In this document: positions 1 to 64,000 of the stretch, in pieces
Layout of the letters: each line of letters opens with the position of its first letter
Position numbering within the stretch: the stretch's first letter is position 1
Assembly (NCBI GenBank): GCA_004431415.1
Contig: QPMI01000637.1
Location: 186,001-250,000, forward strand
Direction: 5' to 3'
DNA: 64,000 bases
Origin: Cyanophora paradoxa CCMP329
Lineage: Eukaryota; Plantae; Glaucophyta
Notes under the pieces: model-generated
What the model saw: the letters and a program-made list of their open reading frames with translations, nothing else
Databases searched by the model: none
What the model was told of the DNA's origin: nothing
Made by a program: the position numbers and the translations under genes

Positions 1-662
1 CCGCGTGACTCGCGCCGACTCGGCGACTCTCTCGGCGAACTTCGGAATCCGCGCGCGCACTGGCAAGCTCTAATCCTCGTCGGGCTCGGTAGTTTGAAAG
101 CCGCGAAGCCTGCAGCTACATATACCGCGCCGTTTCCTGCAGCCGTTTGATACGTTACGTATACAGACCCAATATCCGCCTGGGAGATCTAGACGTAGCT
201 TCGGGCTCAAGCTCCCTAGATAGATAGGCCTAGGCCTGCAGTCGCAGATTGCCGCATGCGCTGCGCCGCAACGCTGGAATCGGTGGACGGGTTTTCATGG
301 CTGCTGAACTAAGCATATGCATGCATCGGGAGCGGCATGCGCATTCCGAAGCGGAATACCAGTCGCTGGCGTCAAGGCCGACAAGCGCCAGCGGCCACAT
401 GCATATGCATATGCATGTGCATGATGATTATGCCGTCGAAGAAACTAAGCGGAAATCAACCGCGCTTACGGTTGCTGCGCATGTATGTGCTTTCCAGACG
501 GCCGAGCGTGGCGCTGTGTCAGCTGCAGCCTGTAGGTTTGCATACGGCCATAGCATACACAGCTCTAAACCAAGCTATAGGTCGCGCGCGCGGCGCTCAG
601 CTGCAGAGCAACCGTGTACAGCTTCGCTGCGGCCGCGAAACGCAGCGTCTGTGTACACGCAC

Positions 663-3600
663 ATGCGTATAGCGCTTTTCCTGCTCTGCGCGATGCATCT
701 CGCTCAACGGGGAGTCTCTGCACTCGGTACGACTTCTTGCATTAGGAAGAACATGTGTATATTCACATTAGCACAACCGTATATTGATGCTATTCACATT
801 TGCACAACAGCTAACATTCCCGCATCGAGCGAGCCTCAATTTGGTGGCTTCGTCACGCCTGATCAAGAGCATGTTAGCTGTGGTGCGCATGTGCATTCAT
901 ATCAATTAATTGCCTTCAGAGCTTGTTTGCATGCCATATATATGCATGCATATGCTTCTCGACAGAGCTGCAGAGTCGCGATCATCGTATCTTGAGCTTG
1001 ATCTAATTTCCACTCCTCCCCAGATCATGGAAACGACGCATCAGACCCTATCTATTACGGTGAGTTTCAGAGCAGCTGCAGATGGCGTGCCCTTGCGGTG
1101 CTTATAATTATCTCGTTCGGATTCGCAGGAATGACGGCGAAGTGCAGTGTGTGGTGGCTTTGCGAGGAGCCTGCGGCCTGCGGGCTCGTCGAAGTCGCTC
1201 TCATGAACCCCAACGGCCAAAACTTCACCCGGGATCCGGCCTTCGCCCCATGTGAGTTTTTTCACCAACGCTTGAAATCCCTATACGGAGTACCTAGGGC
1301 CTGCGCCAGATTCTTATCTCTATATCTCCTTATTGCTATCTAATCTGGCCAGATTTTTACATCTTTCTATCCTTCTATGTATAGCTAATTTGAGCCGTCC
1401 CCAGCGCTGGTTGACTGGACACCGACCGCTTCAATCCCTGTCAACAACGATGTTCTGTACCCGGGGTATCTGATTCAGAAGTGGACCTTCCGCGTGGGGC
1501 AGATCGCGGTGCATACGCATATGCATTCTATGTATTTTTGCACTACCTTTAACACAATAGCTGGTTTTAAACAATTGAATAAAACTTGGTTCTGTTGAGA
1601 AGGGAACCCACAAGATCGATCGCGCAGAAACTCAACTACTCCTATGGAGTCACGAGGGATCTCGTCTTTTTGTGAGTCCTTCTTTTTCTAGAAGGGTTTA
1701 AAAAAATATTCTACGCTCGTTTTAAAACTCGCCCATGCACAGGTGGAAGGACACTCGGTCGGGGTACAATCAGGACTGGCGACGAGTATTGTTGGCGGGG
1801 ACCCTCGTTCGCAAACCGCTGGACTTCAGTCGTGCGTTATCGACTGGAGCACTAAGCTCAAGATGGATGACTGGCACGTCCCGATGTTTTGCCTGAATCC
1901 TGTGCTTTTTTTCGTGGCAGAGCTCGGAATTTTTCCCGAGTTGGACATGCTCAAGTGCAGCGGGACTGATGCGTCGGATCTGGTCGACCTGAATGACCTG
2001 AACAGTTACTCGGTGACTCGCCGAGTGAACGCCAGCTCCTCTCGGTCGCTCACTGTCGGCCGCGCAATGCAGGGCTGGAAACAAAAAAACTCAGGGCCGT
2101 ACAACTGCTACCTCGCGCCTGGGAGCACCGGCCTGTTAGAGATGGATAGCACAGTCACCACGGCGCTCTGGAGGGTCAAGTACCGGCCGAAAAACAGCAA
2201 CGCAAACTACACTTACTGGCAGGTGGGTGAGACGGCATCGCTTTCCATAAATGTAGATTAAAGATAGTCATTTGCTGCGTGCGCACAGGGGAACAAACCG
2301 GATTACAGCGGCACCCTCAATTTCAACGTCCGGCTTTGTTCAATTTCCTGTACCTGTGTATTCGTAAGAGTTGATAGAAATACAGGTGACCAATCTTCGT
2401 GATTACGAGGTTGTCGTAGAGACGACGAGCTCGAACCGCGCGGCGACCTTCAGCTACGTGCGCTATCCATCTCGATATTAAGATAATCCACTAGTACTTC
2501 TACGCAAGCGCGCGCGCTTTGGTAACGAACGACACCTTCGCAGACTGTTTTCATCAACTCCATTGCTTACCCGGCGGTTTCATTCCCGAGCCTCGTCTCT
2601 GGACAGACGATGATCACCGATCTCATCCAGTATCCGTAAGCAAAATGATCGGAGAGATGGAACTCTGAGCTTTATTGATAATAATCTGATTAACCCAACC
2701 CTGCAGATTCACGGGTTAGTTTGCTCACGGCAGCCTTTCGCTGACTGATCTCTATTCTGCGATTCCGTTGGCTGACCGTCGGACGCCGGCCATGGCGGGG
2801 CGCGCAGTGTCCTCCGACGCGGACGTGTTCCGGGTTCGGAATTCAATTTTCAATTGCTTTTTGAGGGTGCGGTCTGGGGTTTGCTGAGCGGTCTCGAGCA
2901 GATATGGGAAGCGCCCGACATCGACATCCCGAGCGGGTGGAAGCTCGTGAACTCGCCGAACGCGACCATGCTCTGGAGGCACTCCCCGGCACAGGCAGGC
3001 GCGCCAAAAAGCTACAACCTCACCCTGCCTTCAAGCAACGGGGTGCGAGCTTGCAGCAGTGTTTGCACGCCATGTGCAAACTGCTAGCATCATGTGCATT
3101 GACCGATCGCGAACTCATATCAACTGCTTGCAGTTTTCCGCGACAAAAATTGTCATCGACTTCCTTGCAACTTTGGAGAAGCGATACAGGTCCGTAATCT
3201 ATGCGCTGAAGCATCGAGCTCACCTCTTTATGAATTGAAATTATGCAGTGTTCCTGTGAAAGTAAAGGGCATTGAAGATCGCATTTGCGGGCCCTCGTCT
3301 CGAGTTGCCCGCGGGCGGAAGATGTCGATTACCGTTCCAGCAAAGGCAGGCAGCGCGCCGCTGGAGCCTGCTGACGTCGTAGGTATCAAATATCTCATTT
3401 TCGCAACGTGATGTATCTATATGCCATTCTTCTGTTAAACCACTGTGCGCAGTTGTAATCTCGAATGCAGCCGTTGTGTCGAGCTCGACAGCGTCGTACA
3501 GCACCACATCCAGTCCTTCCGTGGCCGCGGTATTCTCGTACACTGCAACGGTGAAACCTCTAATTTCGAGCCTTCTACGTTAATCAAGCCGGACGCCTGA

Positions 3601-6600
3601 TCGAAGTCGTTGCGCAAAAACAGCAACCCGCGAGTGACTTCGTGAACGTTACAATGACAGTGGCCTCTCCCGTCGATCCGAACACGCCGCGGCTGATATT
3701 GAAGGACTGTGGTTTCCAGATTATTGACGCCATTGTGTCGTGCACAAACACTCGCGTGCGGGCAAATTTCCAGCAGTCAGTGGTGCGCGAGAGCTTTTGT
3801 AAAGTAAGCCAAACTCTGAAACCATTTGACGATGGATGTGCCAATTACAGACTACATGTACGATTAGCAAAGCAACGCACCCGAACGCGCCCGATCTTTT
3901 CCCTTCTGACTTTGGGTGCATATGCATACGTTGCCATTCTTTTGACAAAGGATGCCTTAATTTGCGTGCTCATTATGTTGTCGAATCTTTTTTATAGGAC
4001 CGGATCTATCAGCCCTGTGCTTGGAACCTTCTCTGCGCTGAATTCTACTGGCGAACAAGTGTGGCAAACGCTCTTCCGAGGCACGTCTGGCGGTATTACC
4101 AGTATTACGCCTACGTGGTCCGCTGCCATCGCGGGCCCTGTTGCCGCCGACCAGTATATGCTATCCCCCGTCTTCACTGTCGACGTCATCTCGGTCTCCG
4201 TTGTTTGCAACGGGCGGGTTGCGCTCAGACACATTTGCGATTGCACGATCGCCAGCCAGTCCTCTAATAGCCCAGTGGCGATCTTCCCCTCGGACTTCGC
4301 AGCAAATGTTACCGTCGCAAACAACGCTTCAAACACAGCGTCTAACATTGTGTCTTTCGGTGTCAACCAGACAACGGTGAGTCTCTATGATATGGCACTA
4401 GTAATCGAACATTCTTTTTTTTTTTCGAGGCTCGCGACCACTGACTGTGATCACGCAACGTTTTGCCCAGCTTTACTCGGCAGCCACGCCCCTCGCGTTC
4501 GCTGAATGGTCCCAACTTTTCGGCGGAGGAGCGATCCCCATCAGCCCAGCCGCGGGCTTCGTCGTTAATCTGCAGTGGGCGAACGCCTCTCAGTACGCCA
4601 GCGATGACGCACTCAAGCGGGTGCGTTTGCATTCTGATCAAGTTTTAAATCCATCTGAATTTAAGCGCCGGATCTGAGAGCTGCTCCGTGTGCGCAGTAT
4701 TATGAGGTGACATTGCTCTACGACCCTGATGAGACCGGGGCGCACCCGCCGTTTGCGGCCGACGACCTGGAGATCGCCAGCACGCCGGCTGTCACTATCA
4801 CAAACTTCGCCGCTCCGGCGGGCCCGAGTCCCCTGGTGCGCACACTTCCTCGATCTTTGGAGTTTTCTTTGATTATCCAGTACTGAGCTGACCTTTGGAG
4901 CGGTGCAGTACGCTGTGACGATCGAAGTACCCACGACATCGCCAATCACTTTCGAGTGCGCAAAATGCAAGATACTAGTGTAATATTATCTCACCCGCGC
5001 CATATGTAGCTTTCGCTGGCGGTCCGCTCGCGGCCCTGGGGAGCCTATCGTCTACAGATACACTCCCCCTGTCATTATCCTGTCTCTTGTCTGCCCGGAC
5101 GTGACGCAGCTTGGCACGACTGTTCGCTGCATTCTGAATGCAACCGAAGGATCGGCACCGTACACGATGGACGATGTGGGCGCGCCTTACGTGCTTGGCC
5201 CGGAGGCGGGCGACTTCTCTGCTTACGAGTTCGTCGGCCCCGGCCCCGCCTTCGCGTTCAACTTCACCAACACGAACCGGTGCGATAATTATGGGCCTGA
5301 AAGCTTAAGGGCGCTCGAGCCTTTGGAGTGACTCGAACGCGCTGCAGCACGGGGTCGGCGACGATTCGCGTCGACTTCGCGCGCGCGATGCTGCGGACGA
5401 TCACGAACAACACCGTGCTCGCCGCCAAGGCGACGGTGAACTACCTGAACGGGACGCTGGCGTGCCCCGCGCCGCGCGTCAACGCGGCCGGCGGGAGCGT
5501 CCGCTGCTTCATCAACAAGACCGCCGAGTCCGGCCCCTTCCCCCGCGCCAGCATCTTCGCCGTCGCCAGCGGCAACGAATCCCTCGCCTCCGTCGGGCCC
5601 GTCTCCCTCGCCCCGGACGGCACCTGGGCGCGCACATCCCTGCCCATAACGAAGCCTCGATGAGATAACCGCGATGGGGCGCAGGCATGGTTCGACGTGC
5701 ACGGTGCGAACAGGTCGGTCGGAGGCAGCGTTCTCGTCTCCGCTGGAATAGTGGACTCGATAAGCGGAGTCACAAATCCCGTCACTCTCTCGCCCGCGTC
5801 CATCGCCGTCCTGAGGGTGTCAGTGAACTGCACCCAGCGCGTGTTCCTCTCGCAGAACGCCACGTGCTCCGTCAAGGCCACCGACGACAGCCCGCCCCTG
5901 CTCCTAAGCGACTTTTCAAGCGCTTCTGTCGGGGCCGCGGCTGCCACACTGGCGTTCCTCCCCTCCGACTCCTCCGTCATGTTCACGGCGTCGCCTTCTG
6001 CCCTCGGATACGCATCGGCCTCCGCAAACTTCGCGTCTGGCGGCGACCCCGCCTCCTCTTCCGTCACCGTTATCAAGGTGCACTCGATCGTCTGCAGCCA
6101 GCGCATCCAGGCCAGCTGCTCGACCCCCTGCGTGATCACGAAAGGTGCCGGCTGCTGCGGGCCCGTTCGCGTGCTCAGCGCTGGCGCTGATTCGCCGCTC
6201 TTGCGACAGAGTCCCAGTCGCCGGACCTGCTGCCCTCTGACGTCGTCGTCCTGCCCAATCTGGGGGCGACTACTGCGGTGTCTCAGGGCCCGAATGGGAC
6301 TCTGCTGTTCGATTACACGGGAGCCACTGGAGGCGGGAACACAGGAGCTTCAATCCGCGCAGACTACTCCCAGTCGGTCGCGGGCGCGGGACTGCTCGCG
6401 GCAAACACATCGATCGTGGTGGTGCGCAGCTGTATCTCGGCACCCGCTTCCCCATTACAACTTACTTACTCATTTTCCTCTGCAGGTATCCGCGACATTC
6501 AAATGCGAGCTGCTGCCGAGCCAGCTGCAGCCGTTCCGTATCTTGAAGGGGCACACATACACCTGCTACGGTCTGCGCTCGAGACCCCACCCCCGTTTTC

Positions 6601-9600
6601 CACGCGCACACTGAACGTCTCGCAGCTGTCAAGGACAGCGGCTCCGCGAATTTGACAGTCTCGGACCTCGCGATTACGGGCCCCTTCACGTCGTTCACGG
6701 TTTCGCCGGTGAACAAAACGCTGCCGGCGCCAGATGGCGCTGAGCTACGGATCGACTTCGTCGCTTCCGACGGCATTCGCAACGGCACGTACTTTGGCAG
6801 CCTGTGCTCCTGTCCGCAGGCTATGCCGGGGCTCCCCGCTACGGTCGACATTCTCGACCTGCGGCTGACATGCCCGAAGGCGCTGCCTCCAACCGTGAGC
6901 CAGAATTGCACGCTTCGGAGCCACGCCGGCGTCGGCGACCCCCCGCCGATCGACCCCTCGTACTTCGGCATTACTTACGACCGCGTGAACATCAACCAGA
7001 CCTACGTCAAATCGTACGCGTGCTCAAACTACACGGGGCGCTGCGACACGAGAGACGCGCTGCGGTCGGTCCTCGCCTGCAACCGCACACTGAGCAGCGT
7101 CATGGTCCAGGCGGAGAACTGCACCAACGAGGTCGTCGTGGAAAACTACGCCGTGCCGATCACCAACGCTGACCCGTACACGCTCACCATTCCCGTCACG
7201 ACGTCGTCTTGGCCGCCCCTCCCCTACTATGAGGACCCAGAAGACTCCGATTTCCCGCCCGGGATCGCTGCCACCGTCCAGGCAAAACTACTGAGCCCGT
7301 CGGGAATCACTGTCAACTTCACGTTCTCTTCGCGGATCAGTCTGTTTTCGATTCAGGGCATCGAGTGCGACCGCAGCGTGACCGTCATCAGCTACATCGT
7401 CTTCTGCAGGCTGTACGGAGGACCCCACACCTCGATGTTCGTCGACGATCCAGACATGTTCACGATCTCCTACGTTTCCACCTATGGAGTCGGGGCTTTC
7501 GGTGTCTTCTCTTGGGACTCTTTTCCCTCTAGCACCCAGCGCAATTTCGCGGGTGTCGGCACCGCGAGGACCTGGGACATCGGCGTGCGCCTGCAAGGAA
7601 TCGGCCTGGGCGAGGCGGACGTGCAAGTGAAATACACGGACGGCGGGGGGATCGCGGCGCAGGTGCCCCTGCAGGTTGTGGACGCCGAGCTGAAGTGCGA
7701 GCACCCCCGCCACGTCGTGGTGCGGACTGGGCGACGGGCGCGAGCGCGCGCGCGCGCTCCCGCCCTCTCTGAAGGGTGCGCAGGGGGACACGCAGGAGTG
7801 CTGGATCAAGGCGAAGGCCAACTCGTCGAGGCTCTTCACCAGCTTCTTCAAGCTCGACGAGGCCGTCGAGCTCGGCTTCCCCGTCGAGGGGAGCGCCCGG
7901 GGCTGGTACCGCACCTCCACCTGGACCAACCGGGACTGGAAGTGCACGGAGTGGGACGGCGACTGCAGATATGAGGACCTCAGCGACCCCGGCAGATTGA
8001 CCGGGGACTTCAGCTTCTGCCGCAACCTCCGTCTTGAGCAGCAGTACGGTGCGCCCCCTGACCCTTCAGCTCCCGTCGACGTCGGCGGTTTGATACATTA
8101 CATGGTCATACATTACGCGCAGACGGAGGACAGGTGGCCGCCGGCGGAGCTCGGATCCCGCAGTTTACGTTTCCGGCGGGCGGCGGGTTCCAGAGCGTCC
8201 GCGTTCCGATAATCTTTGGACAGCCTTGGAGATACGCGTGAGTCATCTTTCGCAGGCAATTTGAGCTCGAACACTTACACAAACGCACAGAGAAACGGAG
8301 CTCCGCATCTGGTGGCAAAATCATCGGGGCTCGCCGTCACGATTCGCGCCCCTGCCGGAGCTACGTCGGGGCGATTTCGAGGAAGTGCATGCAGGCAAGG
8401 GCCCCGGACAGATATATCCACTCGACGGATCATATGGTACGCTGATAACCAAAGCGGATAGTTACTTTCGCTCTCTCCACGTTAAAGAGCTAACATGCTG
8501 CTCCAAGGATCAATTGATTACGAGCAAAGTGGATACAAGAAAACGGGTTCGATTTCGTACAGCGTACAAGTCCTCGAGCGTGCGTGCATTTGATCCGCGG
8601 GCCTTCCTACCATTCGCTGACCTCATGATCATCTCCCGTGCCCGGCGCAGTCTACGACCCGCCCGTTTGGTGCGCACCGCAGAAGGACCGAACCTGGCTG
8701 AATGCAAACTACAACACGACCTGCGTGATCAAGCCCAAAAACTGGATCCGAGGCCAGCTGCGAGAGCCTAGGATCGACAACGTCCGAACCCCTTGCGGGC
8801 AAGATACGTACTTCGATCGTGCGCTCGGTTGCGAGCTCTAGATCACATCGGCGGCCGCTAAACGTGTTCTGTGTGCAGTTAAAGAGGGCCTTGCGGACTT
8901 GCAGATAACTGATTTTGATTGGCGTTACGGTTAGCAGAGGTCGGGCTTCCGTCGCGCTCGTTGATCCTGAACGCGACTCGCAGGTCCGACGGTGCCGGAG
9001 GGAATCGTGATCGACCTCTCCAATGGAAGCGTCTCCCCGAGAATGCAAAAATTGCCGCTAACTGGTTATCCATCAAGCGGAAATGTTGATGAGGTCTCGG
9101 CGCGTCACCAGATTTCTTTGCTTCGAATCCCCATGCATATGGCCATGTTTCCAGTGCTGACCAGCACTGCAGTTCATCATTCGCCCGTGGAAGCTTTCTC
9201 CTGTCCCATCTCGTCAAACCCCTGGCGCTAAAGATGGCTGGCTGGTCTCGATCAAATGGAACCCCTTCACGCTGTCCAACAAGACTGTCCCAGACCTCTA
9301 CTTCCGCATTGTCGACTCCAAGCCGGTAGATCTTGCAACCTGCCCCCCTCTCCGACGGGCGGTGATCGCTGGAAAGGCCGAAACCTGCAAAAACGGTCCG
9401 TTTATCCCGCATGCAAAGTATTCGCTTCGCTATTATTCCTTGCCTCCAGTTTGAGATTTCAACTTTACCGCACTCTTGATCGCTAATGCAGATCCCACTG
9501 ACGACCCTTCCGACTTTCTCATTTGGAGCGGAAGCGACGGAAACTACCAGGACTTCGTCGGAACAAGTGGGCCCCCTTGCACTAGAAATTGGATTTTCGG

Positions 9601-12600
9601 ACGCATGCACGATTGCGCTGACGCTCGATCGCTTATCCACAGTTGCACCGCCTACTGATTTGCGGTATAGCCCCGGAGGTCGGAGCAATATCTCGGCACC
9701 GTGGGCCTTGGTGAATTTCTGTTCTGTTCCTGGATTTATGCTCGTTGCTGGCTGGCCCTGGCCCTTGATGCATGCGCACTATCGCAGCATCCCACAAAGG
9801 GGAATATTTTCAATTATGATCTGCGGGTGCGCGCATCTGGCAATTGGTCCGAGTCGAACTCGAAGCTCCTCGCGCTCACACATGCTCGATGCGAATCAGA
9901 TGGGTTTCAGAGACATAACAGGCACTAAAATTGTCAAAGAGGCGCGTCGCTGAAGCACGCGTGTTTCGCATCCCCCAGCGGCGCGCGTTCGACTAAGTGC
10001 TCATTCAGCTCTGGAATGGCACCATCAAGAGCCAGCTCGACTACACACACTACTGCGATTTCCCGTTCTATTACGAGTTGCAAAAAGCCCCCGCTTACCG
10101 CATCTACCGAATGCGCCCGGGACTCGAGATGAACTGCAACCTGACCCGCTTCGCGGCCTCGCCACGCCTTGCTCTCTCCAACTTCATAATGGAACCCCCT
10201 CCCCAAGGTGCGCTCGTTGCGCTTGCACCCCTGGGACCCAGGCTGGAGCCCCCAACGAGTGCTCCACCAGGCGCGATGACCGCTCTGGCTCCGAAGACCG
10301 GCATCAGTCCGGCGGCGTCGATTGGGTCCGACGGCACGATCTTTTGCCAGGTAGGCGACGCGGCGTCTAGGAACACTGCGAAAGACGCGACTCGAAGATG
10401 GCATTCGTTGCAGGACGGGTGCTATGAGACGTATACGTGGAACTTCACGGCTCCGGTTAGCCCAACCTCGGGACGCGAGTGGGCCGGGATAGCTGTCACG
10501 TACGACGACCCCGACGCGTCCCTCACAATTTCAACACACGTCCGGTTCGAAGGCGCGTGTGAGGAGGAGATCGGTGCAGATAGAAAGAGTACTAGTTGGC
10601 CGAACGATGAGCGCAGGTTACCCATACGCATTTCCCACCTATCTCCCCTCCAAGTTCCAGATCAGCTGGCTCATTGTGGACACCTCTCCCGACGTCACGT
10701 ACTGTACCCCTCGGGTGCTTGAATTCCTTTTCATCGTCTCTGGCGCGTTTGACGCGTGCGATGTGCGCTTCAGGTTGTGCCATTAAACAAGAACGGCGAC
10801 ATGTACGGCAGATGCGTCCTGCAAATGACGGCTAACAGCGACGGGGTGCTGGTAGTCGATGTCACCGACGAAGACCTCAAGGACCGCATTCACGACGTCG
10901 TATCGTGCGCACGCGCCTCTATAGGCTTAGCCAAAGTCGACCTCACATGCCGCTCACCATATGCACGTGCAAGCAGGACTTTCAACACAGGGGACCTCGC
11001 TATGAACTGGCTCTCGGGAGATATAATGAATGGCAGCCAGACGGCGCAGTTCCTCGTGAAGAAAGTCTCGCGGCCGCTGCACAACATCACGCTCTCCTAC
11101 CTGAGCATCCCGAAGGCCGACCCGCACATAGCCGACCTCCCCGTCGAAGTCGTCGACGGTCCGCCCGGCCTAGTCGTCCCCCAACCCGCCAGCTAAAGCT
11201 TTTTAAGCCTCTAGCGCCTCTGGCCTCTTTCGTTCTCTGTCGTAGACTTCGGGCGCACCGCCCGAGCTCGCGCACGTGCGAACCTCACTCCGTCGCCCGC
11301 ACAGCGGACCTCAACATCCCGCCGCCCTTCGAAAACAAGAAGTACCTCTTCTCCGAGTTCGGGTACTGGGACTTCGACAACGCCCGCGACGTGGGTTAGC
11401 AGCCGGCCCCTTCGGCTCGAACTCTTCACCGTGTGCTCAACTGATCATGGGTCGTACCTTGAACAGGCTATCCAGATATCGTTGGCGAGTACAAATATCA
11501 ATCGGATAAACAAGATTTCCAGGGCGTCGCGTGGCCGGGTGGAAGTCAGCGGTTCCTGTCCCCGTGGTACGTGAGCATTCCGGTGAACACCACTCTGACC
11601 GTCGGGTGCGCCTCGCCGAATGTGCTTAGAATTCACTGCGGCTAACCTCTATGATCTAGAATATGCAACCCGTCAGGGAGTGCGACCCTGTATCCTGCAA
11701 CTTACTTTGATCTGTCGTACGGCCCGCAACCGGGTTCAGTCAACGTCACGATGAGCACTGACCCCATTCCTGCCGGCACCTGTGGGCAGCTGAACCTCAC
11801 CGGACTTGTGCCATCCCCCAAAAGTCTTCCGCGTCCGCCAATCCCAGAGTCTGTCTGAAAATCTTTCAAGTCTCTAATAGCATTGTCTTTTGACTGCATG
11901 GATGTTCTTATCACTGAAGCCTGCTTACGCGCACTGCAGTGTGTGGGACTTGGTCCACACAGATCGAGGGACGCAATTCGGCTATGAAGTCATCAAGGTG
12001 ATTCCAACTGCTAAATGTTCTAGAAAGTGATGGATTTATATAAGAATTCGACCCGCGTCTTCTGGCGACAGATCGGCTGGTCCCACGAGAAGTCGGGAGG
12101 GCTCTTTTACGACGACCGAATCTACGAAGAGCTCGGACTTGACAAGCCGAAGCCGATCAAGTGGGACCAGCGCGACTTCCAAGACACTTCATCAGCATGG
12201 AGAGAAGAAACACCGACTGTGAGGCTGCCCCGCGTTTGAACGTTCGTAAAGATGCAAGCACGTGGGACTCACTTGCTGGCGCAGGCGATAATCAGAGGAT
12301 TTAAGTACCACGTCCTTGCGGCGAGCTCCGCACTGACGATCACGCCGTCGAGCGGCCGCGTGTGCCCGACCTGCAATATCCAAGCCCGCGTATATCCCGA
12401 CACGGTTCGCGCATGCGCGATTTGCGCCGATAGATGTGTGTAGAGGCGGTCTGACCGGTCGTCAGGGCGCGGGGCTGGACGGAGGGTTCATCAACCCCGC
12501 AGACGTCCAAGTCCTCGCGCCCTTCAAGACCAAGGCCGACGGCTCTGAGGTCCTATCGGACGGCTCCGTCTCCTTCCGCCTGGAGTTCCTAACGTCGCCG

Positions 12601-15600
12601 ATGCTGAACACCTCCGTGCGCGTGACGTTCACGTACACCTTGGGAGGTGAGCGGAAATACAAGTACTGCGCCCGAGCTTGCCGAGCTATAACTAGAGGCT
12701 AGTTCGGATTCTGAGGCTGTGATCACAGGGGCGATCATCAATCCGGCCCCCGGATCCCGGCGCCGCGGAATGCTCCAGTCCGACCCCGCTGCGCTCTCCG
12801 TGCTACAGTTCGGGAACTTCACGTGCCCCTCGATGCACAGAGTAAACTCCGTTCTGCGCTGTCGCGTGGCCGCCGGTGCGGTCGTCAACTCGAGCATTAC
12901 GTGGGGCCCCGGTCCGCTCTCCGGCGACATCGAGGCCAACAATGTTGCAGTCAATTCTAATTATAAACAGTGAGTGAACGTGCGCCTGGGATTCTTCTCC
13001 TGATCAACTCAACAAATACATGCGCGCAGGCTGAACGGGACGAAAATGAATGCAACCGGGCGATACGACGACGCTTTACAAGCGATCATACTGCCGATCT
13101 ACGCGAACCCTGGGGATTCCAGCATGAATCTGGATAATGCCATAATTCTGTTGTGCGTCTCCGGATTTAATTAATATTTCCCGCTGCTTCAGATACTATG
13201 CATTACTCGTCTCTAATTCGGAATCGCAGTTGGGCTCCGTACCTGGCAGCGGACAATCAAAGACAGGTGGTGGATGAAAAGCCCGACGTTACGTACCTTG
13301 TGCTTGCCGCGCCCACCTGCGGCGGCCGCACGCGGCTCGCGGCGGGCAGCACGCACGTCTGCACGATCAGCGCGACGCCGGCGAGCTCGCCCATCTTCGA
13401 CCTGCTGTCGACGGACGTCGAAGCGACTCCGGTCCACGGCCTCTCGTTCTCGCAGCCGTGGAAGTCGGCGTCCGTGGCGGGCGCCGCGGCCTTCAACGTC
13501 ACGGTCGCTGGGCAGCTCGAGCTCCCCGCGCCGGCCCTCAACCTCACGATGCAGTGGACGCCCGACCTCGCCGGCAGCTCGTACCCAGACCTGAAGAGCC
13601 CGCGCCGCGAACTGACGCTGATCTCCTCGATCATCACCTTCTGCCCCGAGATCATTTTCAAGTACGGAACGATCGTGTGCTCCATTATTCCCGGCATCAA
13701 TTCTTCGAGCCCCCTCCTTGCGACGGACTTCGCCGCGGGGTCGTCATCGATTGCGAGCAACGCGACACTCACTTCATTCCCTGTCGTGTCCTGGGCCGCG
13801 GGCGCCGGGGTGCGCGGTCACGGGTCGCCCGCGAGTTCAAACAATCGACTCGAAACGCTCATCCGTGCGCGCAGCTCAATTTCTCGCTGACGGGCTTCGT
13901 GAACGCGCAAGACGCCCCGTTCATCCTGCAGACGCGGTACAGCGAGCTCGTCGGAGGGGCCGCCGACCTGCGGAACGAGCCAGCGGTCTTCGGCCCGGCC
14001 ATCGACCTGGTCATCGAGTGCGACGAGGTCGGCCTCACGCTCCATCAGACGACAAACTGCAACGTGCGCGCACTGCGCCCGCGCGCGAGGTGTTAGACGA
14101 TCCCGATCAAGGCTCCCCGGCCCTTCCACATACGAATGCATTTGCACGGTCATGCGCTCACTTGCTGTGCGCACACGCGCAAATTCCGAGCAGGTTACGC
14201 AAACCGTTGGAATGCCCCTTCTCGATTCGGTATTTGTTCTTTCATTCCATACAGCTATTTAATCCGATAAATGTTTATATTTTCGCGCAGAGCTACTTCC
14301 GTCCGCCCCGTGTTCTGGACGGGGTCACGCTCAACTGCACGAATTACACGGACATTGCGCCGGGCCACTTCACCTTCTCGTGCACGAGCCTCGTCCTCGA
14401 GTCTGCGGGTCCTGCCTCGATCGTCGTGACGTACGCGGGCCCCGGCGGCGGCTCGCTCCCGTACAAAAACGTAACCATCACCACCGAGACTTTCCTGAGC
14501 TGCACACCGTCGCGCGTGGTGCGTTGAAGCGTGAGGTTTTGCTCATTCGCGTATGCCTTGACACAAACACAGGCCGTGGGAGACACGACCACGTGCGTGC
14601 TCTCCTCCGTCGTGCACCTGCAGGCGAGGCTCGCGACGACCGGCACGTCGAACACGCCCGGCGCGGTCGTCTTCGACCCGTGGCAAGAGCGGCCGGACGG
14701 GACGCTCGTCGCTACCGCGCGGGCCAATGTCGCGTCGCGCAACGAGTCCGTCCGCGCAATTCTGCTCGGCGGGGCCCGCTCCCCGATCTCGTTCGTTGAG
14801 ATGGTCCAGGTTCTCAACATCACGTGCTCCCCGGGGCCCCGCGTCGTCCTCACTACCGGAGCGCTCTGCAAAGTGAACCCCAGCGCGAACTCGCCCCCGC
14901 TCCGCGACTCGGACCTTGTGGCCGACCGCAAGGACTGCCGGCCCGTCGTTCCGCCCGTGAACTGCACCGCGAACGCGACCGCGGCCAACGCGACGGATGC
15001 GACCGCAGCAAACTCGACCACGATGGCGAACACGACCGATGTCTGCTCGACGAACACGACCGTGAACGCGACGGACTCGTACGCGGGCTCGGCGTTCTCT
15101 CCGATGCAGGAGGAGGCCGATGGGTCTCTATCTTTCATGTTCTTTGCCCGCTCGCTGGTCGGCAACGATGTCGCTGGCGGCTGCAGAATCGGCATCTCGT
15201 ACTCTGAGGCTATATCCCCCTCAAAAGTATTCGCAAAGGCGGAAACATTCAGAGTAATCGATCTGCACGAGTTGACGTGCCCGGCGTCGCCCATGAGAAG
15301 GGGCCGGTCAGGAGTCGTCACATGCACGCTCAAGCCGAACTCGACGGAACCCTCGAGCCCCCTGCATAACGGCGACCTTGCCTTGAACATTTCAAGCTCG
15401 GCGGGGGCAAGCGGTGTCACCGCGACACGGAACGCGTTCACCTTTACCTTCTCACACGCCGCGCTGCTTGCTTCCTCGTACACCTTTCATGTGCGCTGTT
15501 TTTAATTATTCTGCCCGCTCTATAGCTAGCTATATAGCTGACGGATCTCCGAAACCAAACAGCAAGTCTGGACACCATCGGTTGTGTATGAGCCCCTATA

Positions 15601-18600
15601 TGGGACAATGAACACTTCTGTCGTTTACAATGTTTCCATCGTGCGTGCCTGTCACCCCTGCGCATGCGTCATCGCAGCATCCGCTGCAGGCGTAGGCGCT
15701 TGCGCTTACTCCCTCGCAGGTTGAGGCGTCCCTGAGCTGCACAAACCAGGGCCGGCGCCTGCCGGGAATAGCGATGGCTTGCACGCTCATCCCGTCCGCG
15801 TATTCCGTCTCTGTGCTCTCCTCGGACTTTTCAATCTCTCTGTTGGACGTCTTCAACGGCGCCACCTCGTCGCCGGCCGCTTCGGGAATGAATCTGACGT
15901 TCACGTGCGCCGTCTCACGCTCACGCAAAGCTCGAATTTATGACAATAACCCGCGCACCCGCGCCCGCAGATACACACCGCCACCAACCACCACGTCCTT
16001 CGCGGGTGAAATAATCTCTTCCTTCTGGGAAAGGGGCGTAGACGTCCTGGCACCCTCTAAAACGGCTTTTCGCAGGCAATTCGATAACCGTGAAGTACAG
16101 TTCGACGATAGACGTCGCCCAGACTGTCCTCGGAACTGCGTCCATATCATACGTGCAAGGCCAGCTGACTTGCCTTCGTACGCGCCTCCGCGTGGGAGCG
16201 CAAACCGACTGCTCCGTGGTTCCACTGGACAATTGGACACCCCTCAATGTTGGCGAGCTCGGAGAGTTCCAGGTCTCTGGCTCCAACCTGCTGAACACGT
16301 TTGGCTCGACTACGATAGTGACGAGTAATGGGATTCTCTTGAATGTGCCTCTCACGGTTTCGGCTGTGAATATGGGAACTGGAGCAGTGCTACGAGTCTA
16401 TTACAGCTCGGCACTCAACACATCACGGCACGAGATTACAAACTTCGCAAACGTACGCATGTCTCGATCGAGGTCTCGTTGCGATTGATGTGTGCTTCGC
16501 TTATAATCCCCCCGCGTTCCGTCAGTTTACCGTCATCAAGCTGGCCGCGAATGCGCTCACGTGCAACCAGGTCCATTCTGCATCTTGCACCCGCCTGCTT
16601 TTTGCGCGGGCATTAGCTCACAAACAACGCGACGCCAGACCCGCATCGCCGTCGGGGGCACATCCCGCTGCACCGTTTTGAAAGACCCCTCGAGCCCGGC
16701 GCTCATCCCGGGCGACCTAACGGACTTGTACGGGACCAGCGCGTCTTCGGTGAGCCCGGTCGTCATTCCGACGGGCATTCAGTACGACTTCAAGCCGACG
16801 ATCGCCAACGGCCCCTCGTTCAATTACTCCATTTACTACTCAAACGCCGTCGGAGGGCCTGGCGGACTCCTGAACGTCGCCAACTTCGGGGGCTCGACTT
16901 CCATCGTGGTCATCAAGGCCGATCTCAACTGCGTTGGGCCCCGCCGCGCGCCGAACGCGACCATTTTCTGCAGGGTGCGACCCGCGGCCATGGCTCCCTC
17001 ACCCATATGCATGCTTGGGATCGACGTCGACAAAAGCGCTGCTGTCTTCGAATATTGTCTGACCTGCTCGAACGCAGATCACGCCTGGGCTCAACAGCGC
17101 CTTCCTCGAGCGGAGTGACATCGGCGCGCTCGCCACCACCTCTGCCGAAGTGGTGCTGGGCTCGATCTACATGGACACGGCCAACAAGACCATCTTCCTC
17201 TTCGAGGCCCAGACGATCAACCCGACGACGACGGCGGCGATCACTTTGCACTACAGCGCAGCGATGGGCGGCGCTCCTCTCGGAGCATTCAGGTGCACGC
17301 GAGCTTTCGTGGCCACTCGAGTTTCTTTCACTTCATCTGACTCGTCCCCGGCGTTTCGGGCGTGAATTCTAGCCTCGTGATTGCCGGTGCATCCTTGCAA
17401 TGCGGACTCCGTGTGCGAGCGGGCGCGACGCTCCCGGTCTCGATTTTGCGTCAGACGACCTCTCCGAACCTCCAGGCCACCGACGTCTTCACCGCGGTCT
17501 ATCGCATTGGCGTCGTTCAATTCCAGCAGCGCACCTTCACGCAAAGCGGCGCCAATCTTGTCACGTCCTTGCCAATCCGCCCCGCCCCGCTGCCCGATGA
17601 GAAGGGGTACGTGTCCGTGAACTATGCCGGCTGGAACCTGGGGCACTACTACCCGATCTCGACCCTTATCGGCAACTTTTCGGCGCTTTGGGCGTCTCTC
17701 TCGTGCCCTGAGCCACGCCGTCGTCTGAACTCTGTAGTATCTTGCTACATCATCCGCGCCAACCCATCGTCACCCCTAATTCCAGAGGACATCGCGAGCC
17801 CGGCTCTGCAGACTGTGCTTGCTAACCCCACCGTCCCTGTCCCCTATGGAAACGGCTCCGTGCGTGGCGCTGGTCCCGGTTTCGGATTAGTTCTGCACTT
17901 GGTCGTGCTGATCTGACTGCAGCTCGCGATCAACGTTACGGCGTCAATTCTGGGCTCAAATCACACGGTGGCGGCCTCCTGGGTGACGTCAGTCGGAGGC
18001 GGCCCGGTTCCACCTGTGAACAACGTCACCGTGGTGGATGGCCGGGCGTCTTGCTCGCCGACTCGCGTTGCGATCGGGGCTACGATAACGTGCTCTGTTC
18101 TGCCCGCTGCCGGCTCCCCGCCTCTCATCCTGAGCGACGTGGCCACCGGCGCGGTGGAAGGCGGGTACTTGGTGCCGGGCTCCATCAGTGCGACCGACGC
18201 GAATATCGTGCGTGCCTCCTATTGAAAATTGAATCGCGCGCGAATGTGATTTCGTATTTCGCTTACTTACTTTTCTCTCAGACGTTCCCGGCAACGGCTG
18301 CGAAGCCAAAGGCCGCAATTCCTATCTCTGTTTCCTGGTCGGTGGGGCTCGGCGGGGGCGAAATGACGGCGCAGCTGGTGGACGTGATTGAAGCGAACCT
18401 CACGTGCATGCCGCGCGCCCGCGAGGGCCTCGTCGTGCCCTGCAGCCTCTCCCCCAACCGCGAGTCGCCCGCCCTCTTGCCGTCCGACTTCGAACTACCG
18501 ACGGCCGATCCCGACCTGTTTGGGATTTTCCAGGCGTACTACTTCGGCGGCTCTGGCCGCGTCAATGTGACCTACACGCCGACCCTGCTGAAGCCGACAG

Positions 18601-21600
18601 TGGACGTGCACATTCGATACAACAGCAGCGTCCAGCCGGCGCAGCCCGCGGCGCTCTGGAGCCCAGCGAAGGTGGAGTTCGTCGGAGCGTACCTCGCGCT
18701 GAACGTCACGCGCGTCGCTGTGAACTGCCTCGTGGGATTCATCATCGTGCCGAAGGAGAACTCGTCCGCTCTGCTGTTGTCGGACTTCACCAGCCCGTCT
18801 TTGGTGCCGGCGCTCGGTGTACCGCTGGATCTGCAGGGCTCACTCGCTGGTGGCTCCGTGGCATTCGCCGCTCGGCCAACTGTCCCTGGCGTGGCGTTGG
18901 CATACGCTAACTACAGCGCGCTGATTGGCAGCGGACCGGTCGACCTGTCCCCGGAGCTGACCGTGCTGGGCGCCTCGCTTAATTGCTCGAGAAGACGTGT
19001 CTCTGTTGGTACTCACTTCATCTGCTACGTTTGGTTGGTGGGGGACTCGCCGAAAATCGAGGCATCTGAGCTCCTTGTTTCCGTTGAGCCTGCAAGTGTC
19101 GCGTTTGCGTCCGCCCTTGCAAACGTCACCGACTCCTCCCTTGGTTATCTCTATTATTTCAACGTTACTACGACCGATGTGAGCGTGAACGCGAATGTCT
19201 CCGTGCGCTACGCGGAGAGCATCGACCCGGACACGCGCCACATTGTCGACTCGCCGTCGCCATTCGTGGTGATCGGAGGCTCGCTTACCTGCAGCCATTT
19301 GCGTCGTCGGGTTGGGGCGTCTGTGCCATGCAACGTCACAAAGCAGGAAGGAAGTCCCGACTTGCTCCCGTCCGACATCGATGTCGTGGCGAACCACGCG
19401 GGGGTGTACGGGACTCTCAACCAGACCATCGACGGTGGCATCCACTTTAACTTCCTGACGGCAAACGTCACCACGGACGCCGGCGCGCGCATTGAGGTCC
19501 GCTGCGTGAATCGTTGCCGCGAGCTCTGATTTATGACTTGCCGTTCTCGCCTTTCTCACTGTCAAGCAGATTCTCTGGAGCGCGCTGGTCAACCCCACGC
19601 AGTCTAGCGTCGGTAACAAGACCGTGGTTGTTGTGGATGCAGTGTAAGCGTCTGCATTCAAAATGTCATCGGCGAGACCTTATTCGTTTCCTGCAGATTC
19701 AACTGCACGCGTCGGCGCGTGGCTGTGGGCGTCCTGCTGAACTGCACGGCTTCGCCCGTGCCCGGCTCAGCTTCGCTCCTCGAGTCGGACTTTGCTGCAC
19801 CATCCACCGAGCCTGCAGGAGCCTTGAGCAGCACGGCCATGGGCTGGGTCAGAAGGGAGATGGGCGACGGGCGCACGGAGGTGGTGCACGAGTTCCTCGC
19901 CTCTGTCGCGTCGGGCAACGTGTCCGTCGCACTGCCGTGGGCCGAAGTGCTGGGCGGCGGGGCTGGCAAGGTCCCGCTCGATATCATCCAGGCTCGTCTT
20001 GTCTGCTCGCCTCGCCGCCGGGCGCTCAACGCAACAACGACATGCGCCGTCATGCCTGTCGCGGGCTCGCCTCCGCTCCTGCCAGAAGACTTCCTGCCCA
20101 TGACTGCGGAGCCTTCTGGGTACGGCAACTTCACGGGCATGGTGGCTCTTCCGTCTGGCATCCTTACATTCACGTACACAACGGCTGTGCCGCTGCGGAA
20201 TCTGACCGTGCTCCGCGTGCGCTACTCCGAGGCTGTGGACAGCAACACCAGCGACATTGTTGCGTCGGGCTACGAGATTGAAACGCTGGCTGGCCACTTG
20301 TCATGCACGCCTTCACGCCGGGCGCTCGGAGCTGCTTTCCTCTGCACGGTTGCGCCGCTCAACGAGACCTGGCCGGAGCTGCTGCCGGCGGACCTCTCGC
20401 CGGCAACCGTTGACCCAACCGCAACTACCAACATCAGCGCTTACCGCGTCTCGGCGGCTGTCGCTGGCGGTATCGACTTCGACGTCCGCGCGACAGTGCA
20501 GTCCCTGCACCCGAATGTCTCCAGCACGTGGGGCCCACAAGCGCACAACCTTCCGAGCATCCTGGTCTCCCCACCCGTGACGCTCACCGTCCTCTCCGCG
20601 CGGCTCAACTGCTCGACGCGACGTGTCACGAACGGCAGCGTGATCACGTGTTGGATCTGGCAGATGCCCTTGTCGCCGCCACTGGATGCGTCGGAGCTCG
20701 TTGTGGCAGTCGAGCCGGCGGCGGCTGGAGTTGCCTCTCCGCTTGCGAACGCCAGCGATGCGTCTCTCGGGTATCTCTTTACCTTCAACGTCACCACGTC
20801 CAGCCTGAGCTCCGGTGCGAACATATCCGTGCGCTACGCGGAGAGCATCGACCCGGACACGCGCCACATTGTCGACTCGCCGTCACCGTTCGTGGTGATC
20901 GGAGGCTCGCTTACCTGCAGCCATTTGCGTCGCCGGGTTGGGGCGTCTGTGCCATGCAACGTCACAAAGCAGGAAGGAAGTCCCGACTTGCTCCCGTCCG
21001 ACATCGATGTCGTGGCGAACCACGCGGGGTGTACGGGACTCTCAACCAGACCATCGACGGTGGCATCCACTTTGACTTCCTGACGGCAAACGTCACCACG
21101 GACGCCGGCGCGCGCATTGAGGTCCGCTGCGTGAATCGTTGCTGCGAGCTCTGATTCATGACATGCCGCTCTCGCCTTTCTCACTGTCAAGCAGATTCTC
21201 TGGAGCGCGCTGGTCAACCCCACGCAGTCTAGCGTCGGTAACAAGACCGTGGTTGTTGTGGATGCAGTGTAAGCGTCTGCATTCAAAATGTCATCGGCGA
21301 GACCTTATTCGTTTCCTGCAGATTCAACTGCACGCGTCGGCGCGTGGCTGTGGGCGTCCTGCTGAACTGCACGGCTTCGCCCGTGCCCGGCTCAGCTTCG
21401 CTCCTCGAGTCGGACTTTGCTGCACCATCCACCGAGCCTGCAGGAGCCTTGAGCAGCACGGCCATGGGCTGGGTCAGAAGGGAGATGGGCGACGGGCGCA
21501 CGGAGGTGGTGCACGAGTTCCTCGCCTCTGTCGCGTCGGGCAACGTGTCCGTCGTACTGCCGTGGGCCGAAGCGCTGGGCGGCGGGGCTGGCAAGGTCCC

Positions 21601-24600
21601 GCTCGATATCATCCAGGCTCGTCTTGTCTGCTCACCTCGCCGCCGGCCGCTCAACGCGACAACGACATGCGCCGTCATGCCTGTCGCGGGCTCGCCTCCG
21701 CTCCTGCCAGAAGACTTCCTGCCCATGACTGCGGAGCCTTCTGGGTACGGCAACTTCACGGGCATGGTGGCTCTTCCGTCTGGCAACCTTACATTCACGT
21801 ACACAACGGCTGTGCCGCTGCGGAATCTGACCGTGCTCCGCGTGCGCTACTCCGAGGCTGTGGACAGCAACACCAGCGACATTGTTGCGTCGGGCTACGA
21901 GATTGAAACGCTGGCTGGCCACTTGTCATGCACGCCTTCACGCCGGGCGCTCGGAGCCGCTTTCCTCTGCACGGTTGCGCCGCTCAACGAGACCTGGCCG
22001 GAGCTGCTGCCGGCGGACCTCTCGCCGGCAACCGTTGACCCAACCGCAACTACCAACATCAGCGCTTACCGCGTCTCGGCGGCTGTCGCTGGCGGTATCG
22101 ACTTCGACGTCCGCGCGACAGTGCAGTCCCTGCACCCGAATGTCTCCAGCACGTGGGGCCCACAAGCGCACAACCTTCCGAGCATCCTGGTCTCCCCACC
22201 CGTGACGCTCACCGTCCTCTCCGCGCGGCTCAACTGCTCGACGCGACGTGTCACGAACGGCAGCGTGATCACGTGTTGGATCTGGCAGATGCCCTTGTCG
22301 CCGCCACTGGATGCGTCGGAGCTCGTTGTGGCAGTCGAGCCGGCGGCGGCTGGAGTTGCCTCTCCGCTTGCGAACGCCAGCGATGCGTCTCTCGGGTATC
22401 TCTTTACCTTCAACGTCACCACGTCCAGCCTGAGCTCCGGTGCGAACATATCCGTGCGCTACGCGGAGAGCATCGACCCGGACACGCGCCACATTGTCGA
22501 CTCGCCGTCACCGTTCGTGGTGATCGGAGGCTCGCTTACCTGCAGCCATTTGCGTCGCCGGGTTGGGGCGTCTGTGCCATGCAACGTCACAAAGCAGGAA
22601 GGAAGTCCCGACTTGCTCCCGTCCGACATCGATGTCGTGGCGAACCACGCGGGGGTGTACGGGACTCTCAACCAGACCATCGACGGTGGCATCCACTTTG
22701 ACTTCCTGACGGCAAACGTCACCACGGACGCCGGCGCGCGCATTGAGGTCCGCTGCGTGAATCGTTGCTGCGAGCTCTGATTCATGACATGCCGCTCTCG
22801 CCTTTCTCACTGTCAAGCAGATTCTCTGGAGCGCGCTGGTCAACCCCACGCAGTCTAGCGTCGGTAACAAGACCGTGGTTGTTGTGGATGCAGTGTAAGC
22901 GTCTGCATTCAAAATGTCATCGGCGAGACCTTATTCGTTTCCTGCAGATTCAACTGCACGCGTCGGCGCGTGGCTGTGGGCGTCCTGCTGAACTGCACGG
23001 CTTCGCCCGTGCCCGGCTCAGCTTCGCTCCTCGAGTCGGACTTTGCTGCACCATCCACCGAGCCTGCAGGAGCCTTGAGCAGCACGGCCATGGGCTGGGT
23101 CAGAAGGGAGATGGGCGACGGGCGCACGGAGGTGGTGCACGAGTTCCTCGCCTCTGTCGCGTCGGGCAACGTGTCCGTCGTACTGCCGTGGGCCGAAGCG
23201 CTGGGCGGCGGGGCTGGCAAGGTCCCGCTCGATATCATCCAGGCTCGTCTTGTCTGCTCACCTCGCCGCCGGCCGCTCAACGCGACAACGACATGCGCCG
23301 TCATGCCTGTCGCGGGCTCGCCTCCGCTCCTGCCAGAAGACTTCCTGCCCATGACTGCGGAGCCTTCTGGGTACGGCAACTTCACGGGCATGGTGGCTCT
23401 TCCGTCTGGCAACCTTACATTCACGTACACAACGGCTGTGCCGCTGCGGAATCTGACCGTGCTCCGCGTGCGCTACTCCGAGGCTGTGGACAGCAACACC
23501 AGCGACATTGTTGCGTCGGGCTACGAGATTGAAACGCTGGCTGGCCACTTGTCATGCACGCCTTCACGCCGGGCGCTCGGAGCCGCTTTCCTCTGCACGG
23601 TTGCGCCGCTCAACGAGACCTGGCCGGAGCTGCTGCCGGCGGACCTCTCGCCGGCAACCGTTGACCCAACTGCAACTACCAACATCAGCGCTTACCGCGT
23701 CTCGGCGGCTGTCGCTGGCAGTATCGACTTCGACGTCCGCGCGACAGTGCAGTCCCTGCACCCGAATGTCTCCAGCACGTGGGGCCCACAAGCGCACAAC
23801 CTTCCGAGCATCCTGGTCTCCCCACCCGTGACGCTCACCGTCCTCTCCGCGCGGCTCAACTGCTCGACGCGACGTGTCACGAACGGCAGCGTGATCACGT
23901 GTTGGATCTGGCAGATGCCCTTGTCGCCGCCACTGGATGCGTCAGAGCTCGTTGTGGCAGTCGAGCCGGCGGCGGCTGGAGTTGCCTCTCCGCTTGCGAA
24001 CGCCAGCGATGCGTCTCTCGGGTATCTCTTTACCTTCAACGTCACCACGTCCAGCCTGAGCTCCGGTGCGAACATATCCGTGCGCTACGCGGAGAGCATC
24101 GACCCGGACACGCGCCACATTGTCGACTCGCCGTCACCGTTCGTGGTGATCGGAGGCTCGCTCGTTTGCAAGAACACTCGCTTCCGCCGACACGTCGGAG
24201 CTCGGGCACGCTGCAACGTCACCAAGCACGTGGGCAGTGCCGACCTCCTGCCCTCTGATTTCGTTACAGTGCCGTGCTCGGCCGGAGTCTACGAGTCTAT
24301 GTCTACCACGCCTGCTGGAGATGTGACGTTTACCTTCCTCGCTACAAACCTAACGGGCGATGCAGGAGCCACAATTGAGGTACGCTGAAAGCCCATTCAC
24401 GTCTTGGAGTTTCTCTGTATTTACCTGCACTTTCAGGTTCTTTATACGGCTGTGGTGGATCTCGCCGCGGGAGGAGCCAGCGTAGGCAACGCGACAATCG
24501 TCGTTATCGACGCTAAGTGCGAAACTCCTGCCATTGAGCTCGCTCTTATCGTCTGCGCTCATCCACATTTGCAGCTTCTCGTGTAACAAGCGCCGTGTGG

Positions 24601-27600
24601 CGATGGGGGCATCAGTAAATTGCACAGCTACGCCAGTGAACGGATCGGGTCTTATTACGGCGTTGGACTTCAGCACTCCGGGTCTCTGGCCAGACGGCTT
24701 CCTGATCCCCAACACAATCGTTTCTTGGTATAACATCACGGGCGAGAACGGCTCCTACAGCTTCGGATACCTCTTCCGCGCCTCGGTGCCGGCTACGGAG
24801 GCGGTCGTTCGCTTCAGATGGGCGGAGGAGGTTGGAGGGGGCGAGGTCAATGTGACGCTGGATGTAATTGGCGCGCGGCTCGTCTGCACGACGCCGCGAC
24901 GAGCCGTCAACGTCTCTGTTCGTTGCCGACTGGCGCGCGTCGGTCAGTCCCCGCCGCTGCTCGTGTCCGACTTTGGGACGCCCTTTGCACTCCCTGCGGG
25001 GTTCGGGACGTTCCGCAACCTGACGGCGGAGGCAACGGGCAACTTGTCCCTCACGTACCTCCCCACGCGCCGCCTCTCCGCCATGACAAACCTCTCCGTT
25101 CGCTACTCGTTTGAGGTACACGAATCCGAGCCGCTTGTCGACGGTTCCGGCTACGGGTTTGCGACGCTGGCGGTGACGCTCGCTTGTCCCGCGCGGCGTG
25201 CGCTGCGCGTGCCCGTCAATTGCTTCGTCTCCATCATCCCTGGCGAATCTGCACTGCTCCGGCCAGGCGACCTATCCACCGCCTCCTTCGCTCCCGACAC
25301 GGCGATGGGCACTGCTTTGCAGTCTGGCATTGTCTACAGCGCCGATGGCACCCATGCAAACTTCTCGCGATCCGTAGCGACGGTCGTGAAGGAAGTCAAC
25401 GCGACGGCAATGTGGTCGGCGGCTGTCGCGGACGCCGTGCTTCCGGCGGCCGATCCCGTCTCTGTCGCAGTCGTAGGTGCGTTGCAAACCTTTAACCCAA
25501 ATATCGAATTCGAAGGTGTCTCAGACGATTCGCGGCAGATGCGTCAATCAACTGTGACACGAACCAGGTGCAAGTTGAACAGGTGAGACTCCAGCTTCTC
25601 GAGCTCTCGCATTCTTCGACCTCTCTAAGTAATGTACGCGCGTGTGCGCACCCCTGCAGACCATTGCGTGCTATATCAAGCCCACAGCACCCTCCACGGT
25701 GATGCCCGGAGACATCGTCGGACCGGGACTTCAGAACACGACGTCGTCCCTGCGCCGAAGCCTTTTCCAGCTGCAGGTCGACGGATTCTACGCGGCTGCA
25801 GGCGCCGTCGCGCCGCGCCCCGCGCAGGGCGACCTCACGTTCCCGCTCAAGGGTCAGCGAGTGACGGAGTTCATGCGGACGTTCCTCGTTGCGCGCTACA
25901 GCCCCGACGTCGATCCCGGCCAGGGGCACCTCACCGCCAGCCCGTACCGCTACACCGTCACCGGCGATATGCGGATCACGAGCGCCCGCTTCCTGTCGAA
26001 CGGGTACCAGATCGTCTTCTACTTCTCGCTGCCGACCGTGCAGAGGAGCGGCTCGTTCCCGGCCACCGACGTCCTCTCCGGGCCAACGGCGGCGCTCCTG
26101 GGGACGGGGGCGACATGCATGTGGACGGAGGCGAACGCGCTGACGTGCGACACGACGGCCGACGCCTCGATCGAGCCGACGTGGGAGCTCGAGTTCACGC
26201 CCCGCGTCGACTCTGCGGACGGCTCCGGACGGTACTTCATCGGGCCGGCGGTCGTGGGGCCCCCGCTGCAGCCGCTTATCCCGGACCTCACCATCGACTA
26301 CCAGTCCGAGGTCGCCTACTGCCGCCGCATGACTGTCAGGGTGACGTCCGTCACTGGGACGGGGAGGCGGCCAGCAAAAATCGTGTGGGAGTGCCGCGAC
26401 AACGCGACCTGCGACCGCGCCCCAGCCGCCATCCAGGCGGCCATCGTCGCCGCAGGCAGCGGGCGGACCTTTGCAGTGCAAGCCGCCGTCCCGCTGCTGC
26501 ACACTTATGCGTTCCAGGCTCGAGCCATCAACTTCCTGGGTTTCAGCAGCGCGCCTGCAGTCGCGTCCATCTACAAGTCCAATGCGCTGCCCCCGGCATT
26601 GAGCATTGACGGCGGCCCGACGGTGTACACGAAAACAACAGCGTTAACAACGATAAAGTAAGCTTCAAATAATTTACAAATCAATCTCGGAGCGCGCTTG
26701 CTTCAAGATGCATCGCGATTGATGCGACCTTCCTGCGCACAGGATCATTGCGCAGCGAGTGGCGTGCGAGACGGACGACCCCCTGTTCTGTGCGCAGCTG
26801 CAGCCGATACAATTACTGTATTCATCGTTCCTTCAGCTGATCGAATGCCGGTCCATGCAGATCAAATCTCGCAGGAGCAGTTCCTGTGGGTGAGGTCGGA
26901 GGGCATCACGTGCTCCTGGGAGCTGCCGGAGCGCCTCAAGCCCTTCGTCCCCGCGAGCGTGGCGCTGGACCGGCCCACGATCCTCTTCCCGAAGAACACG
27001 CTCCCCCCGGGCGAGGAGTTCCTCCTCGTCATGACCGGCGTCGACACCTACCAGGACCCGTGGACCAGCGCGAAAATCTCGATCAAGGTCATCGTCGCTG
27101 CGCAGCCTGTCGTGGCCGTAATAACCGGCGGTGCGTGCTCTCGCCTCCGGCTTTTGGGTGCTGTGTATTTATCGCGGGTCCGGGTCGAGCAGGCAGCCGC
27201 TCGATCGCCTGGCGCATCTCGTCGACCTTCTCCGGCGCGAGCTCAGTCGATCCAGACTACACTGCCGGCGGATCGGCGATCGGCACCTCCAGCACCCTCT
27301 CCTACTCCTGGGCGTTCTACAACCGCTCCGACGGGCGCGCCGTGCACTCGACGCCGCCTTCGGGCAGCCCGCTGCTCACCGTCGTCCCACGAGACGTAGG
27401 CGCGTGAAACGCCTTGGGCACTCTTTCGTCTCGTCTGCATTGCAAGTTCTGACATTGGACGGCAGGCCTGGTCGAGGGCGGGGAGTACCGCCTGGAGCTC
27501 CACGTCGTCGCCGCGCGCGCCGGCGTCCTCCCGCACCTCGCCGCCTCCAACGCTACGGCCGCAATCGACGTCCTCGTCGCCCCCGGGGACCCCCCGGCCG

Positions 27601-30219
27601 TCGAGATCGACTACACCTTCCCCGAGCAGCTCCTCTTCGTGCCGCGCTACCCGATCGTCGCCCGCTGCCTCGCGCGGCAGCCGAGCAACCCCGACTTCGA
27701 GGGCGAGGTCGTCTTCGAGTGGTCGGCGCCCGGCGGCGAGCGCGAGCTCGCGAACCTGACGGGCATGGCCGTCCGCACGAGCGCGGCGACCTCCACGCTG
27801 GTGCTCAACGGGACGGACGGCGCGACGCTCACGCTGGACCGCATCTACCGCCTCAAGTGCTCGGCGTACGCGTCCTCCTCGGGGCCGGCCTCCGCCGGCT
27901 CGCAGGAGGTCAGCGTCCGCCTCCTGTCGGGGCCGAGGCCCGGCGCCTGCGGCATCTTCCCCACCTCCGGAATCGCCCTCGACACGCAATTCATCGTCTC
28001 GTGCTCCGACTGGGCGGCGTCCTACTCGGGCAGCGGGGTGGGGCTGCGCTATCAGCTCAAGGTGAGGCTGTTGCGAGTGTCCGAAGCGGCCTCGAATATT
28101 CGACTTCGGGCTCACCTGCAATCTCGCAGATGATCAACCCCGCGGGCGGGCAGATCGTAACGCTGACGCAGCCGAACTCGGCAAACGTGATGCGCAGCCT
28201 GCTCCCCGTCGGCGCCAACCCCTTCGGGACCGTCAGCGTGTTCGTGACGATCACCGACGAGTACAACGCGACGACGGACTACCCCCTCGCGGCGAACGTG
28301 ACCTTCCCCGCGCTCGACGCCATCCTCAACAGCAACGCCCAGGCTGGCAGCGACGCGCTCGTGGGGGCGGGGCGCTCCTCGGTGTACGACATGCTCAAGC
28401 AGGCGAGCAACAGCATCGCCGTGACGAACGGCGACGGCGACCGCGAGGCGAGCCTCGCGAACGCGGCCATCGTCGGCGGCGTCGTCACGAAGATCCTCAA
28501 CGCCGTCCTCGGCGACCCGGCCCAGCGGCCCTCGGAGGGCGCCCCCAAGCTCGAGGACGCGCGCTTCGAGGCCCTCCTCTCGCCCCTCCTAAAGACCCTG
28601 GAAGGTAGCGTGAACCTTCGTGAATCTCATCTTTTCAAGTCTAAGAGGATGACAAATATTTTGCAGACATTTCCAACGACAACCGAACCACGAAGCAGGA
28701 GATCGTGCAGACGATCTCGACCATCACGGCGCTCTCCAACGTCCTCGTCAGGACATCCAGCGTGGATGTCCAGGCCTCCCTCATCCGCTTCCTCGACCGC
28801 CTGATCGACGGGCTCGACCCCTGCCGCGACTTCGAGGAGGTCTCCAAGCTCGTCCTCGCCGCCGGCGACGCGTACGTCAGGTGAGCTGCACACCTCCACG
28901 CCTGCGATCCCCGCGCGACATATGCATTCCATCCGAAAGCGCCGACGCGGAACTCGCAGCTCGACCGACTGGCAGGGGCTCCGCGACGGGCGCTCGGTCG
29001 TGTACACGGTGGTGGACTCGGCGCTGAAGAAGTTCGCCTCGCGGGCCGCCGCCTGCTCGGTCTGCGGCACGAAGGCGGTGAAGCAGACGGGCGTGCGCCT
29101 CGCCGTCACCTTCGGCCGCGTCTGCTTCTCCGAGACGGACGAGAGGGGCATCGAGACGGGCGCCAGCTCCGGCGGCGTCCTCCCCTCCAACGTCCGCATC
29201 CCGCGCTCCGCCATCCTCCTCGCCCAGCAGACCCTCGGCAACGCCACCGACTCCGCCCCCTTCACCTTCTACGCGTACCTGGTGCCCTCGCCGCCCTCCG
29301 CTGCGCGCCGCACCCCGCTCTCAACATTTTTCCGCCCCGCAGCGCTCGCCGTTCCCGACAGGCAACGAGAACTCAACCGCGCCGAACGCCGAGAGGGTCA
29401 ACGTGACCAGCCAGGTGCGGACGGATAGCTAGAGTAATATATTGTAGCAATTGTACGCTGTGCACGCGAGCGCGATTGTAACAATGATGCGGACAGGTTA
29501 TCGATGTGGAGATGCCGGGGGTGCGCGTCGCCAATCTGTCGACGCCGATCCTCTTCCAGATTCCGTTCCCTCCTGGGTGCGGAAAATATCAATTAATTAT
29601 AATTGTGTTCGACTCGGTATGAAGTCACTCACGCCGGGCCCCCGGGGCGGGCCCCGCAGTGTCGAGCCGGCCCTGCCCCTGAACCTCGTCTTCTTCACCG
29701 TGAACGCGTCGAGCTCCCTGTGGGCCTCCTGCTCGAACGTCTCCCTCTTCCGCACGAACGGGACCCAGTACGCCGAGGGCTACTGCAACCACATGACGCC
29801 CGTGCGCGATCGTTATCTCGCGTTCTTCGCGATCGCTCGGACTCGCGCATGGCCCCTGCTGACCCCTAGCATCGGCGCAGTTCGCGGCGGGTACGGCGAT
29901 CCCGGTCCCGCCCGCCGCGAAGGCGGTCGGGGGCCTCGCGCCGTACCAGGCGCTGCCGGAGAGCGGGGGCGGCTCGGGCGTCAAGGCCGAGGTCGTGGCT
30001 CCCGCCGTCGCCGCCGGCGTCTTCGCGGCGTCCATCTGCTGCTGCTGCTGCTTCGTCTTCGCCCTCAGGCGCCGCCGCCGCCGCAAGCAGCGCGAGAAGG
30101 CTCAGGCGGCCATCGCCCACTCGCGACTGCATTCGAACGACCACGCGATCGAGATTGCGGTTGAGCCGAGCAGCAATTGGCAGCAGCAGCCATACAACAA
30201 CTTCGTATATCGGCTTTAA
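663..30219 (+). CDS. Giant multi-exon single-pass cell-surface protein: signal peptide, dozens of ~100-aa Cys-paired beta-rich repeats, REJ module, GPS/GAIN motif, one TM helix (PKD1/REJ-like adhesion receptor)
   Basis: ATG663 MRIALFLLCAMHLAQRGVSAL is followed by a GT..AG intron (727-810). Exons are separated by short introns along the whole span and share a recurrent motif A-x-L-x-C-x(2-3)-RR-x(7)-C-x(3)-P-x(2-3)-SP-x-LL-x-SDF with many NxS/T sequons. REJ-like motifs lie at 26.3-28.3 kb. The GPS YCNHMTP|FAA is joined across intron 29802-29880, followed by TM AVAAGVFAASICCCCCFVFAL, RRRRRRK and TAA at 30217-30219. Not every junction was checked, so single-gene continuity is inferred. Confidence 0.75.
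19200..24162 (+). repeat. Near-perfect tandem repeat of ~3.05 x 1626-bp units. Each unit has 2 introns plus 1500 coding nt (500 aa, five modules).
   Basis: The anchor TCCGTGCGCTACGCGGAGAGCATCGACCCG occurs at 19200, 20826, 22451 and 24077 (periods 1626, 1625, 1626). Introns 19497-19569 (73 nt) and 19644-19696 (53 nt) are copied with the unit. Confidence 0.95.
26270..28310 (+). other. REJ (receptor for egg jelly)-like module of the giant protein
   Basis: Spliced translation gives VTGTGRRPAKIVWEC, PTILFPKNTLPPG, PVVAVITGGSRSIAW..FSGASSVDPD..LSYSWAF and PRPGACGIFPTSGIALDTQFIVSCSDW, all typical of REJ-domain proteins. Boundaries are approximate. Confidence 0.75.
29719..30087 (+). other. GPS autoproteolysis motif, single TM helix and juxtamembrane Cys5/Arg6 cluster
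   Basis: WASC...GYCNHMT(P)|FAA fits the GPS consensus C-x-H-L/M-T-x-F-A (His at 29790). A hydrophobic segment at ~29992-30066 contains CCCCC and is followed by RRRRRRK. Confidence 0.8.
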
Positions 30220-30539
30220 GGACGTGAATCAATAGGTTAGCTGCAGCAGCTGCATGAGTAGTTTTTCGACTAGATTTCTAGATCTAGAGCAGGTCTAGAG
30301 TTTCCGGATCACACGCGCGCGAGCGCCGGATCATTGAATCAATAAACATCTGCCAGCTTCTACCTCACGATCATTGCTAGCGGCTTCGCATTCGGACTAT
30401 TGCTTCTGAAACTTCCATTATTTCGTTATTTCGTTCTCCTGTGTGCTCGCCCTTTTAATTATCTCTAGAGTGCGCTTTTCGATCGAATCCTAGTTTTGAA
30501 TGTAGGTCCCTCGCCATAGCTTTGAATAGATGCGCGTAA

Positions 30540-31271
30540 TCATAAACGAGTACTTATACTTGCATCTGACAGTTTAAGTAATGCGGCGCTTTTACGTGCC
30601 ACTGGGCCACGGTGTGTGTTTGCTGAACGACCCCTGGTAGCCAGTATTACTGTCATGTAGGCTCGAACTCTTTGAGCTATCCTAGCTGTAGCTGGACTCT
30701 GCTGGCTGGTTCAGTACTAATTAAAATGCCACTGAGCAGCCCGACAGTCGGCTAGCTAGAGATTTAAACTTCGCGTTTTCGAAGCGCTTGTTCTCAACCG
30801 CTGTATTAATTCGAATTGACTTCAAATGAAATTAGCACCAGTATTATACTCTTGCGCCGGGGCTGCACAACGGATGTAACCAACCTGATCCAGCGGCTAG
30901 CGCTCAACGCGGAGCTTCTGAAATGGCTAGTGCTCAACGCGGAGCTCGAAGCCCTAGGCCCGGAGGAGGCCAGCCGCGCGCCTCCGCGCAGCTGGACTCT
31001 TGCATTGTTCCGCTTGAGCTCAGCTTGCATCTCCGATTTAATATTCTCTATTCTCAAGGTCCCGCGGGGGAAGCGCAGGACCCCGCGGGCGGATCCGGAG
31101 CTCACAAGGTTCTCGAGCCGTCAATATCCCCTCGCTCCTCTTCTACCCTCTGCGAGCTATTTGCAAAGATCAACAAAATCATCAAGTCTACGTGAAGCTT
31201 AAGATCTAGAAAAAACCAACGAGCAACGCCTTCTGTCTCTCAAAAACCAGAGGGGGTTCGCCCCACCGTAG
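30540..31271 (+). mobile_element. Possible non-autonomous Helitron-like element
   Basis: Starts A|TCATAAACG and ends with hairpin GGGG-TTCG-CCCC (31253-31264) followed by ACCGTAG|T. The GTAG end is non-canonical. The 5' end resembles the putative 5' end of the minus-strand element at 36750. Confidence 0.2.
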
Positions 31272-32017
31272 TCTCTCAAAAACAAAAGCTATAATACTAG
31301 TGGCCCGGCCGCGATTTTCGCGCCGGGGGTGCAAGGGGGGAACCGGGATCTAATGAAAGAGTCCTAGTGGCACGCACATGCGCGCGGCAGAACGACCCCG
31401 GCCCAGTGCCGAGCGCAACAAGAGCGCCCGGCCCGGCCGGCGTGCTCGGCTGCGGGCAGCGGCGCACGCGGTTCTGCGGTATAAGCTCGATGTCGGCGGC
31501 GTGCTGAGCGCAGCAAGAGAGCACGGTCTGGACGGCCGGGCGTGTTCGGCTGCGATCAGCGGCGCAGGCAGCGGCGCAAGCGGTTTTGCGGTGCCGGGCA
31601 GAACGTTAACAGCGTATATACGTAGTGCGAGCAAGAGGAAATTTATTTCGAGGAGACAGCTAGGGAGAAGTGGTTGCCATGCAAAACCGCCGCGTGACAG
31701 CGCTAGCGCAGCGCCGCGCGAGGGAGAGGCCCGGAGAGCCCAGATCTATTGCTAGACGAGTGAGAGAGAAGTTGGTTTTCCCCTCGCCGAGTCGAAATTT
31801 TTTAAAACCACTTTTCCCGAGTCGAAAGAGCTCTCGCGAGCTCGAGTTTGACGCTCGAAAGTCGAGAGCTGACCGATCCACCAAGCCAATCGGAACGCGA
31901 ATAAAAAACATTTTCGTTGCAGACTGGCCCTCGGAAACGGCCTCGTAGAAAACTTTTGGCTGAAGCGAGGGAACGGGAAGCAAGCTGGGAGAAGCCCTTC
32001 GGTCTTCTTCCCCCCTT

Positions 32018-34476
32018 AACGGCTGGACCTCCGCCCCTTTCCCCATTCGATGCGGTGTACGTCAGGGTGGCCCCCTTTCGCCCTATCTATATAATTTGTG
32101 CACACACCTTTTAGCCCTTTTGATTAATGCTGATGCTCGTATACGAGGTGTCCGCTTGTCCTCTAGCTCTCTTTGCAAGGTGCTCCAGTTTGCAGACGAC
32201 ACTGTTCCTTTAATCTCGTCTTTTACCGAATTGCCTTTCTGGAAAGAGTGCTTTGATAAATACTGCCGGCTCTCTGGAGCTCTTATTAATCTCGAGAAAT
32301 CTAGCCTTCTTCCACTCCGCGATATCCCGCACATGCCTGGCCTAGCGTCGAGGACTGCCCCTGGCGGCGTCTTCAGGTGACGGATCTCCTCCCGCTGAAA
32401 AAATTCGAAAATACCTGGGCTTTCCACTAGAGCCCGATCTGTCTCGGTTCTGGCGGAAAAAGAACGCTGCTCTTGATATCCGTGTCCAGCAAGCGAAGAC
32501 TTATCGCATGCCGATGCGTTCCGGCGTTCTCCTTGCCTGGGCTGTATTTATTGGGTCCCTACATTATGCTCTATATTTGCTTGATCCCCTGATGCTCAGT
32601 ATTCGACATGGCAAGAGAAGCTTCGCGCTTTTGCTGGCGTGAGCGGGCAGCTTTCGAAGTATATTTCTCCTCTGCCGTGGCGTCAAGGTGGTCTCAACTG
32701 CCCGGATATTCGAGCTTTTTCGTTATCGCTGAAAATGAAGTGGGTGGCCTTGCTCGCTGACCCCTCTTGTTCGGCTCCTTGGAAGGAGTACCTCTTGAGC
32801 AAACTGGACGCTCAGCTGGCACCTTTTTCCTATGGCCCCGCCCTTGTCTCGCTCCGCCTCCCACTTGACAGACTTGACTTGCCTCCTATTTGGAAGCAGA
32901 CTCTCTCCGAGTGGGCTCAGCGCCAGGGCGTGTGTCAACCTCGTAACTCTCCCGAAGTGTTATCCCAACCTCTTTTCTTCAATCCTCTGTTCAGAACTCC
33001 CGGCGACGAGGTCGACTGGAGTCGCTGTGCACGGTCCGGCTTGCTGCGGGTCTGCGATATCTGGGATTGTGCTGCCCGGGGGTTCCGGGCTCCAGCAGCT
33101 GCCTCCTCCGCCCTCCACTCCTTTTTCCCTAGTCTGTGCTCTGCGCTCCCGGCTACTTGGCGCCAGGTTCTCGAGGCCCCTGCACCGCCGCCTCAGCATC
33201 TCTGGTGGTCCGGACCGGACGCCTCGTTTGCTCTCCTTCGAGGCCCAAGTGGTACTTTTGTTGCCTTCCCCGTTCGCGATAACCAGATAATTCCACGGGT
33301 GCTGGACTGCGTACCGCGCGTTCCTTGCCGCCCTGCGGCTTCCCACCCTGTGGGCCTATCCTCGAGCTCCAATTCAATTCTGTCCCGTTTGCTCCCGCTG
33401 CATGTTTGCTTCAGCGCTGTCTTCCTCTCTCTTCGTCGCGGGACCCTGCCTGGCCTTTTTGTTCTTGGCGCAGGTCCTTCGGCCTTTCTTTCTCTTGATA
33501 ATCTTGCGTTCACTTTCGCTCGTATGCTCCCTCTCCGCCTCTCCTCTGTTCGACGCTTCTACTGCCTTGAGGTCCAGCGGCTTCGCGATGTGTCTAGCCA
33601 CGCTCAGATGCCCGATGCTAAGTGGGGGTTTCCCGGCGCCTTGTCTCCGTCCCGTCTTCCTAATCTTGTCGTCCTTCAGTGTTTCCCGATGCTTTGGATC
33701 GATGCTCTTTACCGTTTGCATTTCAAATTGTATCGTTTGGGCGAGCAACAGTCGCCCCGCCGTCGTTTCTGTCGGGTCTGTAATGACGGATCTGCTCGCT
33801 CTCACGCGCACGTTTTCTCTGAGTGCCCGCTTTCTCGTTCGTTCTGGGATTTCATTCGTGAGCGCCTGAATTTCTGGGCTTCTACTCTTCCACCGGATGA
33901 GCGTGAAGAGGTCGCAGTGCCTGACCTCTCTCTCTTCCACATCCTCTCGGTTCCGGATTTATCTGGGCCCATTTTACGCAGTAAAGTTAACCCGCCTTCT
34001 GCCTTCGATCACTTGGAGCGATCCTTGCTGGCGTATTTTCCATCCAACAGGTTGCTCGCGCTCGGTGCGATCTTGAGGAGGCTGACATTGATGCACCTGC
34101 TTACAACCGCGCCGCGCTTGTTGCCGCCTGGGACAGAAATATGTCGTACCTCGAGTTCACCCTTCCGCAGGCTTCGGCCTTGTTGGAGGAGCGGCGCGCT
34201 CGCTTGGCTGCTGCTGACGCTGATGATCAGGCTGCCTCGGATGATGACGCACATGATTCAGAGTCTGGTGCCGGTTCTCATCGTTCTAGTTCAAGCTCTG
34301 ATTCTGACTCGTCCGGCGCTCCTTCTTCGGGCGGTGCTGACAACCTCGTCTCTTCGCGTGACATCGATTCTGTCCTCCGGAATCCTGCGGAGTTTGCCGT
34401 TCGTGGAATGTCCCGTTGGGGATCCCTGGTGGTCGCCCGCCTCCTGCGCCGTCCCCTCCTGCTCTGGCCCCTGTAG
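32018..34476 (+). pseudogene. Truncated, frameshifted LINE ORF2 (RT C-terminal half plus zf-RVT-type zinc finger)
   Basis: The motifs GVRQGGPLSP, LQFADDT, SGALINLEKS, KYLGFPL, LPWRQGGLNCPD and CRVC...HAHVFSECPLSRSFW are spread over several reading frames. The final frame ends at TAG 34476. Confidence 0.85.
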
Positions 34477-36451
34477 TGACCCTTGGGCCCATTCCTATTC
34501 CTGCTCTCGCTGCCCTCTCGACGCTCCTTTCCCCCATTCCCTGCGGTCCCGATCCCTGTGCTCCTTGGCCCTCTGGCCCCGCCTCTGCCTCCTCCCTCCT
34601 TACAACTTGCTGTCACGGGGCCTCTTCACTTGCCTGTTCCCGGCAGGTCCCTGGTCATCTTGCAGCTCCATACCCTTCTTACATCTTCCCTTGCTCCTCC
34701 ACTTCCGCCCCTGCGAGGCCCTCTTTCTGACGTCCTCCTGGTTCAGCCCCTCTTCAGCCCATCCTTCTTGCCCCGCTTCTGCAACTGTGACGCTGGGCGG
34801 CACTATCTTTTTGCATGCCCTCCCGCCTCTACGTCCCCGGTCTCTTTGCGTCTGCATCCACTTTCCCGGATCCGCTTGCAGGCCCCTCGCCTCCAGAGCT
34901 CGCCATCACTTCGGCCTCCCTCGCCTCCGCTCTCGATTCTCCATACCCTTCGAATAGCCGCCTTCTCTCTCCTCCTCCGCCCTCCCTCCCCCCTCGAGCT
35001 CCGGGTCCTCGGCCTCTGCCCCGCTTCCGAGTGTTGGCGAGACTGTCCTCTTTTCGGTCTCCCGTCATTCCGGCTCCCTGCTCCCCCTTCGGCGCCTCGG
35101 GTCCCATCTGCGGGTCCTATCCCGCTTCCTGGCGCTCGTGAGATTCGCCGCCGGCGCCCTCGTCGGGCCCTTGCGCCCTCGAGCTCGTCTCTCTCTGCGC
35201 CGCCCATGGCCATGACCTCCGTGTCATCTGATCCGGCGCCACCCGACCTTTCTCCTGCTTCGCTGCCCTCTCTTCGGCGCCGGCAGCGATCCCCGTCACC
35301 TGCTCGCGGCCCTTCCCCTGCCTCCGACCCTTCCTCGGCTCCCTCCTCGCCTCTTCCGTCTCGTCGGCCCCCGCCGCATTCCCGTCGGCGGATCTCTCGA
35401 TCGACCCTGGACTCTCCGCCTGCCACTGTCTGTGGGGTACCTCCGCCGCCGTGTTCGGCGCCGGCTGTCAGTACTTTGCTCGGTAGCTCCCCCGTCGTGG
35501 CTCCTCGGGGGCCTCTTCGTCGTCGTCGTTCGCTGGGTTCCGGCTCCGGGTCAGATTTCTCGCCGGGCTTACCTTCTCCTGGCTCTGCTCCTGGGCCCTC
35601 AGCTCCGGGACCGGCTTCCCCGATCTCCTCCCGGACTCGTGGACGTACCCGTCGCCGGCTTGCCGAGCCTGCGGCTCCTTCTACTTCCCCCCGGCGGTTT
35701 GCCGGGCCGGACCCTCCGGCCTTTGTTCTTGATACCGGACTGCCGCCTTTGCCTTCGTCTTCTGCTTCGCTGGTCGCGATCGTATCCCGCCGGCGCCGGC
35801 GTACTTCTTCGTCTTCTAGTTTAGTTCGGTCTGGTTCGGATTCTGATCGTAGTGTTGATGCTAGAGTTAGTTTCAATACTAGCAATAGTCCTCGTGCTCG
35901 ACCTGTTGTTCGCCGTCGTTTGCAGTTCGATTGCCCGCCTCGACCCCGGCCGGCTTTAGTGATTCCTTTGACTGTCCTTTTGCCTGCTCTTGATCCGCCT
36001 GCTCCGCCTCCTGTGTCCTCCTCGACCTCGTGCCGTAGCTCTGCCCTTTCGCATCGTCCTGCTTCGCCTCCGCCTCCATGTCGTCTTGTTGTTCCTCTTA
36101 CTTGTCTTCTTCCTGTTATTTATCTTTCTCAATTTTGTCCCCCGCTTCTTAGTGATGTAACATTCCTTCTGATATTGATGGTATCTCTAGCCTAGTAGCT
36201 CTGGCTCTTCTTCGTGTCAGTTCTCCTCTGTCCCTAGATCTGCTCGATTTATCGTCTCTTCTCGCTATCGATCTGTTTCGAGCTCTGTGTCTTTCCTTTT
36301 TTATTGTCGATTTTGGCTCTTTGTTTTATCTTTCTTCGTGCTCTTGTCTTAGTTATATATAATTATTTTGCTTTTTTGTCTTTATGCCCCCTGGGCAGCC
36401 CCCGCAGTGCTGGTGTCTAGAGACTGTGGCCGGTAATTCACCAAAAAAAAA
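32018..36451 (+). mobile_element. 5'-truncated non-LTR retrotransposon, L1/Tx1-like
   Basis: A 13-bp target-site duplication TTCTTCCCCCCTT at 32005-32017 and 36452-36464 flanks the element, with an A9 tail at 36443-36451. The element starts inside the RT domain (NGWTSAPFPIRCGVRQGGPLSPYL). Confidence 0.9.
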
Positions 36452-36817
36452 TTCTTCCCCCCTTGCAATAATTTGCTCCGATCCTTTCCCTCCTCTCCAG
36501 CTCTAGATCTCCTTATTCGAGCCGTCGCCCCGGGTGTCTTGGTTAATTTCCCTTCCCCAAACCTTACGTAAACTATATAGCGAGCCATAGACGGCGCTGG
36601 GAAATTCCAAATACCGCTGGGAATTTCGATTTCTTTTAAGCCTAAGCGTCCTGGCCCTTTCCAGCGGTGGCATTCTGATGCGGAAGGCTTGCAATTAACC
36701 CTAATCTAAAATGTCGGACACTTCACATGAATAACACTTCGTTTATAAGACGCGCTATAGGGTTGCCACGTATGTACGTAAACGCGCTGTAGCTTGTAGA
36801 CTGGCGGCCTCGGGGGC

Positions 36818-39800
36818 TCAAGAGATGCTACACGCCGAAGATTTGGATTTGCTGCGAGCCGCGGCTGCGGTCATCGGCGCCGGGGCTGGCGCGGCTGAGG
36901 GAGGATTCGAAGGCGTTGGTACGGCGCCTTCGAGTTCCTTTGCAGCGCGCGCCTCCCCGAGCTTGCGCCTGGCCTGCCCGACCCGCGCCGCGCGTCAGCG
37001 GCAAGTCGCACACGCGTACGACGGCGTTCGCCGAGTTGTACACGCGGCCAACCCGCCGCGGCGCGGGAACAGAAGCATGAAACCCCGCACCGCTTGGAGG
37101 CGCCTCAGCTCCTCCTTGAGGGCGGAGAGCTCGCTGGCGCTGGCGCTGGCGGATGCAGATGCCTCCTTCTGCACATGTACGGCGGATGCAGCACCGGCGG
37201 CTTCATGGGCAGCTGCCGTCGCCTCGGATGAGCTCAGCGCCTCGGCTCGATCGGAGCTCGCGATCGGCGTGGACTGTGCCTGCATGACCGCCTCCACATT
37301 CTGCCGCTCGCTCGCTCGCTGAGGGATCCCTTCGAAGGCACGCGGGCGGGCTCGCACCGCGAGGAGGGCGACGCTGCCGTGGGTGAGGAAGACGTGCACC
37401 AGCTCGTCCCCCAGCACGCCGCCCGGATCCTGGCCCGGGGGCTCGGAACGATTGGCGGGCTCGGAAAGATGGGCGGAAGGTGGAATTTCGAATCCGGGCC
37501 TCGCCTCTAGATCTCCCTAGCTTCGAATTCTTCGCACCGGGAGGGTCGCCACCACGACGGGCCGCAGCGGGCGCTTGTTGATCTCGGCGAGCTGCGCGGG
37601 GGCGCGCCGGCGCCAGAGTCACCGGATGAGAATGCCTGGAGATAGGGGGGAGCGGGGGCGGGCGAGGGCGGGCGGGCCTGGAGGCGGTCGCGGAGGAGGG
37701 GCTCGGCGAGGGACACCTCGGAGAGGAGGGGCACGAAGGCCGCGCAGCGGACGGCGGCGCGGTCCGCCCCCGCGTGCCCCTCCGCCCCCTCCCCCGCCCC
37801 GCCCTGCCCGCGCCGGCGCAGCGCACCTGAGTCATGCGGGGGAGGGCGGGGGCGGGCGGAGGGGCGGGCGGCGCACGGCGCATTCTGCCCAGCAGAGGGC
37901 GCCGCGGTGCAGGAGGGCGCGGGCCACCTGCAGCGCCATTGGCGCGTCCTGGCCCCGGGGGGGGCTTAAGCCTCGCAAGTAGGAGCCACTGTAAAGCTCT
38001 AATCGATGCAAAAGAGGCGCACCGGGAGAGAGCACCAGAGGAAGACGAAGGGGCGGGGGCCCTCCAAATCGCAGCGGGCGGCGCGCAGCTCCGCGGCCGC
38101 CGCCTCCGCATCCTCGGCCGAGGCGGCCGAGCCGTCGCCCGCGGGGCCGGCGCCGCCGGCGAGGCGCTGGGAGAGGACGAGGGCGAAGTGGGGCAGGCCC
38201 GAGGCCAGGAGCTCCGCTCTGCTTTACTGAGTTAGTTTGTCCGCGAGGGGCCGGGCCATCTGTTCGGAGTTATTTTTGCGGAATTTAATTTGGCGCACGA
38301 CGAGAGATCTGATGGGGGGACGCTCGCGAGTGCGCAAAGTTCAGCTGCCAAACGGCCGTTTAAAATCGACCGAAGCACGAACCGGCGAACTGCTCGGATC
38401 CAATATTAATATATTGATATCGAGTGCGAAGATATGTGAGATGACATCGATTTCGCAGCGCGTTGCTTCAAGACCGAACCTGCGTCTTCAGGAGGTATCC
38501 CTGCGCGAAAATCACGATTCCACCCCGACAAAGACGAGAGCGCGTGTGCGGAGTCGCAGCTGGCCTGTATCTGCTCGTCGAGGCTGCACTTCTCCAGCCA
38601 GACGGGGTAGACGGCCCGCCCGAGGCGCCGGGCCTCTGCGAGGTGGCCGCGGCAGAGCTCGCCGCCCACGCCCGCGGCGCTGACCTGCACGGCTCGAGTG
38701 AGAAGGGGCGCGGGCCCGATCGAAGGCTCAGCCGAGAGCCCCGAACCACGAGCACGACCACCGTGGCGATCGAGAGGCCCTCGTCCGGGTCTTCGGGATC
38801 GCAGCACTGCGCCCACGTGCGGGCGTGAGGCAGACAAGCGTCGCTTAATTCATGAATCGCTCTCCAGAGGGTCCGGCGGCCGCGGGCGTACGGTGATCCC
38901 AGCTGCCTCAAGGGCGGCCCGCAGGGCGTGTGCGAGCGCCCTGTCCGGCGCGGCTCCAGCTCGACTGGCAACACGTAAACACAACGACGCTGACGGAAAA
39001 CATCGAGGTAGGTCCGCCTCACCTGATGAAGACGTCCTTGAGCTTTGCGGCCCGCTTGAGCGCCGCCTGGGCGTGCGAAACCCGTCGTGTGAGAAAACGG
39101 ATGGCTTCTTCGACGTTGACGGGCGCGGGCCGCGCAGCTCGGACCTGGAAGTTCAAGTCGGGGTGGATCTGCCACACCATCCTGTGCGCCCAAGGGTGAT
39201 TCTCGAATCTTTAATCACGGGCAGGAATGCAGGTCTTCTAGATCTAGACGCTAGAGCGCGCAAGCCGTGCGCGGAAAGCGGGCGCGAACTTTCGCGTCGC
39301 GCTGGATGCGGACTGCAATGTGCGGCTTGCGTCGGCCCCTGCCCGCGCACTGAGCCGCTCGGAAGGGAAGCGGGTGGATCGCGAGGGCGGATGCTCACCG
39401 CGCGATATGAGCAGCTCGCAGACGGCGAGGAGGGCGGGGCCCGAGGCGACGGCGCGCGAGAGGGCCGTCTCCCCCTCCACGTCCCGCCCGCTGCGGCCCG
39501 CCCGCCCGCCCGTCAGCGGCGCAGGCGGGCGGGGCGCGCGGGCGGGCGGGCGCGCTCGAGGTCGGCCTCGGGGGCGGCGCGGGCGAGGCGGAGGGCGGTG
39601 AGGTGGAGGCCGTGGCGGCACGCGCACGCCAGCGCCGACTCACCCCCGGGGCCCGCCTCCACATCGACGTCCACCACGCCGTCCCCCTCGAGGCGCCCCT
39701 CGAGCTGCAGGAGCCGCATCGCGCCGGCCAGCAGCCGCGCGGCCCCCGGGGGCGGCGCCACCGAGATCAGGCTCTTCCCCGCGCTCGAGGTGATCACCAC

Positions 39801-42800
39801 GTGGCCCTCGTGATTCTCCGGCACCTGCGCAGCGCAACAAAGCCGAATGAGAACCACAATAATGTCACATTGATTACAGAGCAAAACAAAAATCTCCGCG
39901 CCAACGGGTTCTGCCAATCAATCTCCGAGCGCTTCACAGGGCCCGGGAGGGAGAGCAGCAGGTCCAGCGCCAGCCTGCACGCGCGGGTGCCCGCGATCGC
40001 AATCTCGAGCCCGGGCTCGAGCGGCGCAGGCGCAAGGCGGGGCCCCCGCGCGCACCGCCCGTGATCGAGGCCGCCTTCCATTCGCACGGCCCACCAGATG
40101 ACGCTGGCGAGACTGCGGGGCGTCAGCGCGAGGCGTCGCGTGTGCAAGTGGAGGGCACGTGCACGAGCTTGCACGCACGCTTGCACAGATTTGTCTCTTT
40201 GATGGCCCGTGTCCAGATCGAGAGAGAGCTCGCCGCTCGCGAGCTGCTCCAGGAGGAACCCTCGGAGCGCCGGTTTGTACCAGCTATGCGCCAGCGCGGC
40301 TGCCACCTCGGCCCGCGATGCAGGCACAAGCTGGAAGAGTAATCTGCGCGAGGCATCGACAGCGATAGCGACGTCGGCTGGCGGCGGGGCGGGCGAGCGC
40401 ACTGGAGGCCTTCGACGTTGCCCTGCTTGGCGAGGGAGACGACCACCGTGTCGCCGGCCTTCGTCGCCGCGGCGGGGTCGGCGCCGCTGCGCAGGAGCGC
40501 GCCGAGGGCCTCAGGCGGGCAGTTCGCCGAGCCCGCGGCGAGCAGGAGGGCCGTGGCGCCGCGGCTGTCCCGCTCGTGCACGTCCGCCCCCGCCGCGCAG
40601 AGCAGCTCGACGCAGCGCGCGTGGTCCGCCGGTCCTCCCACCTTCCCGTTCGCGTTGGCGGACGGCTTGGCCGCGTACAGGAGCGCTGACTGGTTCTTCT
40701 CGTCGCGCATATTCACGTCCGCGCCGCCCTTGAGGAGCACCCTGGCGTCAGAGGCGAGGATCAGAGTGGGAATTTCGCAGCGTTAAGGAATTCGAAATTT
40801 GCGGCTTTCGCGCACTCGACTGCCGAGGCACACGCGCGGCGCGCGGCGCTGTGGAGGGGCGTCGGGCCGTCGCCGCGCCGCTCGCCCTCCTTCCGCACGT
40901 TGGGGTTGGCGCCGCGGGCGAGCAGCATGCGGTAGACCTCAGGCTCGTCGACCAGCTCGGCGCAGAGGCCGAGGGGCGCCACGCCCGCGCTCCGCACGTT
41001 CGGGTCCGCCCCCGCCTCCAGCAGCAGGCCCAGGACGGCGACGAGCCCGCGCTCGCCCGGCTCCCTCGCCCCGTAGCCCGCCGCCCCCACCGCCGCGAAC
41101 ACCGCGCCCTCGTTGCGCCCGCCGTGCCGCACGTCGGCGCCCCTCTCCAGGAGCAGCCTCGTCATCTTCGCGCTCTTGAGCGCGCTGAGCAGACCCTCGT
41201 TCGGGTCGCCACCGCTGTCGAGGGCCAGAAGGAGCATCTCGAGGGGGTCGACGCCCAGACGAAGGTCTTGGGGGCTCCTGAGCTTCCCAGCCGCGCCGTC
41301 CTTCAGATCGCCCTCCGCCCGGACGGCCGCGGACACGAGAGGGGCGAGGAACTCGCAGCCGCTGAGCTCCGGCATGGCCTTCTGCTCGGGGGAGAGGCGT
41401 GGGACGACGCCGCGGGCGATGAGGTGCCGCGCAAGCGGAGGGTCGGCCGAAGGCCCGTGCAGAACGCGGGCGAGCGCCTGCACGGCGGCCGGCGTGGCCG
41501 GTGGCAGCGCTATTTTTAGGTCGTCCAGGAGGCTGGGCGCACGGAGGGGGGGGGGGGGGTGAGGATACGACCCGGACAACGGTTGCGGGCTTGGAAATCG
41601 TATATACGCGCACAGAAGATCGTCGAGGTCGAAGAGGGAGAGGGGGTAGGTGCCAGTGCGGGCAGCGGCGTGGCCGCCTTCGAGGCTGTAGCAGGCCGAG
41701 TGGTCGAAGTGCGCGAGCGGGGGCCCCTCCTTGGCGAACGGGTCCGCCCCGCGTGCGAGGAGCTCGCTGATTATAAGTGGAGAACGGTGACGAGGTCAGC
41801 CTTGCAATTGCGACGTGGTAGCCGCGAGCAGCGCGCGATGCTCACCGGATGACGGCGGCGCGGGCGCGGCGGGAGCCCTCCAGGCGGGGGTCCCGCAGGA
41901 GCAGGGCGAGGTAGAGGGCGCTGTGGCCCGCCGAGTCCCGCCCGTTCGGGTCGCACCCGCGCCCCAGCAGCTCCCTGCCCCGCTCCCGCGATCAGCGCCG
42001 CCACGCATACGATCAACGGCGCCGGCATTTAATCTTCTCAATTGCATGCACATGCGCATGCCTGACAGAGGAGAGGTCGTTGTTGACGGCCGCCTGGGCG
42101 AGGCACGGGGCGTGGATCGGAGGTGATGGCTTGTTGGCGGACAAGATCGAGGCCCGCACGGCCTGGAGCGGGTGGCAGGAGAGCTCGAGCGCCCTCGGGG
42201 CGCGGCAGTCCGCGCCCAGGGCGAGCAGCGCCCTGGCGGTGGCGGAGTGGCGGCCGGCGAGGGCGAGCCCGAGGGCCGAGGGGAGGCCGCTGCCGGGGCG
42301 GTCCACGGGGGCGCCGCGCTCCGCGAGGAGCCGCACGACGCCCGCGGCGCCGCACGCAGCCGCGAGCTCCAGGGCCGACGGGCCCGCCGGCTCCGGCGGG
42401 GCCCGCGAGGGCCACGGCGCTGCGGTAACGGGCGAAACGCGTGTCGATGCGCGAGCTGCTGCGACGCGTCTTGAAAGAAAGACGCACTTCGCTGCTGGAT
42501 GAAGCAGGGGTCTGCGCCCTTCGCGAGAAGTTCCCTGGGCGGCCACACACGTGAGCGACGAGATCGAATCGAGATCGAATCGAGTGCCGACCTGACGGCT
42601 ACAAGTTTGCCGTTCGCGCAGGCGGCTTCGATGGGAGAGCCGAAGGAAAGGAAGGCCGGCGCCTCGGAACCGGCCTTCACGCCAGGCGGTGTCAAAACGA
42701 GTGCCGTCGCACTCGCACCGTTATCGAGCAGCAGCCTGGAGCAATTTCATTCAGTGAGAATCAGATTTGAATCTATTCAGTAAGAAGCGAATTAATTCGG

Positions 42801-45800
42801 TTAGGAGCTTGAATGAAGAGCGGGACTAACAAAATAACGTTAGCATGCGCAAAATCGAGTTTTCAAGAGCACCTAAGGACCTCCATCGAACCAGACCCAG
42901 CAGCCGCGACGAGGGCGCGTTCGGTGTCGCCCTTGTCGAGACCGCCCGAATCCAACAGCGTTCTGCGGCCTCCTTTAGCTGCAGGGGGGGACAGAAATCG
43001 GGCATTGCCCGTCGAGAAGAAGGTCCCGCACTGGGCCAGCTCTGCGTCGCCACGTTTCGCGGCCGCCTCCAGCGCGGCAGCGCGGCCGGCGGCACCCCGC
43101 TGCAGCAGCGCGCTGCACGACCGGATCCGGAGCGTCAGTCGTCAGTCGAAGATATCGCCTTTACGAAATTGAAATTTCGAGTGGAAGGGCGAACCCAACG
43201 AGAGCGATGAGGCCGGCTTCAGCTGCGAGCTCAAGCGCCGTCCGAATCCGCGCGCCGGGAATAGACAGGTTCGTATATGTGGCTTCGCTCACGTCGCAGC
43301 CCGCCTCCACGATGCACCTGACGCGGACGCCGATCGTGAGGTTAATGAGGAGCCGGCCAAACAGTCGAGATCCGCGGGGGCGCACCGCGCTATCTCCTCG
43401 TGGTGATTCGCGATGGCCGCCTCGAGCGCCCGCTGCCCGGTGCACGGCGAACCTTGCCGCATCGCCACGCCGAGCTCTGCTCCCGCTTCCAGGAGCGCCC
43501 GAACGACAGCGACGTGGCCGGCCGCGGCGGCGGCGAGGAGGGCCGTCGCGCCCTTTTCCCTCGGGGCGCCCTGCACTCCCGCCAGGTGCTCGTCGCGGGC
43601 GTTGACGTCGGCGTCCCGCTGCAGGAGAAACCTGTGCTGGCAGTGACGGGGACGGAGATCTCGAGAGTGCATATTCAAAGCGCGCAGAAATTGAAAGGCG
43701 CACCTAACAGCTTCGACATCGCCGCGCAGCGCGGCATGCACGATGGGCGGCCGAGTTTCGGGGGCGGGGCGCCCGCTGGCGTCCCGAGTCCAATGGTGCG
43801 TCCAGCCGCCCGGCGGGTCCTTCTGCGTACTCCATTCAAGAAGCGCGCCCTTTGCTGGGGAGCTTGTGTTCAAATTAACAGCGAGGCCGCGCGCCTCCAG
43901 CAGGCTGCGAGGCGCGTTCGGGCGCGCGAGGCAGCGAGAGCGGCTCGCGCGCGCGACTTGCAATTGGCGCGCACCGAACGACGCTGGGATGAGACAGGGC
44001 CGCCGCCTCCCCCGCGAGGCTCCACCTCGAGCCGTCCGCGCGCACCCCCTCCAGCTTGCAGCCCGCCGATACGAGGAGCCTGCCGCGAGTCGAGCCATTT
44101 GAAAGAGACCTAGCTATAGGATGGGGAGACAGCAGATCCAGACAGGCGCACTCGAGGGCCTCCCGGTGGCCGCAGCGGGCGGCGGCCAGCGCGGCCGTCA
44201 TGCTCGAGAAGGGGCACGCGGCCTCGAGGTCCGCGCCGGCCTCGAGCAGGAACCGCAGCGTCGCGACGTGCCCACCCGCCCCGGCGCACACGATGGCCGG
44301 CGTGAAGGGCCTGCCCGCCCTCGCCCCCGCAGCGTCGAGCCCCGCCCCCAATTCCACAAACACACTGCGCACGTGGAACGTCCATTAAATTGGAGCCGGG
44401 CACCTTAGATAATTAGCGGTGCGAAGCCTCGACAAGGTTTTTAAAAGGCCGCGGTGCTGACCGCACGCAGTCGAGGTGACCCTTGACTGCCGCGAAGCAG
44501 ACCGCCGTCGGCCAGTTGGACAGGCTGCTCGCGTCGCTAAAGTTCACGTCGATGCCGTCGGCTGCGAGCGCCCTGCGGCACGAACATCAATATTTGCTCG
44601 CGTGCCCTGGGTCACATCTCTAGATCAGGAGCCTAGGCCTGGCCTCGGCCCCCGCGTCGTCAATCGCTCAGCGGCACCAACCAGGTCCCGGCCACGGCCA
44701 CGACTGGCGCGGATCCGGCCCCACGGTTTGCTATTTGTCAAACAGGACCCCCCCCCCCCCCCCCCACCGGCGCACATTCCAAAAAATATTGAAAATCTAG
44801 GCTGGCGAATATGGAATTTTAACATTTATATATACGTATGGCGGACCTGACGGCAGGGACGCTGCCGCCGATGGCCGCCCACACGAGGGCGCGCTCCCCC
44901 GGGTTCTTGTCCCAGTTAGACTCCCTTCCCCGCAGCTCCTCCAGCATCGTCCTGTGCGATGGATTTCGAATCGTCTTTGACAGAGGGTGGGGCGGGTGGG
45001 GCGGGTGCGAGAAGTCGAAGGCACCGCACCGGAGAGATTCGACGTCGCCGTGGTGCGCGGCCATCTCGGCGTCTTTTGGGCCAAAGAACCCCCGGCAGCG
45101 CACTCCGCTCTCGAAGAACGCGCTGTCGCGGGCCGCAATCGTGGGCAGCTGCACGGCCAAGTCGGCTCTAGATCTGGTCTGGGATCGCACCGGAGGAGGC
45201 TCGCGGGCGTGGCGGGCGCCGCCGCTCGCGCGAAGAACGCGGCCTCCAGGGCTTCCTCGGCCTCCTTCGCGGGGAACGCGTCCGGGGGCCGCACGGCCCC
45301 CAGCAGCGCCCGCACGCATCCCTCGGACCCGGCGCGCGCCGCGTCGAGCAGCGCCGTGCGCCCGCCCCGGTCGGGCGCGAGCGGCTGCGCTCCGGCGTCG
45401 AGAAGCGCCCTGAAAACAAAGAGATTCCCCGATTAATATTAGCCGCATGCGCAGTGCGCGCCGCCACTGAGCTAGAGGGCCGGCGCGGGCCGGGCCGGCC
45501 GCGGGCCGGGCCCGCGGGGCGCCGGCCCGTGCCAGGCCGCGCGGGAGACGTGCGCGCGGGCTACAGCAGCTTAGAAGCGTTCTCTGCAAAGGGATGAAGC
45601 ACCTAACGGCGTCGACGTGCCCGGCGGCGGCAGCTTCGTGAAGGGCGGACCGCCCCTCGCGCCCCCAATCGCCGAGCGCGTCCCGAGCGACCTCCAACGC
45701 ATTGCTGCGCATCTTGAATGAGCCAGGAGATCGCCCGAAGGCATCTACATGCATATGTGTGCGCATGGCGGGCCGGCGTGGGCTGAATGCGGACCGGAGC

Positions 45801-45880
45801 GCTTGCACGTCCCCCGAGCGCGCCGCTCGTTGCAGGGCCGTCAGACCATCGGTTCCGACGTCTGGAGGCTTCTCGTCCAT
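36818..45880 (-). CDS. Multi-exon ankyrin-repeat / TIR-like / TIR-like / coiled-coil protein with C-terminal CaaX (CSIS); catalytic TIR Glu replaced by His
   Basis: Starts MDEKPPDVGTDGLTALQRAARSGDVQALR and contains many ankyrin repeats (e.g. GPTPLHSAARR, GADVNMRDEKNQSALLYAA). The spliced TIR reads KDVFIS|RAGAAPDRALAHALRAALEAAGIT|..VVVLV|VSAAGVGGELCRGHLAEARRLGRAVYPVW. A second TIR-like block (AAFVPLLSEVSLAEPLLRDRLQA) and LSALKEELRRLQA follow. The protein ends ARSKSKSSACSIS-TGA (36820-36818). Confidence 0.75.
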
Positions 45881-45996
45881 CAGGGGCAGTGCCTCCGATC
45901 AACGCCGGCCGGGGGTACGCATCGCGATCCGCGAAAGGATGCTCTTCAACAGTTCGTGTCCTAGGCTTAGCAGCAGCAGTCTGCAGCGCAGAACAG
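45881..45996. promoter_or_regulatory. Putative compact bidirectional promoter between the divergent ANK-TIR paralogs
   Basis: Only 116 bp separate the minus-strand ATG (45880) and the plus-strand ATG (45997). Both start codons are inferred. Confidence 0.5.
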
Positions 45997-48900
45997 ATGG
46001 AAAAGGCTTCTTTTGACGTCTGTGCGAGAGGGGAGGGTTGGCGGACGCCTCTAGATGCTGCTGCGGACGCTGGCGATGTCTCCACTCTCAGGTCCGCATG
46101 CGCGGCGGGGGGGCGCATGCGCGCGCTTCAGCCTACAGCGCTTTCCAATAGTATAAAGTGGTTCAAAGTACGCGCGAGGGTGCATCTCCGGTTCTATAGC
46201 TATGCGTCAAACGCGAGGATAGCTGCTGCGCGTGCGGCGCGCCTAGATCGGGTGCAGTAAGATGATCGTGTGCGCTCTAACGGCGCTCGTAAGCGCAGGT
46301 CGCTCCTCGATCGCGGCGGGGAGCTCCACTGGCACATCAACGACTGCGGGCCCGATGGGTCGACTCTCCTCCTCCGCGCGGCGGAAGCAGCACAGGATCA
46401 GGGATCCGACCGCAATCTGGAGGTCTTCAGGCTGCTCCTCGATCGCGGCGGACGTGTGCGGCCGTTCCCCTTAGACAGGGACGGCGCTTCCCTCGCGATG
46501 TGTCGCGCCCTCGCCGCCGCGGGTGGCAAGCTCGACGAAGCGGACTTCCGGTGCGAGCCCGGCCCCGCGCGACGCTTTCGCCGCGCGCGCCGACGTCGAG
46601 CGCGGCCCGCGACGTCGATCGCGCGCAGGCGCATCCTGCAGGAGGCCCTGAAGAAGGACTTTGTCGGAGCGATGAAGGGATTCGCCGCCGCCGCCTGCTC
46701 AGTTGCCCGCTGGGGGCAGCATGGCCTCCCCCTTCTGAGGTACGCGTGCTTGCAGCTTGCCGGGGGTCCAACGGGAGCGACGGCCGCCGCGGCGCACGCA
46801 GGCAGCTGCTGGGGTGGTACGCGGGGCCGAAGGCCGAAGGCTGGAGCGAGTGCTGGGCCCTTCCCCTCTGGTCCGCCGGCGCCGAGCTCCCCCGCCAGCT
46901 TCTGGCGGCCACGTGCGAGGGCGGCAGCCTAGAAACCGTGAGGTGCCCACGCCCCCGGCCCGCGCGCGACGCCTCCCCATGGCCAATCGCGAGCGCATCC
47001 CGACCGTGCTCAGGTTCGTGGCCGAGGCGGCGGCCCGCGAGCTGCGCGACGACCCGTGGACGGCGGCGCTCGTCGCCGCCGCAGGCTTCGGGCGTCTCGA
47101 CGTCGTAAAGTGTGCCTCCCCCCCCCTCCCCCCCCTCCCCCCTCCCCCTTTCCCCCCCTCCCCACACCCGCACCCACACACCCACACCTACACACCCTCA
47201 CCAACCCCTACCCCCCTTCCCCCCTGCGAACCCCCCCCCCCCCTTATATCCCTTTCCTCTGTGCCTCTGCCCCCTCCCCGCCCCCGGCCCGGCCGTCCCC
47301 TCCCCCCTCCCCCTCCCCCCTCTCCTCCTCCCCCCCTCCCCACACCCACACCCACACACCCACACCTACACACCCTCACCCCCCCTCCCCCTCCCCCTCC
47401 TCCGAACCCCTCCCCCCCTCCCCCCCCCCCCCCCATCTCCATTTCCTCTGTCCCTCTGCCCCCTTTTTTTGAAAGATGAATTCGCACACACCGTGTCCCT
47501 CTGCCCCCTCCCCGTCCCCCCGCCCGGCTCGCCCCTCCATCCCTCTCCCCTCCTCCCTCCCTCCCTCTCCTTCAGTCCGGGTGACCCCTGCCCACAGGCA
47601 TCTGGCCGGGGAGCGGGGCGTGAACCCGCGGGGTAGCCTGAAAACGTACGGCTCGCCGATCCACTGCGCGGCTCGCTTCGGGCACGAGGAGACTTTGAGG
47701 TGCGCATGCCCCCGAGCTTGGTTCCATTCATGTTCAGCTGCACACAGAGCATTCAATCGCGAGAGGGTGGCCTAACGCTGGTGCTGCGACAGATACCTGC
47801 TGGAATTGCCGGTGCAGGAGGCGGCATCGGTCGAGGCGGCCCCGAATGCAGGCCCAAACGCCTCGTGGCCTCCCATCTTCGACGCGGCGACCAACGGGCA
47901 CGCCGCCTGCTGCTCGTGCGCCCTGCCGTCTCTCTTGCCCGCAAAGCGCCCCGCTTCAGCTCATGCCGTCGCACCAGCCTCCTCCTCGAGCGCGGTGGGG
48001 CGGATTTCAAGGCGCGGTACAGCAAAAACGAGTTGTGGGACGATCGGAATCCCAGGTGGACGCTCCTGGAGGCGGCGGCGCGGGGCGGGCACGTCGAGTG
48101 CGTGGAGCTCTTCGTCGGGGCGGGGGCGGACCTCGCGGCTGAGGGGCCCGCCCTCGTGGCGGCCGCCGCCGAGGGAGGCCACGCCGAGATGATCCGGTGC
48201 GCGCCGGTGCTGCGCGAAGATCCGAAGGTCGCGGTCGCCGCCTGACGCGCAAGGCCCCGGCCCGCGCCGGTCGCGGTGCAGCTTCCTCGCCTCGCGAGGC
48301 GTTCCCGTCGACGCCGACCCGTCCGACGCGGGTCGGAACCCTCCGATCGTCCTCGCCGCCCAGCGCCTCCGCGCTTCCTGCATCCGGTTCGTCCTTGTTC
48401 GAGACTGGAACCAAGCTTGCAATGTGAATTAAATTAAATACGATCTGCCACATGTACAGGGTTCTCGCGGAGTTGGGCGCCGCTGTGGCCGCACCGGCCA
48501 CTGACGGCTCGCTCGTCCTCCACGAAGTCTTCGTGCCCGTGCGCTCTTGACATTCTCGTGTTTCCGCCCCTGTTCGAGCGAGCGCCGCCGCCGCAGGTCG
48601 GGCTCGCTTTCGGGCAGGGCGCGGAAGACCAGTCCCGCGCGGACTTCGCGGGCGAGCAAGGGGCCAGGCACATGCAGGCGTGCTACGCGTGCCTGCGCGA
48701 GGAGGCGATCCGGTGAGCCACTGCAGCTGGAGCCTATCTGTGAGCCCTCCCTCCCTCACCTGGGCGTGATCGCGCAGGGCGTGCCTGGGGGTCGGGGCCG
48801 ACCCCCGGGCCCGGGACCGAAAGGGCCGCAGCCCGCTGCACAGGGCCCTCGCCCTGGGCCGCCACCTGAGCGCCTCCTGCTTGCAGCTGTGTGCGCACGA

Positions 48901-51900
48901 GTTCGAGCTCGCGCCGCCCGCGCGCACGTGCGATGTTGTGCTGAGAGCGGCGCCCGGCCGCGCAGTGCTGGAGGCGGGGGCGGAGGTGGACGCGGAGGCG
49001 CTCGACGGCGCCACGCCGCTGATGACGGCCCTGAAGCCGGGGGCGGCAGCGCCATCGTCCGACGCAATCGCCCTGCTCCTCGACCGCGGGGCGGACGTCT
49101 CCAGGCACGCGCGCACCTCGCACCTGCGTTTGCAAGAGATTCCTTACTGCATATTCTCCGCTACTCACTTGCGATCTCTGTCTTTCCTCCCCGTGCAGGC
49201 TGGCCGTGCAGGGCGGCCTGGCGTGCCTCTCGCCGGACCTCGCGCTCCTCCGCCGCTTCCTCGCCGCGGGGCTCCGCGCCGGCCTCGACGGGGCGCTCGT
49301 CCGGGCGCTGGGCGAAGGCTTCGCCGACGTCGCGGAGATCGCTGGGGAGCTGCTGGCGGCGGGGGCCGACCCCGCGCGCCCCCCCGCCCTTTACCACGCT
49401 ATGACCCTTGCCGAGGAGCCCGCCCTCCGCGGCTTCGCGGCGGACTTCCTAAGGCGCGCCCGCGCCCGCCGGCGCCGGCCCCGTGCCGCCCCTAAGTTGC
49501 GCGGGCGGGGGCAGGCGGGCGCTCGAGGCGGGCGCCGACCTGAACTACAACTCCCTCGAGCTGGACCTCCCCCGCGAAGTCGGCGCGCGCGCGGCACTCC
49601 CTCGGACCCCGCCAAACGACCGAGAAGCGAATCTGATGCTGCGCGCCGGCATGCGCAGGCCGACCCATCGCGGGGGCGGTGCAGGCCGGCTCGCCGGACC
49701 TGGTGCGGGCGCTGGTCGCGGGGGGCGCCTCGGCGCGCCCGGAGAGGGGCCGGCTCCCGCTGCTGTGGCTCGCCTTGGACCGGCCGGCGCAGGACTTCGA
49801 GCTCTCCGTCGAGCTCGCCAGGCGCGGCGCACCTCGGGCCTCCGCTCGGCTCTGAAGGTCGACGTCTTCTTCAAATCGATTGTCGACGCGCAGGATCCTC
49901 GTGCCCGCCGGCGCCTCGTACACGGACGTTGGCCCGCGCACCGAAACGGTGCTTGGGAGGGTCATGCAGGCGGGCCCATCCTACGCGCTCCGCCCCGCCA
50001 TCGTCCGGTGCGGGAGAGACCGCGATGCGTCGTGATCTCACGGCTTATGTTTTGCGGCTATTGTCGTCGATTTCGCGGCTGTTGTCGTCGACTTCGTGGC
50101 GAATGCCGTTTTTCGCGGCTGATTTCGCGGCAGGTTCGTCCTCGAGGAGGACGCGCGCGCCGCCGAGGCGCCCGACGCGCCGCGGCCCATCATCGCCCGC
50201 AACCCCGACGGGACCCTCAGCGGCATCGCCGCCAGGTCCCGTCCCCCTCCGCCCCGTCCCGCCCCCGATCGATTGCCTCGCGCCCTACGCCTCGCGCCGC
50301 TCATGATCGCCCGGCAGCTATGTTCTGACGTGCTTCAAAAGCGAGCTAAACGCGGACGACTGGCGGTGGGCCGGGCCGCGGCCCTTCTTCGCGAATGCTC
50401 CGATTCCGATCCGCCCACGCCAAGATAACCGCGCACGGTGTGGCTCGGCAGGCTGGCGCTCGATCTCCTGCTGCGCTGCGAAGGGCGGCTCCACGCTCTG
50501 GACTTCGTCAGGCCGCAGATGAACCTGCGGGTGCATGCGCAAGCGCACCGCCGCCGCCGTCCGCTCCCCCCGCCGTCAATGCAAAGCCTGACAGTACATT
50601 CCGCGCTGCCGCGCGCGCCAGAGCCGCGCTCCGGGTTCGGATGAGGTGCTGCGCGCCGTCCTCCGGCTGGCGGTGCTGGAGGGGCGCGTGGACCCCGACC
50701 CGCCCCCCGCGGCCTTCGAGAAGCGCGAGCCCTTCGCCCCCGAGGACGGCCCCGGGGGCGAGTCGGCGCTGGCGTGCGCGTGCCGCCACGGCCTCCGCCT
50801 CACCGCCCTCCGCCTCGCCCGCGCCGCCCCCGAGGCCGATCTCGAGCGCGCCCCGCCCGCCCGCCCCGCCACCGCCCGCCGGCGCCGCTGACGGGCGGGG
50901 GGGCGGGCCGCAGCGGGCGGGACGCGGAGGGGGAGACGGCCCTCTCGCGCGCCGTCGCCTCGGGCCCCGCCCTCCTCGCCGTCTGCGAGCTGCTCCTGAA
51001 GCGAGGCGCCGACGTTGGCGCTGTCGTGGGCAAGGCGGGCAAGCAGAGGCGCGCCTCGTTACCGCCCGGCCGCTGCCTCCTCGTCCGCTCCGGATCGAGA
51101 GCTTGAATGCCGCTGGGTCGCGGGGTCCCGGTCTCGCGCAGGCCCGTGCTGGACTGCACACGGGACGCGGAGTTCCGCGCCCGCCTCAAGAGACTCGCCG
51201 CCGTCCGCGACGTCTTCATCAGGCGCGCGCTCGCGCGAGATTTCTTTCCGAGGCGCCCCCCCCGGCCCCCTGTTTCCTCACGCGAGATCTACCCCCTCAG
51301 CTACGGGCACCACCCGCCGGAGGTCGCCCGCTTCACGGTGCAGCTGCGAGACCAGCTGCAGGCGGCCGGCGTCTCGGTCCGTCGAATTCGAATGTATATC
51401 CCCTCTGCCGTCGAAAGCGTCTCTTAACGCTCGATTTATTGCCGATCTTCGCAGTGCTGGGTGCGCCGACGTCCTCATAATTAAATGATGACCACATTGC
51501 GAAATCGCAGATATATACGCGCAAGATTTATAACAATATTCATAACTGGACGGGTGCGCAGCTGGACGAAAGCAAGCCGTCGGGGATCGAGGCGGGCACC
51601 GAGTGGCGCGAGCAGATCGGTGCGCTCATCGCCTCCAACCTATAGCCATAAATATTCGCTCCAAGCTTCTCGCTCCCTCTCTTCTTCGTAGCCTTAAGAT
51701 GTAATTTGCATGCGCAGGCGCGGGTATCAAGGCCGCCAGTGCAGTCGTCTTCGTTGCCAGCAAGGCGAGTCCGACGATCTAAATTCTTTCCAGTTCGATG
51801 CTCGCGGCTGACTCTCTCGGCCGCGCCTAGCACTCGTGCAACTCGGACTGGTGAGCGCGCGCTTTGAATTCCCGCCCAATGTCTGCGCCTCCTGATATGC

Positions 51901-53767
51901 GCATATGCATGCATGTATACGTAATTGTACGCTTTGCTTGCAATCGCTGCGCCAGGTGCATGCTCGAGCTCAGCCGCGCGCGCGGTGCGACTAATTTGTT
52001 CGCTCCAAATATATACTTTGATGCGGATCCCGGACCCGCTCCGCGCAATCCTTACTCTCGCAGACCTCGGCCGCCCGCTGTTTGCGGTCTGGAGGGAGCG
52101 CTGCCCCGTCGACGACCGCTGCGCGGTGCGTCCCGACGCGCGAGCTGCGCACGCCTTGCAGCAGCTTCAAGGCCCTGGAATTGAAGCTGCGCGCTCTCGG
52201 CCCGAGCCCACGGTCTCGCAGACGCTGCTCCTTGGCTGCCCCGCCGCCGATTTCACGACGTCCGTCCCCGTCGCGCTCGGTCTCGGGCCCGGCCTCTTCG
52301 TCTCCTGAGCGTCGGCTCTTTGCGTGGCGGCGCAGGGACGAGGCGCTGGGCTCGGGCCTCGCGCCCTTCGTCGCCTCCCTCCGCTCGGCGCTGGACGTGC
52401 CCTCGCCCTCGTCCGCGCCCCCGGCCGCCCTCCCCCGCTGCGACCTCGCCGCCCCGGAGCCCTACTGCCTCCTCTGCTGCCGCCGCGAGGTGCCCGGCTC
52501 CCGAGCACTCCCTCTCTAGATCTCCCGTTTGGCGTCCTAGCCTGCCCGCAGGACGCTTCGGAGGCGGCCAAGGTCGCGTCGGCGCTCTCCTTCCGGGGCC
52601 GCCGCTGCTGGGTCGACTGCGACCGCGAGGTGCACGTGGGACCCTCCTCTCAATCCCCCGCTCCGGCCCCCGGCGCCCCTTTCAGCTTCCATGCCTCCCT
52701 CATAGAACCTGCCTTTCGGCTTGTGGACGCTCACAGTCTCCCGTTCGCGCCCCGCGAAGGGGGACGCGATGGCGGCGGAGGAGGCGGAGGCGGAGCGCGC
52801 GCTCGCCGGCTGCGCCCTCTTCGTGCCCCTCCTCTCCCGGGACGCCCTGCGCGGCGGCTACCTCGCGGAGCGCACCGAGGCGCGCCCGCACGCGCAGCGC
52901 GTGCGTGTCTGTGTGTGTGCGCGCGCCTTCTGAGCCCCCGGCGGCTCCGAACGGCGCAGCGAGCGCGGGCGCTGGGGCGGGCGGTCCGCCCGCTGCTCCT
53001 ATTGCCGCTGGTGGTGCCGGCGGCGCTGGAGTATTCGCTCGCGGCGCAGCCCCTTCTCGCCCTCTTCGACAACGACGAGCCCCGCGCCGTTTTCGCGGTC
53101 CGAATAGTCATACAAAGAGCCCCCAGCACGCCCGCCTGCCTGCAGGCGTGGAATCCGGCTTGGACGGTTTTGACCGTGGGCGGTGCACCAGATCGCGGAC
53201 GAGGTGCTCAGGTCAACCGTATCGGCGGTGCCGTCGACGTCAGGAATATCGTATGAGGCGATTTCGAAGGCAAGAAATCGCACATTTGTAATTAGCAGTC
53301 GAGTTCCGGGCTCGAGCACCCTCCTTCTTGTCAGTCTGACATGGATGCAGGCGGGGCTGGGGGAGGAAGGGCACGGGGCGCCGGCCGCCGTTGTCGGTGC
53401 GGGCGGGGCTACTGCGGCGCCCGCCGCGCCAGCTGCGGGCGGTGCGCCGCAATCGGAGGAGGACGCCCTGAAGGCAGAGATCGCCCGACTGCGGGCCGAG
53501 CTCGAACAGCTGCAGGCCAGCAGATGCCCCACCCCTCGCGCCGTACCACACGTCCTCTCGCTTAGTAAACCCGGGCAGGCTGCGCGGGAGGCGCCGGCGG
53601 TGCCGCCACTAGATCTGATCCAGCCCGGACCCACTCCGCAGCCGCAGCCTCAGCCGCGCGGAGAATTGCAATTGGGTGCTGCGCGGGGGCATGCAAGGCC
53701 GCAAGGGATAGCCTCACCGCAGCGTGCAGATGCACGGTCATCGAGCTCTGTGTGCCTTATCATGTAG
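45997..53767 (+). CDS. Multi-exon ankyrin-repeat / TIR (intact catalytic Glu) / TIR-like / coiled-coil protein with C-terminal CaaX (CLIM)
   Basis: Starts MEKASFDVCARGEGWRTPLDAAADAGDVSTLR, followed by ankyrin repeats. Splicing exons at 51209-52125 gives DVFISYGHHPPEVARFTVQLRDQLQAAGVSCWLDESKPSGIEAGTEWREQIGAGIKAASAVVFVASKHSCNSDWCMLELSRARDLGRPLFAVW, a TIR_2-type domain with Glu at 51966-51968. A second TIR-like block (KVASALSFRGRRCWVD..ALAGCALFVPLLS) and EDALKAEIARLRAELEQLQA follow. The protein ends SSSVCLIM-TAG. Confidence 0.8.
47116..47571. repeat. Intronic C-rich low-complexity tract with an internal ~190-bp duplication
   Basis: Poly-C/CT/CA runs. CACCCACACACCCACACCTACACACCCTCACC and TTTCCTCTGT(G/C)CCTCTGCCCC each occur twice. 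Confidence 0.8.
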
Positions 53768-54082
53768 CTCAGCGCCGCGCGCCGCCCACTCGTACGTGTA
53801 TTTTAGTACGTATATGCATATATATAAGCTTACGGTATATACGAATGGCTCATAATTACGCGCCTCGGGGGCTGCGGTCTAAAATCTGGCCCCCATCTTC
53901 CCCCACCGCCCCCCCCCCCCCCCCCCCCCGCCCCGCCCTCACCCTGCTCATGGCCCTCACCCTGCTCATGGCCACCAGCTTCGATTCATGGCCGCCATTG
54001 CAGCGGCGGTAGCTGCAGGAAAAGGGTTGTAGAATTAAGTCTTAATTCGCTGATGGGACATCGCTCTCAATTGCAATGACGA

Positions 54083-56182
54083 TCACGGGCCGGGTGCATG
54101 CAGGGGAGGCATTAATATTGGCATCCTCGCGTACAGAGCTGCGGCATCGACTTGGGTCGCTGCAGCTGGCCGCCCTCCGAGGTCCGGGTGATCATGACCT
54201 GGCGGCAGCGCGCGGCCCTCCGGAGGGACCGTGGGGGATAATAAAGGGCCTGGAGGGCCCGGGGGCCGCCAGACCGACGCCGGCACCGGCGCCGGCCGCG
54301 GGGGCTGGCGCGCGGGGTCGGGGTTCGGGAATGGGGTCGGGTGAGAGGGGAACGCGGGCGGCCCGTGCGCGAGCTGCGTCGGATCGGGGCCGGCAGCAGC
54401 GCCGGCGCCGAGCACGTTGGCTTTGGATTAGGGGGGTAGGAGGTGCACGTTTTCGTGGGACAACCGGCGGGCGCTCGAGCAGAGCCCGTGACCGGATGCT
54501 GCCAACGGCCCCGGAGGCGCGAGCTCGAGAGGAGGGAGGGGCAGGCGGGGCGGGGGCAGCCAGAGCAGTGGAGGGCCGGCCACGAAGCTCTGCGGGGGGT
54601 AGGGGAGGGCCGCGGCCGGGCCAGCCTCGGGGGGCGACCCGAGCTGAGGCCGAGGATAGCCCGAGGGCGGCGGGAGCGCGATGGGGATGGGCCCCGGAGG
54701 CGCCGGGGAGGAAGCCATATGGGCCAGCGGGGGGGGAGGGCCGGAGCGGGAGGTGGGGCCCACGGCCAGGCCCAGGGAGGCAGCGACGCGCAGGGACTCT
54801 TCCTGGAATCGAGCGAGCTCCTCCCGGAGCTGCAGGCTGCGGGCGGCCAGCGAGGGCGCGTACTCCAGATTCAGAGCGCCGGGGCCATGCGCCCCTCTCC
54901 GCATCGATTCCATCGCGTCCAACTGCGCCCTGCAAAACGGAGCGACACGCAATCAGATCTAGAGCGAGCGGGGCGAGGCGGGCGGGCGGACGGGCGGGCT
55001 CTGTTAGCCGGGCTTCATGCCCCGCGCACCGGTAGGCGTGAAGTTCGCCAAGGGTACGAGAGCTCGCCTCGTGATCCGCGGCAGAGGAATGTTCCAGCGG
55101 CTGCGGCCACGTGCACTCGCCGACCGGGTCCAGCCGCAGGGACGGCCGCGGCGCGGGAGGCGGAGGGGGCCCGGTTGGCGCGCCAGGCGGCTTGTGTGGC
55201 GCGGCCCGCGCTGAGCCCGAGGGATGCGGGGCCACCAGGTAGGTTAGGGGAGGCGGAAGAACGGGTGTTTCAGGGGGCGAAAAGGATTGGAAAGGAACGG
55301 GGGGCGGGGGGAGGGGCGCTAGCGGCGGGACATGGGCCGCCTGGGTGGCAAGGGAGGAGCGGGCGCGCGGGCCCGGGGTCCAGGCCACCACCGCCGTGGC
55401 CGCCGGCACCGGGACGAGAAAGTCGACAGAGAGAGAGGGCAGCTGCGCGATGGACGCCGCCAGACCCGACAGCGGCCCCGTCGCCGCAGGAGGCAGCGCA
55501 AGCGGGGCCAGCGGGGATGGAAAGCGCGGCGTCGGCGGCCGCGGCGCCGGCGGGGATCCGGAGGCCGGCCCGTGAGGCGTCCCGTGAGGTGCGAAGAGCG
55601 GCTGCAGGCCGCTGATCGCGAGGGGAGCGCGGCTATCTCCAGATTCGGAACCCCGTGGACCTCCCCAGCTCGCCATGGATGGCGCCTGCGGCGGCCCGAG
55701 GCCGGCTCCGTCGCCGAACTCACGAGGATAGGCCTCGCCGCCGGCCGCGGGAAGCCGCCTGGTCTCCAGTGACGCCGGATGGTCCACTGCCGGGTTGCCA
55801 GGAGCGCAGAGCGCAGAAATGGACACCGATTTCGAATTCGCTCGCGCGAGGCGGGATTTGGAGCGCTGGCCGGTCGAAGCGGCCCAGCTGCAGGGGCCCG
55901 CGCGTGCATCTGTGCCGTACGCGTTGTTTGCGGCGGGAGATGGCCGCCCCGGCTGCGGCTCGGGCCCGTCCGATCCTCGCCTCAGCGGTCGACGTCGCGA
56001 CAAAGACGGGACGGCCTCCGGGTCCGCGAGACTCCTTTTGCGACGCTTGAATCTCTTCTCGTCCAAGGCAAGGCGCTGATTACCGGCATCCTGCGACGAA
56101 AAGGAAATAAGGAGGCAGGCGGTACTTCAGTCCGTTATCGCATATATAGAATAATATGTACAGTTCTATCTCTCCCGAGCAT
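54083..56182 (-). CDS. Pro/Ala/Gly-rich hypothetical protein (spliced) with a basic NLS-like motif and a short coiled coil
   Basis: Putative MLGRDRT|DAGNQRLALDEKRFKRRKRS, long open Pro-rich frames and LAARSLQLREELARFQEESLRV. No domain was recognised and both ends are uncertain. Confidence 0.45.
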
Positions 56183-56327
56183 CTCGACACGAAAGCCGCG
56201 GCGCTAGACGCACCGACATATATGTATATGCATCGACGGCTGTGGCACATGGCCATGGCTAGCTATAGCGCTGCACGGACCAGCACCGTGGCGGCACGCG
56301 TACGGTCTCACGCGTACGCGTACGATG

Positions 56328-56612
56328 CACACATAGTAAAATGCGGAGTTTTAACCCTCGGCTTATCTTAATTGATTTTGTTGATATATCTCGTATATTC
56401 TATTTCAATCAATCGATAATCTGTGTATATCTTATCGAATATTCAATTATTTCGATTATTTTGTATTCTTTTCGATATTTTATCGTAAATTTCTCTTATT
56501 TTCCGATTAGTCTTACTGAGTCTATCGATAATCTGTATATATTTCCGAATAATATAACTGAATCTCAATTAGATCTTGCCTCTGGTTAAAACTCCGCATT
56601 TTACTATGTGTG
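56328..56612. repeat. 285-nt imperfect hairpin with perfect 29-bp arms at the element boundary
   Basis: CACACATAGTAAAATGCGGAGTTTTAACC (56328-56356) and its exact reverse complement (56584-56612). Inner in-register pairs are GGC/GCC and TAATTGA/TCAATTA. Confidence 0.95.
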
Positions 56613-56865
56613 ATTGGTCTAAAAGTTAATTGATTTAATCGATATTATATTCATGTACTTTCTCGATTAAATTTAATTAAATTTAATTCATTTAATCGGA
56701 AATATATCGCTAAACTCGATTAAGATCCATAAAAGATTCATTTGTTAAATAAAACAAATCGATCTCTTATTGAATTCAATCGTAATTATACATGAAACTT
56801 ATATGTTTTTATCATTGTTTTATTGAGTCTAAGGGGGGACCCTTAGGAATTTAATGAATAATTGG

Positions 56866-56955
56866 GTGTCACAGGTGTCACAGGTCCATCCAAACTTTTG
56901 GAAATTCACTCTTTATAGGAGAAACTTTGGGATAGACCTGTGACACCTGTGACAC
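56866..56955. repeat. 21-bp perfect inverted repeat made of tandem GTGTCACAG units
   Basis: GTGTCACAGGTGTCACAGGTC (56866-56886) and GACCTGTGACACCTGTGACAC (56935-56955). Pairing continues imperfectly inward. Confidence 0.95.
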
Positions 56956-57302
56956 ATACCATATTCAGTAAGGACCTCATATATTGTTAAAATCTCAGTG
57001 TTAGTTGGTGTAGTTGATTCAAAAAATGCATTTTATACTCTGATTCATTGTTATTTCCTGTGAAATTTGAGTCAACTCAACCCACTTAGTCAACCCTTGC
57101 ATTGAATTCGTAACAAAAATCCATATACTATTACTACTTTTACGATTAATATGAGTCAACCTAGAGTCCACTTTAATATAAATATTATATAATAGGGGGG
57201 ATCAAGGGGAATGTTGAATTTTACTGTAATGAAATCGAACATTATTCCAATTACTTACAATAGAATTCTATCGTAAAAAATGTCCGGAATCCGGAAAATA
57301 AT

Positions 57303-57367
57303 CATTGTATAAAGCTACTGTAGTGAAAGGATATATTATATCTTTTTGTTACAGTAGCTTATCAATG
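57303..57367 (-). terminator. Long hairpin ~50-100 nt downstream of the last viral ORF; candidate transcript 3'-end signal
   Basis: AAGCTACTGTA (57312-57322) pairs with TACAGTAGCTT (57350-57360), enclosing AAAGGATATA/TATATCTTTT. The function is inferred from its position. Confidence 0.45.
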
Positions 57368-57417
57368 TTATTGTTAGAAAACAAAGGAATCCTTTAGAAA
57401 TTCATTATAGAAACCCA

Positions 57418-57816
57418 TCAAAACGGGAATCTATCATGTTTATGTCTCTCAGTCTTCTCAAATGTGAGGAAATTCATTGTTTTATCGATCTCATCTGCTA
57501 CTGATTGTGTTTTATGCTGAGCTTCTTTACCACAACTGAATATATCAATTGCTAACATGCCTTCATTGGAATAACAATGAGCTGTACAATGGCTTTCATC
57601 TAATAGCAGAACCAAAGCAAAACCAGGAGGTGATAGTTTGCCATCAAATATCTCACAATGTTTATGAACAATCCTAATACCTTGTCTCAATACTGCTTGT
57701 TCAAGGGTTCCCATAATCCAATTACCTAGGAAGCTTACATGTTCATGTCCTGTTGCAATAGCTGATTTAGCCTTGTAATCAAGCATAACATGAAAGCCTC
57801 TGTATTTAGTCTCCAT
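57418..57816 (-). CDS. speD: Pyruvoyl-dependent S-adenosylmethionine decarboxylase proenzyme (prokaryotic-type class I, SpeD/SpeH family)
   Basis: 132 aa with GFHVMLD at the N-terminus, PPGFALVLLLDESHCTAHCYSNEGMLAIDIFSCG (E|S self-cleavage motif ESH and the D-x-F-x-CG motif), and an R near the C-terminus. Confidence 0.9.
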   Translation of the reverse strand: METKYRGFHVMLDYKAKSAIATGHEHVSFLGNWIMGTLEQAVLRQGIRIVHKHCEIFDGKLSPPGFALVLLLDESHCTAHCYSNEGMLAIDIFSCGKEAQHKTQSVADEIDKTMNFLTFEKTERHKHDRFPF

Positions 57817-57845
57817 TAAGAATACCTTAGAAAAATGAATTAATC

Positions 57846-58118
57846 CTAATCGAACCTAATGCAAATATCCCTATATTCCACTGTGATTGATGAAGAAGCC
57901 CTTTTCCTGTAAGCCTGAGAATGTTTTTTGTTGCATTCCCTGCAACCTGATCCCTTCACATGATTAAAGGGATAGGTAAGGATCACCTTATTACACTGCA
58001 AACATCTAACAGATACTTTCTCTTGAGCTTTGATGTAATGTGTCTCACTGTAATCGAATTTATCTTTACCATGAACTGTCATAGCAGCATCAATAAACTT
58101 TTTTGTTTTACTATCCAT
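57846..58118 (-). CDS. Small DUF723-like zinc-ribbon protein
   Basis: KFIDAAMTVHGKDKFDYSETHY....VSVRCLQC....PFNHVKGSGCREC matches the repeat seen in phage and giant-virus homing-endonuclease-associated proteins. No nuclease domain is present. Confidence 0.7.
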   Translation of the reverse strand: MDSKTKKFIDAAMTVHGKDKFDYSETHYIKAQEKVSVRCLQCNKVILTYPFNHVKGSGCRECNKKHSQAYRKRASSSITVEYRDICIRFD

Positions 58119-58140
58119 ACTCTATATATAACCAATATTC

Positions 58141-58974
58141 TTATGGAGCAGTATCCTGCCCAAAAATGGGGAAATATCGATTTGTGCCATAATACTCAGC
58201 ATAGGTATTCTGCCTTGCAATAAAATCGGTTCTCTCAGCATATAATACACATTTGTATATACCAAACTTGGTGGCTCTCACTAAGAACTGATAATCTTCC
58301 AAACCGAAATTGACTCCATGATAAGCAATACCAAAATTATCATATGGGGTGATCACAACTGCAAAATTAGGAGTTCCACCCTCTACTTGACAAAGAGCAT
58401 AAACATCAGGTGGAATATCAACAACTACCTTATAGTGGTCACCAATCTCAACAAGAGAGTCTACTACTGCTGTTTGTTCATTCACAACAATTGGGAATAT
58501 CTTGATTATATAGGGGGCATTCATGCTGGGGACATAGGTTCGAATTCTTGTATTGGGATCAATGGGATTGGGTTGATCATTCACAAATAAAGGCGCTCCA
58601 ACAGCCCCACCAACCCTAAGACCATCACCAATATAAGCTCCCCCCGATTTGCAGTTAATAGCTCCAGACCTAGATTCAAAAGAATAAGTAGACAGAGGAT
58701 CTCCATAGCTATCTGGGTCTCCATAATGAGCAGAAAAGTTTGCATTGGTAACAAGTAGCTTAGTTGTCTTAACTAATCCATTATTTTTATCACATCTGAG
58801 TTCCTGCAATCTCAGTTTGTGGGTGGAACCAAAGGTGTTCATTGTAGGTTGGACCTCTGTGGATGGGAGACCCTCTACATCATCAAATGTAGCATGCTGC
58901 AGAACATGGTTTGCTGGGGCAGCTAATGATAGCTGTGGTGTAATAATTCGTTCAAGTGGGGGTTGCTCAGCCAT
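58141..58974 (-). CDS. Hypothetical viral protein, fibre/virion-like (paralog of 58998-59843)
   Basis: 277-aa ORF with ELRCDKNNGLVKTTKLLVTNANF, GAINCKSGGAYIGDGLRVGG and C-terminal LYAERTD. Confidence 0.75.
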   Translation of the reverse strand: MAEQPPLERIITPQLSLAAPANHVLQHATFDDVEGLPSTEVQPTMNTFGSTHKLRLQELRCDKNNGLVKTTKLLVTNANFSAHYGDPDSYGDPLSTYSFESRSGAINCKSGGAYIGDGLRVGGAVGAPLFVNDQPNPIDPNTRIRTYVPSMNAPYIIKIFPIVVNEQTAVVDSLVEIGDHYKVVVDIPPDVYALCQVEGGTPNFAVVITPYDNFGIAYHGVNFGLEDYQFLVRATKFGIYKCVLYAERTDFIARQNTYAEYYGTNRYFPIFGQDTAP

Positions 58975-58997
58975 TTTACATTAAAGGGATATATCTT

Positions 58998-59843
58998 TTA
59001 TGGGGTGGGTTCATCAATCACATCTGGCTCCATGTAAAACCCTGTAACTGAAAGAGTATCAGGAGTTACACCTCTAAGAGCTGATACAGCGGCTATATCT
59101 GTTCTCAAACCGATAAGAGTTATAGTATATAACCCAATATCTGTAACAAACAAGTCAAAGGTGAAATTATTATTATAAACACAGTAGCCATAACCGAAAT
59201 GATTATATCCCTGAACATTGAAATAGTATTTATGACCTACTTGATTGTTGTTGGCTCTACAAAGGGAAAGCATTGCAGATGGAATTGCAAGACCTCTCAG
59301 TACTCTTTTGGTTCCTTCAATTAATTCCGAGTTTTCAAGAGTAACAGTATATCCAATGTAAAATTGAATTAATGGCTGCTGTGCGACAGGAGTATATAAT
59401 CGAATTCGTTGGGGGTCTTCCACATTTTGCTCTAGAGTATCTGGGACATCATTATACGAAATGGAGGATGAGAGTTGACCTGAAACTCTGCAGCCACCCC
59501 CAATAAATGCTCCTCCTGATCTCACAGTAACAGCAGCAGTATTCTTATCGAAATCTAGGGCTTTCAGATCAACACTGTAAGCATCAGGACCTCCATTTGT
59601 AGGCTGGAAGAAGTTTGCATTAGTCACAAGAAGTCGAGTTGTTTTAACCACACCAGAATTCTTATCAGCTCTCAGCTCTTTAACTCGAATAATCGAATTC
59701 TTATCAAAGGAGTTGCCATTGGAATTGGGTCTCTCTGTGGATTCTAAACCACGAACCTCATCATTTACTTCATGCTGGCGAAAATGCATTGCAGGGGATC
59801 CAAGGGAATATATAGGCAGTTGAACTCGATTATATTCACCCAT
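58998..59843 (-). CDS. Hypothetical viral protein, fibre/virion-like (paralog of 58141-58974)
   Basis: 281-aa ORF with ELRADKNSGVVKTTRLLVTNANF, AAVTVRSGGAFIGGGCRVSG and LIGLRTD. Confidence 0.75.
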   Translation of the reverse strand: MGEYNRVQLPIYSLGSPAMHFRQHEVNDEVRGLESTERPNSNGNSFDKNSIIRVKELRADKNSGVVKTTRLLVTNANFFQPTNGGPDAYSVDLKALDFDKNTAAVTVRSGGAFIGGGCRVSGQLSSSISYNDVPDTLEQNVEDPQRIRLYTPVAQQPLIQFYIGYTVTLENSELIEGTKRVLRGLAIPSAMLSLCRANNNQVGHKYYFNVQGYNHFGYGYCVYNNNFTFDLFVTDIGLYTITLIGLRTDIAAVSALRGVTPDTLSVTGFYMEPDVIDEPTP

Positions 59844-59882
59844 TGCTTCTTTTACTAAGAAGGAAAGAAAAATAAACTACCA

Positions 59883-60188
59883 TCAAGCCAAAGTGATTAA
59901 ATTCGATCCAAGGGATTGGTAAACAGTTGAAAGAACTTGCAGGTTGGATGTCATTGCTTTAATGTTGTTGTCACACTCAGTGTATTTAGCAACAGGGTCA
60001 CCATATGCAGCTTGAGCAAGGACATTAACCAAGAGGTTTTTATACTCATTTACAACTGGCGAGAGCTTGTTAGTTTGCTGAATCGTTTTTTCAACTGTTT
60101 GTAATGCGTTTACAAGGGTGATTGTATCAAAAGAAAGCGCAACTGGCTCAGTAGAAAAGGTGGTTCCACCAAGAGGATAGGTCGCCAT
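59883..60188 (-). CDS. Hypothetical 101-aa helical viral protein
   Basis: The ATG directly follows the upstream gene's TAA TAA, and the ORF fills the gap in the gene string. Confidence 0.7.
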   Translation of the reverse strand: MATYPLGGTTFSTEPVALSFDTITLVNALQTVEKTIQQTNKLSPVVNEYKNLLVNVLAQAAYGDPVAKYTECDNNIKAMTSNLQVLSTVYQSLGSNLITLA

Positions 60189-60191
60189 TTA

Positions 60192-63100
60192 TTATACTGT
60201 GACATTTTTAATTTGATCTATTTGATCTTGTAGACCCTTGCATTTCTTAGATAATTCTTTAACGGCTTCTATGAGAACTGGAATTAAACCCGTGTATTCG
60301 AGAGCTAAGTAGCCATCATCTTGTTTTGCTCTCACAACTTCTGGTATTACCTGTTGCACATCTTGCGCAATTAAACCTAATCTTGTTCCGTCTTTTTCAC
60401 TTCCGATTCGTTTAAAACTCACTCCTTCCAATTTCTCAATCGCTGAGAGAGCGCCCGTTATCTTTTTAATATCGGTTTTGTATCTTCTATCGCTACCTTG
60501 TCCGAGATAGTTTCTAACCCACATGTAACCGTCGTCATTTATAAATGCTACATGTGTATCTATCGTATTCCTAAACTCTACTACTGTTGTTGTATGACCT
60601 CTAATGTATGTAGTTCCTGCTGAACCGAAATATACTCTTTCATAATCATCACTTGATCTAATCCAATCTCCGGTAGCCCAAGTTGCGCAATCTGGTTTAC
60701 TAAAAACGTTATCCCAACAGATCGTCCCATTTGCTGGTGTGGTTCTTCCTTTTTCTTTTGTCCATCCAACCATACCGATGTAACACCGCCCTTTACTTGC
60801 AACAAATCTTACGTGTGAAAAGTTATCACAAGCAAAGGAAGCCCACGCCAACCCATCGTGATAATCAGAGGTTCCATAATTTGCGATAGCCTGGTAAGTA
60901 TTTACACGCATAATGTGGAACCATCTACCCGATCGATAACCTCCAATATCGAAATATCTACAATTCGTCCAACACAAGTATTGAACGTGACATGTTTTCA
61001 TATTTGCTGGTTTTTCGATTTGCGCCCAATCACCACTTGTCGTATCATCTGAAATACTGCTATAAAATCCATCCACGGGATTATCATAAGAAGCCGTCCA
61101 ACCTGACACCCAAGATCCACTAAATGATAGACCGCCACTACCTGTCCCACTCCAAGTATCAAAGCCTGTAATGTTTCCAACTAAATTCGTTGTTAGTAGA
61201 TTTGGCTTACTATAAATGTTATCCCAAGAAATAAACCCTGTGTGACCACCATAAGAACTACTATTAGCTCGATCATGCGTAAAACCAATTCCCATAATGT
61301 GTACTCTTCCAACTCTCGGATAAATACGGAGGTGAGTAAATCGACCGGCAAGGAAAATTGGGACATTGTTTAACCCGTTGTGGTGACCGTCTGCATTACC
61401 ATCATGTGGCTGATAGTTATTTACTCTTGTAATAAATACTATTGCCCCATTACTACGGACTCCCCAAATCTCAAAGTAACGGCAATTATACCATGGTAAA
61501 TGTGTAAGGTATGCTGTTCCATTCACTAATGCGGTGGGAATTGTATACTGAATCCAAGTTGTTGTAGACACTTCATCTTGACTTTCACTATTATACACAT
61601 GACTACCATAATTATATCCTGGATCCCAAGCTGTTCCATACCCAACCGACCAAGTTCCGCCCGATGAATGATAAGCACCACCCGCTACTGTGTCGTCGAA
61701 ACCGTAAAATTTCGGAATCTCATAACCATTTCTTTTCAATGTTGCAACATCTATGGTTGTTGCACCAATGGTGGTAGCGCTTATTGTCGGAACTGTCAAA
61801 GTGTTGTTTACCCAAAGGTTACCATTGTTATAAGATTTTAAAATTGCTCCATCTGCTGAATTTCTAAATTCAATCGAAACACCATCACTATTTCCATAAC
61901 CTCGAATATATGTCGTATTACCATTTCCAAACCATATTCGCTCTATGTTATCTGTTGATTTTAACCAAGTGTTTGTAATCCATGTTGCCGTTCCTGGAAG
62001 GTCTGTGGCTGAGTAAAATGATGGTTTGCTATATACGTTATCCCAACTTATCATACCATTTGCTGGTGCTGTTCTTCCTACCTCTTTTGTCCATCCAAAC
62101 ATTCCAATATGAACACGTCCTTTTCTCGCAACAACTCTAATATGTGTAAAATTCCCACAAAATACGGAAGTCCATAATAAACTGTCGTGCCAATTTGTAT
62201 CGGCTGTGTTCGATACATTCTGGTAAGTATTCACTCTCATAATATGATTCCATCGACTGTTGCGGTATCCTTGAATATCGAAATATCGCCCATTTGTCCA
62301 ACATAAATACTGAATGTGACACGTTTTCATTCCTGCTGGAACTGTAATTTGCATATAATCGCTACTGGTTGCATCGTCTGTTGTGCTGCTATAAAATCCT
62401 TCTACTGGGTTATCTGTTGTAGGTTTCCATGCTGTTGTCCAAGTTCCGACAAATGCAACACCTGTGCTATTCCAACCACTCACCACATCAAAATCGGAAT
62501 ATTTACCGACAGGATTAAAAGCGATATTATCATAATGCAATAATCCAACATCATTATCAATTGCTCTTTGTCGACTCCAACCGAAAACACCCGTGAAATA
62601 AATTCGACCTTTCACACCTTTTACCAAAATCTTTTTGTAAAAGTCACAATTTATGGAAGTAAATACAATACCCGGATAAGTCCCATCTTGAATTGCGGTA
62701 TTTTGGATGGCTTGATAGTTATTCACACGTCGTAGGAAATGTTGATGTCCATTAACGGTTTCACCGTAGACATCAAAATATCGACAATTAACCCATAGTA
62801 AAAGTTGAATGAAAAACGATTTCATACCCTCTGGGATCGTCCAACGCATCCAACAACCGCTGCTATCTGTGTCATTTTCAGGTGTTGTATAACATCCTGT
62901 TAGTCCCGTTCTTTGTCCTGTCCAATTGATTGTCCAATTATTTGCGCTTCGATCTGTTGAAACAGTATCCAATTGATCAAATTCAAAACCTTTTGGTATT
63001 GTGTTACCACCAAATTGTAGAGTGGTAGCATTCACAGTTCCATTAACAGTTCCACCTGTAAGAGGTAAATAATTCCCAAGAGCTGCTGTCAACTCTGCAT

Positions 63101-64000
63101 CTGTTGCATAACTGCTTAAATCTGCAGAGGTAAGATATCCTTTATTGGTAAGGTAATCATCTGTAACGACACCTGAAAGGGTTGTATTGTGTAAGTTTTT
63201 CGCCGCCATTCTCTGATTGACTTCTAAGGCGCCACCTGATGTCGTTTTAATCCACGCCATCTCACATTTCCCGTGATCATCTGTGGGTTGTCCCGCAACG
63301 GGAAGATAGTTTACAACTTTCTCCCTTGTGAATACTATTTTAGGTCTTGCTCCATCATATGCGCTTTGATCTGTTACATTTACTTGTATCGCTGCTGAAA
63401 AATCCGCTACTTGTCCTATTTCTCCTGGGTGATAATTCGTAACATAGATACTGGGGAAAGTATCATTTACTCCTACATTGAAATCGCCACTATACACTCC
63501 ATTTACAATTGGATCTCTGGGTAATCTTACTGCAAGAGTTCCCACCATTGGAGTGCCTGTTTGACCTGTAAAAGTCCCATTGAGACTAACATAATGATCA
63601 TTCAAATACAATCTTTCAGGTGTATTACTCGATTGGTAAAGTGTGACTCCATTGAAAACATTTCCGATTGCATTTAATTGTGCAAACACTGGTTGTTCAT
63701 CTATTTCATTCCAAGGATGTCTGTGGTTGCAGTTGGTGATCTGGGAATAATCATGACTATGTGGATCAGGTGGAAAGGTTAATGGTGGATTTGTTATATG
63801 CTCCCATAAATGCTCATGGGGACTGGGTGGGAAGGTTAATGGTGGATTTGTTATATGCTCCCATAAATGCTCATGTGCAAAATCTGTTATTTCATCTTTT
63901 GTGTGGGTGTGGTTATCGATCCAACCTAAAACTACATTGGATGTAGGATGATTTGGTAGATTCGCTTCAATATTCACAGTCAAATAGTCGACTTCTAGAT
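60192..64000 (-). CDS. Large tail-fibre/spike-like protein with C-terminal Peptidase_S74 intramolecular chaperone (5' end lies beyond the window)
   Basis: The frame is open to the window edge (..LEVDYLTVNIEAN), so the protein is >1263 aa. It has HxH fibre repeats (HTHTKDEITDF, 2x HEHLWEHITNPPLTFPP), four Trp-rich ~160-aa domains, and SDRRYKTDIKKI..LGLIAQDVQQVIPEVV..YTGLIPVLIEAVKEL followed by a coiled coil. Confidence 0.9.
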   Translation of the reverse strand, partial: LEVDYLTVNIEANLPNHPTSNVVLGWIDNHTHTKDEITDFAHEHLWEHITNPPLTFPPSPHEHLWEHITNPPLTFPPDPHSHDYSQITNCNHRHPWNEIDEQPVFAQLNAIGNVFNGVTLYQSSNTPERLYLNDHYVSLNGTFTGQTGTPMVGTLAVRLPRDPIVNGVYSGDFNVGVNDTFPSIYVTNYHPGEIGQVADFSAAIQVNVTDQSAYDGARPKIVFTREKVVNYLPVAGQPTDDHGKCEMAWIKTTSGGALEVNQRMAAKNLHNTTLSGVVTDDYLTNKGYLTSADLSSYATDAELTAALGNYLPLTGGTVNGTVNATTLQFGGNTIPKGFEFDQLDTVSTDRSANNWTINWTGQRTGLTGCYTTPENDTDSSGCWMRWTIPEGMKSFFIQLLLWVNCRYFDVYGETVNGHQHFLRRVNNYQAIQNTAIQDGTYPGIVFTSINCDFYKKILVKGVKGRIYFTGVFGWSRQRAIDNDVGLLHYDNIAFNPVGKYSDFDVVSGWNSTGVAFVGTWTTAWKPTTDNPVEGFYSSTTDDATSSDYMQITVPAGMKTCHIQYLCWTNGRYFDIQGYRNSRWNHIMRVNTYQNVSNTADTNWHDSLLWTSVFCGNFTHIRVVARKGRVHIGMFGWTKEVGRTAPANGMISWDNVYSKPSFYSATDLPGTATWITNTWLKSTDNIERIWFGNGNTTYIRGYGNSDGVSIEFRNSADGAILKSYNNGNLWVNNTLTVPTISATTIGATTIDVATLKRNGYEIPKFYGFDDTVAGGAYHSSGGTWSVGYGTAWDPGYNYGSHVYNSESQDEVSTTTWIQYTIPTALVNGTAYLTHLPWYNCRYFEIWGVRSNGAIVFITRVNNYQPHDGNADGHHNGLNNVPIFLAGRFTHLRIYPRVGRVHIMGIGFTHDRANSSSYGGHTGFISWDNIYSKPNLLTTNLVGNITGFDTWSGTGSGGLSFSGSWVSGWTASYDNPVDGFYSSISDDTTSGDWAQIEKPANMKTCHVQYLCWTNCRYFDIGGYRSGRWFHIMRVNTYQAIANYGTSDYHDGLAWASFACDNFSHVRFVASKGRCYIGMVGWTKEKGRTTPANGTICWDNVFSKPDCATWATGDWIRSSDDYERVYFGSAGTTYIRGHTTTVVEFRNTIDTHVAFINDDGYMWVRNYLGQGSDRRYKTDIKKITGALSAIEKLEGVSFKRIGSEKDGTRLGLIAQDVQQVIPEVVRAKQDDGYLALEYTGLIPVLIEAVKELSKKCKGLQDQIDQIKNVTV

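Follow-up and report, generated by a model that had tools for sequence, protein, structure and literature searches.

A head-to-head pair of ankyrin–TIR–TIR genes with apparently reciprocal losses of TIR surfaces in Cyanophora paradoxa, a candidate two-gene receptor

Two adjacent, divergently oriented genes in a 64,000-nucleotide stretch of the genome of Cyanophora paradoxa, a freshwater alga (the window), encode paralogous proteins with ankyrin repeats, two tandem TIR domains and a predicted prenylation signal, and their motif losses appear from sequence comparison to be reciprocal at both TIR1 and TIR2. This reciprocity between the E-type gene (g21702), whose TIR1 contains the catalytic-position Glu, and the D-type gene (g21701), whose TIR1 does not, is what is new here. 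As a whole, the observations are best explained by a TIR receptor encoded by two genes, with a probable role in defence, that functions as an obligate heterodimer, a reading whose chances we regard as evenly balanced. A more specific form of this proposal is advanced tentatively, at a somewhat lower likelihood, namely a membrane-anchored, non-NLR paired immune receptor of a glaucophyte, independent of the plant pairs, in which the NADase site would be split over two paralogs, tandem pseudo-TIRs would complete a tetramer and both proteins would be needed.

Innate immunity of microbial eukaryotes is poorly known, and numerous TIR clades of eukaryotes await study. The pair would bring the sensor/executor logic of plants (two genes in linkage, of which one encodes a TIR with neither Glu nor BB loop) into a non-NLR scaffold of an early-diverging algal lineage. 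According to a 2026 paper, heteromeric TIR NADase activity had not been shown before RRS1/RPS4, for which its modelling points to a homomeric active contact (PMC13732033). If true, a division of the site between paralogs would be a solution unlike that of RRS1/RPS4 and would exemplify clearly how a homo-oligomer becomes an obligate hetero-oligomer. The paralogs g9371 and g21388 are likely self-sufficient built-in controls within the same genome and, therefore, the split-site idea is testable with small TIR constructs.

Structure of the gene pair and its products

The sequence-only reading had described a head-to-head pair with the same domain order and start codons 116 nt apart, and this is borne out by exon models that, spliced from window coordinates, are open throughout from ATG 45997 to stop 53767 and from ATG 45880 to stop 36818 (Table 1). 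The same genes are present in the published, RNA-seq-trained annotation, which equals the exon model at 1852 of 1861 residues for g21701, its 7-nt and 10-nt micro-exons among them, and at 1184 of 1409 residues for g21702. Each ATG is the first one after an in-frame stop, all 76 introns of the two models show GT/GC..AG borders, the intron medians are 80 and 78 nt, and GC3 is 0.88 and 0.87. The intron positions said to be shared are indeed shared: the first intron is in phase 2 in both genes and opens with GTCCGCAT, a phase-2 intron within DVFIS is common to both, and 8 of 16 introns in the C-terminal 390 aa coincide in column and phase, against ~0.3 expected by chance. The annotated start of g21702 was rejected, as it falls inside intron 1 of the exon model, whose exon 1 encodes the first ankyrin repeat with which the paralogs also begin. 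Annotated g21702 also terminates in a different frame, and the CLIM end is preferred because of the exon model and the CaaX ends found in 10 of the 17 annotated family models. A Cys lies four residues from the C-terminus in both exon models, predicting prenylation.

Table 1. Positions in the window of the two genes and of the features discussed
Feature	Position	Strand	Remarks
E-type gene g21702, C. paradoxa	45997..53767	+	37 exons, 1409 aa, ankyrin-TIR1(Glu)-pseudoTIR2-coiled coil-CaaX
D-type gene g21701, C. paradoxa	36818..45880	-	41 exons, 1861 aa, ankyrin-TIR1(His, no BB loop)-pseudoTIR2-coiled coil-CaaX
Inter-ATG stretch, 116 nt	45881..45996	.	presumed shared divergent promoter/5' UTRs; promoter function putative
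Ankyrin-repeat array, plus gene, exons 1-22	45997..51010	+	Pfam
TIR1, plus gene, exons 23-32	51209..52393	+	includes 6-nt micro-exon 51455-51460
Catalytic-position Glu codon, plus TIR1	51966..51968	+	aligned with helix-C Glu of AbTir and PdTIR via paralog
Pseudo-TIR2, plus gene	52460..53215	+	Arg at Glu position; helix-D motif kept
Short predicted coiled coil, plus gene	53456..53524	+	predicted from heptad pattern; weak Pfam coiled-coil-like matches
CaaX end CLIM and stop, plus gene	53753..53767	+	exon model
Gene-conversion tract, last ankyrin repeats, 254 nt	50742..50995	+	95% identical to 39409-39659, intron included
Ankyrin-repeat array, minus gene, exons 1-26	39320..45880	-	Pfam
Partner copy of gene-conversion tract, minus gene	39409..39659	-	sequence comparison
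Degenerate TIR1, minus gene, exons 28-35	38155..39036	-	lacks BB loop/helix B motif, keeps DE-loop motif; includes 7-nt and 10-nt micro-exons
His codon at catalytic Glu position, minus TIR1	38643..38645	-	helix-C alignment
Pseudo-TIR2, minus gene	37277..38052	-	Arg at Glu position; helix-C motif kept
Predicted coiled coil, minus gene, last intron within	36926..37138	-	predicted; weak Pfam Trimer_CC match
CaaX end CSIS and stop, minus gene	36818..36832	-	exon model, annotated protein

Reading frames were checked and local pairwise alignments made with the spliced models, and the Pfam matches were obtained from the annotated proteins. These score 74 and 36.7 bits against TIR_2 (PF13676; curated cut-off 28 bits), each over two stretches, which agrees with the TIR assignment made from the letters. 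TIR2 alone reaches 28.4 bits in the plus gene and 21 bits (E 5e-4, under the cut-off) in the minus gene, and single TIR exons scanned against Pfam gave no match. AlphaFold models contain two TIR folds in each chain (pLDDT 77 and 80), consistent with the five strands and five helices of solved TIRs, with an uncertain relative placement of TIR1 and TIR2 (pTM 0.50–0.53), and Foldseek matches them to the TIRs of RPS4, SARM1 and Hydra TRR-2, amid other alpha/beta folds. In the pair and six paralogs, Pfam detects only ankyrin and TIR families, with no LRR or integrated decoy domain and, as had been noted from the letters, no NB-ARC or NACHT STAND ATPase.

The gapless alignment of the spliced helix-C segments, with the plus Glu opposite the minus His, was reproduced with the exon models. 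The supposed contrast between an intact and a dead TIR holds for TIR1: the plus copy exhibits the helix-C Glu and Trp and the BB-loop Asp/Gly in an intact BB loop, and the minus copy has lost the Tyr, the Trp and the entire BB-loop/helix-B motif, besides the change of Glu to His. It does not extend to TIR2, which is a pseudo-TIR with Arg at the Glu position in both genes and was rejected as a second enzyme. The NADase residue set is absent from the minus TIR1 and both TIR2s, with His or Arg for Glu and the BB motif deleted or replaced.

Reciprocal losses across the paralog family

The family comprises at least 17 members in the C. paradoxa genome, and short TIR-only relatives were not found among 8000 scored candidates of 0.55–1.75 times the query length. 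All four D genes detected among proteins of at least 1033 aa, a search that shorter or split partner models would escape, adjoin an E gene (g21701/2, g19209/10, g10180/1 and g22378/9), with the head-to-head arrangement seen for g21701/2 and adjacency read from gene numbers for the other three. The degenerate type is therefore not found mostly unpaired. The BB motif is gone in 4/4 D genes and the Glu in 3/4, g22379 being the D gene that retains it. In the same search, no partner was found for the partnered-type E genes g7053, g2243 and g12088. As candidate independent singletons, g18416, g18418 and g10958 were discarded, being 5'-truncated near-copies of g19210, to which the former two are ~99% identical. 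The P5CR in g22378 resembles an annotation fusion.

D and partnered-E genes form separate clades, each on a long stem (support 100/100 and 100/99), and their trees are compatible, with sister pairs that agree between them. TIR-region identity within the D clade is 50–55%. Ankyrin arrays diverge faster than TIR1, as illustrated by g19210 and g10181 (47–73% versus 89%), and the near-identity of the last ankyrin repeats of g21702 and g21701 points to recent gene conversion between them.

Relative to two unpartnered-type paralogs, E genes retain the catalytic face in TIR1 and the DE face in TIR2, and D genes retain the DE loop in TIR1 and helix C in TIR2. Residues kept only in E or only in D are distributed 24:5 on the catalytic face and 1:4 on the DE face of TIR1, and 0:5 on helix C and 6:0 on the DE face of TIR2 (Fisher p 0.012 and 0.002; runs test p 0.0004), statistics in which the four pairs stem from one event, the columns are non-independent and the segment borders were set after the pattern was seen. 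The TIR2 split emerges with the paralog reference but not with the distant outgroup, and the reference paralogs could themselves be E/D chimeras because gene conversion occurs in the family.

The site of TIR NADases is formed by two TIRs, combining the BB side of one with the DE/EE side of the other. Part of the DE contacts involve the backbone, and in AbTir the strand-D Trp (W227) stacks the adenine from the second chain. The DE-loop Gln is present in 54 of 60 outgroup TIRs, in every D gene and in no partnered E gene. The loop aligns with about residues 678–680 of SARM1, which line the ligand site between chains, the DE loop being the adenine side in SARM1. Since partnered E genes lost an ancestral DE-loop motif that D genes keep, a shared active site is indicated, and the earlier suggestion that the partner merely restrains or scaffolds a self-sufficient enzyme loses ground. 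The E protein may still self-assemble, because the strand-D Trp is retained in E genes as well and some DE contacts are made by the backbone.

Proposed assembly and alternative readings

In the proposed mechanism, a self-sufficient ancestor like g9371/g21388 would have been duplicated, each copy keeping only the faces used. Both genes would be co-transcribed from the shared 116-nt stretch, prenylation would retain both products at the membrane, and TIR1 and TIR2 of one chain would pack as a covalent AE dimer. Two chains may then build a four-TIR "dimer of dimers", an arrangement known from ROQ1/RPP1. The plus product would supply the BB loop, Trp and Glu of its TIR1 to a composite NAD+ site and the minus product the DE loop of its TIR1, on the adenine side of the same site, while the pseudo-TIR2s of both chains would meet in another BE contact, one that is non-catalytic and oriented the other way round. 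The fast-evolving ankyrin arrays would bind the trigger, possibly a virus or parasite protein, and permit assembly of the E and D chains, leading to NAD+ depletion or an ADPR-type signal.

Such a composite-site heterodimer, operating as an AND gate, seems to fit the reciprocal losses better than a pure brake like that of RRS1/RPS4, in which E would be a self-sufficient NADase held off by D until the ankyrins of D sense a trigger. The brake, which we consider unlikely though the strongest competitor, agrees with the retention of the strand-D Trp in E, with the lesions of D TIR1, which are those of plant sensor NLRs (Glu lost, BB loop degenerate), and with the homomeric active BE contact of the RRS1/RPS4 models (PMC13732033). 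However, it leaves unexplained why the ancestral DE-loop Gln is lost in partnered E and kept in D, as well as the mirror-image split of TIR2. The two readings would coincide in part if the complex were assembled in advance and kept inactive.

The immune role itself might be mistaken, and the pair could be a prenylated ankyrin–TIR heterodimer with an ordinary physiological role in membrane signalling or metabolic sensing, as a scaffold or an NAD sensor. SARM1 serves as a metabolic sensor, the paralogs conserve the TIR1 active-site motif very strongly, and the trigger and the link to a pathogen are both putative. However, the family, expanded to 17 members or more, shows divergence among its repeat arrays, truncation of some copies and gene conversion, as immune receptor families usually do, which renders this possibility improbable. 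Far less credible is an inverted tandem duplicate with a decaying minus copy and no functional partnership. Close divergent starts are not rare in this densely packed genome, with a mean intergenic length of 770 bp according to the genome paper, but the minus frame of 1861 codons is intact over 41 exons, and the four-gene D clade is always found beside E, with conserved motifs and assembled transcripts for two of its genes. A pseudogene or artefact reading was rejected.

Relation to known TIR systems

The RRS1/RPS4 and CHS3/CSA1 pairs likewise consist of adjacent divergent genes, and there too the Glu and the BB loop are present in the TIR of one partner and missing from that of the other (PMC13732033). 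In contrast, the Cyanophora chains lack NB-ARC, LRR and integrated domains, carry N-terminal ankyrins, two TIRs and a CaaX end, and even their intact partner is devoid of one conserved face. Because the host is a glaucophyte, the likeness is most likely convergent. SARM1/TIR-1 also combine N-terminal repeats and a C-terminal TIR with catalytic Glu, have no ATPase switch and match in TIR fold, whereas SARM1 contains ARM and SAM in place of ankyrins, a single TIR and a homo-oligomeric assembly; the ARM–SAM–SAM–TIR order is absent from both Cyanophora proteins by Pfam.

Bacterial TIR NADases (AbTir, PdTIR, BtTir, TcpB, Cat1 and ThsB) are the top PDB sequence matches to TIR1 and align at the helix-C Trp and Glu, but they are single-TIR homo-filaments with other flanking domains. 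Identity to the nearest bacterial TIRs compared is only ~30–40%. PADLOC matches are weak, the ThsB_TIR profile scores 13.4 bits (cut-off 21.2), no ThsA-like gene was seen in the ORFs scanned, and no viral relative of TIR1 was found. In Dictyostelium, another protist, TirE bears an RCC1 repeat array and two diverged tandem TIRs; it is set apart, by description, by RCC1 instead of ankyrin repeats and, in the part of the source available, no paired gene is reported (10.64898/2026.04.30.722052). A literature search with most subscription journals outside its scope returned no description of the ANK–TIR architecture and none tying Cyanophora to TIR proteins, and the C. paradoxa genome paper never mentions ankyrin.

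The ankyrin–TIR–TIR layout is also present in undescribed marine eukaryote sequences (loci L088, L081, L083 and L107), a transcript among them, with ankyrin repeats, a TIR with Glu and a second TIR-like domain, L107 containing a spliceosomal-type intron. These sequences align with the Cyanophora proteins over 260 columns (HHalign probability 98.8), but differ from the pair in that the BB motif and the DE-loop Gln are both retained, as in the unpartnered type.

Gene models and domain layout

The rebuilt models of the two genes (see table) contain no internal stops in the frame check. Every intron has GT/GC..AG borders, the median length being 80 nt in the plus gene (g21702) and 78 nt in the minus gene (g21701); GC3 is 0.88 and 0.87, respectively. 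As claimed in the sequence-only reading, these divergent paralogs have start codons 116 nt apart and share intron positions, 8 of 16 introns agreeing in column and phase in the C-terminal region. Exons were searched one by one, and the joined models served for frame checks and local alignment only. Of the 76 introns in the two genes together (36818-53767), 15 use a GC donor and 45 interrupt the frame in phase 2, and the TIR domains contain micro-exons of 6, 7 and 10 nt.

A two-exon profile search led to two database proteins, C. paradoxa tig00021489 g21701 and g21702, from an annotation produced by BRAKER1 with RNA-seq training (PMC6704402); the contig belongs to the alga and is not human. The minus model agrees with it in 1852 of 1861 residues, including the 7- and 10-nt micro-exons, and the plus TIR1 exons all agree save for a 6-nt micro-exon that is present in paralogs. 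In each of these database proteins, Pfam recognises ankyrin repeats together with two TIR_2 stretches, and it detects neither NB-ARC nor NACHT nor LRR, in line with the absence of a NACHT/NB-ARC switch first remarked. In the AlphaFold predictions each chain has two TIR folds, whose matches include RPS4, SARM1 and further TIRs alongside other alpha/beta folds. The second TIR of both genes is a pseudo-TIR; the contrast between an intact and a dead gene concerns TIR1, where Glu (codon 51966) and His (38643-38645) stand opposite each other in a gap-free alignment.

A 254-nt tract shared by the partners is 95% identical, intron included; for most of the other introns compared between them, identity is about 45-55%. 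The difference indicates recent gene conversion between g21701 and g21702. Comparable within-pair similarity was not found in the other three pairs.

Coordinates of the gene pair and of other features in the window
Feature	Position	Strand	Details
Intron-rich gene	19105-30164	+	large membrane protein, weak REJ match
Tandem units within this gene	19105-24162		three to four, ~1625 nt, 81-100% alike
Decayed non-LTR retroelement-like stretch	31200-36500		just past minus gene's stop; weak zf-RVT match, E 0.037
Minus gene (g21701)	ATG 45880 to stop 36818	-	41 exons, 1861 aa; rebuilt from window coordinates
Near-identical tract, minus copy	39409-39659	-	
Plus gene (g21702)	ATG 45997 to stop 53767	+	37 exons, 1409 aa; rebuilt from window coordinates
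Intron of 488 nt	47110-47597		duplicated C-rich runs; two preceding exons skipped by public gene model
Near-identical tract, plus copy	50742-50995	+	
GC-rich, gene-like stretch	54000-56070		long minus-strand ORF converging on plus gene's 3' end
Integrated virus-like element	56328-64000		GC drops abruptly to 38%
Terminal inverted repeat of the element	56328-56612		

The family and its relatives

Searches with the TIR region matched C. paradoxa proteins only. Of these, 13 (E genes, including truncated ones) have an intact-type TIR1, and in the other four (D genes) TIR1 is degenerate. None of the D genes g21701, g19209, g10180 and g22379 has the BB-loop/helix-B motif, the Tyr that follows strand A or the Trp of helix C; at the Glu position they carry His, Gln, Gln and Glu, respectively. 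Each adjoins an E gene by gene number. In trees, the D genes fall in a clade of their own, as do their E partners, with g9371, g21388 and g11412 outside both. The D gene g10180 is sister to g19209, and the corresponding partners, g10181 and g19210, likewise group, so the pair was duplicated as one unit.

Among the E genes, three are near-copies of g19210 with truncated 5' ends, and for another three (g7053, g2243 and g12088) no partner was found among proteins of at least 1033 aa. Assembled transcripts exist for two D genes, a CaaX end occurs in 10 of 17 family models, and divergence is faster in the ankyrin arrays than in TIR1. Besides the CaaX end, the D genes g10180 and g19209 have a Met-Gly start with a Ser-rich stretch, which may signal myristoylation. 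The g22378 model also contains pyrroline-5-carboxylate reductase, a fusion in which the annotation has most likely merged two adjacent genes.

The marine metatranscriptome contig L088 shows the same ankyrin-TIR-second TIR layout, so the scaffold is older than the C. paradoxa lineage. Eukaryote ankyrin-TIR proteins occur on metagenome or metatranscriptome contigs L088 (3-1553, with the second TIR-like domain), L081, L083, L107 and L099. In L001, L082 and about 100 similar loci, a bacterial protein starts with a TIR, continues with a membrane segment and has a large region at its C-terminus; the family's BB-loop motif is also found in these TIRs, the search pattern itself having selected for it.

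The family and gene pair are real and apparently undescribed: the literature searched contained no description of ankyrin-TIR pairs. The EukProt TIR atlas will have sampled these TIR domains, but no mention of Cyanophora was found in its text or the supplements searched. The pair belongs to neither the SARM1 nor the Thoeris system; a protist analogue is Dictyostelium TirE, with a repeat array and tandem TIRs.

Reciprocal loss and a candidate composite active site

Residues were scored as kept or lost against those common to g9371 and g21388, reference sequences that are possibly chimeric. E genes alone versus D genes alone kept 24:5 in the TIR1 catalytic face and 1:4 in the TIR1 DE face, and 0:5 in TIR2 helix C and 6:0 in the TIR2 DE face. 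A runs test gives p 0.0004, and tests were also made per pair; all these figures stem from one evolutionary event, with non-independent columns and segment borders set after the pattern was seen. With a distant eukaryote as reference the TIR1 split persists (13:2 catalytic, 0:3 DE), whereas the TIR2 split resolves with the g9371/g21388 reference only. Of 60 outgroup TIRs, 54 have the DE-loop Gln, which occurs in every D gene and is missing from all partnered E genes. By profile alignment, this loop corresponds to about SARM1 678-680, with a margin of one residue either way, where SARM1 residues line an inter-chain ligand site (10.1101/2025.11.11.687870; 10.64898/2026.02.03.703613).

A TIR NADase site combines the BB side of one TIR with the DE/EE side of a second TIR. 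Within the ROQ1 tetramer, just one protomer per AE dimer provides the active site (PMC13732033). A tandem TIR1-TIR2 chain may act as one AE dimer. In an ancestral homodimer, chain one would have used TIR1-BB and TIR2-DE, and chain two TIR1-DE and the TIR2-BB side; if each copy retained only its own set of faces after duplication, the reciprocal pattern observed would result. The outcome, to which we give an even chance, would be an obligate E-D heterodimer with a single composite NADase site, in which linkage, a common promoter and membrane anchoring would keep the partners together and trigger binding to the ankyrin arrays would probably act as the switch. It would work like paired TIR-NLRs, whose plant sensor partners have also lost the Glu and BB loop (PMC13732033). 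The C. paradoxa pair is not an NLR, having no NB-ARC, NACHT or LRR.

The main point against a composite site is the adenine-stacking strand-D Trp kept in E genes, which favours a D protein that holds a self-sufficient E NADase off, a reading we consider rather unlikely overall. A role in non-immune signalling seems improbable, and decay very improbable indeed.

Other features of the window

The minus-strand ORF in the GC-rich stretch has no match in Pfam or PHROGs. No relative of the virus-like element was found in viral contigs; it may be an algal Polinton-like virus, a candidate type. Its ORFs include one for AdoMet decarboxylase, a related pair that are fibre-like, and a tail-fibre ORF of 1263 aa that carries an S74 chaperone.
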